A DNA stretch of 64,000 nt from Fimbriosthenelais zetlandica. Taxonomy: Eukaryota. Below, piece after piece: positions 1 through 64,000 of the stretch. Positions within the stretch are counted from its first letter, which is position 1. Every line of letters starts with the position of its first letter. The stretch covers positions 52,824,001 to 52,888,000 of the forward strand of contig OZ365109.1 in assembly GCA_977030845.1 (NCBI GenBank), written 5' to 3'. Both the position numbers and the translations under genes were made by a program. A model generated the notes under the pieces. The model made no database searches and had not been told where the DNA came from. It saw nothing but the letters and a program-made list of their open reading frames with translations.

Positions 1-960
1 AACGAGCAAACTAGCGCGATTTTCAGCGGCGAAACGGTGAACTACAATACTAGATCTAGCAAAAGCTCTTTACTCCCTTCTCGGTTTGTTGGATAGATTG
101 TAGAATAGTTCACCTTTCTGCCGCTGCAAATCTCGGGTCGCTTCAGCGTGCTGGCTTGTTCCTTCCATAGAGTCCAATGCTAAGGTCTCAAATTGAGTTC
201 ATTTTCAAAAATCGAAATTTTAAATTAATTATAGTGCCATAAAACCCACATAGATACCTGGAGCTACTTCCAACTAAGAATAATCCGTTTGAATTGTAAT
301 TTTAGACCCATTATTTACAAAGTTATTCAACCTTTTCAACTTTTAGTGAGAGGGCGCTGTTTAGGTTTTTAAAAGGCCAAATTATAGGCCGGTATACGCG
401 CGGCCGATTTGCCAATTTCGCAGAAATCGGGGTTATCCTTCTTTTTCATCTCTGCTCTTTTGAGATTTATCTGTAGAGGTCATAAGTAATACATAACCGT
501 GGATTTGAGTGTAAATAATGTGTATTAGGTAGAGAAAAGCCGATTTGAGTGGACTGGCAAACCGGCTCTGTAGCACACATTCCTGTAATCGTGAGTGATT
601 TTTAACATTGGACCTATGGACGGGACACTTTTGCTGAATCCAATGGATTTAGACAGGTTAGAAGCATAGAATCGGGCCGAATTTTTTGGGGAGGGTTGGG
701 TGGGGCGCAGGGGGTAGACATGGGGGTAGGAGTCGAGATTGGGGGCCGGGGAGGGGTCCGGGGGGCTCAATATTTTTTTAACATTGGAGCCTATGGGCAG
801 TACCCACAGATCGAGTTTGATATTCCAAGCGATTTTGACAGGTTAGACGTTTCAAATCGGGCTGGGGTTTTGGGAGTGAGTTTACTGTTGGTAAAAGTGC
901 TAGGGGTAGAAGTTGGGGGAAGGGGAGGGGTCCGGGGTTCAAAATAATTATAAACGTTGA
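1..960. mobile_element. Probable non-autonomous transposon body (left end outside window)
   Basis: Imperfect 27-bp inverted repeat (19-45 / 106-132). Motif TTAACATTGGA(G)CCTATGG at 602 and 778 with an inverted copy at 165-183. Degenerate ~176-bp G-rich duplication over 601-960. Family unassigned. Confidence 0.45.
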
Positions 961-1021
961 GATCCAGCCTTGCCTTGGGTAGGTGTTAATGAAGTGATAT
1001 AAGAACTTCACATAGTGTGTA

Positions 1022-1091
1022 AGCCGGGTAGCCTAGAGGTACGATACTCGCCTGCAACTCGAGAGACCAGGGTTCGTTTCCCGGTCTTGTC
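1022..1091 (+). pseudogene. tRNA-Gly-derived pseudo-tRNA / SINE-head-like Pol III unit (anticodon position reads GCA)
   Basis: Gapless similarity to eukaryotic tRNA-Gly(GCC) as I recall it (ATACTCGCCTGCAACTCGAGAGACCAGGGTTCGTTTCCCGG). A-box-like TAGCCTAGAGG, B-box-like GGTTCGTTTCC, T9 run at 1105-1113. Acceptor stem is broken. Confidence 0.65.
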
Positions 1092-3726
1092 GGTTTGGGC
1101 TTTGTTTTTTTTTAGTCCGAGTTCTCAAGGGGAGTTGGGGGTGGGGGGAATATTTTTGTCAACACTGATCGGAGTCAAATCCGATGCATTTAGGCCTAGA
1201 TGAGTTAGTATTTTTGATTGGTTGATACTACTACTAACCAAGTCACTGATGTCGCTCTTGAAGGCATTGATGAATGATGTCCCTCTAGAAGAGACATCGA
1301 ACCAACCCTAATTGTAGGCCTAAGTAAAAAATTCTTAATTAGGCCTAATATTTATCATATATAGGTATTCAATTCTAACACTTAATATATCTCTACCTAC
1401 AATATACCCTATACTGATTTAAACTACCGGTAGAGGTCAAGGATATATTTTAACTAATAAAACGAATAATATATTTTCTGCTGGAGGCTTTGCCTCGTTT
1501 CTAAGTATATACATCCATTTGTTAAATAAAGAAACTTAACAAGGTTTAGTTATTCCTGTTTTTTTTATTATAGTTTCCGTACCTACTTTCGTCATGAAAT
1601 GGATTCTACACTTATATGAGTAAAGGGTCAAGGTACCGGGGGCCTGGTCCCGGTTGCAGTCAATAATTATAAACATGAACAGTGACATGTGTATCGTAAC
1701 TGTAGAGAGAATGTGTGTATGGCATAAACCTCATCAGTCAAATCATTCTCATTAATTATTATTACATATATTCATTCACAAATTGACAATGCAGGGCAAG
1801 TATGAGTTATCAACATTATCAGTATGATATTATGCAAGTCAAGTAGTAATACATGAAGGTTAATAATCGGTTGGGGAAAGTTCACATTTTTGCCTGAATA
1901 TTAGAGCCAGCTTTATCATATTTTCTATGTCATAATATTGCATCAAACTTAATTGTTTTTTCTCTCCTGACGTCATGGTCCCAATTCAATAGATAAAAAT
2001 GCTAACTTTGTTTCATAATGTTTTAAAATGTTGACCATGAATAAAAATACAATAATAAAATTTCTGAAAACATGAGAAGTCATTTCAATATTTTTTCAAG
2101 CGAGTGACAGTTTTAACCTAAATCTCTCTCTTTTGTATTTTTAAGGAAAAAAGCAAGTAAGTTTGATGGATTCAGAATTCGCCTACCATAACCAAAATGT
2201 AATAAATAAATATCCACGTTAATGTATCATGACTAGTTGGGCTAGATCGCTTCTAAATCTCATATTTTTCCTCCTACGGGAGAGGCTGCTTAAACTTCAA
2301 ACACACACCAAACATTACCTTCAACACAGAAAGGAATGCTTCCAGTATTGCCTTTTTCACACTGATTTCTTCTGCAATATTAAGGTTGGCGTCATAGAAG
2401 TAACTCAGAAAATAATTACTATTATAAAATATAAAAATTGTATTAGTAAACTGGGTACTGAGCAATCTCTAAGATGCAATGCAATGGATTTTCAGTCATT
2501 CTTTCATACAGGAAAACATTGTCTTATAAATTATATTATGCAGAATTCTGAATTATTTACTAGAATATGTTGGAATAGATCCCAATTATGCATTTTTTCA
2601 CTTGGAAACTTCGCGTAGCTTCTAATTTTGATTTAGCATAAATGAGGAAGTCTTTTTCAAAACTGTGTTGAAATATCAATAAGTAAAAATCATTCATCGA
2701 TGTTCAGGCCCATATACAATCATACAGGTCAGGGCAGATGAGTATAGTCAAGGAGTGCAGGCTATTTTATGGTTAAATATGTATGAGAAAATACAAACGG
2801 GGACATGATTCAACTCGCCCAATCTGATACAATGGCATTTGTGCGTCAACTGCGGCCTTGACTTTGAACAGAAACATGCATGATAACCAATAAAAACTCT
2901 GCAGTTAGACTTGCCTTTCTCACCCCCAAAATATCTACAATATATAAACAGAGAGACAAAATGTAACTAAAAGAACCACCCAACTTCTCATACAAGGCAT
3001 TTAAATAGGCAGTCTAGTGAGGAGTACAATACATTATTATAATAAAGTAACATATTATGATATAATACACAAGACATGGGATGTTTCCATGTTATGCAAT
3101 GTAGGATGAAGTGAACATCATTTTTTATGAATAATATGACTATGGCTCGGGTATTCGGAAGCTCATACTTCTTAGCTATTATTATGCTTATTTTCTCAGA
3201 CAAACAATCTCCTGGTGGATTTGTATAAAATTTGTATCAGGAATATAACATCCTTGACCATATACAATGATACAACTAATACCTATCACCTGAAAATACA
3301 GTCATGCAACACTCTGCATACACAAACTTGCCAAAAAGCAATCTCGTAACAATGATGCACTATTTCATCCTCCCTAATATAAGATATATAGTCAGTCAAA
3401 ATACAATGGCCTGATGGATACTTGAACGACCCGTTTGTCTATATATATTCAGCATTATTTCCTAGAGAATTCATATTATCTTCCAACATTGTTGGAGTTC
3501 TATTTTTTTTTATCATGAAGGGTAATATTTTTAACATCTCGCTACAACCATCCTGTCCACATTCACCATGATTGTGTAGTAGTTATAATAAATAGCACCA
3601 GATAATGAGTTGCATTGAGATGTTTGGTATGAAAAGGCACTTAATGCACTTTGCTGCTTTTAGTCAGTGAAGATCTGTATTATAGAAATTTAGATCCTGA
3701 CGTTGGCTTAGATGTGATACAGGCAA

Positions 3727-3732
3727 TTTATT
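3727..3732 (-). other. Candidate polyadenylation signal AATAAA for the laminin transcript
   Basis: First AATAAA I found on the minus strand after the stop (about 970 nt downstream). Another lies at 1564-1569. No transcript evidence. Confidence 0.3.
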
Positions 3733-4697
3733 TCTGCTGCTAAATTGTAGACAATTTTGCTGCAAGAATGTTCAACAGTTGCATCTATAAAATTGTTAGA
3801 AATAAGATAATGACAAATAAATGACCCAGTATTTATAAAATAATTTCATGTTATGCTTTTAAAACACGCTATACTCTGCTTGGCGAAGATATAAAAGTGA
3901 AGGTCCACGACATTTGTAAGTGCATATATACGGAGTAAAAGTCAGAAACTAGTTACTTTTCATTTATAAATTTCATGTTAAAATATTAGAAGACATAGAG
4001 TATAAAATATTATCTCGCCAGTGAGTTTTTCAGTGGATTATTACAAGTAAGTACATTATGTAAAATATAAAACTTAACAAGCTGTATACTTGATAAAAAG
4101 TTAATATTAAAAATATTTAAAAAGTTTGTTGTCTGATTAATGAATGAGATGAGGTAAGAGAAGTCAGTCATGACACTGGAGGGATTAATTTTTGATTTTC
4201 ACATGATAGTCGTAGGTCTGTTTGAACAACATGCTCGCCTCCAGTGCAGAGTTCTGCACACAACTCGTGGATTTAACTCCATGTTTTACATATATACACA
4301 TCCACCCAAGCATGCGCTGCAGAGCTCTATATTTGCTATACCTCCAAATGACATGTCAATCATCCTACAAGACCACGCCCCCTATTTTTGTCCGACCTGA
4401 CCCGGCAGTCAACAAAACCTCCTCCTTAAAACACCATTATGTACAACTTTTTTTAAAATCGAAGGGGGCGGGGCCTAGAGGTTACAAGTGTCAATAAGGC
4501 ACACATATAAGGAGCTGTCAGACCAAAAAATGTTCCCATAAGATAAGACCACGCCCACTAAATTCACCACTCGCACTTTCTGTACAAATACATATATAAA
4601 GAATATAACTATATATTTATATTTCTACCGCCCATTCTCTTGGCATGGACTGGCGCTTTGTAAATGGGCGGAGCTAAGGATCTAAAGAAGGAGTGGT

Positions 4698-4850
4698 TTA
4701 ACCGGTGGGGTCCGTGGGTTCAAGCTTGATGCGGTTGAAGCAGTCACGAGGGATGGTTTCGTTGATTATTCGCACATTCTCTACATCTGCTCGCAGTTTT
4801 GTCAGATCAATAGTGTACATATTAATCCATTCTTGATGCTCATTTCTTGC
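4698..4850 (-). CDS. LAMC1: Laminin gamma last coding exon with stop
   Basis: ttcttcag|GCA AGA...GGT TAA; [50 protein letters not shown]; 153 nt. Confidence 0.95.
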   Translation of the reverse strand, partial: ARNEHQEWINMYTIDLTKLRADVENVRIINETIPRDCFNRIKLEPTDPTG

Positions 4851-7800
4851 CTGAAGAAAAAAAATATTACAGATTTTAATAAAAATAACATTGGCAGATT
4901 ATTAAAACGAGTTGCAAGCATTTAGCTGTCTGCGGCAGTAAGGAGGGCTCTCGCCCCTTGACGACCAAGCCTGCAAATTCCATATGGAACAGATCAAAGG
5001 GCCGGCATGTTTCTGTTTCGTTAGGCTGTCAAAAACTCAAAAATAAAACAGAGGAAGGAAACCGGACTATCTGTCCATGTTAGCTAGTTTGTACTTACTT
5101 GTATTAGTCTGTCGTACCGCTCATCAAGCTGTGTTGAGTTAATCTCGCGCTCTGCCTCTAACATACTGTTCTCCAACTCTTCTAACTGTGTCAAGTCTAT
5201 TCGTTCTAAATTATCTGTGTGTAGAGAAAGTACAACATAATTATTGAACAAAAATATAAATATTATTTAAATTTTTCTTTCCTTCTAGAGTACTTTACCA
5301 CCAGTATTAGGAAAAAGAATAAAAACAATTTTCTCTACATAAATAATATTTAAGGTCGTTTTATTTGCAATTTTCTTGCTTTCATCTGATTTGATGAATT
5401 GCAATTGTCTTGATTTTATCCTATTTTTCTTTATCTTAATTTGAAAATTTAGGAGATTTAAGTTATACGTACCTAGTTGGATTAGGATATCATTGACTGT
5501 ATCCAGAGCTTCTGTTACCATTGTAGACGAGGCGTCAGCTTTAGTCTTAGCTTCATCAGCTTTAGATAGCGCCTGAAAAAATGTTTATACAATTATAATA
5601 ATCACTTTACAACTGGTATTTCAGATAAGAAAGCAAGTCATCGATCATAGCATACGGTATAAAGGCTATATTGATACTTGAATTATCATCAAATTGTCAG
5701 TGATTGACATTTAATAGGTCAGGGATTCTGGGTGCTGAGGGAGGGCTGCCAGGCTTCAAGGGGTGACAAAGAGAGTGAGACAAAAAGAGAGAGAGAGACA
5801 GGGAGATGAAAAGGAAACAGCATTTGGTAAAATGCAGGGTAAAAGTGGTGGGGAGAGTGTCTATAAAAGACAATACTAACATCTTTAGCCTTCATCTTGT
5901 CATCCTCGGCCTGTGTTTCAAAAGCAGAGAGTCGGTTATCAGCATCAAACACGTCAGCTGCCACGTCATCAGCCTTCTTCCTCAAGTCATTAGCTTCTAA
6001 CTTAGTGGTATCTGACTTCACACGTATATCACCAGCCTCCTGAAAATAGTACATCAAAATAGAAAATCACTATCAGGCGGTTTGTGAAATGAACAAGGAC
6101 CAATTTCTTTCTATTCCAACACCTTCCAAAACATGAGAAATAATTTTCATTAAATATACACCAATTCATTGTTATACATGTAATAATTTTCAGTCTTATT
6201 GTCCAGGGTTCCCGCGGTATGGAGATGATAAAATTTAAGACTTTTTTAAGACTTTTTAAGAAATATAATTTCCGTTTTTAAGACCTAAAATACAAACTTT
6301 CTGACAATGGATAGTCGACAAAATTGCCAGTTAAATCATTGGAAAATCGTTAGTAATGTCGTCGGAAGTGACGTCAACAAATTTAAGACTTTTTTAAGAC
6401 CTTTTAGACCAAAAAGGCCGAAATTTAAGACTTTTTAAGGCCTTAAATTTTTCACCACCAATTTAAGACTTTTTAAGACATTTTAATGCCGCGTTGTCGC
6501 CAGTCTGCCACACCAGTGACGGATGACCTTCAATTAACAGAAGGTACTTACAGTTGACGCCTGACTGGCCGTCTCCCTGGCATCCTGAGCGACATCACGA
6601 GCCATGCTGGCATCAGTATCAGCACCAGCTAGGTTATTATCAGCGTCTGACGTTTTACGTTCAGCCTCCAGGATCTCGTCTTGTATCTGAGGTATTCTCT
6701 CCAGCGCCTTGGCAGCGTCCGCCTTGCTCTCCTGGACCCGCTCGTGGAACTGTTTCAGTGTTTTCAGTGTGTCGTTGGCATCACGCAGCGTTGTCTCGGC
6801 CTTGTTGACGGCATCACGGGCGATGTCACGGGCGACATCAGCGTCTGCTAGCAGCTCGTCAGCGATCTGTTGCTGTCTCATGCCGTTCTCCAACATGGTT
6901 TCTGCTTCCTGACGTTGGCTCTCAACATCTTCCATCAGGTTACGGTGCTGCTCTATCAACCTGTCAGCATCCTCCTTAATTTGCTGGGACTGAATTTAAA
7001 ACGAAAATATTAGACGAAAATATCCTAAGACGGAATACTAAAAACACTATTCTAAATGACTCCGGAAATGTCTATGACTTTACCTAGAGTTTAAATTTTG
7101 CATCAGTTTTCGGTTGGCCTTTGATATCCAGTTAGCAGGACTGGATAAGGACCCGATAATGACAATTTGAGGAATGCTGGGCCATGGGCAAGTGAGCCTC
7201 ACATTACCCCAGCATGGGCATTCTTTCTATAAGTGAACAGATAAGCTATACTGTAGGTTGGGGTACTGCCTTACCTCGTCTTTGATGTCGCTGGCCTCCT
7301 GTCGGAGCTGCTCCACGTCCACTATGGGAGTACTCAGCTCCTTAGCTTCACTGTAAATCTCCAGAGCGTCCTTGTAGGCTGTGGTGGCCTGATCCAGGGC
7401 ACGTTCAGACAGGGAGCGTGTCTGGTTAAACAATACCTCAGCGTCCTTCACACTGCAGAGCAAATGTATTTGTTTAAAAATTAAAAAAAAATATTGAAGT
7501 AGTTTAAAAGACATTTTTGTCAATTTTGTCAATTCAGGATTTTTATACAACACATCAAAGGGCCTAGTGGGGCAAAAACAGATGATCTTTTGCCGAATCA
7601 AATTTTATCCCATTTTGTTTCTAAACTTGCTCTGATATAAGGTTAGAATAGATGATATATTACATAGATAATGTCAGAATAGATGAGCAATTATGATGAC
7701 TTACTCTCTCTTTATTTCCTCTATCTCCAGCATGGTGTCGCCTGGTTTGCGGAGTGTCTCCTGAGCTATCCTTAATGCCTCGCGTGACGTGTTCAAAGCT

Positions 7801-10800
7801 TTCTTGGCGGTCTCATCAATACGCTCAGCTTCCTCCTCTTGTCTGAAATCATGATTTACAAATTTAATTAATAAATCCTTTGTGAAAGACAAGACACAGT
7901 ATTAGTGCCCCGTTTTATAATCTATAGTAATACGATGTATTTTAAACGAGTGTATTAGCTATATAATAAATAATCAGATATATATAATTTAATCAGATAT
8001 ATATGATTTAATCAGATATATATGATTTAATCAGCTATATATAATTTAATCTTATAATATATGATTTAATCAGCTATATATAATTTAATCTTATAGATAT
8101 GATTTAATCAGCTATATATAATTTAATCTTATATATATGATTTACTCAGATATATATGATTTAATCAGCTATATATAATTTAATCAGCTATATATAATTT
8201 AATCTTATATATATGATTTAATCAGCTATATATAATTTAATCTTATAGATATGATTTAATCAGCTATATATAATTTAATCTTATATATAATTTAATCTTA
8301 TATATATGATTTAATCAGATATATATGATTTAATCAGCTATATATAATTTAATCTTATATATATGATTTAATCAGATATATATGATTTAATCAGCTATAT
8401 ATAATTTAATCAGAGTAATAGAGCGGTTCAGTAGAGATCATCTACCTCTCAGCCTCTTCGCGCGCCTCCTTGGCTATGTCTGTCATACGTTTGGATTGTT
8501 GACCAAATCGCTCCTGTGCCTCTTTAGCTTTACGTAAGGCATCTTGTCCCTCCATCTCTATATATTTCTCTGCTTCTCTTAATGCTGTCTCTGCCTCGCC
8601 TATGGCCCGTTCTGAGTAGGAAAATTTGAACAAATGTTAAGTTTCTTCTAACATTTTCGCACATTTCCTCGTTTCTAAGGCAGAGACTATAAGATTCTCC
8701 GTAATTATATTTCTCCAAATAATAGTAGAGTGAGATATAGTACTTAAAATTTTAAATTTTCCAACCGAGGAAACTTCATGTTAAGAGTTAAAAACCTATA
8801 TTTATGAATAATGGGCACCAAAAGTGAGATTGTAATAAGTGTTAGTTATTGTACCTGCACCACTGATGTCGGTCTGTGAGTTTTTAGATGACTGGCGGGC
8901 GTCTGTAAGGTGGGAGTGGATCTCTCCTGCCTCCTTCATTAACATCATAATGGCATCCTGAAGCTGCTGCATCTGGTCTCCAATAGGTCCATCAGCTCCT
9001 GGAAATTATCGTCAAAATATAGTCAGTATTCTTATTTCTAAACATGATATTCAGATATATCTATCAGGAAAAGCATATATCCATTTTTGTTTTTATATAT
9101 ATGTGGATTTAATCAAATATTCTGAGCCTTTAGAAGTCTCGTAACTCACTCAATTTGTTGGCCCCGATATGATTACAAATGTACTCATATCTCAATTAGA
9201 AATAATAAACCAAGTTCACTCACCCACGGCCCTCCTAGCATCTTGTACCAGAGCGTTCACTGTATCGTTGACCTCTGACATGCGCATTCTGAAGTCAGTA
9301 TCGTTGATCTTGCCAGGGTTTTTACCAATATTCTCTATCAGCTCTCTCAGCTCATTCAGCTTGTCACGATGGATGTTCACTCTGTCCTGGACGAGGCTGT
9401 AGCAGGCCGGGCAGTCTGAAAAATGTACAACTTATTAATGCTGGAAAATTTTCAACAGAGCTTATAAAAGAGGCAATGAATCATTCTTCTGCAAAACTTT
9501 TCAAGGTAAAGTTTGATTCTAAATTGATTTTAAGTTAAGGATTGCCACAGAAAATCAAAATTTCTAGGAATTTTACAATGGGACGAGCAGGGCAGTTTCC
9601 ATTTTTTATTAAAATAATGTTTTTATTAAAATAATGTTCATACATCTACATCAATTATATCCATTTATATTTTATTCCTGAAAAGATTCTATTTCATTAT
9701 GTTGAGTAAGTTTATAATATCTGTGTGGCTTACCTATACAGCCTAGTGTAATGTTGTACTTGTTCTCCATACAGCGGTCACACTGACGGCCTTCCACGTT
9801 AGTGTGACACTTACAGTTACCATTGATAGAGTCACACTGCAGATCAAACGAGCCCTCAGGGTTACATTCACAGGCTGCAAAATAGTGTCAAATAAGTTAT
9901 TATTATATCAAGTCAGTTTTAGTGATTTATGAGATAAGTGTTAATTCTGTGACTTATATACAGTAAAACTTCAATATAGCTAACATTAAACGTTTGGGAA
10001 CTGTAAAGAAGTATTGGTTACCTATTATGAGCTGTATACAACAATACAAGAAAACTGATTGAAAAAGTGTTCAGTGGCATTCCTTAACCAGAGGTCTTCA
10101 CTCAATAAACCTTCACTCAATAGAGCTTTACTGCATTTTTATTGTATGAATTTCTGCAATTTTCATTGGTGACAATAAGAGTCCATTTTTTAAAAATATT
10201 TTACCTTGACATCCTGTCTCTGAGAAGCCAAAGTGGTAGGGTAGACACTCTCCACATCTCTGTGAAGTAACACCAGGCTTACAGTAGCACTGACCCGAGG
10301 TGATATCACAGGTGATGTTATGAGAGCCAGTCAGGTCACAGAAACATGGCTCACATCCTGCAGACAAGAAAATAAAGTCATTAACATTACAACAACTATC
10401 ACTAAATCACACACAAACAACTACTAATATAATCACATTTAAACACATCAATCATAATTCAGAAAGAAAACTCTAATAATGACTTATTCTATGATTCTAT
10501 GATTGGGCATTGACATTACTAAAATCATCGAGAGAGATTTGTCCTGAATTGTATTCATTTATGAGATTTTTTAAAAACAAACCTAACAATAAGCGAAAGA
10601 TCAATTTTAGCATTAGTGCACGACTAAAGCATCAGCTTATAAACATTTATTATTTCTAATAAATTCTAATGTTTTTTTCCATAACTAAAATGTTTTGTGA
10701 CAAATATGTAAGCTTATAGGCTATATCTAAAACTCCAAACAGAAAACTTTTGGTGCCCAATACCGCTGTACCTTTACAAATGACTACACAGATCTAAATT

Positions 10801-13800
10801 ACGGTGAGGTAATAACTAAATATGAATGAAATAAAAAGACTACTTCATATATATACAAAGGTGGTATCTAAATGTATGGTCAACAGTTGATTACAGAAGC
10901 CTAAATAATAACTACGGTGTGATAACGAGTGGAAGGGCAGGGCTGCATGAAGACAATATTAGGCTTCTAGCGCTTTGTAAACTACATTTTTAGACGCATG
11001 GTTTTGATTTGAAAGGCGCGAATAAACAAAACGTGTGTATATAATATATGTGTGTGTATGACAAACAATAGTGCAACAACACTGTGGACAAGGATGACAA
11101 GCACTTTCAAATACAACCCATGGTCTTTTTCAGATAGACTTCCATATTTTTGAAATTTGCCAAGAAGCATAAGGAAATTTCAATGGTTTAATAAGAATAC
11201 GAATTTTCATAATAGTACCAATGGTTTGCGCAGCTGGTACCTTAAGCATTATAATTTATGCCGTCCTTATACCTTAGATGGGATTGAATTTTTTTTCAAC
11301 ATAAGGCAGTTAAAAATAATTTTGTAACATAGAATTAAAAGCTTAAGACTAGGTTCTTCAAACTTATGATCAAAATCAGTCCCATCGCTTAGAAGGACAC
11401 AACACTGTAGTGCATTTACATGCTGAAACATACTTACTCAAAACTGGAAATTTATATTGGTATAAGATCAGGTTAATCAGAAGGAGAGTAGAGTGATTTG
11501 GCGGATTACATATTGGATTCAATCAAAAGGGAATGATTAAATGATTTGATCCGTTAATACCAATACATTGGGATGTCAGGTTACTAATATCATTTTATAA
11601 AACAGACTGAAATCAGATCAATTAAATCAGACAGGAAAAACTAAATAACTAGTTGGATCCTTTTAACCAGGAGGGGAATTAATTGATAACAAAAAAGTAC
11701 TGTAATTTTTTATCAAACACCACGGAGAGGAAAATATAAGCGTTCAATAAATAAGAGGCTGGACTTAACTTACAGATATAAATCATATTCTTAGCAAAGA
11801 CTATAAATAATTGGATACTTTTATGTACATTTTCTAATAGATACAATGTTGAGAATAGAGAGATGTTTTACCATTATTGCTGTCAATGTGCCAGTAGCCA
11901 TTCAGACATGTATCACATTTACGGCCCTCTACATTAGGATGGCAGGCACATTGGCCAGAGTCAGAGCGGCATGTGATGACACTCTCCTCAGGTCGATGAA
12001 TGGTACCGGGCGGGTAACAATCACAGGCTGAAATCAAAAAAAAAATCTCAGTAAATTTTACAATTCCTGATCTCGTGTCAGTATGAAACAGAACTTATTT
12101 TCACTAAAACATCCTAGCATCAACATCATTATTGCATTTAACCAAAATACAGCAATCTCTAGGAATTTTTATAAAGGACCACTCACCTTGGCATTGACCT
12201 TTTGGTAGTTCAAGGGCATCGCCATAGAAACCGGGCAAGCAGCCCTCACAGAAGCGACCTCCAGTGTTGTGAATACACTTTAAACATTCACCAGTAGTTC
12301 TGATAAAAAAAAAATCAAATTAAAATAAAGTCAATGTGAGACAAGACAAATGTTTCTTTTCTTATAACTAAATCTATGTAGGTAACTTACGAGTTACAGT
12401 TGCCCACGGCGTTAGGGTCAATATTGTCGTTACAAACACATCGTTCACAGGGACGACGTGCACCATAACGACCTTCAGGATCTCCAAAGTAGCCATCTGA
12501 ACACTGTTCACAACGGTTACCTACAAGGTGGTTAAAAGTTATTATTCATCAAATTGCAATTCATCCAACCTGTCTTATATCAATCCAAATGTGATCGCAT
12601 TTAGATTCAAATTATGAAGGAATGTCCATAAAAATACTCAGATAGATTTTTATTATTTTAGTAAGTTTTTTCCGTAAAGTTTTGTACCCACCTGTGTAGC
12701 CAGCCCGGCAGTCTATACAGGCCACATCTCCGTCGAGTAGCTCCACACATTCTCCCTGATCAGGACAGGGACATGGTGTACAGTCGTCAGCGTTGCCAGC
12801 CAAGGCGTAACCATAGAAACCAGAGGCACACCTTTCACAGTTATCACCAGCCGTGTTGTGCTGGCAGATGCAGCGACCTAAAATAAGGAACAAAATAATA
12901 TTTTTAACTATTCACTCAAAATTTTATGAACTTAAGCATAAAAAAAGATTTGGCACAGACTGACATTCTACACTTTTGCCTCCAGTTGTGGTCCAATACC
13001 TTTCTTCTTTTCTTTGCCCCTATGCTATCGAAGGTGGACACCACAATTAGCAAGCTCAGGTTGCCTGAATACAGCTTTAGATGGCGACACTACACCGTGG
13101 TTTGGTCATGATACAAAGCTGCAGCGGAAATCTTGTCTGTCCATGCACATTAGGCTCTCAAAAAAACTATGATCATGGAGTGTTTGTCTATATACAAGCT
13201 TACTCTTGGTCCGTTGTGTTATAATTTACTATATGAACCCTATTAAAAGACTTACCAGAGTTGACATCGCAGGAGTCAGAGTGTCCGTTGCAGTTACAGG
13301 GGATACATTTGGCCATGGGTCCTCCGTTTGGTGGGTCACGGTGGTAGCCCGGGGCACACGACTCACAGAACTGACCGATATAACCGTCAGGACACCGACA
13401 CTCCTCAACGTGAGACGCAGCCTCGTGTCCACCACCCTGCCGCGCCGAACCGAGGTGCACATTGTCAATAAATCCTGATCCTGGAAGAAATTTAATACAT
13501 TATCTTAATTTTTATGAAATCTATACTTTTATATCTTATCCTATCTTTATATCTTGTCCTTAATTTATTACTTCAAAAGGCTCCTCGGGGCTCCTTACAG
13601 CCTGTCAAGATTTCGTAGGAAAACTTTCTGCAGCGATTCCTAGTGGCTAACCGTTTACAATTAACAAATGAAAAATTAAAGGACATAGCATAGGACATAG
13701 TTTTTTCAGAGCATCCAAAGAACAGGAGGTCAGTGGTCTGTGGACTGACCAAGACAAGGCAACTCACTGACTTCCTATTTAGGGTGTTGGTTGCACCTGT

Positions 13801-16800
13801 GAAATATCAGGCAACATAGGCATGTATATACATATATGAAGATCCTTGCTGAATCCTTGACCAGGAATGCATCCACAACAATAATGAACATAGTCTATAA
13901 CCAACTATAATTTCTTTTCAATATATCAAGAAAATATGCTATAATTTAAGGCTTGTGAGTATTTTGAAGAAGGGGAAGACTAGATAGACAGACCTCCATC
14001 AGTATAATGTGCCTTGATCTTGATGGCAGTGAGGTTAGACAGCATCCTGATGAAGGAGAAGGAATCCAGCTGTGGAGACCATTGATAGTCAGTATGTTCA
14101 CTCAGTCTGAAGTTGAATGTTTGAGGTACAGTGCGTGGTACAGGGTTACCCTGACTGTAGATGGGTACAGAGGCCCTGTAACCGTCACCCTCAAATACCA
14201 CATCATAACGTGTAGCCCGTGCTCCGTCCTCACCAATAGTCAGATCAAAGCTGAAGTACTGGTTATAGCTGAACCTCTGGTCTCCAAGGAAACGACCTGA
14301 AATGGAAATAATGCATATCTTAACTAAAAAGGAAATAATTTTTGTGTAGTTAGGGAACAGTAATTGGTAGATCAGCAATCTTTGATAACGGAAAATGGAC
14401 TCTATTACACAATGTTTCTACCCACTTATTTTCTTCTCATCATTTCAGAATCGTAAAACGGATGAATCATATTTGAATCAAAAGGACATTTGTTATTCTT
14501 TAATGTTAAGAACTAATTGCAATCCTTACTTGGAGCCATGAAGTAGAGTTCCTCGCCAGGCTTGGAGGTGAGACCAATGTTTCCTATTTGTGGATTATAA
14601 CTGACCTCGGCGTCTCTACCGCTATTGTCCTCTCCCGTCCATCCATGTCTCGCTGGTTAAAAAAAATTAATAAACCATCAATGAATCATTACTAATATTT
14701 CAATTTTTACAAACGAATTACAAATAGGATCTACAAGGATCTACAAGCGTCCTGCTGTGGTAGATTAAGCTCAGACGGTACATCCTTGATATTCAATGAC
14801 AAATAGGCAAGGACAAATATATTTATGTTTTCGTTATTTAAAATGATAAAAAATAAAACTAGTTTACCTGATCTGAAGGCAGAGCTGATGTTGTGAGTGC
14901 CGTATCCTCTAGCTGCGATACAGACTGAAGCATGGCCATAACAGAAGCACGACATACAGCCATATTTGTCCTCAGAGTCCAGATTGAAGAATCCAGGTTT
15001 ACATCTGTGAAAAAACGCAGTTAAATACCCTTATATGAGTTCCAAGTATCTGTGATTGCAGCAGATAAAACCCAAACTTGAGAAAAATGTTGTAAATATA
15101 AAAAAAAATTACTACTCACGATTCACAGTTTTGTCCCTCGACATTTTCCTTACAGGTACAGATTCCTGTGCTAGCCAGACAGACGGGGTTATTATCTAAA
15201 CTACCAGACACCTCACAGGCACAGGGTCTGAAATAAAGAGGACATGCTTTAAAATGAAACTCCATGGATGGTGAATTCTTTAAAACAATTGACATGCCAC
15301 TGTAAATTGTGGTCTAAACTTTTAGCCATTTAAAACTGAGTGTTGAATCAGAATCAACTATCTCATATTTTAACTACTCTAGTAGGATTCATCAAGACGT
15401 AGATTACCTGCATCCAGATGGTCCGAAGTCATAGTAGTTTGCTATACATCTGTCACATTTGTCTCCTGTCACTCCAGGTTTACACCTACACCTTCCAGTT
15501 GTGTCACACTGAGTGTCATAGGAGCCTAGAATCAACAAAACAAAGCATTGAAAAGGATTAACAAGTTATAAAAACAATGCATACTATCGAACTGGTTTCT
15601 TCCTTTCTAAATAACCGTTATTTTTTATCCACACGAGGAAAAAAACATAGTAGCTGTAGAAAGTGGTGAATTAGAGAGGAGGGTGTGGCCAAGACGACGG
15701 AGGGGGATAGATGTAGAAACGGGTAAATAAGAGTTTCTGGGATAGAGGAGGGAGGGAGGGAGATAGCTGTAGAAAGGCGCGAATTAGAGAAGAGGGCGTC
15801 GAAGAAAAGAGGGAGGGAAATAGCTGTAGAAGGGGCGGATAACAGAGGAGAGCGTGGCAGAGAGGACGGATGGAGATAGATGTAGAAAGAGGCGGATAAG
15901 AGAGGAGTTTTTGGAAAGAGGAGGGTGGGAGATAGCTGTAGAAAGGGGCGAATTAGAGGGGAGTGTGTGGGACAGAGCGAGATAGTTGAAGAAAGACCTT
16001 TTAATTCCCTTGTTTCAACCATTTCATCGTTAACTATAAGGAGCAGCTCACCTGTAGCGTCACAGTTGCAGGCCTGGCAGCGCTCGCCCTCGCCCTGCCT
16101 GTAGTAGTTATCTTTACACCGTTCACAGTTCACGCCAGCTGTATTATCACGACAGTCCAGACAGTGTCCGCCGTGACCGGTACGCCGGTACAGGTCCTCA
16201 TCAAAGAAGCACCGGTTAGACAGGCTGTTACAGTTACACGCTGAAAATAGAGAAAAAATGGCCTGTGTAAGTCATTTGCACTTTTCATTTACATGTATAT
16301 AATATTAGGCCATGGATGAGGCCAGAAAGCTTATCACAAAAAGTGTATACACGTGGAAATTTAACCACAGATTTCTAGGAAAGGTAGTGTGCAATTTTGA
16401 CAACAGTCTAAGCGAAGGGTGTATAGTATGTGATCCATAGCTATTCGATCTAAGTAAGGAGAAAGCAACATGAACGGAAGAAAGATAAATTGTATTAACT
16501 GAATTAAACACTTTCTTGGTAAGTACAGAACGTGGAGTTGGCTATTGTTCTTTAACAGACCAAATTAAGATTAACAATCCACTTAAGTTCCTATACCATG
16601 TCGTTTATCCTTCAAATTGAATGGAAAATGAAAACCAGCCTTGCTTTGTACATTGGAAACTCTGACCAAACTAGAAAAAAATGACTTTCACCATATCTGG
16701 ACTTCTTCATCCAAAACATACTGATGTAGTGACAAGATTTTTAACATTTTTCTCTTTAAAGGAAGAGTGTGCTGATTTGTATCACTTGTTTTTGTTGCCA

Positions 16801-19800
16801 TCGAAAGATGACTCATGGAGAATAGATGGAAACAGATGTGGTCATAAAATGCATCATTATGAATCTAAAAAAATGTTTTATTTTTTTTACAATCGCTGCC
16901 TTACTTGAACCATTTACTTGACAATAATTATTTCGGAAGCCCGAAACAGCCGTGAAAACATAGATTGTTAATGATATTTAAATAAAATGTACAATAAACA
17001 AATATCAGGACCTCCTTGAGAAAGTGTCCCAAATGCGGAAATCAGAAATTATTCCTAAAAAATATTCCTCAACTCAACTGAGTAAACAGGACTGGGACTA
17101 GACAATAGAGATCTATTTTTATCTAGTCTTCATTTGAATGACCTGCCGACCTGCCTGGCAATATTCCCTTGGGTGGAGACAATGCTAGACTTTGTAAAGT
17201 AAAAGCTAAGTTCTGATAAGTGTAAAACATAGGGCGCTGGGTGTTTGGTTACCTTTGGTGGTGGCCATGACCCCCCTTAGTTTTTTGTTTGATGTTGAGT
17301 AATGTATATGTAACATAAACCACTGCAGCTCCAGCGTGGACATGTTGGGTGGGAGAGTGGCATCAAATCAAGACTTGTGTTTAGACATGTTCCTCTCAAG
17401 ATGCTGAGAGCTGCAGTCTTAACCTCTTCTAGATTCTACATACATAGGATCTGAGATTGATGTTTAAAAAATGTGTTCCATTCATTTCACTTTAAAGAAA
17501 ATCGCTTGAGAACACTATGCCGGAGAAGAGATACGAGGACAAAAACATTCAAGCTTCTTAGATTATCTAGGTAAAATAAATATCATGATAAGATTCCAGG
17601 TAATGAAAATAAGGCAGCTTTTCTGGAGATTAAAAAAGGTTTTCAAAGGCGCACTGGCAGAAAACCAAAAGTGAATAAAATGGGAAGTAAAATATACAGG
17701 GAGCTGGCTTTTAAAAGGGTCTACAAGTTTGCTAGTTTAAAGGGATGTTTTCGCCATACACTAAAGGGAACAATGTTGTTCCACCATTAGCACGACAGGG
17801 AGAAGAACAGAGCACATGTTCTGGAGGAGAAGTTCAAGTAATTGGCTAATGTAATTTAGTAGGAGTGAAAGGACAACCATTAAAAGATCCGCCCACTACA
17901 ACATTTAAACTAACTGTAACATGAGTGGTTCTTACAACAAGCAAGGGAGAGAGTCCACCCTCTGAACATTGATTCTTGTTTCAAGGTTGAACCAACGAGA
18001 GTAAAATAATTTTACTCTCGTTGGTTGAACTACTGACTGAACTACCGACTAAATCTGCTCATTCTGACGTGCCTATATTATCCATTGTATATATATCCTA
18101 TATAATATAACTGAATCTTCTATTGTGTGCCACTGCTTTTTGTTTTATCAGAGTCATAATCGGGAAGATGCGCAGGGTAATTTGAATCATCAGTATACTC
18201 TTGATCTGGGAGTTATCTGTTAATGGTTTTCCAAGAATCACAATGAAACATGTGCGTATCTATGCTTATATTATAGATATATTATACGTAAAACCATGCG
18301 CAGTTCTGCTTTGTGCATCACCATGCAATAAATTATCATCTCCGCATATAATATTTTCAGCTTTCCAAGCTTTATCTTTCCGCAATATTATTAGTACAAA
18401 AAGAAAATGTGGAAACCCGAGAAAAACATGTGTGATGATGGATTCACTCACGTCTGAGCACAGCCCAACAGCAGTGGACTTTCCAATGATTAACTGCGTT
18501 GGAAAAAAGAATTTTGGGCCCAAAGGCAAAGCCAAATCATGTTGTGACTTCAGGTCTGATTGGAGTATCTCGTGTATAAAGCGACCTCAGATGAACCGTT
18601 CATTTCCCAGACCTAATCAGAGCTCGGAGCAGGCCTAAATAGAGGGGCAATAAAGCTGTAAATACGATACACGGGGGATATCATGGTCCATGGTCGAATC
18701 ATCTCTCCCACATGCCACATAAAAGCTTAATATTGTTGTTTGCTCAAAGAGGAATGATAAAATAATGAACTTTTACGATATTAACTCATCAAAACCGTAC
18801 AAATAAGAGAAAATTACATTAAATGAGACGTTTTTATCAAACTGTACAAGCCCCCTTGGTACTTTTGTACTGTAATGATGGCTATGTGAACATGTTGAGC
18901 CGTTTTTTACTCACGGTGCCATTTGCTACCGTCCCACGCCCAATATCCACAAGACGACGCCACCAACGTCATCACTAACGTGAGACGCAGTGACGTCACA
19001 GCGTCCATGACGAAATCCCAAGGTAGGATAGCAAATCAAAGAGAGATATCGACGCGGGTAATCCAACCAATAATAGACCACTGGTATCTCAGCAAAGGCA
19101 AACTGAAAGACTGAAGGTGGGAGGTGGAGGATTGGGATGGGGAGAGGTGGGAGTTGAACTCTCAATTGGCTTTTATGGCTGCGTCTTGGTGGGTAAGTGG
19201 CTGGGAGAGGAGAGATTAAACCTTCACTGATGGCTACATAAGAGGAGGCATCGCTCTACTATAAAGATAAGAGAGTAAACAGGCCATCGCCAGAGGTAGC
19301 CCCGGGCTGGTTTTTGTTGATCTCTGTTCATTATCACAAGTAAAATACTCTGACTCTTCAACCCCTTCTGCAACATCTTCACAAGCTTATAGCTCGAGTA
19401 GCCAGCCAGTGTACCCATGCCCCGAGTTCAGGGCAAAACCCTTTTAGCAACTAAGTTCAAACCCCTATTAAAATTATATAACATTGAACTAAAATCTTGT
19501 TCAAATAAAATACCTTTGACTGATAATGGGGCCTACACTTTTTTCATAATTATCGCCATAATTAACGCCAATAAGCCACTTTTAAATGGAGAGGCCTTTT
19601 AATATTCTCAAGCAAGGGAAATCCAAAAAATCATTTTGCATCTATAGAACCATTATAAAAGGGTTATATGATAGGAACATTTATGTAGTTTATCAATCCT
19701 ATGACAGGTGATATTAAGGCTCTTACAGCATAGGTGGCAAACAACTGTTGAACATAAAACCTCAACAACAAACCTCAAAAGGATGAGAATGCAATGACTT

Positions 19801-22800
19801 TTTTGTAGTTCCTACCACACACAATGCTCAACAATTTTTATCCCTAAAAACACAATGAGAAAAACCTGATCCAGTGGATGGAATATGTCAGTTTTCTATA
19901 CACTGATTGTTCTCAGAATAAAAAGTTGGGCCTCAGAAAACTGAGGGAAAATAGTAAAAAAAAAATGTCCACAGGCAAGACTCGACTGCTGTGTGGGGGT
20001 TTAAGGGTTGGGGACATACCAGGAGAGAGGCTTTCAGTGGAGGAATGTGACAGCCTATAATATCCTCCTTTGTCATAAAGCCGTGTATACTCCTGTGACT
20101 GTTTACCTTCTGTTTATAGTGATGCTACCTTAAACAAATGCTGAGAAAGCTTCTCATGCTTGCCTCCAGATGTCAGTCCGACGTTACCCTCACACAGAGC
20201 ATGGACAACATTCCTATACTGGGGAAGTGCATTGTGGAAATATTGGACAATAAAAAAATGTAATTTTGAGACGATGGGAAAATCTGTGGCATCAGGTTGA
20301 TCCTGGCTTTTTTGAAGAGAAGACAAAGACACATGACGCGTTGATTTTTGTTGTTGTTGTTGTTGTTTTTTTTTTTTTTTTGTTTTTTTTTGGGGGGGGG
20401 GGGGGGGGGTTGGGGTAACCTCCAGCCAAATATCTACCAAAGAAAGCAATGTAGGCCTATATTCGGAGCAACTCAAAATTTTAATAAGTGAGGTACCTCC
20501 TTTTGCTTTTGAGCAGTTTAACTTTTTCTTTGAATACAAATGGGTTCCATGATGATTCAGACAGATAGTGTGTTGAAGTATTGTCATGAATCCTGACACC
20601 GGGCTGAAAAAGAGGATTGTGGGTATTGACCCCTAACGTCAAACAATGGCTGACGTCCCGCCATGTCATCACTGCTTCGTCACCATGGCAACCGCACCCA
20701 GCCCTCAAGAGTACCACCGCTGATTGGAAGCGATGGCTCAATCTTAGGATGCTCCCATCTGCTGTAAAAATTAAGTTTTTTTCAAAAAAACCTTCGGTAG
20801 AACCAACGAGAGTAAAATAAAGTCGTTGGTAGAACTAAGGAATTTGATGTGCAGGAATTTAGCAATCTCAATTTGAAATACCGGTATATCTTATTTTGCT
20901 CATATATTTATATTATAACTTATATTAGATTCCTGCAGTTTCTTACTCTTAGGAGAAATTCCCCTTCATTTCATATATATTTCAGAAAAGCAGAACAGGA
21001 CGAGTCTATAATTCGGCTAATGCATAAATATGCATTCTACCACCTTAATACATTTCGATGAATTGCTTAGTAGATTTTTCACCTAAAATTGTTATGATTG
21101 ATAGAGATATATGTCAGTGGTTGTCATTCTCACGATTAGTTACAATCTTAGTGTGGTCGGAGGAAAACACAAGAAATAGTAAGACAGAATCAATCAGCAT
21201 GTGAAAAGCTGCCAACACGCCCTGGGTGAGAGTGAGAGGAGGAGAGGAGTGTCCACAGAGAGCCAGAACTGAGGCCTCCATTCATAGAGCCTCACAGACA
21301 CAGATAGAAGCTGGGAAACACTCAAATATTTCTGTCTTCTCCGCGGGGGGACCACTTGACTCGGGCTACTTGCATCAGTCTTGGATCTTGAGTACAATTC
21401 CATTCTGACTCCAGGCCAATCCAGTCCTAAATTCCAATGACTCAAGGAATCTATTGTCATGTATGAATATTTAAGCTGGGCTAACCCAGGGCCCTAAAGT
21501 ATGAGAATGTTTGAAGGAACCCCGACAACTTTGTGATATTGGATTCCAATAGAAAAGGAATTTGTCCGATGTCAGCCATACTGAGTCATACTAAAAGGAA
21601 AACCATTTAATTTATCTCTTTGCCATCTTTTCTCATAATATAAAACAGTAAATTTCCTAAGCAGTGTCCAACGAGAAAACAATTTATTATATTTTCTCAG
21701 GGCTATCTACGTGCTAAACTAAAAGCAGTTCACATGTATACATGAACTGAGGGCAAAAAAGATGCAGCCAAATGTACTCAAATATTCACCAAATGTACTC
21801 GTCTAACAATCAACAAGATCTGATAGTAATCAGATCTGGTTTTTGTGAACAGACAGACCCACTATCAGACAAATGTCCATCAGGAATAAATGCCAGGAAT
21901 GAGTCATATATTATCTGTAAATCATCAAAATCATCTCCTGCATTCGTAAAAACTAGTTTTTATAATCTATTGGACCATGCTATCATCATGGGATATGAAA
22001 ATAGAGAATAGATACATGTCAGGACAAATGGTTGATAAGTATATAATAGGATGGTCTAATTTGGAGGGGAATGAGTCAGGGGAAGATTATGTTGTTGTGT
22101 TTCTATTGTGATATGGTGGTGGGTTGGTGGGGGGGGGGGGGGGGGCAGGGCAGGGGGAGCAGGGGGTGGTCAGTCGTGACTTGTACTAGGTAATGATAAC
22201 AAGGGAGGTCGTGAGGACTGATTGAATCCATCTCTACCTCATCCTACATACACATGTGATAACTACAACCATCACAATGAAAAACTTAACAACTTGTGGG
22301 TGTCTTTCTCCTCAACCAAGAGTATTTGAAGAAAGGTAAAGTTTCAAACACTTGGATGATCTCGTTCTGATGTTCAGTACTCCAATATAACACCAGGTAG
22401 CAGCATCGTCAGTGAGGTGCACAAGTTGAACTTCACTAGTTCAGAACTTGCTTGGTCTTACTCAATTAAAGACGAAAAACACTTAAATCTTGAACATGAA
22501 AAAGGTATAGGGAAGCGTTTGCTCCTGTATGAGCCAGTACGAATTGTAATTTTGAAAATAGAAAGCACATTTCACTTTCATACTAGTTTGAAGCTATAAC
22601 TATGAAGGAGGGAGGTCACCAACGAACCGACCAAGTTGTAATTTATTGGATTCTCCTCCAACGAACCGACCAAGTATGTAATTTATTGGATTCTGTGTCC
22701 CTGAACATGGGTTAATTTGGCAAAAACAATTATATATATTCTCTAGCCCACATTTCTCCTTTAGCCCCATAGGTCAAGGAAATGCTTGAACTTGTATCTA

Positions 22801-25800
22801 ACCACCCGATAATTACAGAAAATGTGCAAAAATGATGGACAATTTAGATGATTGGACATGATAGGTTAGGCTCAACAGGGAGCAGACCTCACTGGGGTGA
22901 ATCACCTTCAAAGTTCGAACCTTAAAGTATCTAACTAGAGTCTAAATTTCACACCACTCGGGGGTCCTGGAGTTCTAAAAATCTCCCAAGACGGCCCTTG
23001 ACAAGGCGTGGTGCCAGGGTCAGATAAAACACAAGGCGAGGGTCGAGGGCCAACCTTCCTAAATGGTGATAAACGATCCAATGGTTTTTGCTCGTAAATT
23101 GAAACCTCGAGCTATCAGCGGACCAGGGTTGACATTTGAACCTGAGCGGTATGGGGGAGATAAAGTAGGCTGGTTATTCCCTGCCTTTTAGGGTTTTTAT
23201 CGGGGTTTATAGCTGATAAGATCGATGAAGGTATTTTGATCGAGGTCCCAAATGGAGGTTGGAAGATATCAGGTTAAATACTAAAATTATTTGGACACAG
23301 GGTAATAGGTATTATAGGAGATATCATCTAAATGTCATGTCATGATTTATAATACCCGACAGGGAAAGTTAACCCTGGTGAATTATAAAAGGAGACGGGC
23401 CTTAAGGGCATTTTATTTTATTTGAGTCGGAGAAATCCATCCATGTTAAAACATGGGTTTCTTCAAAGATGAAATTTGTTAGCTCAAATTTCTTAGCTCA
23501 AATTTCTTGGCCCACACATCTCACAGGTTTGACCCTTTTTTTCAAATTTTCCAAAACCCTGACGCCCCTGCACATGGACCAAACCCAAAACGTAGTGGCT
23601 GACAAAACATATAACTTTTAAATGATGAGATAAGAAAAATAGTGCAGAAATTGGTTGACTACTTACGTTGACATTCATGTACATTTTCCTTGGTAGCTCT
23701 GCCCCATGGTCTGCCATTATAGAAGGGTTCACACTCGTCACAGTTGGTACCGCGGGTATGATGCTGACACCGACACACCAGCTTATCCTCTAATCCCTGA
23801 CCCGTGCTCATCACACACTCACTGGCGTGACCGTTACATTTACACCTGAAAAAATAAATTTTATATAATAAAGAAGCAGATCGATCATATATGATGGGGT
23901 TTTATGGTAGGCTTATATTTGTTAAAGTTGCAGTAGAAAACAGTTCGTGAAGAAAAGGCAATCAATCAATCAATTATAAATTCCATCGTTCAATCAAACA
24001 TATAGGCATTAACTGCCTACTGCATAAATTGGAGGTAAACCTCGCTAATAACACCACTTCACTGAAGAAAATGCAAAGTAGGGAATGTCAGAAAATGCCC
24101 TCATTAATGGGATGGTCGTGGTTCTAGGTTTTACCTGTATATCTATTGGAGTAAAAAGGATTGATTTCATGTGTGTATAATGAAATCATTTAGTACTTTA
24201 GCTGAGGTTTAATTGAATTTTTGAGGTTTCTTCACTTGTTCCTTGAACAAAGAGTAATCAAAAACCCATCATTTCCCAGTCTGGATCATCGCCCCCAGAA
24301 ATAACAAGTATAAGGGATTGTCTAAATAGCTATTGGAGAGAGATCAGCGGGGGTGATTGGGTGGATGTATTAGCGGGGTATAGGTGTGACAGATAGCGTG
24401 TGGTGTGTGGGGTTATTTTAGAGTCAGGTATCAGGTGTTTATAACATTAAGTCTAGTGTCATACAGAGAGGTGGGGCTCTGACCGGGCAGATCTAACCTA
24501 TAGTCTAATTTAACGGGTCTCTGATCCCAGGGCGAGGTGAAGCAGAAAAACAAACAATGACCACTGAGTATATCCCTCCCTCCTCCCCTCACTGAGTCAG
24601 TCTCCCACAAATACAGGTCTGGATCAGACCTATAAATATCATGCCACAGTGACCACCTGGCAAAAACCAGACTAGCTCCTCTAGTATACTTCTAATAGAT
24701 TACCCTTGCCAAACATAAATCTGTGAAAAACTTGGCTTTTATGCTTCCTAATGAAATATTTTGCGACGAATTTTCTCTAGTTTGAAGCTGTCTTATTATA
24801 TTAGTTAACTTTGAATATACAGCGTATGTTCTCTGGGCTGTTAATAAGATGAGGTCTCTCAAGGGGAAGGTATCTCATATTTTTTGATGAGGTAGATTCA
24901 ATCTTTACTTAACAAAATAGTACCTTCTGCTTCAAACAAACAGGAATTGAAGGGTCCTGACACCTTTTGGATATTTGCAGTAATTAAAAAAACATGAGAA
25001 ATGTACAAAACGAAGGGAAACATGGGTCTTCACAAGGTCTTATTTAGTTAGTATTTTTATCGAGTTACACACATATTAGTCAAAGTAAAGAGGCGGAGGC
25101 CTTTGTTCACTTTTCAGCAGGTGGGCCCGCCCCGGGCTAACTGCCCTCTGGTGATGATAATGACCAGACATACGTCACACAAATAAACTGTGTACACTAA
25201 AGCTGTGACCACATATGGCAATGCAAAAACTAAACTGCCCTTGGCAACCTTTAGGCTGCTACTATGGCAACCGCCAGAGAGGGGGACAGTTCATGGAGGA
25301 ATGCCTTTCATGGAAATCCTATTGCTTGAAAGAAATTAAAGCAAAATCCTAACGATTGAAATGTGATTAAACTGAACATTATCATTACAGAGAGGGTACA
25401 GTTTGATTGACAGTTTGAGTAATGCCGAAATTTCGGAGTAAACATATTGCTTGAAAGGAATTAAAGCTAAAATTGCAACGATTGAATAATTGAATTGAAT
25501 AATTGAATAATTGTATAATTTAAGCACTGGCCGCAAATATGTCGTGGGTATAAAGAAATTCATTCCACTGAATATAGGCCTAAATAGGTAAAGTTTAATT
25601 TGTTTTTATAAAGTGAGAAGGTTAAGGGACATAGCATTGATTTAGCAGGTCGGGTATTGTTAGTGGGAACTGCTTACCCCAAACACTGCTAGGAGGACGA
25701 GGCATTAAGTTACCAAACACAATACCTCCCCTCACCCCACAGGTTAGTCCTGTCAATAACAATGTAATTCATGCCAATTTTATGTTGAAATCCAACCAAA

Positions 25801-28800
25801 ACCACGCAATTTGCATGGCTTCCTTCTGATAAGATCCAAGACATAAGAGTTTCCTACAAGTTTGTTTCTCGCAATCTTGTAATAACAAGCAAAGTACTGA
25901 ATGGAGACACACCGCCAGTTTTTTCCAGCCTCAAACATGCTTTTGTATGAACCATGTCCATAAATATCAAATACTTTGTGATCAAATAACAGGAAAATAT
26001 TCTAGACATCCATTTCTGGAGTCATTTTCTGATTTTTTTTTCTCCCCACGCGATATATACATGACAAGGACAAGTAAATGGTTTTGGTGGAAAGATAGAT
26101 GGGGATAACTCAACTTCCGCTGTTGGGTTAAGAGTTTCTATGTCTAGACAACACAGTAGCTGCTATTTCAGATCTTTTTTCCTGACTAACACGAGCCCAC
26201 ATCGTACCAACATTAGTTTCATTATTTTCCCCCATAAATTCTCTAAAATGATATATTTTTGCTCAGCCTCCCCATCTTTCATTGCAAATAATTAACTCAA
26301 TGTCGATAATATAGACTTGCATAATATACAGTCCTATAAAAAAATAGTTTTAAAATTTCAAAATAGTGCAGAATAGAATTATATATTCATATGTTTGGAA
26401 TCGATATAACATGTAAATCCATTTAAAAGTTGAGGTTACACAAAAAATACCTTCAATTTTAGGGCCTAAATAGTCTGCCCTTAATGGTTCTCGCATGGAA
26501 GTGCTTTGATTATTTGTCAGTATAAAGCTATAGTTAGGAGATGCCTGTTACCATGACAATATGTAGCTCAACACATGTGTGCACTATATGTTGACACTAC
26601 TGGAAATAGTATGTGTACATATAATACTGCTTCCAGAAATAACTCGAGGATCATGCTACCTTTTTCTCCATCTAGATCCCTGCTTGCTTTTACCAACAGA
26701 TGTGCCGCTAAAATATATTATCATTTGATCTGGAGGAGAGCAATTCTACACGGACCTATGTATAAAGCATTATTATGCTTAAATAGTTTTACTTACTTGC
26801 CACCAACAGCAAAATCGGATATGGCGTAGAAGTATGATTTGAGGACAGAGGGATCACCGAAGACTTCATCTCCAAATGAATTGAGGCGGTTGAGGACAAT
26901 TTTAATCTCTGTAGCTGTTACCCATTCCTGAAAAAAAAGAAACAAACAAGATGTACTCATTCTTTTATTAACTATCCATTAGTTCATTGGTTGTGAGAAA
27001 ACAGCCCCAAGGAGTTGAAAACCTGAAGTTGAAAAGAATAATCACTTTCTGACATGGACTGGTTTTTTCTCCATCGCCGAACTTTAAAAGAACAAGTTTA
27101 AAGGAAGATCCATCCATTTAAGTGACAGGCCCGAGGGAAATACTGCTGCTACCCATTCAAGATGAAAATTCAATTTTTCTCGGGGTTTGTTGACCAGTCA
27201 AATACGTAAAGCACCTCGCATCTGTACATCTATACATCCATTGTAACCGCATCATGACCCACCTCTTTACCTCTCACATCTCCCGAGGTAGTCTCAGCCC
27301 GGGGTATGTCTATATTGTGTGTAACCACAAGTATTACAAACCCACAGAAAGTCAGAAGATCAAAAAACATAACTCCATCTGTGACAACCTGCCCGATCCA
27401 GACATCTCTCACCCCGACCATCCATTCAAAAACCACAATAACTAGCTCAGGTTCACAGCTTCAACCGTTTAGTCCCTCAAATTGATCATGACCTATGTTA
27501 TTGTGGTGAGGTAAATATCGGTGAATATATTTACATTTCTTCTTGCACTTCCCCCCTAGTCAGTGCCCTCAGCATCCTTCTCATGGCCCCATTCTGGGAC
27601 ACAAATCAAAAAATTATCTCAAAGCTTGCGGAATTCCCAAAATAACTCTTAAAATGCAAATACCGGTACTCCTGCATCAAGGGAATGGTTTCGCAATCAT
27701 TTCAAAAACATTTCAAAAGTAAAAATCGTACACGGACACAGCATAGAAAGATGAAAGAGTGAGTGTTACTTTTTACACACCAAAGCCACGCAGTTCCAGG
27801 TGTGTAACTGATAAAACAGGACAAAAACCTACTTTTCTTTATTTCCTTTTTTTTAACAAAAAGAAAGCAAGCCTTGTTTTTGCCTGTGTCAAACATGAGT
27901 TAACCTGGTGCTAATTTAGATGTGACAGGGGTAGATTTGTCAGACTGATATGAGGTGGGTGGGTCCGGACTTCTGCCTAAATGAATGCCGACAAAAATAC
28001 ACTTCTGTGTGTGCACGAGGGGAGGATGGGCGCACCGAGGTATGACACGCTTCAATAGATCCCATCAAATAGACATTAACATAGTTAAAGGAGGGTATGG
28101 GAAAATGGGTAGATGGGGTATGTAGCAAGAGAAATGCACGAGATGAAGGAATAATAATGTTTATATTTTTTAATCAGAAAAAAATCAGTTTATATTTTTT
28201 AATCAGAAAAAAATCATCTGAAAGTATTCATGTAAAGAAGTAGTGACAATTATTTAGAAAGGAAGTTGTGTCTATTCCTGACATATGTATTATTGCTAAA
28301 ATGTATAGCCTATTTAATAAACACATGACTAACCAGTAGGATGACATGGCAAAAGAAAAAAAATATCGGAGGTTAATTTAGAAGTGTAGACCGGATATCT
28401 TAAGAAATGTGATCACTTTTTTCCATAAAGCACCATCACCATTATTGCTCGCATTTTGAAAGCAGACTGACTTGTTTGACAAATACTTGACAAGTCAAAC
28501 AAAGGGGAAGTGAATGTAAATCCCCTCACTATGTATCCATTAACCACATCTAAAAGGGAAATGCTTTCTCTTGGGGATATCCATGTCCTTTTTACATCAA
28601 GTCCGTAACGTTAAACTATACAGGCCTGTGTAGGTCCGCGGACATTTAATCACATCAAAATGGAGCACTTTCTTCTCAAAATGCTAGAATATCCAATGTT
28701 TTGCCCCCTGGCTACGACCCCACTGCATTAAATCCGCGTCACACCCACTTGGGTCGCTTTGGATATAACCAGTGGTCCAAATCTAATGCAAAGCTTGCGG

Positions 28801-31800
28801 CCAGGTTTCGGCTTTAAACGCTATTGTGGTGAAAGTGGGTAATTCACTTAACTTGTGAAAACCTTCACACCAAAGTTTCCTTTGGGTTATCTTTGCAAGC
28901 TTGTGACGGCCGGTCAAAAGACGGCCGGTCAGGCTGTGTAAGCCTGAAGCATGCATAGCATGTGAGAATCATTACTCAGAGGCGACAAAAATCTAGGTGT
29001 AAAAAGTCAGGCAGATCCACAACCAACATCAGTTACTTCTCGATACATATGGTATTCATTAAACCCTTGTTACAAACAAAAACAGCTTTTTAAATGTTGA
29101 AATTGACTTTTCACGCCTCTGATACATGTATGGCAGTTCCTTTGAGAAAAGTAGAATACAACTTGATTAAAACCACAGATGGCTGGGGAATTGCCTTTAT
29201 ATGCTTTATGAGAATCCCACTTCAAAAACCACCATATTTCAAGTGAGGAGAATGAAGAATTTGGGAAAATGACAATGATTTATTTCATCAACACTAAGCC
29301 ATTCAGATTCGTGGATTAGGGATCATTCATAATGTCACCAGACTATCCAATCTCTCTTTCCTTCCCTAGAGAAGGAGATGTAGATTTGATCCAAGGTGAG
29401 TTTGTTTTATTCATTTCTTTAGAGGAGATTTGCCCTGAGTGCCTTCACACAATGACAGCGTGTGGTCTATGTCACCAGAGCAAGGTTACCTGCTGGCCTT
29501 CTTACATAAACTCTCAATGGATGAATGAAGCGAGAGTCAGAATACAGAGGCAGTGACATGCAGCCAGATACTCACTTAATATACCCAGATACAGCTACTC
29601 AACCCAGATAATCTGTACTATGACCTTATGAAGTATATTAAATATTGAAATTACTCACAGCTAGTTTTAAGATCTTTTTAAATACATTTCACCATAGGCA
29701 GACAGCCTATATATTTCTTGCTTAAGCCAGGACTCCACTGCTGTGACACTACAGCGACAAAGTTGATCAATGCTTGTGTCGCAATTGTGTATAAATTGTG
29801 GTACATATTTCATTGCAACAAAATCGCAATAGTGGAGTACTGGTTTTAATGATTTTCTAAAATTTTAAATATATTAAATATGTAATTAGAATATTGTATG
29901 TTTCAAAATATCGAGTAAGTTGCCGAAACCATCGAATACAAAGGTGTTCTTAAGCTCGTCTTGAAATAAAATAGTTAGTGCATCCCACAAAATTTGGCTA
30001 ATAAAATAAACATCCCACCCCTAGAAGCGACCTGATCAGGTTGATGCCAACATAGCCTGGATATAAATCCTCACAGCATTAAAAGTGGAACAGAAATACA
30101 CAGTTTATGGCCTGGAAGCTGTTGGATATAGTGGGTGTCCTCCTCTCGTGACTAAATATTTGCTGTTTATATGTCAGCATGTGTTGGAGAAACACATGGG
30201 TGCTAGTTGACACTCACACATGGCAATGATGACACGTGTATGTGTGTGTTCTCAGGGTAGGTTAGTGACATGATGAGGCTGAAAAAAGACCCACTGACAA
30301 CCCCAACACAGAAGACATCCATTAATTTGATACAAACAAGAATTGTCATATAGTGAGGGGGTCGATGGAGGCAGCATATGTTTAACGATAGGCCAACACT
30401 GCACTCACAACGTGCCTTGAATGAGAGAGTTATATATTGGCACAAAACTACTCTCCCATGCCCTCGTTTTACATTTGAGGTTTTTATTCACTATTTAGTG
30501 TTGAAAGGCATGCGTGGAATAGAGTCACAATCACAGAGTTTCCGTTCTCTTTTTGCCAGTCAAAGTCCTAGTTGGACTTGGAAGGGAAATGTAGAAATAT
30601 TTTTCTCAGATTTAGATGTCTATTAAATCATGTTTCAGCCCATGACAGAGGAATTATAGTTCTTGTTCCGCCCCCTCCCCCACCCCAAAAGAAAAATAAA
30701 TAAATAAAAGAACTTAATCTAAAGTCAGACAAATATGATTTGAATTTTGATTGGAGGCACTTTCATGTGACAGCATGGGGGAAATTGGAACAATTCGTTG
30801 GTGATGCAGGAGAAGGAACGGTCTAGGGTGGGTTGGGGGCTTTGACTGGTCGGGGGTTGAAAAGGAAGTAGAGGTGGGAGGCTGTGGACACCTCATGTAG
30901 GCCTTCCCTCACCCATACATCGGGTACAATCATAAATAACACTGTCGCCATCCAGTGACACCCCACAGTCAACTAAAGCCTTAAAATCACTCCTCATCGA
31001 AGATTCTGTTAGCCCTCACTGCCTCACTATTTCGAATGTCTCTCTCTGAGGTCAATATTTCATGTCTTAATGGTCTTTGATAATGCCCCATACTTCACTT
31101 TCTTCACCATTCCCTTGCTTGACACCTGTCATTTATACCACATCAAAAGGGTTAATAAAATATATAAATTTTGATTCTACCAATCTTGTCTACCAGTAGG
31201 TAGAAAACTATGACAATAAAAACCTTTTAAGTAACACATTTCTATTGTTATTACTTCCTGTGGTCATTGCTCCATTTTCTGATCGTTGAAGTTTTTCTGA
31301 CTGCTTCCGAACCACCAATAAAGTTAAGATTTCAACAGTATAGTTGATTCAACCAAGTTGATCATTAGACACAATTATCTCCATAGGGGCCCAAAGGGGA
31401 CTCTGTCAATAAAGTGTTAACCAATGAATGGACCTTTCCGTCCAGGTATAGCTTTTAATGTTGGCACCCAATTTACCTGTGGGGTTCTTACAGGATATTT
31501 CCATTTGCCACACCTGGAATCGGAGAGGACAAGCCAGGTGGGTCAAGGTGAGCCCAAGGTCAACCTGAAGGGGCGCCAGAAGTTCAATTACAAGGTCTGG
31601 GTGTAAAAGGCCACACATAGGGAGGACAGGGGATGTATTAATGATAGCCAAAGGTAGCAAGGTTAACTATAGGCTTCTTCCCCACAGCCCTATGGCTATT
31701 GACCTCATCTATCCATTCACACCAATCACAAGTGACTGTATGGGTGGATCTAGGATGTTTTTTTTTGTTTTGGAGGGGGGGGGGGGTGGCTTAAATTGTG

Positions 31801-34383
31801 GGAAAAATGTTCATGGCGGGGGATCCTCTCTGGAGTTACCAGTGTGCTGTCCACTTACTGATCAGAAAAATGCCCGGAAATCTTTTCTTTTAAGTGAGGT
31901 TTTCCGGTCTGAAGAATGTGCCCAGGCAATGTTTGACAGGATCCCATATTATAGCGTTTATCAAAATGGTCTGGGCGTGAGGACAAACCACACGTCTCTC
32001 TGCCTGGGTTCCCCTTCTACCCACAAAAGGTCTCTAATTTGTCTTCTGCGGTAGTTGATTGGTGTCCTCTGAGCCTCTCAACAACCTCAAAGTGTCTAAG
32101 GTCAAGTGTGATTCATCTTACAAGGAACGCCTCATGCAATCTGAAGGTGATTTTCCCAGGCTACAATTTCATTCTTCTTTCAAAGGAAAAAAACATTATA
32201 CTTGAACAAATAATCATCTAAGCGAAGATCAATAGGCCTATTTTATCACTCCTTAAAGATAAAATTGCTGGATTGAAATCTTGTGAATTAGAAAAAGTGT
32301 TCGGAGAAAGCATGAACATTTTTACTATCAAAATCGAATGTGGCTGCCTATATAAATGGTCCCTCTGTTATGGAGCAACCCTCAAGTTCTGGATCAAATT
32401 ATATTTTTACAAGATCCGGGCACTCTCTAAATCCTTCTTATTTTGGTAAGAATATGATACTTCTGTAAAACCAAAACTAACAGGGAATGACTGTATGCCA
32501 AGAGAAATAATAACGCCTACATCAATTCATAAGCTTCTCTTTTGGTTCAAAAAAGAATTCGAATCACTCAATTCATTTCACAAGCGTTTCAGTGTGTGCA
32601 TCATCCTCTTTAGAATTCTAATAACATATCGAGAGAGTTAAATCCAATGGTGGATACTTTGTTAAAAAATAAAAAATGGGGGCATGGATACATTTCTGGG
32701 GGAAGTCTTCAACCTTTTGGTGTTTTTGACAATAAAAAAACAAAATTAATGGCTTTTTCCCCAATAATCAAGGCACGTCACTATTCCGGCTGTAAAAGTG
32801 TGCGTCTGCAGATCTGGCGCCATTAGACTCTGTTACCTAGACAACTGGTCAAGCTGTAGTTTTGAGGGCAGATCGCGGTTATCTGTGATCCCACAACAAC
32901 TTCCACCTTGCCCAATCTCCACCCTAACACCTCAGGCCAAAAGGCAGTAGTGGATCAAACAAGGTGAAGTAGGTCCAGCCAGGGGCATCTCCCTCCGCAC
33001 TGTATCTTAATACAACTAGTATAACGAGCGTGTGTCGATAGTATACACCCGACTTTAAACAAACTTCAAATATTTTGGTTTCGACTTTTGATCTTGGTTC
33101 GTGTGTGGTCCGGGCGTTGAGGATTGAGGTTGGAAGGTGGGATGGTGTAAATTATGTGACACGCTTTTTTCACCGATCTACCCTACTGGGGTTCATTCAA
33201 TTTTCACAGTAATCCCCCCATAAGCTTGAGAACTGAGCGGTAAATCAGTGTTTTTGGCCAGCCCAAAATGAATAACTAATTTTTCTCATTTTATACTGGC
33301 AAAACAGTAAGGGGGATGAGTACAAATGAATGTAATCACTAGTAAAATTAAATGGACATAGAAATGCTATAAGCATTAATCATGACTTCTTTTTTCAGTT
33401 ATTTTTTTTAATTAAAGTAATTTTATACACCTGTGACCAAATGTACAATTGAAGGTATGAATAATTCAGGGCTCCAGCTACCGTTCGCATTTGTCGCCAA
33501 TCAAGAATAGAATTACTGGTTTGGCGACTATGGCCTTGCAGTTGCCTACAAACGTTGAGGTAAAAGTTATATTATGTAATGTATGTGCGACAATTTGTAA
33601 CCAGTTTACAAAATACAATGTATGCTTAAACATAATTTTACAGAGGTAGCCTATAATGTGTGTATTGAGAAGCCTAAAAGTGAAGCTGAATAACCGTCCT
33701 GTGCCTCGAAGCCACCACCATGGAGCTACGCGGGTTCGAGGCACAGAACGGGTCTTAGCTTTTACACGCGCACCAGACGCTCGGCTGTGTCAATAGAAGA
33801 AGGTGTGTGGGTAGTAGCTTGGTTGGAAATTACAACTACAAGCCAAGCCAACCATTCCCCCCGATTTCTCAACCCTACCAACACTGTCTCCTCTAATCCT
33901 AACACCCCCTCCTCTCCCCAGCCCACAGGTCACAATCACTGGTGAAGGGTTAAATCACAGGGGTCAAAATGTAGAGTAAAAGTGGCTACTAATCCACCAG
34001 CAATAGCCAACCAATTATAGTCAACTGAAACAACCAAACAGTGGGACGATCTTGGGACAAATTAATATTATCCGTATTTACCTGTAAGACTGGGCTGTTC
34101 TCAAAATCATAACTGCTGGGCCGTCCCTCTAGCGTACTAAAAGCAACAGATCCCTCGGTAAGTGGAGATATATCCGAGAACTCGTCCGTACAGATAGCTT
34201 TCGTCTCATCATCGGATGTGATCACTTCTCTCGTCGCTCGGTCGTACGTGAGGTGACAGCTGGCACTGTAGTATTGGTATGGGATCCATGGACCGTCTAC
34301 TCGGGTTCTTTTATAAATGGCAAAACTCTCAGGTCGACTGCTGCGGAACTTCAATCGGATGTAAGTGATCTCAAATGCTTTAC
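4698..34383 (-). CDS. LAMC1: Laminin subunit gamma-1 type gene, 5'-partial: 26 coding exons, about 1492 aa (LN, LE, L4, LE, coiled coil). First exon(s) not found in window
   Basis: Hand-assembled exon chain with consistent phases, total 4478 nt = 2 + 1492 codons including stop. Diagnostic motifs: [57 protein letters not shown]-terminal CFNRIKLEP. The exon start matches the LG|K junction of vertebrate LAMC1 exon 2 as I recall it. Confidence 0.97.
5099..5214 (-). CDS. LAMC1: Laminin gamma exon y (coiled coil)
   Basis: tacacag|AT AAT...ATA CAA|gtaagt; [39 protein letters not shown]; 116 nt. Not in the ORF track but required for phase continuity. Confidence 0.92.
5473..5572 (-). CDS. LAMC1: Laminin gamma exon x (coiled coil)
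   Basis: ttttcag|GCG CTA...CTA G|gtacgt; [33 protein letters not shown]; 100 nt. Confidence 0.92.
5881..6039 (-). CDS. LAMC1: Laminin gamma exon w (coiled coil)
   Basis: ttttcag|GAG GCT...AAA GAT|gttagt; [53 protein letters not shown]; 159 nt. Confidence 0.93.
6204..6493. mobile_element. hAT-like MITE with truncated right terminus, in intron v/w
   Basis: Left end CAGGGTTCCCGCGG. Four AATTTAAGACTTTTT subterminal repeats (about 6232, 6380, 6422, 6460). Right end retains only CCGCG. TTGTC on both flanks (6199-6203, 6494-6498) is a possible TSD remnant. Confidence 0.6.
6552..6989 (-). CDS. LAMC1: Laminin gamma exon v (coiled coil)
   Basis: attcag|TCC CAG...TCA ACT|gtaagt; [51 protein letters not shown]...ETASQAST; 438 nt. 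Confidence 0.94.
7275..7452 (-). CDS. LAMC1: Laminin gamma exon u (coiled coil)
   Basis: tctgcag|T GTG...GAC GAG|gtaagg; [60 protein letters not shown]; 178 nt. Confidence 0.93.
7705..7842 (-). CDS. LAMC1: Laminin gamma exon t (coiled coil)
   Basis: tttcag|A CAA...AGA GA|gtaagt; [46 protein letters not shown]; 138 nt. Confidence 0.93.
7958..8413. repeat. AT-rich minisatellite, ~17-19-bp related units, about 24 copies, filling most of intron s/t
   Basis: Alternating ATATATGATTTAATCAG(AT/CT) and ATATATAATTTAATCTT variants. Confidence 0.95.
8446..8611 (-). CDS. LAMC1: Laminin gamma exon s (coiled coil)
   Basis: tactcag|AA CGG...GAG AG|gtagat; [55 protein letters not shown]; 166 nt. Confidence 0.93.
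8855..8998 (-). CDS. LAMC1: Laminin gamma exon r (coiled coil)
   Basis: tttccag|GA GCT...GCA G|gtacaa; [48 protein letters not shown]; 144 nt. Confidence 0.9.
9224..9415 (-). CDS. LAMC1: Laminin gamma exon q (CPACY, start of coiled coil)
   Basis: ttttcag|AC TGC...GTG G|gtgagt; [64 protein letters not shown]; 192 nt. Confidence 0.95.
9734..9874 (-). CDS. LAMC1: Laminin gamma exon p (LE)
   Basis: tttgcag|CC TGT...ATA G|gtaagc; [47 protein letters not shown]; 141 nt. Confidence 0.95.
10205..10357 (-). CDS. LAMC1: Laminin gamma exon o (LE)
   Basis: tctgcag|GA TGT...CAA G|gtaaaa; [51 protein letters not shown]; 153 nt. Confidence 0.95.
11872..12027 (-). CDS. LAMC1: Laminin gamma exon n (LE)
   Basis: tttcag|CC TGT...AAT G|gtaaaa; [52 protein letters not shown]; 156 nt. 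Confidence 0.95.
12187..12299 (-). CDS. LAMC1: Laminin gamma exon m (LE)
   Basis: ttatcag|A ACT...CAA G|gtgagt; [38 protein letters not shown]; 113 nt. Confidence 0.96.
12391..12520 (-). CDS. LAMC1: Laminin gamma exon l (LE; nidogen-binding loop NIDPNAV)
   Basis: cttgtag|GT AAC...AAC TC|gtaagt; [43 protein letters not shown]; 130 nt. Confidence 0.97.
12692..12877 (-). CDS. LAMC1: Laminin gamma exon k (LE)
   Basis: ttttag|GT CGC...ACA G|gtgggt; [62 protein letters not shown]; 186 nt. Confidence 0.96.
13256..13480 (-). CDS. LAMC1: Laminin gamma exon j (end of L4, LE)
   Basis: cttccag|GA TCA...TCT G|gtaagt; [75 protein letters not shown]; 225 nt. Confidence 0.96.
13994..14296 (-). CDS. LAMC1: Laminin gamma exon i (L4 domain)
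   Basis: tttcag|GT CGT TTC...GGA G|gtctgt (weak donor); [19 protein letters not shown]...[18 protein letters not shown]; 303 nt. Confidence 0.92.
14530..14652 (-). CDS. LAMC1: Laminin gamma exon h (L4 domain)
   Basis: ttaaccag|CG AGA...CCA A|gtaagg; [41 protein letters not shown]; 123 nt. Confidence 0.93.
14868..15004 (-). CDS. LAMC1: Laminin gamma exon g (LE into L4)
   Basis: ttcacag|A TGT AAA...TCA G|gtaaac; [46 protein letters not shown]; 137 nt. Confidence 0.95.
15120..15227 (-). CDS. LAMC1: Laminin gamma exon f (LE)
   Basis: tttcag|A CCC TGT...GAA TC|gtgagt; [36 protein letters not shown]; 108 nt. Confidence 0.95.
15408..15525 (-). CDS. LAMC1: Laminin gamma exon e (LE)
   Basis: ttctag|GC TCC...TGC AG|gtaatc; [39 protein letters not shown]; 118 nt. 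Confidence 0.95.
15651..15997. repeat. Purine-rich degenerate minisatellite, ~56-57-bp period, 6-7 copies
   Basis: TAG(C/A)TGTAGA anchors at 15651, 15708, 15764, 15821, 15877, 15933 and a degenerate one at 15983. Confidence 0.9.
16052..16240 (-). CDS. LAMC1: Laminin gamma exon d (LE)
   Basis: ttttcag|CG TGT...ACA G|gtgagc; [63 protein letters not shown]; 189 nt. Confidence 0.96.
17990..18026. repeat. Perfect 17-bp inverted repeat with 3-nt loop
   Basis: AACCAACGAGAGTAAAA-TAA-TTTTACTCTCGTTGGTT; homologous copy at 20798-20837. Confidence 0.9.
20348..20409. repeat. Compound microsatellite (TTG)6, poly-T, G18
   Basis: Read directly from sequence. Confidence 0.9.
21438..22078. promoter_or_regulatory. 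AP-1 site cluster (four TGASTCA), candidate intronic enhancer
   Basis: TGACTCA 21438; TGAGTCA 21582, 21900, 22072. Confidence 0.4.
22619..22694. repeat. ~39-bp tandem duplication
   Basis: CCAACGAACCGACCAAGT(A)TGTAATTTATTGGATTCT twice. Confidence 0.9.
23667..23845 (-). CDS. LAMC1: Laminin gamma exon c (LE)
   Basis: ttttcag|G TGT AAA TGT...CAA C|gtaagt; [59 protein letters not shown]; 179 nt. Confidence 0.96.
26797..26927 (-). CDS. LAMC1: Laminin gamma exon b (end of LN domain)
   Basis: ttttcag|GAA TGG...GGC AA|gtaagt; [43 protein letters not shown]; 131 nt. Confidence 0.96.
28159..28216. repeat. Perfect 29-bp tandem duplication
   Basis: GTTTATATTTTTTAATCAGAAAAAAATCA twice. Confidence 0.95.
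29726..29845. mobile_element. ~120-bp MITE with imperfect TIRs flanked by TTAA (Kolobok/piggyBac-type target)
   Basis: TTAA|GCCAGGACTCCACTGCTGTGA ... TCGCAATAGTGGAGTACTGGTT|TTAA; the two ends align as inverted repeats sharing CCAG.ACTCCACT. Confidence 0.55.
33467..33591. mobile_element. Possible MITE left-end fragment
   Basis: CAGGGCTCCAG start typical of hAT-type termini. GTCGCCAA/TTGGCGAC inverted pair at 33493-33528. No right TIR found. Confidence 0.3.
34082..34383 (-). CDS. LAMC1: Laminin gamma exon a (LN domain)
   Basis: ttcttacag|GT AAA GCA...TTA CAG|gtaaat; [27 protein letters not shown]...[32 protein letters not shown]; 302 nt, phase 1 to 0. Confidence 0.96.
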
Positions 34384-37300
34384 CTGTAAGAAAATGAAAG
34401 GGGAGATCATGAAATCACACTATCAACTTGAGATAGTTATTTTTCAAAGTATACAAATACATTGGTATGATCAATTTTTTTGTACACAGTAACAATATAA
34501 TTGCTACCTATTATTTATCTGAAATTAGTCAAATCTTAAGGAAATTTCCTTGGAGCTTCATCAGACTGCATAAAAAATAATCGTCCCGTAGCTACCAGAA
34601 TTTGAGAAACTAATATTTAGGAACACCTTATATTAATGAAACCAGAACCCTAAATGTGGAAAGGATCTACAGGTATAAATAAAACACCATCGCAGGCTGA
34701 GTGAAGGTTTACAGGGTACGATGAATACCTTCCTTCATCATCACGCTTGTGTATGTTACACTGGCCTCATAACACACAGAGTACGTGTAAACCAAAAAAC
34801 AGCCTCAGCTAAGACAAATAAATGACAACCTCCACTACCATAACAAAGATAGCAGATGGAAGCTGTGATATCAACGCCATGTTGATTCTCTCAATTCACT
34901 GACTTAGTCAATTAAGACACAGGCCGAGTCCCTCAGTGTACAAGGTGCATTAATGATTTGATACCTGTATATCATTGGTAACTTGGTTAATTTACTGACT
35001 GAAGTTTTCAGCCTGAAAATAGATTTAGACTACTTCTTTTAAATGGGACTGCTCATGGGTTTCAATTTATTTATCATCTAGGTCCTGCTGAAGTTGAATT
35101 GGGAAGAGAAACTAGTTTCAAGGTTTAAACCTTCAGAAAACAAATCTCAAAACATCACCCTAAAACCCCTCTCTCATCTACTTCACTGGGGTTATCAAGT
35201 TACTGATAATTTCTTCTCATTCCCTGAAGAACAAGTAGCTGGTGGTGGGTAGAGTGGAGTGGTTGAGATAGTGTGAGTGGGGAACAGGACAACGGGCTCA
35301 CTAAAACATGACAATCAACTTGTGGCTGGTCGCTCTAAAGAATGCCACGGTTTCCCCAATATGTCTCAGGAGTAAGAGAACCAGATTCTAACCTGAAACT
35401 GAATGTATGGAGGTACACATGGCCAAGGAAAGGATTCATTTAGATTAAATCTCTAAAGTATATCATTCAGAAGAATGAAGAAATAATACATTTACCACAA
35501 GTGTGTTTTAAACAGATAGTATAACCTCACAATTTCAAACAAATTTTGTGGGGAAAAATCAATCAACCTCTAGGAATAAGCAATCGGTGCACATATTAGT
35601 TAGTACCCTTTGTCCATGTCCATTGTTTATTCCCTTAAATTAATGATACATTAAGAGCAACAAACAAAGTATTGGACTGGGTACACTTGCCAGAACCAAC
35701 CTTCATCATGACCATCACTGGCCACTATAACTCTTATACACCTGATCAAGTCTCGTCCAAATATTAAACGAGTCATCATGAACTTAACTTCATGTTTTAT
35801 CAGGAATCAGTATTGATAAATAGCAAATACATACATGTATTAACTTGTGTGAAAAGTATTATTTTGTTTCCTATTTGAGATGCTGATAAAGGGTAAATAG
35901 AGATGTGGGAAATAGTTGTGAGGGTCAAAACGTGACCAGCTCCGCCTCACGTTTACCCATTAAAACAAACAAAAGGCCCAGTAAACACATGATCACATCC
36001 ACATAAAATCAGGAATTCACTTGGCCGCAAACTCTAAAACGTATCCTACCCAACAAAGTGCTCATAAAAGCCCTCTTTTTATGTCGTTTTAATGGGGGTC
36101 CCACAATCAGGGTGGGCCCAATATTGGCGCCTTGCACCATGACCCTTTATGCCCCAAAATGATCAAAGCAGTACCTTCTCAGAAGAGAATATGACACTCA
36201 GTCTTCAGATTCTTTTAAAGCCTGACCCCAATAGATTTTCCCCAAAGTTGAGGTCATGCTAAAATTGGTTTTGCGATAAGATAATGAAACTAATATACAG
36301 ACGAGTAATATTGTTAGCAAAACATCTTTTAAGAGAAAGTTTCTCAATAAGTCCATTGTTGGTTATATACTCAGTAAATGCCTTGAGGCATCAAACCTCG
36401 GGGAGGGGTGTGCTGGGGGCAAAGGTTGACTAATGTTTTTTTGGACTAACTTCCCCATAAAATTCACAGGTTTCAAGTAGTATACATGCCATAAAGACAT
36501 CTACTGTCATGCTTCCGCTGTTTCTTTTTCGGGGTGTAGGTTTTAGGTAAGCAGTCAGGGACAAAGTCCACGGATCCTGATCTTTTTTGGCTACAATAGA
36601 GGTTTCTACATATATGCATGACATGAGTCACAATCTGACCTACTGGCTATAGTAAGTGCGGAATTAACTGAGAACTGTAATTCTACGCAATCCAGGTGTA
36701 TACATGCTTAGTTTTCCACAAAACAAATATATTTTTTTATAAGTATGAAACGTATATCGATCCTACACTAAATTATAACTGTGATAAATCATGAGATAGC
36801 AGTCCAATCCTTTCTCTGTCGATCTGCTGCTGTTTTGAGGAAATTAAATGAGATTCCTAAATCTATGCCACATTGTCAGTTATTAGGGGATAACTGCTAA
36901 AGCTTAAGACTGGATAAGCTTGAGCTGGTTAAGCTCAGATAGATACAATAACCCTGTCAACTCTTATCATCTATTAGCACATCATGTGGTTTGACCTTTT
37001 ATCATGAAAACAGTTTATATTATCTATCCATGCTTGTATACATACCACGTTAGATAAGCCACCATGTATCCCATTAAGCCTATAGTCCGTTTCCTATTAA
37101 TTATCTCAATTGATAGACAAGGCTCTTGAAGATAGTACAAAACATTGATGTGGCTTCACTGTATCTTCTTTCCATGTTTCATTGGATTATATGATTGCTT
37201 TCATCTCGCTAATTATCGTGTACTTGTTGCATCATCAGATTTAATTAGATGAATAGCAATTAATTATTTCTAATTTCAATCGAGAATTTACCTAGAATAC

Positions 37301-40300
37301 ATGATGTTTTAACTAATGATAAAACGCTGTGGAATATTTTAGACAAGAGCTTGGAACCTAATCCCAAAAGCCCACAGTTCTTTCAGTCCATGGCATGAAC
37401 CTCCATAGATCAGGTTGCCACGACCTCGTCAGATTTTTAAAGATCAGGTACAGTTTAATGACCTCCAAAAGAACCGCTATTGTGACCCTGGTTCCAACTT
37501 TGACCTTGGCCTATGACCTTGGCAACTACAAACAGTGTCCTCAAAATGAACATGTGTACATATCAATGAACAAGAATGACCAGTTCATTTTTTGACCCAT
37601 GTTAATTTTTTAAGGATTAGTGACTTTCTGACTCATTTCTCAACAGTTTCAACAGAGAAAATTGAAGAATGGCAAAAGATGCATATATCTGCCTAGAATC
37701 AATACAAATATACATTTTATTTCTTCAAACTTTCTTCAGAAGTAAAATTAATTTTCATGTCGCAGGCAGTTGTAACAGAGAACAGAGAAAACAGCATACA
37801 TTTACTTAAAAATGTTGAGATAAGGGAAGGGAATCTACATATTGGCAGGGTTATGGAGGGGCAAAATAGATGGATACACAGAGAAGGGCCGAGTAAAATG
37901 ACACAGGTTGAAAGTTACGGGGTGAGGAGAATGCCATGTAGACCGTCAGTCAGCTATCAATGCCTCGGGGGGTGGGGGCTGGATATTGGACATGGGGGTG
38001 GACGGGGACAGCAGGGGGGTGAGGGTCAGTATCATCGGGTACAGGGAAGGTGCACAGTATGACTTGTCACCTTGTCAGTCAGCTTGTCAGCATCGGTTTC
38101 ACTGGTCAGTTTGATCCTGATACCTTCCAGGCACTGGTCATCTGAGGCATCATTCACTGACGGATACCATAAAGCCTCACTTATATCCCAGATCCACTAC
38201 AGGTTATCACCACCCAGAGATTCTAGTCTTTCAACTCAAACTAAGATTTTCCCAAACCCACAATGTATTTTTGAAACTTTTCATGAAATAGTGTAAAAAC
38301 ATGCATATCACTTCAAACGTTGAGCACTTCCCTGATCACCTTTGAGGCCTCTTGTCAAAACTTTTCAGGTTCTGACCCATTTATCCCAGTACTGCCACTA
38401 GACAATTCTGTACACGTTATCATATTTCCAATAACATTTTAGGAACAAAGATTTATTCTTGGCAAAACCACAGCAGATGAGGCAAAAAATGGCCAGATAT
38501 CAGCAAGTAGGTCGATGGGTCAAGGCTTTACAATGTTCACCACATAGGGTGGTATACAGGGGGCGGGGCGGGAGTTGGTATTCCATACATCAGCTAAGAC
38601 GTTTCACATTACAACCAATATTCTAAACATCACAAGAATTAGAAATAGGAACATGTGCTAGCATGATTCCCTCTGACTTGTATGTGCATACATGTATGTA
38701 GAATCTAGCATGATAATGTTAGCAAAAAAAATACCCATTACAGCAGCTGGTACATTACCGAAAAGATGAAATGAACTAAGATGATTATGACAAAAGTGCA
38801 ATAATTTTTAAAAAATGAAAAAATCCTTACTACATTTGTGGTAAAGTTACTGTACATAACTTGGTAACTGTGGAGCAGGAGGTGCTCGTCAGTGAGAGAC
38901 ATTCAATGTCATCTTCAATAGCTTTCAGCAGATCCATATATCTCCATTGTCAGTGACCCTCTCCAACCTCTTCCCTGCTACCTCCGCTATACCTCCCCTT
39001 CCACCACGCCTTCTGTGTGGCACCATCCCCACCCAGCCTCCCAGTCAGACAATATACTCTCATAGCATGCTTCTTCATCCGACTAATCATTCTTTTTTGG
39101 TCTCTTTACCTTCCATTTTCTTCCATTTAGTCAAGACAACATACATGTACTCTTTTACTTGAACTAGTACCGAAAGGCCTTCAGAACCTATGTCAAGTGG
39201 TGCATTTCTAATGGTTAGGTAAAATAATTAAGTACTTCTAAAAATCCACTTATGATTATAAGAAAGTTGATGTTTTTGGGAACTTACTTCATAAGTTAAA
39301 TTAATCTAAGATAATAATAAGGACATTTCACAGTACACGTTTCAACTCCAAGTCCAGAGTAGGTCAAAAAGATTTGGGGAATATAAGTGACAGGGACACT
39401 AACCCCAAATATTTCACCCCGAAGTAGCCCCGGGATTCAAATAGCCTATCACATTACAAGGTTAAACATGATAACCCCGGACACAGCCAACACAGCTCTA
39501 TAGAGCCCCACATTCCTCACAACCCCTGGAAACACACCCCATTCATATCTGTCCATCCCAAAATATTTGGGGACCAAAACCTCCATTTTTTCCTTTGGGA
39601 CACAAGGTCAGAACTTTTCACCCTGGGTCCAGCTTTTTGACGCAGACATGTGACTCCCCCATCCCCCCCCCCCCCCCCCCCACCCAGGTTTTCACAGGTC
39701 TACCCTAACCGAACATAGTGAATCTGACCAGGGCCCTATCATCCCGGGCCTATCATACCTTCCTCTCCTTCTCTCTGTCAGTGTCAGTGTTTTCCTATAT
39801 GCCCTCTCTGTCCTTTTCTCTGTCAGTAATGTTTACCCAGCCTTCTGGCTGTTTGAGTCTGGTTCTATCTGACTGTAGTGTCAAGGTGTGTCTTACAGTA
39901 GGCTGGAGTGATGGTTGTACTGGGCAGTGTTTGATGTGGACAGGTGAGCTGGTCTAGGGCCATCTCTCCACTTAGACAGGCCTCCACTACTGACCCACCT
40001 ATACACCTCACCCACTACTATCACAATGTTTACCCCTCTACTCACGCTTTGTTGGATGTTGCATACATCAGTAGTGCACAACCCTCAACCCTGGATTTGG
40101 GTTACAATATCAGTAAAACTTTAAAGCTGGACTTAATTCTCAGCATATTCACCCAAGGTTTGCTGGTGTCTGATATTACCAAATTTGATCAGGGATGCCA
40201 AGGGCTTTTGGTTACAACACTTCAGTTTCAAAGAAATCCGATTGAACATTTTTTCATTCATATATTTTATATCCAATCTTCTTGGGATCACAGCAGGATG

Positions 40301-43300
40301 CTTGGGTAGGGTGGAGGGTGCTGGAGGGCATGTCAAACTGAATGCTCAGTCAATTAAGTATCATTTCCAGCAATGTGTATGTCTAGGATATGTACCAGTG
40401 TCATCATAATATGTCAGCTATTATACTGACCTCAAATATCATATTATTCATGATAAATATCATGTGAGGTGGACTTAGAGGGCGAGGCCAAAGCTATTAC
40501 ATACATGTACTTCTCTGGCCAGACAGACATGGGATATCAACGACGAGTTCTCTTTGAACAGTCTGAGATAGAACATCAGGGAAAAGGATTTCACTGAACT
40601 AAATGGAAATGAGTTATACTTGTAAGTCTAAATGTTCAATGTTTAGTAGAGGACAAAATAATATTAAGCAAGGTGGAGAATGTATCAGGTAAACGGGAAA
40701 ATAAGAAATAAATAAAGGGCCATCAGCAGTGTTCGCGACGGTAAGAAAATACAATGGAATGAGAATAGCTTTCAATGTGCTATTTTGGTACACCGAACAT
40801 GACCTAAGAGCAGGATCACCAAACGTTCCGAGTCACTGTATAAGCAAAAATTAATCATGAAAAAAAGAGGAAAATCGGACGACTCTAAGAAGTTCATCAA
40901 TATTCTAGCAAAGGACAAGGGTCAGCGACCTTCATATCAGAACTTCAGACCTGGCAGTAGGGCCCTCTCACTAACACAGTATGGGTGGTGTTAGAAGACT
41001 CAGAGCATAAGGTAGGGACTATTCCTTGTAGCTCTGTGAGGGTGTGAAGTTATTCTGATCTCTGTGTGTGAGTGTGGAGATGATCTCTATGAGAGGAGTC
41101 TGGGTTAGCAGGATAAGGAGTCTATGATGGGAGTATTATCTCGGCTCGTTTGTCAGCTCTCCTCATGTAGAGGTGTTGATCCTGGGGCTAAAGAGATTCC
41201 GAGGTCAGAAGATGACGAGTCTGGCCAACGTGCACGGCATACCCAACACTCCATAGACGAGCTACAGGCTTCTAAAACAGGGCCTCCACTACCACGATGG
41301 TCAATCAAGATCTATATTAATCAGAGGGCGCCACTGGCAGTGTGAATGACGTCATTGATCCCCAGATGTATAGTTTTCTTGAAATAACTTGCTAAATATT
41401 CTATATTTTTATTTACCAAAATGAAGTTTTTTTGTTTATAAATCCGTATACATGTACACGATACTACTTTCAGCTTTTCTAAAGTGAACATTTTCTCGAT
41501 CGGACCACAGGGTTCACTAAACGAATTAATAGCTCGGGATTAGTATAGCTCGGGAGCCTCAACCCAGGACCTCAAAAGTATGGACAACCATGAGCACTGT
41601 CAAACTGTGTTCCGTGGGCAACTGCTTCCAATTGTGATATGGTGAGGTCCGCATAAGCTACTTTAACTTCTATCTTATTTACTATCGTACTAGTGGATGC
41701 CTCGTTTTATACCAGACACCCCTGCAGCCAAACAGCAGATGGTTTATACTACCTGTGATCATCTCTAGGTGCAGCATCTTAGTACCTTGGTTTTCACGTG
41801 TTGCTCTGTTTTTGTTGAAAGCAATAAACAGATGCAGTTCAGGTGCAAACCTTTGTACGCGTGTGAACCTATGAAAAAGCTCATGCATGTCAGAAATACT
41901 GATGCTGATGCAGTACAGATGCAAGACTACATGAACACAGGTGAGGCTATGAAAAAGCTTATGGATGTCAGAAAAACTATTTTTACGAATAGCATAAAGC
42001 AAGTATAGGTTTACATCCAGAGATCCATGCATGGACCATGTTTACGATTGTTTTTGTATGGGCCATGTTTCCCTGTCACAAAATGAATGGCATTAATGGG
42101 AATTTTTAATATTGTTTATGAATATAAGGTAGAAATGCTCACATCTTGCATTCATTATACAACATTCAAATGCTCCCCGAGGAAGTAACCCCGAGATTAA
42201 CACCAGATATATGTTGTCAACTGTGATATAAGCTAGTCAGGTCTGAAAAGACAGCACTATCAAGTGTGATCGATGAGTACAAAGAATAGCTCAACTCAAC
42301 GCTCCAATAAAAGATAAGATTGAGCCCTCCATGTAAAGGCTGTGGGTGGTTTTCTCCTTTGAAGACAATGATCAAATTTGCCAACTGAAATCTTAACCAC
42401 ACTATACTGTAATCAGTATGCAGTTTGAATGTAGTTTACATCGGAAAAATTGCGTAAAAATTCCACATGGTAGCCGCAAAATGCAATGTTTCTTGTGTTG
42501 CGAATTTTAGGGAATTGCAATTGCAATGTATGGAAAATAAATTTCAATTCAATTCAACTCTTAATGATGACTTCGATGCCACAGAAGTGTTCCAAAGTCT
42601 CGTCCTAATGTGTTGCAGATCGATTCAAAATATAGTACTAGATTTTATCTCTTCAAAACTCATTGAATACAGTTGTGGTTTATAGGTCAAGCCAAAGGGC
42701 AGATGGAGATGGTTTCATTCTGGATTAGAGGACCTCGAATAGTAGGTGGGTGAATAGAGGGAAGAGAGGAAGGAAAAGACTCAGGGTTGAAGTTGAAGGA
42801 AAACAGGTGCTGTAAAGGGCAGAACGTTTAAAGTAGGAGAGGGAGGGGGCTAGATGGAGAGAGGGAAGAGGGAGCAGAGGAAGAGAAAGGGGGTAGGGAG
42901 GAGAGAGGGATTTAGGGAGAGATGGGGGTAGAGAGTCCTAGAGAGGAAATGGATAGAAAGAAGGGGGTAGAGAGGAGAGAAAGCAGAGGAAAGGGGGCGG
43001 TATAGGTAGGGAGGAATTGGGGAAGATAGAGAATATAGGGATCGGGAGAATTTGGCTTAGAGAGGGGAGAGAGGAGGGAGTGGGGGTGGGGAGGAGGATG
43101 GTAACCGGTTAGGGTACACTCCATCCATCATCACTTCTAGGAAGAGGAAGGGGGAGCATGATGTGAGACAAGCAGACACACGGAGGCTGGTGAAAGCACC
43201 ACTTGTCTGCTGTCCGTGTTTCACAACATCCCACTACACCCAGTTAAAGAAATAGCCTCTCTACTTAAAGATGGTAATCCTAGAAGAAAAGCACTGACAT

Positions 43301-44542
43301 CTACATTCAAAACAAAAGCATTTATTTCCCCAAACTACCCAAGGGTCAGCTCGGAAAGGATCCAAAAGTAGTGATCATGAAGTTGGATCACAAGAAACGA
43401 GATGCCATGTCCTGCCTGAAATATTTACCCCAGATTTTCTGTATTAAAACACATTTTAAATGTATATTTTACCATTTCATTTCTATGTTTTATTCAATCA
43501 ATAATATTAGTCCCTGGCACTATGAGTCTACCTATATAACATAGTAAATTCCGTAGTACACTACACCCGATTACCCCAAGACCACACGAGTAACTGGCAC
43601 TCCACCAAACCATTTTTCTGGTTCACATATCTTATACTACTACACTATTCGCAAATAAAACATCTTCTAATGAAGAAAGGATGTTAAAATCTTTCCCCAC
43701 TTCAGAAGTTCTTTTTTCTTTCGACGGAGAAGTGTTAAAAAGAGCCAGCAAGCTTTCTTTCTAGGTCCTGATTTACTTCTTGGAGGGCATTTTCCCAGGA
43801 ATCTTGGCGAGTGTGGATGTAGCTGGGGGAATGTGGTCTCCATCCATTTCTAGGGCCTCTAAATACACACTTCATGTTTGTGCTTAACCCTGCACGGATC
43901 GATCAGCAATGCTTGTCTGGCAAGAAGATGCCACTCCCTCTCACTTTCCTCCTGAATCCAGCTTCAGGCTCAAGAATATCCAATTTACTTTTTTGTAATT
44001 TCCCTGGAGTGAATGTAATACCAAATATAGCCTACAGCAGGTCATTATTTATAGAAAACGAGGGTTGGCCCAATCATGGGGTTGTAGGACCCCCTTAATT
44101 TTGTTAAACCAACCAACTTCAATCAACCCATCCCACCCGGGCCTCTGGATTTGCCACTGCAAGTCTATCATGTTCCTTAGCAATTCTATTTAAAGAATGC
44201 ACCGATATGATTTAAAACCAAGTTCATAATCATAAATTTCAAGGAAGGAGCCCTGAGCTCTCCAGGGTGAATGGGTAAGTGGTCACTGGCTCCGTCTCGT
44301 CCCTACTAACACCATTACAGAACGCTGGTAATGTATCTAGCAGGAGGCCTATGATGAAGTGCAAGCAATATATGACTTTTGTAATAGATCAGCTTCTTTC
44401 CACTATACTTCTTGCCCCTCCGGCATGGTTGGGGTGTGGTCCTTCAGCCCTGGCTCAGGGCCACATCAAGGATCAAGGGTAGCTCAGCCCCACTCAACTG
44501 GGTCACGTCTTCTAGCCAGGGTATATAGGGGTGCTGCCAGGG

Positions 44543-44828
44543 TTGTTGCTATGGCGATAACCCTTCATCATGGATCCATCATTCACAGCTCAGCCTCACA
44601 GCTCATAGAGTATTGAACTTACAATATGAGCAACTTATCTCTATTATTATAACCCTGACTTTATCCATTTTCTTCTCATAAACCTGCATAAAAGGCTCAA
44701 TCCGTCCGTGGATTAAGAAAAGGCCTGGATTGTTGCTGAGGCGATAACCCTCCACCATGGAGCCATCATTTACAACTAAGACTTCCAACTCAGACTATTG
44801 ATCCTAAAATATGAGCAACTTATCTCTA
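44543..44828. repeat. Degenerate ~100-bp duplication offset by ~186 bp
   Basis: TTGTTGCT..GGCGATAACCCT.CA.CATGGA.CCATCATT at 44543 and 44730; identical AATATGAGCAACTTATCTCTA at 44623 and 44808. Confidence 0.85.
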
Positions 44829-47800
44829 ATTACTAGTTTTAATTTAGATTTACTCTTTATTAAACTTTCAAATTTTAAAATTAACTCTTCCTTGATACAC
44901 ACTGAATCTTTCCAGACAAATCTATGTTGATAAGCATACACAAACTACAAAGTTTATCTATTCTAATTGAAAATATTACCGAAAGTTTCATTGCTTTAGG
45001 AGTACTTTGTGCCAGCATTTCCTGCTTTGGTCGTCAGATTTTTGGGAAGCTGATTTAGCCACGGTCTGGATCTTGGAAGCACAGCTCTTATCTCTAAGCC
45101 AGCTTGTATAACAAGATAGTCCAGCTAAAGTGACATGAGTTCTGCTGATGGGGCCTCCAGGCTGGTACATTGGAGAATGAAGGCAGATTACTAAACTATC
45201 AGGGTATAGGTTCTAACACACCCCAGGGTGATGACCCTGGGGATTCTAAATGATCCAAAGCATGTCTGATAACAGCTCAATCGCTTGATGGCCAGGAGGA
45301 AATGTTCTATTTAATAGCAACATCAGCCCTGTCTGGTCTGCGTGACTAACTTCTACTTGCAGCACTGCATGAAAGAGTAAACTGCACGAAACTGCCAAAG
45401 AAGACTGCACTGAGAAATGTAGATGAAAGCAGTTGCCCAGTGTTTGGGTAAGAACAGAAATGGTCAGACTGCCAGGGTCCGCCCAATCAACGACCAAGCA
45501 CCTGGGCAACCACATTTGAGCTTCAGGTTTTCTGCGGGTAACAAAATTGCGAGGGAAAATAGATAACCATGTACCTGGGATAACCAAAGTATTGGTCCGG
45601 GATACCATTTTTAGATTATCATTGCCCAATGGTTTCAGCATTCTGAGGGCTGAATGATGGTACACAAACGAATATCTTAGTTTGTCCCAAGGGGCTCGGA
45701 CACTCGATCAGAAGACCATGTTCTACCAGAAAATGAAAGTACCCGAATACCCAGAACGGCCCCGACCGAGTTAAGATGGACACATTTGTAAACCAGGTTA
45801 TCTTTATTGCAGACAGTAGATTTGGGTGTTAACTGAGTTTGTAATGACATGATTAAAGCTTACTTTGGTTTCCTTGCTAAATGATGGCGGGTTAGGACAG
45901 CAGCATATTGTAATGTTGTAGGTCAAGTGGCTGTCAACTGGTAACATTCAAACCATGAGGGCTATAAGAGACCAGGGCCCACTAGTACAGTCACACACTG
46001 CTACAAATGCACTCACTAATCAGGAAATATTTTGTTAAAGGACATGTAAAATTGAGATTTTCTTGGCTGGACACCATAGGAAGATTCAAGAATGGAAGAA
46101 TATGTTCTATAAATAAGTAAGAGACACTAATGCCCATCAGTTCTGTAAAGAAATGGTGTCGCTTTAATAGGGATCTACTGTACTACAAAGTCTTAGCATT
46201 GGAGCTACAGCCCATTGTGTTACAAGTGAATATACAACAGAACGCCTGACAAGTGAATATGTGTCAAATACAACCGCAACACTGTGTCATAAATGGCAAT
46301 TTTTCTCTAACCATCGAGCATAATTCTGACTGATATGAGGAGGAAACAGCTTGAGGCCACAACTGAGGGGCAAATGGAAATAATGTGAAAATATGACCTG
46401 GCCTCATAATAGGGATGTGATTTTCCAGAAACGGAGACATCACTTTACTTAAAAAGGGGGTTGGCAGGGATGGCCATTGTTGTGCCTAACAGAGGGCATA
46501 TTGTTCATGAGGGATGAGAATTGTTCTTGTCAGAGCATCCTTTTCACAATGGATTCAGCTTAACATGGGGCTGGGTTTTGAGGGGTAATTTATGTCTTAT
46601 GTCAGAGGGTGTAAAACTTAACATGAAGCCACAATCAGTTGTGGTGCGCTTTCAGCCACATCCCCATCCAAATTTTGATTTTCTATTCAGGTTTTTAGTT
46701 GCAGCACCGTATGGTACAGACATCAACTATCACTGATCCAAAAAGTGTAATGAAATGGAGAGGAAATAGTTGATAAACTAAATTGAAATAGTAGATGCTA
46801 TTAGGAGGGGAGCAGTACACAAGGGAAAAAGACATAAAATATGCCATTGTGGGCAACTATATGAAAGTAAACATGATAGGGGCCAATAAAACAGGCCTAC
46901 AATAGGCCTACGTGTACGTATACTATGCATGTAGGCCTACATACTTTTACAGTACAGCCAACATTTTGAAGATGTTCTAGTATTAAAGCTGGTTAATATG
47001 GTACTCAATGGTATCCTGTCAACTGCAAAACGGCACCTAAAAACAAAATTTATTTCCATGTTGTTTTTTACACTTCACCATTCACTTCAGGATAAATATA
47101 TATGGGAACAAAAACCGAGATTTGGTACAGATGAAGTGAGTGTCCTTGACTATCCAATACTCGTGCCGCACACATCAGTGAGGAGGAGGAGGGGCTGGGA
47201 AGATGGAGCATTATTCAGAGCGTGTAGTTAGAGTTGGGTCAATGTGCTTCCCATTACAATGTTTTAGTGTTATCATTACATGAGACAACAGCTGCTTCCA
47301 CTAACACCAGTTGAGGCAGTACATTTCGTGCAAACATCATCATTCCACCTCCCAGATCATACACCAGCAATAAAATCTATTTCTGTATTTTTGAAGTCCA
47401 AAAATAAAATACAGACTGGCCTCATTTTCAATTTTAAAAATTGTATCAGATAATCAGTTCACAATAGTTATATCCATTGACTAGAGGTTGATCAAAGGAT
47501 CGACAATGTGATCATGAAACAGAAATCCCAGAGAAAGGAACAGTCTAAGAAGGCAGAGAAAGACAAGGAAGAAGATCCACAAACATGTGTATTTAATACA
47601 AGCTTTCATGTTGAGCGATTTGCACCCCATAAATTTGACGTGGGCAGCAACACTAGTTTCACTTTTTCAACCACTTTTTTTCCTCCTTCTGATCCCTGCA
47701 TTGAAGGCATCTAAGCCTTGGGATCATATTACATACTTTTGGAACCCGGGCTAATATCTCCCTCCCAAACACCCCGCTGTGAATATCTCACCACGTGTTT

Positions 47801-50800
47801 TTAATCTCCGTCTTGACTTTTTTTATCCATAAACCACCCACCTTTTAACACCAATGATATTAGCCCATTAAAAGTGTCCATAAATTATGACAAATTGGAG
47901 GGAGAGCAAGTCCCCAGTCTGCCCTTTCACTCAAGCACAGAAGCTGGATCCATTGACACAAGTCAAAGGAACCACAGATGGCGAGATGCAAGTTATCACC
48001 AGCTTTACCAGAGGGAATGGATTAGTACTGGATACATTATGATTTATAGTCAGTTGATAGTGATGAACCAGGGGTTTTAACTTACCCTGGTGTCGTACAT
48101 AGAAAACAACCAATCATACAGACATTTTAAAAACTTCCCCCTTGGATATTTATCATCGATAAAATAGTCATAATTCTGGCAAAGCATATCATGCTGTTTC
48201 ATATATAACAGAAACACATAAATCAGAAGCCTGTGATATTGCGTTACAGCAGAGGACAAATAAAAATCACAGAGATCTATATACTTTCCATTAATATCAG
48301 GTATCTGTTCCCCATTCCACTCTACCAAAAAATAAACGGTGTCATAACTTATAGGGAAGTCATCTGCTTCCATAAAATCTGAGGTAGATTCATTATTGCT
48401 CGTGACGGGATAATTAATATAACATGTGTGAATAATTGGATAATTACAGCGTAGGATATAATTGATCAGATAGACAAAGTACTGCTCGTAATTGTAATTG
48501 CACGATCAGTTTCAGTCTTCTAGTTGAATGAATAATCATGAACAAGAAAATTAGATGGCAGGAAAATGGACATGAAGTCACATAAGAAAGGGATTTCGAC
48601 AGAACCCAAAAAATAGTTATTTTTTTCCGGTCATTTTGTACTTATGCGAGTTATCAGAAAAGATGTTTTTTTGTTTGGGTCAATTAAAGGTCGATCAGGG
48701 TTGGAAGTGCCTCTCCTATCTTATTAAAGGTGACGGCGCAGACGAAATTACGCCGACGACACAAGTGACTGTCAAATGCACAAAACAGCACCGAGTGGTG
48801 ACACATTCTTCATTCAATATGGTGTTATTAAAGGGAGTAAAAACTGCTGGGCACAGAATATTGCCACGGCTTTTCTCCAAAGTGTTCTTTGTTTATCAAT
48901 TATCTTAGACTTTTTATCTTTCGTATAGTAAAAGAGTTTACTGAGTGCCTCAGGGATATACACTAAATCTTAAATCGTTTTTATTGCACACTTGTAAACA
49001 TTGTATGATTATTATCAAAAGGTACACCACAGTAGTCTTTGAAGTTACTTCTTGGTAAGAAAATTTTTTACTATCCTAAGATCACTCATCATGAAGATTG
49101 ATCAAGAACAATAAGAAAAACACATGTGAAAGAATTGGTGTGTATGTAAAAAGGTAAAGGAACACTTTGAAGCTCCTTCCTGCCCTTCCTCTCTTATACT
49201 GATCTGAATTCTCAGGCGCCGGTTTATTTCCTTTGGGAGGCATTCATGAAGCAAACCGCGATTAAATCGAGCATAAAACGCCCACACAGGGTCACAAAAA
49301 CTGCTCCATCGCCAGGAGATGGCATTCCATCTGCTTATAAATATAGAAAGGGTAATGCTCCATTTGGATCAAACCTTTTTAACACTGCCAATAAAACATC
49401 TACTGATGGTCGTATAGGTCAATGGTTGGATGATCCCATGCATACCTTTCAGGGTAATTTTGTTAAAATGACTTTTACATCTATTTGCTTTTGATTTTTT
49501 AGCATATTAAACTTTTTTCATCTAAAAACATATGAATGCCTCAGGAAAGTCATCGAAGCTTTTTTTTAAAAAAAATCTCTATTGAAGGGAATTGGTCTTG
49601 AATGGGCAAGTATATAAATTAGAGTGCATTTTTTCCTTATGAATGAGGGAACAAAGTTCATAATTATCGGTCGGATCATGGGACCATATGTTCTCAAGTA
49701 TATTCCAGTCTGGAATTTAATACAGTGTTTTATTCAGCCTCTGTAAAACCGACCTAGATCTCTTGAGGTTTCATTTTTCACTTATAACCGTCCTCGCACC
49801 TTGCACTGCTTTTATACGGCCGGTATTTTTGTTTGGAATCAATAAACACCCATTGTTGTTCAATCTCTGGTACTTGATTTCCCCCACCTACACCATCTCC
49901 GCTCAGCTATTTCAATACACCATACATCCTGCCAAATTTAGCCTTCACCAAATACTTGTGAACCAGTAAAAGCCTGACAATATGGTGCAACACCCAGTTC
50001 CAACATCACACCATAGCATCTTTCTATAACACATAAAGATACAATTGCATATAGGGTGTTATAAATGGAAATACAGGGAGTTGTCAATGGGTTGTTGTTA
50101 TAAGTAAGAGTTAAAGATGCCACACGTGGCTCATGGCCAAGATAAAGCTGGCATGGGTGGGTGTCTGTGGAGCACTGATAGAAACTCATGGAGCCAGTAC
50201 CAATAGCCAGGTGTCTACCAAAGGACAGTTTCACTTGAGATCAATCAGAAATATTATAATGCATCCCATCACCATGGGCTCTATCAAATGAAACAAATAT
50301 ACAAATATGGTGAAAGTAGTGTCTATCAATTTAGTATGTACTGTATTCACCAACGTGACCTACTAGAGAAATTTTACAACAAATGTTGCTGGTTTCTGCA
50401 TACTAATAATACTATACGTACTTAGTATGATGCTACATTATTTCAGTGATTTTCCAAAACTTCTAAACACTAACAAAGCTCAATATAAAAGAAAGGCCTT
50501 ATTGGAGCAGGCCTACACTCTACACTCCCATTTAACCTCTCATTGAGGCGATCATATTTCATCCTACATCTCCCATCTTTCTCTGACATCACAAGTGGGT
50601 CCAGGGTAACCTCCTTCATCTTAGATACATGTAGTCCCCCACTTACAGATGCTAGCATATATCCATCAAGTTTTCTGGCACACCTTCTGCCTTGACCTAT
50701 AACATTCAGGGTTAGGTTCCCTTTGATATCAGGTCCTTCTGGCACTATTCACCTTTGGTTCATGTTTTTGGACAAAGAGATATCATATCTGTGAATAAAT

Positions 50801-52502
50801 TAACACAAAATGAATACCTCTGATATTTTTTTCATTGGTTCTGGTGTTGCACGTGCAAGACCTTGTTTGACAAATCATAAAATGCAACAAGAAAAAGTAC
50901 CACTACACTTCCTTACAAGGGAAATCCATAAGAGTTGACCTCGATAATTTCTCCTCTAATGTGCCATTCCTGCTTGCTATAACTAAGAATGGGTGTGTGT
51001 GAGTGCAAAAGTTTGTGTAAATTTCACACCTTTTTAACCTGGAGATTAGAAGGGCATGAGAATCATGCAGAGAATAGGAGATCATGTAATGTGAGCGGCA
51101 GGCCTCGCTATGAAGTGGTTGTAAGTCAATATCATGAAACATGAGCCCTACCTCTACTTCCCCGAGGTCTGGGATCAAGTGTATAACTACAATGTGCTTA
51201 TAAAAGCTGAATGTGATGGGTGTGAATGAGATGTGAGTGGGGAGCATTACCTCTATAGATTCAGGCCATGTATAAACCTACAAATACCACCGTCTTCAAT
51301 AGCCAGTTATTTTAAAACATTTTAGTTGGTTAAAGGAACACTAAAGAACATGTCAGAAGGCTTTCTGCCAAAAAAGCATCCAAACCCATTTTAACTATTA
51401 TTGTATGGACGGTCACATTTACACCTTGATGGGGATACATGGCCAGTTGCATAATGTACTTATTTAACAGAGAGACTACCTTTAAACGGACAAAATCAAT
51501 GGGTATAACGGATCTGTATCCATAGAGGGCCAGCTTTCCACACAGTGCAATGCCAGCCAATTGACCCAGAATTACCACCAGACAGCATCCTGGGCAGTAG
51601 GAGGCCATCGCCCTCCCTGCTCCTCCTTCAACCTTTCAGAGCCTTCCATTGAGCATTCTGGACTAAGGGGTTTAGGTTTGACCTGATGGAACCCCTAAGG
51701 TTAACCCTCAAACTGACTGATCACCCGTGGACGACTTGAGTCCCACTTGTCAGGCTTGTGTACACGGATGATGGCTGAAGAAGGGCTGCAACTTCAAACT
51801 TCTGAAGAAGGTAACTCTTCAAAAAGGTAAATAGTCACAACAGGGATTGAATTCTGCCTCAACGAAGCAAGCTAAGCAAAGGGAGCAAAGGTATAGTCTA
51901 GCAAGTTTTCTGAACCCTGGAATGATCCAAATATTCCAATATTTTGACATTATTCAGCCTTGATTTTAGGACACCATTGTAAGTACCATTGTTTGATACA
52001 TCCCACATTTCCCACCTTTCAAACAGCTGTGACGTCACAACCCTCCTTGAGGTCAAAACAATGTGAGGAGTCACATATTTCCCGTGTAAAGGGAGATCCA
52101 GAGAACTCAAACAGTGTCCATTTTGTCACTGTGAAAAAGAGGTCCAACTCAGGCATTTAGCAGGCCTGTCTTCAGAGAATAGATCGTAACCTGAGAAGGC
52201 ATTGCTTGCTATTGTTTCCCTATCACAGAGGGACACCGGATAGGGTTTGTGTTGCCATGACAACACTAGATCCCTTACTTATGGAGCTTGGCCAGTGACA
52301 GACGGATCAAAACAAGAGTCCGCGAATAGCGTTTATTCACGCTATCCCCCAAATTTACAATGAGGCCATTGAGGGCAATAGATGGCAACCATATGCTGAT
52401 GATGACTTCCAGAATGTACATCCCTGAGGCAGAGGCTGTGGTGGACAAGGGGAGGATTAGCTTACAATTATACATTGGTGCGGAGGCTTCTAGATTGATT
52501 CT

Positions 52503-52590
52503 TAATAGTGCAAGATCCAAAAACTTGTATAAGAATAGAAGAAGTTAGATCCAAATACTTGCTTCCTAATAGAACAAGATCCAAATATTC
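52503..52590. repeat. Three degenerate ~30-bp repeats
   Basis: AATAG...AGATCCAAA(A/T)A(C/T)T at 52503, 52533, 52567. Confidence 0.65.
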
Positions 52591-55500
52591 AAACAAATTA
52601 AGATTGAAAGGCATACTGCATACTGCATAGGCATACTGGAACCTCCATGCACAACTGCCAAACCATATACATCTCATCTCCATATCTATTCTTTTGGCAT
52701 CACTCAATAAACACACCCACATGAAGTGATACCATGACAATCTATAAATCCAAATCCACTTACTATAGCTCCAATGATAGCACTAATAGGCCAAGATCGC
52801 AGTCAATTAATCACAGATAAATACCATACTAGAGTACTGTGGGGTGATTTCCCAGAATTGCCCTTAGTACGAACCTTGGAGTAAAATGATTTACTCTAAA
52901 TGCGAACTGAATATTTGAGCAACTGAACGGTTTCCAAGAACAACAAATATTATACTACGTAATGTGGAAAATGAGAGAAGAACAATTAACTGAAATCCAA
53001 ATCACCCACCAATAAAAAAAACGAATAAATATACTATATATATGTATAGTGCTTCGCGTATCCATTGTAGACTGCAGGAGTACATTTCAAAACCCACAAT
53101 TTCACACTATTTTAATTCCACATAAGGACTCATTTTGGATGATTTCTATGAACTATATTTTTCCGGCCATGTAAGTCCATGAATATTTAACCGGGGGTAC
53201 ACTGTTTAACCCGGCACCATTATCACCCCCAGCACCAGCACCACCTCCCACGCTACATGCAAACGTTACATGTTACAGACACACGTCTGTGTGACATATG
53301 TTTGGTCAATATCAGGCCTGGGGGAGACCAGCGGGGGTGCCTGAAAAAGGGGCCTCGCTCTAGCCGGCCCAGAGTGGAGGGTACTACCCCCTATAATAGT
53401 TAGTATTGTCCATGTGACCCCAGGGCCAGTTTCACATCTGGTTTGGGAATGGTTTCCATGGTGAAGTCTCTCTGAGAAGACAACATGTTCCCAGAGATGG
53501 GGTGGTGTAGGCTGCTGGGGTAGTCCACTGCTGCAGGCTGCTGGGCAGAGACCCATATGATCCAATACATGTAGGCTACATAGCCAGAGTATTGTTAGTG
53601 TATTAACTTGTACATGTTCACTCATTCAATGGTTTAGGTCTAGTGAATTCATACAGAACTACACTGGCTTATCAGTCCTGCGAAATTATCTTTAAGCCAT
53701 AGATTGATTTGATGGAATGGGTGAATGCATTTCCACTTCCAAGGGCAGAACATCTTAAAACACTGGATCAAAGACTGTTCGCATAGGTACATCGGTAGGT
53801 GTTGGTGGGGGGGGGGGGGGGGCTCATGACAAAAATCGTATTAAAAGACCCCTGACTAGTTCCATACATCTCTGTGCTATATCTGTGTTGTTATTAGGTG
53901 GTTTTGATAGTTTGGTCGTTCTGGGGGTGAGAACCCTCCCAATGTATAAGGAAGCATTAATGCAATGCAAACTGAGCTTCACTCATGTGTCACTGGAGCA
54001 GGCTATAAAGTACCGCCGACAAATGCACACTCACAGCACCAGACACCTCCTTTTGTGGACGAGGGCAAAGTTTGATTATGTTTAGTTGATTCAATTTCAG
54101 AATTAAAGTATATAGGACATGGAAATATATCCAGAACAGGATGGGGACAATTTCTTGACTGACTTATATGGGGTTTTTGGATATCAAAGACGGGTACACT
54201 TGTCACACGAGACATTCTCAAGTTATCCCACTTGTACTTTATTATAGGAAATGTCTTTACATTTCAAAGATTGACTCCCAAACCAAAATTACATTGGTGT
54301 CAATCACAATTCTTTTTTGAGTGATATCTGCCTTCAATTTATCACCTAAAATCCTTTGATTAGTTCATTTCCACTTTCAATTAGTTTCAATAGGCTTCAA
54401 TTTTCCACGCGTGACATCCGATACATGGCAGTGTGGCAAAGTAACCTGATGCATATAAACATTTGATTTGGACCAGTTTAAAAAGCAGTGCTGTTTGAAA
54501 TGTCAAGTGCCAACAGAGAGAAGATTGGGACCGTGGACAAGGCAAAAGGCCTGAAGGAAGTTGGGGAGGTTGGGGACGAAGGGGAGGGAGGGGGAACCAC
54601 CTGAAGGTTTAAAATGACAATGACATTAAAACGTGAAGGCTGACAGTAAGCCTGGCCCTGGAGCAGCGTACCAGCTGCTTCTGTGGTTGGAGGTCTGTGT
54701 ATCTAGTAGACTGACACTTATTAAACGGCCAGTCAATCAAATATGGACAATATCCTAAGGATACCATGTTTCTAAAGTGTATAGCCATATGTAAGGAACA
54801 CCAACTGAATATCCTACAACGGACCTTTCTGTAGATGTATCTAAAACATAAGACAGTGGAAATCAATTTTTGAATGGTAGTGTCACGTTGAAAGGCATTT
54901 TTGTCAACAAAAAAACTGCGGCAGATATATGGAATATGGGTTTAAGGGTTTAACCTAAGTGCAGAATTTGATGTCAGTATTACATATAAACCATGGCAGG
55001 TTGTGAAAATATAAAACCCTTTTTGGCTTCCTCCATGACACGAGGTCAGGTGCTCAGCTATTTTCACAGCCTGTGATACCGCAGCACCAGAAATTCAAAA
55101 CCCTCTCTGGGAAATGTTCTTCATAACTTTACATTGATATAAAAAAAACTTAAGAATGACTATCCAGAAGTAGTAGAAGCATGTAGACGGCCTTGGCTTT
55201 GTCCATATTTCCTTAAGATTCAATTTCATAATATTCATCTAATAATTAATGCTCTGATGCCAAAATACCAGTCAATAGAAGTTCTCAATAACAAAGCATG
55301 AACCCAAAATAATGAGTGAATGATACGTTGAAAATAAAGAGTTTCAAGATCAGAAAGGTCAGGCCTGGGAGGAGGGTAGGGGAATGTATTGTGAGATAGG
55401 AGAGTAAGATGATAGTTCAGGCTCTGGCATCCCGCTGGTCATCATTTCAACAGGTCCGCATGAGAGGCATTGGGGGAGAGGGACAGACGAACGCCCCTCT

Positions 55501-55726
55501 AAATTACAACAAGTTAAAGATACCCTTAACATATATGTATACAATAGACTAAAGGCAATTATGTTACATATTATGCATAGAAATCTTAATATGTGACTGA
55601 TGGTATTGCGATAGTTCCATTAATGAGATATGCCAAGAAACCTAATAGTAAAACATTCCCTTTAAACATGGTCATTACTGGACATATTCTCAATTGGGAC
55701 CACTCAAGGTGTGCAGTATAGCCTAA

Positions 55727-55741
55727 GGCCACCAGGTGGCC
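55727..55741. promoter_or_regulatory. CTCF-like motif (palindromic)
   Basis: GGCCACCAGGTGGCC matches the CCACCAGGTGGC core of the CTCF consensus. Confidence 0.4.
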
Positions 55742-58700
55742 ATTTCAATTGGCATGGAACTAGGATCATAGGAAATATCTTAATTAACATTCCATGGACA
55801 GTCCCGGATTAAAAATCTCCATTAGATTATCTGATAAGAAGAATCCAAATTCCGGAACTAATGGTTCATAAAATGCGATCGGCATTCCATCATTTTGCTT
55901 TGGGGAGTGCTAATAAATTTCAAGGCTGGAGGAGGCTTGGAAATAAATTACCTCTCTCATTCTTCTTCCCCTTTTCTCGAGGGCGTTACACTCGTTGGTT
56001 TTTGGTTGAAATTCAACACCTTAACCAACGCCCGCCGTTTACACTGGTGTCCAGAGGGGCAACTTCGACACTGGTCATTTGTAAACAAAGCCAGAACAAA
56101 TCACCATATAGATGACCATTGGCCACCCTCTAACAAAAGCTGACCAGTGCTGCCAGCCTCGGGGGCTTGAAAACACGATCTACATCCCAAGATATCAATT
56201 CACTCCTCCCTCAATATATGCTAAAAACAGGTTATACGAGATAAAAATAGCCCATTTTTTCAGTAACTGCATTTCCCTATTGTAAATTGCCTCTAGTGGT
56301 ATCACAGAGGAAATATACATATTTCATACTCATGATATATTATTTAAGGCAATGGGTGGTTTGTTATTAATACAGTCTACCTGTGTGTGTGTTTTTAGTT
56401 CCAACCTGAGGGACGGTCCTGCTCTTTCACACCCAGAGGGTAGCCTCAAGGTCGTTGGAAGGTCAAAGCTCGGACTAATGACAACAGTTAGGACGAATGT
56501 GAGACACATACGGGTCAACAAGGTCGTCCGTCTTTTCTCCACTCTCAGCTTTTCCATGGCTTTAACAAGAGATCTTGAACGGCAAGTTTTGATTGATTGT
56601 TTGAATCCTTTAAAGAGCCATGTGTAGCGGTGGTGAATAGTGTCAATATATTCTCACACCCCCAGGGCACCGTGTATAAAACCTGCAGTCTTCATGCTCT
56701 CTGAATTTTAAAGTTCCAGCTTGTATGAGATATTCATTACTCTCAGATTTATACACAAGTAATTCAGTAACTGTGTATTAGCGATCTGGGACATCAGTCT
56801 TCAACTGAGCCATTGTACAATATGTGTATCGTTTGACAATGTGCCTTTTCTATCAATGCAAATACGTTACACCAGTACAGTGTATATGAGTGGAACAAAT
56901 CACCTTCCTGAACATGTAAGTACATCGAACAGACATCAAAAGGCGAAGCAAAATCTACACAATGACTTCTCATACAAGAAGAAATGCACTGCAAAGATTC
57001 AAGAAAGGCATCACAGATTCTTTTCAAAATTCCCCTCAGAATTGTTTTCCATCATTTCAAAGGGCAAAAAAATCTCCAAGAGGGTGGAGCCATGGCTGTG
57101 GGAGTGTATATTGCTTTGGTTATGATAGTGATTATTATGTTTTAGCACCAGCACCACAAACAGGCTGATATCAATGTAAGGACAAAGCTGAGCTTCTCAG
57201 GGGTTCTGACCTCAGCAGACAAGCCTCATATTGTAGTATGGAGCAGGGTGCTGTGGGATCTCTCCAAAACCTCCTCACCAACGTGGGTGTTTGTTTAGTG
57301 TGTTGGAAATAACATCATGTGTGCCACAAAATCAAAGTCTTCCTGGCATCTTCTGATAGCAAGGTTATGGCTCTTCAGAGAAACTACCAGTGGATTGCTT
57401 ATTGGGCATGAAAATTACTGAATTTTGCATTTGTCAGGTTTTCCAATTCTCAATACCTTTCAGGGGGAATGGAGATAAATTTCAGGTTCTGGAAAACCTA
57501 AAACATTTGGCAGTTAATGTAACCATAAAGTGAGCATACAGATACGTTGCGATATTAGCCTTATTATATAGTGCGAGGTTTCACTTCTTGCTATATTAGG
57601 TCAATCTGATAGACTCCACCAAGAAGCTATATAGACTGATGTGATTCAAGCCAATCTAAAAAAAGAAATTGTTGTACATCAGTCCAGTCAATGTCACCTT
57701 GATGTAGCTACCATCTTTTACCAACCATTGATATAGCAAATCGGAAATGGCTGGATGTATGTAGCCAGTATAATCCCTCACTCCACCATTCAGTATGACA
57801 GGCCTGAGATCCACCATAATTGCCCTCCTTTGTGATCATAAATGATCCAGTAAATATATCTTAAAAATGTAAACGATGGAGATGCAATAAAATTGGCAAA
57901 TGGCAAGTGGATTTGTAAAGGTTGATGGAGGACATTTTGGTGCATTTTCTCTGGGGAAAGCCTGGGCTATTTTTCGACTGGAGTGATCTCACCTTTCAGG
58001 TGTTTTGTGGCGGTAGCTTTTGATGTGGCAATGTACAGGTGGATGTGACGGTCGCCAGTCTGGGCCCAATGTCGCTCAAGAATGACTCATATTCCCCCTC
58101 AAGTATTTCATGTCCCCGTTTTAGTGCAGGCTCCATATTTCCTATACAGATCTATAAAGTGGCTATTGAGGTGAGCACTGGGAACAACCTGCGTTCATCT
58201 GTGGTAAACTTCATTAAGGAAACCTCACTGAGTTTTCCTTAGGCGAAAAACCGAGGAACAACTGTTGCCAGGGCGAGGTTAAAATGGTTATTATACCCAG
58301 TTTACACACGGTGATTAGACAATTACCTGTGTATACCCGACTCTTTTGTAGGTGAACCTTGCCAAAAATGGCTCTCATCAAGCACAGAGTCAGGCTGGGG
58401 AGGATGAGAAATGAAGATGAAAAATGAAGATGGATACAATCTGGGGTTACTTATTGAGAAGAAAAGGGCAATTTTTATCATTGAGTTTGCACAATGTCAG
58501 TAACAATGTCAGCCAGCCTCCACTGGCCTACAAACAGGGTTACTTATACACACAGCGATCCATCACACTTTAATGACACAATGGCTGAATACGTCTAGAG
58601 ATTACATTTACAGAAGGTACATTTAAAAGAGAAAAGTTTGCCTTCTCCTTCCGCATTAGATGCAGCAGAAGGACATAATACGTGGAGGCAGGGATAAATC

Positions 58701-59461
58701 ATCCAGACCTCAATGAGACACAAGTTTTTACATTTACATTGAATCTGTGTTACATCCCTCATGAACATATCATTTTAATGTAAAAACTTGTAAGTTAAAA
58801 ATTGACTGCGAAGAGACTGAAAACATATCAGTATATCACAATCTGAATTGTGAATAAATGAACTTAGATCATGGAACTGCCTGAAAACTATCTTCAGCTA
58901 TCTCCAATCTGAAAGTTAATATACCTTACTTCCTGCATCTCTGAACCCATAGTATAGGTCAATCAATGACTTAAGCATGCCCAGCCGACCAAGAATGGGA
59001 AGTCAATCAAGGGAGTACAAAGTTGCGAGTAACCTGAATACCACTAAAGTGGCAAAGATTGGAGATCAATCACTTTTCACTAGAAATCCAGCACCATAAA
59101 TATACACAAATATATTGTAATGTTCAGCCGATAGAGATCAAGGTGACCCCAATATTTCAGGGTCTACATTCTCATGGTAATAGTATCCTTGTAGAAGAGT
59201 CATCAAGAACCATTTATCAACTATTTCAATGCACCATTTTACTTACAAATGCAGAGATGTAGAAATATGTTGAAGTTAAAGCATAGACAAATATTAACAC
59301 TTGATATATAGTTGTTCATCAGTCTATGCTTTAAGATATAGGCAACAGCCAATTGCGAGAGGAATGTAAAAGAATCATTGCCGCCATTAGAGAAGAGCAG
59401 GCCATTGTATAGCTACTGCCTGTTTCCTTCTCTTCCTGGGATAGGTATTTTGTACTTCCTG

Positions 59462-59477
59462 AGGTCAGGAAAGGTCA
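59462..59477 (+). promoter_or_regulatory. Perfect DR4 nuclear-receptor response element
   Basis: AGGTCA-GGAA-AGGTCA; further AGGTCA at 59669 and 59706. Function untested. Confidence 0.45.
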
Positions 59478-60233
59478 ATGATCCATCTATATTACCATAG
59501 GGGAATCGCATGATGTATAGCCATCTTCTGCCTATGGTATGGCCATCATGCCCATGTAGCATTACATGGGGTGAGACAGTGGAATCTCCTGCTATTATCG
59601 CCCATTAGGACCAGCCCCCTAGCAGCTCACCATGTAACAAGTCATGTAATAGTGGTCACGTGTCCCCCAGGTCAGGTGACCATCTCTAACTCGCCTGATT
59701 GGTCCAGGTCAATGATGTTGATATCAAGCTGAGCATGTGCCAACATTTCCCGCCAAAATACACACAGCCCTGGGCACAGACACTGAATGCTGGTGGGAGG
59801 CCAGAATAATGGAGACAGGGCCAGTACTGAACACATCTCCCACCTTGTCCTTGATAAGTCCTACCACAGTCAATATAAACTTCCTATAATTTGCCACGAA
59901 GCAGAACTTTTACCCAAAAATCAAATGATGAAATATATGTGGGATGATGATCTCACTGCCTATCACTTAAAGTATGACATTTCCAGCTGCCCACTACGTC
60001 TGAACACAATTAAGTGGTATGAAAATAAGATTTTAATAAATTTCCCATTGCCTAAAGCGTGACATATGGACATATTTTACACTCCCAGGGTAGATGAGGG
60101 CCTGCGGGAGCAAGCTGGATGCCCACATGAAATTTCGAAGTTCATCATATCTAAGAGGAGGGCCAGAATGGCAACGATCAACGCTAGTAAAACATACTTA
60201 CAATTTGTACCTCAAGTTTCTTAAAGGCGAATG

Positions 60234-60275
60234 TCTTACCTGTAAGATAAAAGACAAACAGTTTGTAAGAATTAA
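60234..60275 (-). other. Candidate recursive splice site (3'SS immediately followed by 5'SS)
   Basis: Minus strand TTAAT-TCTTACAAAC-TGTTTGTCTTTTATCTTACAG|GTAAGA, junction between 60240 and 60239. Confidence 0.5.
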
Positions 60276-63200
60276 TCAAATAACACGACAATTAGAACAT
60301 AACATATCACTAGAATCAAATGAACTCAAAATCATTAGGAATAGGACAGTGAGGTGTGCTATAGTACACGAGTGTTACAGTTCTTCATCCCATCCATCTC
60401 CACCTAAATGGTCAAAAGAGACAATCTACCAGCCCTTATATAGGGGTAGACTACCTACCCTGTCTGAGCTGTCTGAGGCAAAACGAAGAAGGTCTTGACC
60501 TCAACTCAAAATTCTATTATCCTAACCACAGATCATGATTATGGTGGCATGGAGGAACTAGAGCCATGCTTCACCTGAGGTCGAACTATTTGGGACACTC
60601 CGAGACCTGATCATTTTCAAAAGTGATAGTCATCATAGACATGTGGGGTATATGTTATGTGAGGGGTGTGTACTATTGACATAAGAAGGAGGGTATTTTG
60701 GCTTAAATAGGGACAAACACTCGTAAGATTAAATGCATCAATGATGACAAAATAACAGCAACATCAATGTATTTCATATAGGACTACATTTAGAGCTGAA
60801 AATTCCTGACCATCCATATGTGCGCAGTTCCCAATGATAATTCTACATAAAACTGGCATAACCTTCAAGAAGATGATGTGGAAAATAGTGCCAAATGTTT
60901 GATGTGACAGATATATTCTGCTGATTTAAATTGACAAGGGAGCAAGGTAGTCTATGATATAAATGTGACGCCAGGTTGACATGTTCAGTTGTAGGAGAGC
61001 TCTGAATGGGCCCAATAAACACATGAACATATTATCAATTTTAAATCTCATTCAAAGCAGTCAAGTCTGGCTTCTAAGTTCATATCGCCGTCACAACTGG
61101 AAAGGGTCATCAGACTGTTGGCTGGATCGCCCTGGGACTACCATGTATGAAAGTATAATAAATATGAACAGGGTTTATAGCAGTGACAACCTGCCTATGG
61201 CTCGGCTAACTCCCATCTTCAGGTTGCGGAGATAAAATCGCTTTTATAAACATGGCCCATACAAACTTGATGACCGAGGGGTCAACCTTCAATCTTAAGT
61301 GCTTCCTGAGTGCTAGCAGATCTCGTAAGGAGATTTCACAAGTGGTTTATAGAGACAGGCTATTTGGTATATCAATTTAGGTGATCAGACTCTCTGGTGT
61401 GTATGGATATTATAGCATACATTGAGACTGACTGGTACATGATGCATGAGATTGTGACTTGAGACCATGTCCACAAAAGTGAGTAAAATGGCAGTTTCAG
61501 TTAGCTAAACAACATTTTTTCTGTTCTTTTTAGCAGGCAATGTATGCCAAGATACATACATCTCAAATATCAAATGTCAATTCCGGTGAAAAATGGGTGT
61601 TTTGAGAAGGGCATGCGAAAAAGAATAGATATTCAAATTAATGAGCAATAAAGTGAATATCAACTGGTCAAATCAGTCTCAAAAACCAAACATGGATCCG
61701 TCTTAAATCGATAGCTTGCATCTGGATGTACTCCAGGCTCAGCTGGCTTCTTTTTGGATCATTGTGGAGAGCCCTGCTGGATCCTTGTAGTCAGCAGACA
61801 TGTAGACTAGACACACGGCCGATCAAAAAACACTAGAATAGAGAGTGGGAAGAGAAGGGGGAGAATAATATAGAGAGAGATGGAAGTCCCGGCCTAGATA
61901 GGAACCAACACAACCTAGAGACCCGGCTACTTTAGTCTATCATTAAACACACACAGACCAGACAACACATAAGGATGGTGAGCTCTGTCAGAGAGCCCAG
62001 GTGAAGTCCAGGGGTTTCCCTCGTATATATATAAAACCAACAGTTATGTGGGCAGGTGAGGGGTGGTTAGCAAAGGTATCCAGTCAGTAAATCAGTGAGA
62101 AAACCTATAGTCATACATCAAAGATTCAACACCCCATTTAAAGGTAATAAGCAACAGGTGTAAAGGGCTTTCCCATACAATGTATAGGAGTATTAGAAGG
62201 GTTCTTAAATGACAACCTGAACCACCACACTATTTTAAGACAACGCTTGACTTTTCTGCATATATCCCCTCCCTTCCTCCATAGAAACAATCGGAGCAAA
62301 AGGTGTAATCAAAGGACAATTTTGCTAAGATATATCATTGATAAATCTGTTTCTATTATGAAACTAGTTTTAATTCAGTCAGTGCTTTGTTTTGGTATAT
62401 ACCGTTAAACTAAGTAAGTTGATCAGGAATGCTATAAATAATTCAGCTCCGAGCTGCTCTTTAAGACTTAGCAACATGTATACTATGTCATTGTAATATG
62501 AAGTAGGACCCAACTGGGAGCCATCTGTTCCCCTTGTTCTACACCACGATTAAGTGCACCTAAGCCACTGGGTTCATGACATATTGTTGAGCTACTGAGA
62601 TTGATATTCTTGTTGGATCATCCCTGGAGGAAGGTGATCCAAGGCAGCATCACAGACACTGGAGGTGTGTTTACAAACAGGAAGACAGGGGGAGCAGTAC
62701 CTCCAGACCAGCCTACCCACCTGGCTACCAGTGGTTAGAGAGAGAAAGAGAAAGTCCAAGACAACTTCAAACACCTTCAGAGGGTCCTCCCTTATTCTAT
62801 CTCAATAATAAACTCACAAATGATCGCCACCTAAGTCAAGAAGGAAGCTTGTTTTAAAACTGTTGGTATTCGGAGTTATTATTCTTTAGTTATCGAGAAG
62901 ATTACCACGGGCGTTTTGAGCAACTCGTAGATATTGGACTAGGCCTATGCTATCATGGAACAACAAAAGTCTAAACATATCTTCCATGGATAATCTTAAT
63001 AAAAGTCTTCCTTTGATACATTGACATGAATGATGTGCTGCCTGCTGTATAACTTCAATATATTATCTCATTATCACAAGAAATGATGGATTAGCAAAAC
63101 AAATGGTAACTTAAATCATCCATTTTTTTTAAATTTATTTATAATACATGTATACACCCTGCTGAGGTATCAGTGTAAAATATATGATAATAGACTAGAG

Positions 63201-64000
63201 GGAGGGTCTGGTGTGAGGGTTTGGTGGAGAGAGTGAGAGTGAGGGACTTAGTGACAGAATGTGTCACAGTATCTATGACAGATGACTGCCGCCGAAGCAA
63301 TGGAAAGTTTCATCATAATATCATTTATAGAGGGTTGAACATGAGAAAGGATGAATCTAATGAATCGATGAATGAAAAGGACAAGTTGGAAGCTAAACCA
63401 TGGGAAGACCTCCCAGCAAGTTGATGCCAAAATCTGCCTGAAATTCTTCCCACAATCTCTAGTCAGTATCTAGATTCTATATGAGACTAACCTGATTGCC
63501 AACATAATTTCTCAACCTCTATATTTCTCTCAAGAGAGAGATAAGCCAGAATTTCATAGAGCCATTTACTAATCTGAAGGAGCACCCACTTCCAACATAT
63601 AGGACAATAAGATCTATGGTAAGATTAAATATGATCCAGCCTACAAATGGGCAATAAATCACATAAAACCTAAATAACAAAGTGATTGCTGACATTTCCT
63701 CTTCCGACCTCTTGACATATCTACTACATGGGAATATATTTATATAAATTCCAACACGCGTAGAAGCCTATCAGATAGCATGTCAGATATATATGTGCCA
63801 AATCTCTTGCTATCTTGACTTCTCTTCCATCTGCCAGCTCTCTCTTGCAAACCCCTGCCATCATCTGACCTCTTCAACTCTGACCCCAGAGGTCGGCCTA
63901 AGCACACCTGTAGGTTGATATCAACACAGTCCTTTGCTCTGAAGCATTTGATAGTGGGAGGATGAAATATTTGGTTTACGTCCGAGGGTCTGGCAGCATT

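What the first reader, a model, noticed from the sequence alone, without database searches (positions are those of the whole stretch)
60234..60275. Candidate recursive-splicing (ratchet) site in the giant 5' intron
Seen: on the gene's strand the sequence reads ...TTAATTCTTACAAACTGTTTGTCTTTTATCTTACAG|GTAAGA. That is a YTNAY branch-point-like motif (A about 26 nt upstream), a long pyrimidine tract and CAG, followed with zero spacing by a strong GTAAG donor. It lies 25.9 kb upstream of the next exon and is the only strong site of this kind I found by eye in 34.4-64 kb. Established: this architecture defines recursive splice sites in long Drosophila and vertebrate introns. Inference: the intron is removed in steps, which I do not know to be documented in molluscs or other lophotrochozoans. 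Alternative: a transposon end (TTAAAGG at 60221 lies just beside it) or the donor of a non-coding exon. The upstream phase-1 translation is not laminin-like.
Basis: partly seen in the sequence, partly recalled or inferred. Interest (0 to 1): 0.75.

Follow-up and report, generated by a model that had tools for sequence, protein, structure and literature searches.

The report
Predicted recursive splice site, laminin intron
Midway through the 48-kb first intron of a laminin gamma-1 gene, an intron end is fused directly to an intron start and followed by a short hidden exon; this is the known signature of stepwise (recursive) intron removal, here a likely new example in an unidentified invertebrate, with no RNA data to confirm it.

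Summary
On the minus strand the window reads a branch-point-like CTTAC, a T-rich tract and TTACAG, then GTAAGA with no spacing (AG ends at 60240, GT starts at 60239).

The site is single copy, not a transposon end. It lies 21,960 nt after the exon-1 donor and 25,856 nt before exon 2, in the 47,816-nt phase-1 first intron of a laminin gamma-1-like gene. Exon 1 lies outside the window.

- **Strength:** it is by far the best AG|GT site on the sense strand (score 11.3, next best 3.2, antisense best 1.3). Chance expectation is about 0.05-0.13 per intron.
- **Hidden exon:** a GTAAGT donor 38 nt downstream defines a short, out-of-frame cryptic exon, as at fly ratchet points.
- **Genome-wide:** zero-spaced motifs of this class are 2.5-5.6 times commoner than their controls.
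- **Relatives:** one relative with an otherwise unalignable intron has one equally strong site 25.0 kb after exon 1. A second relative shows none in the 33.8 kb I could read.
- **RNA:** no sequencing runs were listed, so junctions, sawtooth coverage and lariats could not be tested.

Verdict: probably a real recursive splice site (about 0.7), a new member of a known kind. The scan has already noted about 25 similar candidates elsewhere in this genome.

The parts
60265..60269 (-). Branch-point-like CTTAC (YTNAY); the A is at 60266, 26 nt before the AG.
   Evidence: Read directly. The relative's site has CTCAC with its A at about the same distance.
60243..60260 (-). T-rich polypyrimidine tract (TGTTTGTCTTTTATCTTA).
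   Evidence: It has 15 of 20 pyrimidines by the same measure on which the gene's 13 real acceptors score 12-18, median 14. Its acceptor score of 8.0 falls in the upper part of the real range of 3.3-14.7.
60240..60242 (-). Recursive 3' splice site, CAG. The last intron base of segment 1 is 60240.
60234..60239 (-). Ratchet-point 5' splice site, GTAAGA. Once joined to the end of exon 1 (..CCTAG) it reads TAG|GTAAGA.
   Evidence: Its donor score of 5.55 is about the median of 16 real donors of this gene.
60202..60239 (-). Predicted cryptic RS-exon, 38 nt, out of frame (38 mod 3 = 2).
   Evidence: The phase-1 translation GKTFAFKKLEVQI is not laminin-like. The homologue alignment runs from exon 1 straight into exon 2, so no coding exon is missing.
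60195..60201 (-). Downstream donor of the cryptic exon, ATT|GTAAGTA (GT at 60201-60200).
   Evidence: It scores 2.64, weaker than the ratchet-point donor at 5.55.
34384..64000 (-). The part of intron 1 that lies in the window. The whole intron is 47,816 nt and runs on to G000:C1:52906199, which is 82199 in window numbering extended past the window's end (called ext coordinates below).
34082..34383 (-). Coding exon 2 (Laminin_N positions about 89-193). Its acceptor is TTTTCTTACAG|GTAAAG. The 3' end of the exon is inferred.

Best explanation
The site is an intronic recursive splice site (a ratchet point) of the fly type, in the first intron of a laminin gamma-1-like gene.

Proposed mechanism (inferred):
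1. As the 47.8-kb intron is transcribed, the spliceosome recognises a short cryptic exon, 60239-60202. It is bounded by the acceptor at 60240 and the GTAAGT donor at 60201.
2. Exon 1 is joined to this acceptor, removing the first 21,960 nt as a lariat.
3. The junction then reads TAG|GTAAGA, a regenerated 5' splice site that is stronger than the cryptic exon's own donor.
4. That regenerated donor is spliced to the exon-2 acceptor at 34384. This removes the cryptic exon and the remaining 25,856 nt.
5. The mature mRNA carries exon 1 joined directly to exon 2, with nothing left from the site.

Shown here: the sequence anatomy, its position, its rarity, the genome-wide enrichment of the motif, and an equivalent site in one relative. 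Inferred: that the site is actually used, and in this order.
For: Anatomy and position:
- Branch-like CTTAC, a T-rich tract, CAG and GTAAGA follow each other with zero spacing.
- The site is on the sense strand, 46% of the way along a 47,816-nt phase-1 intron.
- The segments of 22.0 and 25.9 kb fall within the 2.6-63.6 kb range (mean 18 kb) reported for Drosophila (10.1101/006163).

Strength:
- It is the outstanding AG|GT site of the intron: 11.3 against 3.2 for the next sense site and 1.3 for the best antisense site. The chance expectation is 0.05-0.12.
- The acceptor half is almost identical to the gene's own exon-2 acceptor, sharing the 12 nt TCTTACAGGTAA.

Cryptic exon:
- It is 38 nt, out of frame, and has a GTAAGT donor weaker than the regenerated donor (2.64 against 5.55).
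- This matches the described architecture: a short RS-exon of about 50 nt, generally out of frame, skipped because the ratchet-point donor wins (PMC8605326).

Not a repeat or a nested gene:
- Single copy.
- No Pfam or Rfam feature nearby.

Genome-wide counts:
- Y10-N-CAG|GTAAGT occurs 50 times. The same pattern read backwards occurs 9 times, the version with a 1-nt spacer 3 times, and the purine-tract version 10 times.
- The looser class that includes this site occurs 201 times, against 79 backwards and 45 with the spacer. The purine version shows no excess over its own control, 170 against 158.

Relative:
- In ENA ERZ25767047 (exon 1 is 79% identical in protein) the intron does not align. Its only strong sense-strand site, CTCTTACAG|GTGAGT, scores 11.0 against 4.9 for the next best.
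- That site lies 25,014 nt after the exon-1 donor, and a CAG|GTAAAC donor follows it 52 nt downstream.
- The expected number of such sites by chance is about 0.05 in that intron, or 0.09 over both relatives.
Against: - No RNA data: both run searches listed nothing, so there are no junction reads, sawtooth coverage or lariats.
- A second relative (ERZ21781341) has no site scoring above 1.9 in the 33.8 kb upstream of its exon 2. Its exon 1 was not reached.
- Ungapped identity between the two sites is 12 of the last 15 nt. Generic real acceptors give 8-11, so homology proper is not shown.
- With a cruder pyrimidine count, an antisense C-rich site in the relative scores as high as the sense site. 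The T-rich model that removes it was adopted after I had seen it.
- In the relative the cryptic donor is not weaker than the ratchet-point donor under my small model.
Confidence: 0.7

Rival explanations
1. Chance juxtaposition. An unused AG|GT follows a T-rich stretch, and the intron is removed in one step.
For: The expected number of sites this good is 0.05-0.13 per 47.8-kb intron. One background site of nearly equal score was seen in 400 kb of strand. The second relative shows no site in 33.8 kb. Homology with the first relative's site is weak.
Against: The site stands 8 score units above every other site of the intron on either strand. The zero-spaced motif is enriched 2.5-5.6 times genome-wide over composition-matched controls. 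An independent relative has one equally outstanding site at a similar distance from exon 1, where about 0.05 is expected. A plausible cryptic-exon donor follows the site in both species.
Confidence: 0.17
2. A regulated poison exon. The acceptor at 60240 and the donor at 60201 define a 38-nt exon that is sometimes kept in the mRNA. This shifts the frame and sends the laminin message to nonsense-mediated decay, and the GT at 60239 plays no part.
For: The acceptor and the GTAAGT 38 nt downstream are both plausible, and the exon is out of frame. Expressed RS-exons and poison exons are discussed alongside cryptic RS-exons in PMC8605326.
Against: A plain poison exon does not need a strong donor immediately after the AG, yet both species have GTRAG there. 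The regenerated donor outscores the +38 donor in this genome. Exon length and content are not conserved: 38 nt here against 33 or 52 nt in the relative. This reading shares the first splicing step with the main one and differs only in the outcome.
Confidence: 0.09
3. The donor of an alternative first exon or of a non-coding exon, transcribed from a promoter inside the intron.
For: CAG|GTAAGA is a good donor in its genomic context (score 7.2).
Against: The sequence upstream is a branch-point motif plus a T-rich tract ending in TTACAG, which is an acceptor and not exon sequence. No Pfam or Rfam feature was found in the flanks. A transcript starting here would lack the signal peptide and the first 135 residues of the Laminin_N domain.
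Confidence: 0.03
4. The terminus of a transposon that happens to carry splice-like signals.
For: TTAAAGG lies beside the site. A 90-nt repeat family lies 800 nt away at 59357-59445.
Against: The 401 nt around the site match only themselves in the 447-Mb genome. In the 2.9-kb query only 59357-59445 is repeated.
Confidence: 0.01

Closest known systems
Drosophila intronic ratchet points with cryptic RS-exons (Ubx, kuz, Bx, luna; Hatton 1998, Duff 2015, Joseph 2018, all as cited in PMC8605326 and 10.1101/006163)
   Same: - An acceptor and a donor juxtaposed with zero spacing, and a prominent pyrimidine tract with TT at -6/-5.
- A position inside a very long intron, with segments of about 20 kb.
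- A short out-of-frame cryptic exon whose own donor is weaker.
- A motif enriched genome-wide, and an equivalent site in a related species.
   Different: - The host is an unidentified animal. Its exon-2 peptide is at most 70% identical to any named protein found, and its laminin about 50% identical to insect laminins, so it is neither a close insect nor a close vertebrate relative.
- There is no RNA evidence.
- Conservation was seen in one of two relatives only.
- TT at -6/-5 does not discriminate here, because 10 of 13 ordinary acceptors of the gene also have it.
Vertebrate recursive splicing through RS-exons (Sibley 2015, as cited in PMC8605326)
   Same: The mechanism is the same. An RS-exon is defined first, the upstream exon is spliced to it, and the regenerated 5' splice site competes with the RS-exon's own donor.
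   Different: According to PMC8605326, vertebrates have few fully suppressed intronic sites and many expressed RS-exons. Here the genome-wide motif excess looks more like the fly situation, with many intronic sites. I did not test this beyond counting motifs.
Ordinary constitutive exon that happens to begin with GT (exon 2 of this same gene begins GTAAAG)
   Same: The acceptor is almost identical, sharing the 12 nt TCTTACAGGTAA.
   Different: Exon 2 is 302 nt of conserved Laminin_N coding sequence. The candidate is followed by 38 nt that are neither laminin-like nor in frame, and no coding exon is missing between exons 1 and 2.

Membership tests
Intronic ratchet point / recursive splice site (fly type) | A 3' splice site (branch point, pyrimidine tract, YAG) fused with zero spacing to a 5' splice site (GTRAG). 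| tested here: met
   The composite score is 11.3 against 3.2 for the next best site of the intron.
Intronic ratchet point / recursive splice site (fly type) | Lies on the sense strand inside a very long intron, with no annotated exon at that place. | tested here: met
   The intron is 47,816 nt and the site is 21,960 nt from its 5' end. The homologue alignment is contiguous from exon 1 to exon 2.
Intronic ratchet point / recursive splice site (fly type) | Ligation to the upstream exon regenerates a functional 5' splice site. | tested here: met
   Tested in silico only. TAG|GTAAGA scores 5.55, about the median of 16 real donors of the gene.
Intronic ratchet point / recursive splice site (fly type) | A short cryptic RS-exon with its own downstream donor, generally out of frame and poorly conserved. 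| tested here: met
   The exon is 38 nt and is followed by GTAAGT. The relative has donor-like sites at +33 and +52, and the exon content is not conserved.
Intronic ratchet point / recursive splice site (fly type) | The ratchet-point donor is stronger than the RS-exon donor, so the cryptic exon is skipped. | tested here: inconclusive
   Met in this genome (5.55 against 2.64). Not met in the relative under a 16-site model (5.66 against 6.78). MaxEntScan was not available.
Intronic ratchet point / recursive splice site (fly type) | The AG|GT motif is conserved in related species at the matching place. | tested here: inconclusive
   One relative has a single equally strong site 25.0 kb after exon 1. 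A second has none in the 33.8 kb read. Identity over the last 15 nt is 12/15, against 8-11 for generic acceptors.
Intronic ratchet point / recursive splice site (fly type) | Junction reads from the upstream exon to the site, sawtooth read density, and lariats ending at the site. | not testable with these tools
   No sequencing run was listed, either for the intron or for an exon, so read laying could not be used.
Transposon terminus | Many copies in the genome, ending at the same point, in either orientation. | tested here: not met
   Only the self-match was found for 60100-60500. The one repeated piece in 58800-61700 is 59357-59445.
Coding cassette exon | A frame-preserving length and conserved protein-coding content. 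| tested here: not met
   The exon is 38 nt and its translation is not laminin-like. No residues are missing between exons 1 and 2 in the alignment to a laminin gamma-1.

The most novel reading that the evidence does not exclude
Fly-type zero-nucleotide recursive splicing with cryptic RS-exons is a selected, genome-wide feature of this unidentified invertebrate, involving on the order of 100 sites. Other notes of the scan suggest the animal is a worm-like spiralian; I did not test that. The laminin site would have arisen as intron 1 grew from about 3 kb, as seen in a more distant lineage, to about 48 kb. If so, recursive splicing is either ancestral to bilaterians or evolves repeatedly whenever introns become giant.
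Probability: 0.5. Interest if true: 0.6.

Novelty: new member of a known kind. Interest (0 to 1): 0.4.

Why it matters
Recursive splicing has been shown experimentally in Drosophila and in vertebrates. Three searches of the paper library that paired it with mollusc, annelid or lophotrochozoa gave no relevant paper (two found none, one a single unrelated paper).

A well-built site in an essential basement-membrane gene, together with a genome-wide excess of the motif, suggests that the mechanism is used wherever introns become very long. It also gives a concrete site to test by RT-PCR: exon 1 into 60150-60239.

For annotation there is a practical warning. Such sites can be mistaken for exon boundaries, and a 38-nt frameshifting pseudo-exon may appear in transcript assemblies.

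Taken alone, this is one more RNA-unverified example. The scan already holds about 25 similar notes for this genome.

Tried and rejected
RNA evidence:
- The look-up of sequencing runs listed nothing for the intron (58500-62000) or for a coding exon (6560-6940) (one search was a busy error). Read laying was therefore never used.
- A last protein search with the exon-1 peptide, hoping for transcript fragments that show exon 1 joined to the cryptic exon, gave only 30 hits. None was closer than the known genomic ORFs.

Finding orthologues:
- A full-length search with the best full-length representative returned an insect protein and only arthropod relatives, which was no use for orthologous introns.
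- The closest relative (90% identical in exon 1) exists only as 3-4 kb contigs that do not reach the site.
- Two assemblies returned no DNA because the sample files are too large.
Exon 2 of the first relative and exon 1 of the second were never reached.

Taxon:
- Cluster look-ups and the protein atlas gave no organism names.

Ideas rejected:
- Partial duplication of exon 2: only 12 nt align.
- Transposon end.
- Nested gene or RNA gene. The bacterial-type promoter scan has no bearing on an animal genome.
- A crude pyrimidine-count score was replaced by a T-weighted score after an antisense C-rich site in the relative scored equally high. I report both scores.

Full report
**1. The observation**

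In order it holds:
- a CTTAC branch-point-like motif, with its A at 60266;
- a T-rich tract at 60260-60243;
- CAG ending at 60240;
- GTAAGA starting at 60239, with no spacing.

AGGTAAG occurs five times on the two strands of the window, and only this copy follows a pyrimidine-rich tract. The window has no N and no soft-masking.

**2. The gene and the intron**

The window is G000:C1:52824001-52888000. A Laminin_N (PF00055) search of the genome finds three hits on the minus strand:
- positions 89-193 at window 34073-34384;
- positions 189-233 at window 26799-26933;
- positions 1-91 at C1:52906192-52906482, which is 18 kb beyond the window's end.

I fetched that flank. Below, coordinates above 64000, marked 'ext', continue the window numbering into this fetched flank. 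It holds coding exon 1: the ATG at ext 82605, a signal peptide, 135 codons plus one base, and the donor CCTAG|GTAAGTCC.

Exon 2 starts at 34383 behind the acceptor TTTTCTTACAG, and continues the protein as ..NLTLNL|[13 protein letters not shown]. A tblastn of an insect laminin gamma-1 (P0142) runs from exon 1 (query residues 25-133) straight into exon 2 (131-245), so no coding exon is missing between them.

Intron 1 is therefore 47,816 nt and phase 1. The candidate splits it into 21,960 nt and 25,856 nt.

**3. Is it a repeat or part of another gene?**

The 401 nt around the site match only themselves in the 447-Mb genome. In a 2.9-kb query, only a 90-nt element at 59357-59445 is repeated, 800 nt from the site. 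ORFs in the flanks have no Pfam match, and there is no Rfam match. The resemblance to the exon-2 acceptor is limited to the 12 nt TCTTACAGGTAA, so this is not a duplicated exon.

**4. Strength and chance**

The 13 real acceptors of this gene have 12-18 pyrimidines in the 20-nt measuring window, with a median of 14. The candidate has 15.

- **Background count.** In 200 kb of random genome read on both strands there are 1,424 AGGT. Of these, 3.4% have 15 or more pyrimidines and 3.3% continue as GTRAG. None combines both with YAG.
- **Crude score.** A score built on the plain pyrimidine count gives an expectation of 0.14 per intron.
- **T-weighted score.** A score trained on the 13 acceptors and 16 donors gives the candidate 11.3. 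The next sense-strand site of the intron scores 3.2, the best antisense site 1.3, and the best background site in 400 kb of strand 10.5. The expectation is 0.05 by convolution, or about 0.12 from that single background site.

**5. The cryptic exon**

A GTAAGT follows the site 38 nt downstream, with its GT at 60201-60200. It bounds a 38-nt, out-of-frame exon whose phase-1 translation is not laminin-like.

With a 16-donor matrix, the regenerated donor TAG|GTAAGA scores 5.55, about the median of the real donors. The cryptic donor ATT|GTAAGT scores 2.64.

This is the architecture described for Drosophila. The ratchet point is a tandem acceptor and donor. [quoted passage not shown] That exon is skipped because the ratchet-point donor wins the competition (PMC8605326). 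The Drosophila survey reports segments of 2.6-63.6 kb with a mean of 18 kb, and TT at -6/-5 in 196 of 197 sites (10.1101/006163). The candidate has TT there too, but so do 10 of the 13 ordinary acceptors of this gene, so that feature does not discriminate here.

**6. Genome-wide counts in this genome**

| Pattern | Count | Same pattern read backwards |
|---|---|---|
| Strict: Y10-N-CAG\|GTAAGT | 50 | 9 |
| Strict, with a 1-nt spacer | 3 | 14 |
| Strict, purine tract | 10 | 13 |
| Class: Y6-N-Y4-N-CAG\|GTRAG, which lists this very site | 201 | 79 |
| Class, with a 1-nt spacer | 45 | 40 |
| Class, purine tract | 170 | 158 |

Only the zero-spaced pyrimidine form exceeds its own composition-matched control, by 5.6 times for the strict pattern and 2.5 times for the class pattern.

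Two cautions apply. About six of the 50 strict hits share one identical 20-mer and may belong to a repeat. Some of the excess must also come from ordinary exons that happen to begin with GTRAG; I did not measure that share.

**7. Relatives**

- **Closest relative.** The exon-1 peptide finds single-exon ORFs in unannotated assemblies. The closest, 90% identical, sits on 3-4 kb contigs. Apart from exon 1 (85% nucleotide identity), only 32-42-nt islands of its intron align. Intron sequence is therefore largely unalignable at this distance.
- **First relative with a long contig.** It is 79% identical and lies on an 828-kb contig of ENA ERZ25767047. I walked 45.6 kb into its intron in five look-ups and did not reach exon 2. 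Nothing but exon 1 aligns to our sequence. At 25,014 nt after the exon-1 donor lies CCTTTTCTCTCTTACAG|GTGAGTGCC. It has CTCAC with its A 26 nt upstream, and donor-like sites at +33 and +52. It scores 11.0, against 4.9 for the next sense site and 3.3 for the best antisense site. The expectation is about 0.05 for that intron, or 0.09 counting both relatives.
- **Caveats on that relative.** Under the crude pyrimidine count, an antisense C-rich site at +38.9 kb scores as high as the sense site. Ungapped identity between the two sites is 12 of the last 15 nt. That is the best of 112 pyrimidine-rich YAG sites in the relative's intron, but real acceptors of our gene reach 8-11.
- **Second relative.** In ERZ21781341 (exon 2 is 80% identical by tblastn) I read 33.8 kb upstream of exon 2. 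There was no site above 1.9, and I did not reach exon 1.
- **More distant lineage.** In ERZ25072999 (66% identical) the exon-1 and exon-2 ORFs lie only about 3 kb apart. The giant intron is therefore a feature of the nearer lineages only.

**8. What could not be done**

No sequencing run was listed for the intron or for an exon, so there are no junction, coverage or lariat data. The organism could not be named. The closest named protein to exon 2 is a fish protein at 69-70% identity, and the laminin is about 50% identical to insect laminins. Other follow-ups of this scan call the animal worm-like; I did not test that.

**9. Weighing the evidence**

The anatomy meets every sequence-level criterion of a fly-type ratchet point. 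The site is rare enough that chance would place about 0.05-0.13 such sites in this intron. The motif class shows a clear genome-wide excess. One independent relative has a single matching site at a similar distance from exon 1.

Against this stand the lack of RNA data, the absence of a site in the part of the second relative that I could read, and the weak evidence for homology proper.

My estimates are:
- about 0.7 that the site is used for recursive splicing;
- about 0.17 that it is chance;
- about 0.09 that it is mainly a poison exon;
- the small remainder for an alternative-exon donor or a transposon end.

**10. Novelty**

This is a new member of a known kind. The scan has already recorded about 25 recursive-splicing notes elsewhere in this genome, several followed up with similar conclusions. 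Three library searches pairing recursive splicing with mollusc, annelid or lophotrochozoa gave no relevant paper: two found none, and one found a single unrelated paper. The library does not cover most subscription journals.

Noticed in passing
window 34378-34394 (minus strand): Exon 2 itself begins with GTAAAG straight after its acceptor (TCTTACAG|GTAAAG). The mature exon 1-exon 2 junction therefore reads TAG|GTAAAG, a weak donor-like sequence scoring 3.9 on my matrix. It shares 12 nt with the candidate site. In a relative, exon 2 begins with GGAAAG instead.
   Followed up: partly
window 59357-59445: A short repeat of about 90 nt, with at least 39 other copies across the genome at 77-90% identity. 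It is probably a SINE or MITE fragment and lies 800 nt from the site.
   Followed up: no
L003:2241 and L003:2608 (ext 76241 and 76608, minus strand; outside the window): Two weaker AG|GT composites lie about 6 kb after exon 1: CCCCCCTCAGGTCCAG|GTAAGG and TTTTCCTGCAG|GTATAT. They score 7.3 and 5.9 on the crude model. On the T-weighted model 76608 scores 3.2 and 76241 falls below the four best sites.
   Followed up: partly
L035 about 13548, minus strand (relative ERZ25767047, 38.9 kb after its exon 1): An antisense C-rich composite site, CCCCTAACCACAG|GTAAGTGC, is followed within 20 nt by TGACGTCA, a CRE-like palindrome. It may be the first-exon donor of an antisense transcript, or it may be chance.
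   Followed up: partly
ENA ERZ25072999 (no DNA returned): In a more distant lineage (exon 1 is 66% identical) the Laminin_N exon-1 and exon-2 ORFs are only about 3 kb apart. Intron 1 therefore expanded roughly 15-fold in the lineage of this genome.
   Followed up: no
L007:1-41 and L033:19145-19423: Reverse-transcriptase (RVT_1) ORFs lie upstream of the relative's laminin gene and inside the second relative's intron 1. This is consistent with intron growth by retroelement insertion.
   Followed up: no
window 60094-60498 (plus strand): A 134-aa ATG-started ORF runs antisense across the candidate site. It has no Pfam match and is probably a chance ORF.
   Followed up: partly
G000:C1:52244146, 53036626, 53294624, 53728695: Four further matches to the ratchet-point class pattern lie within about 1 Mb of this window on the same chromosome. 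I did not examine their gene context.
   Followed up: no
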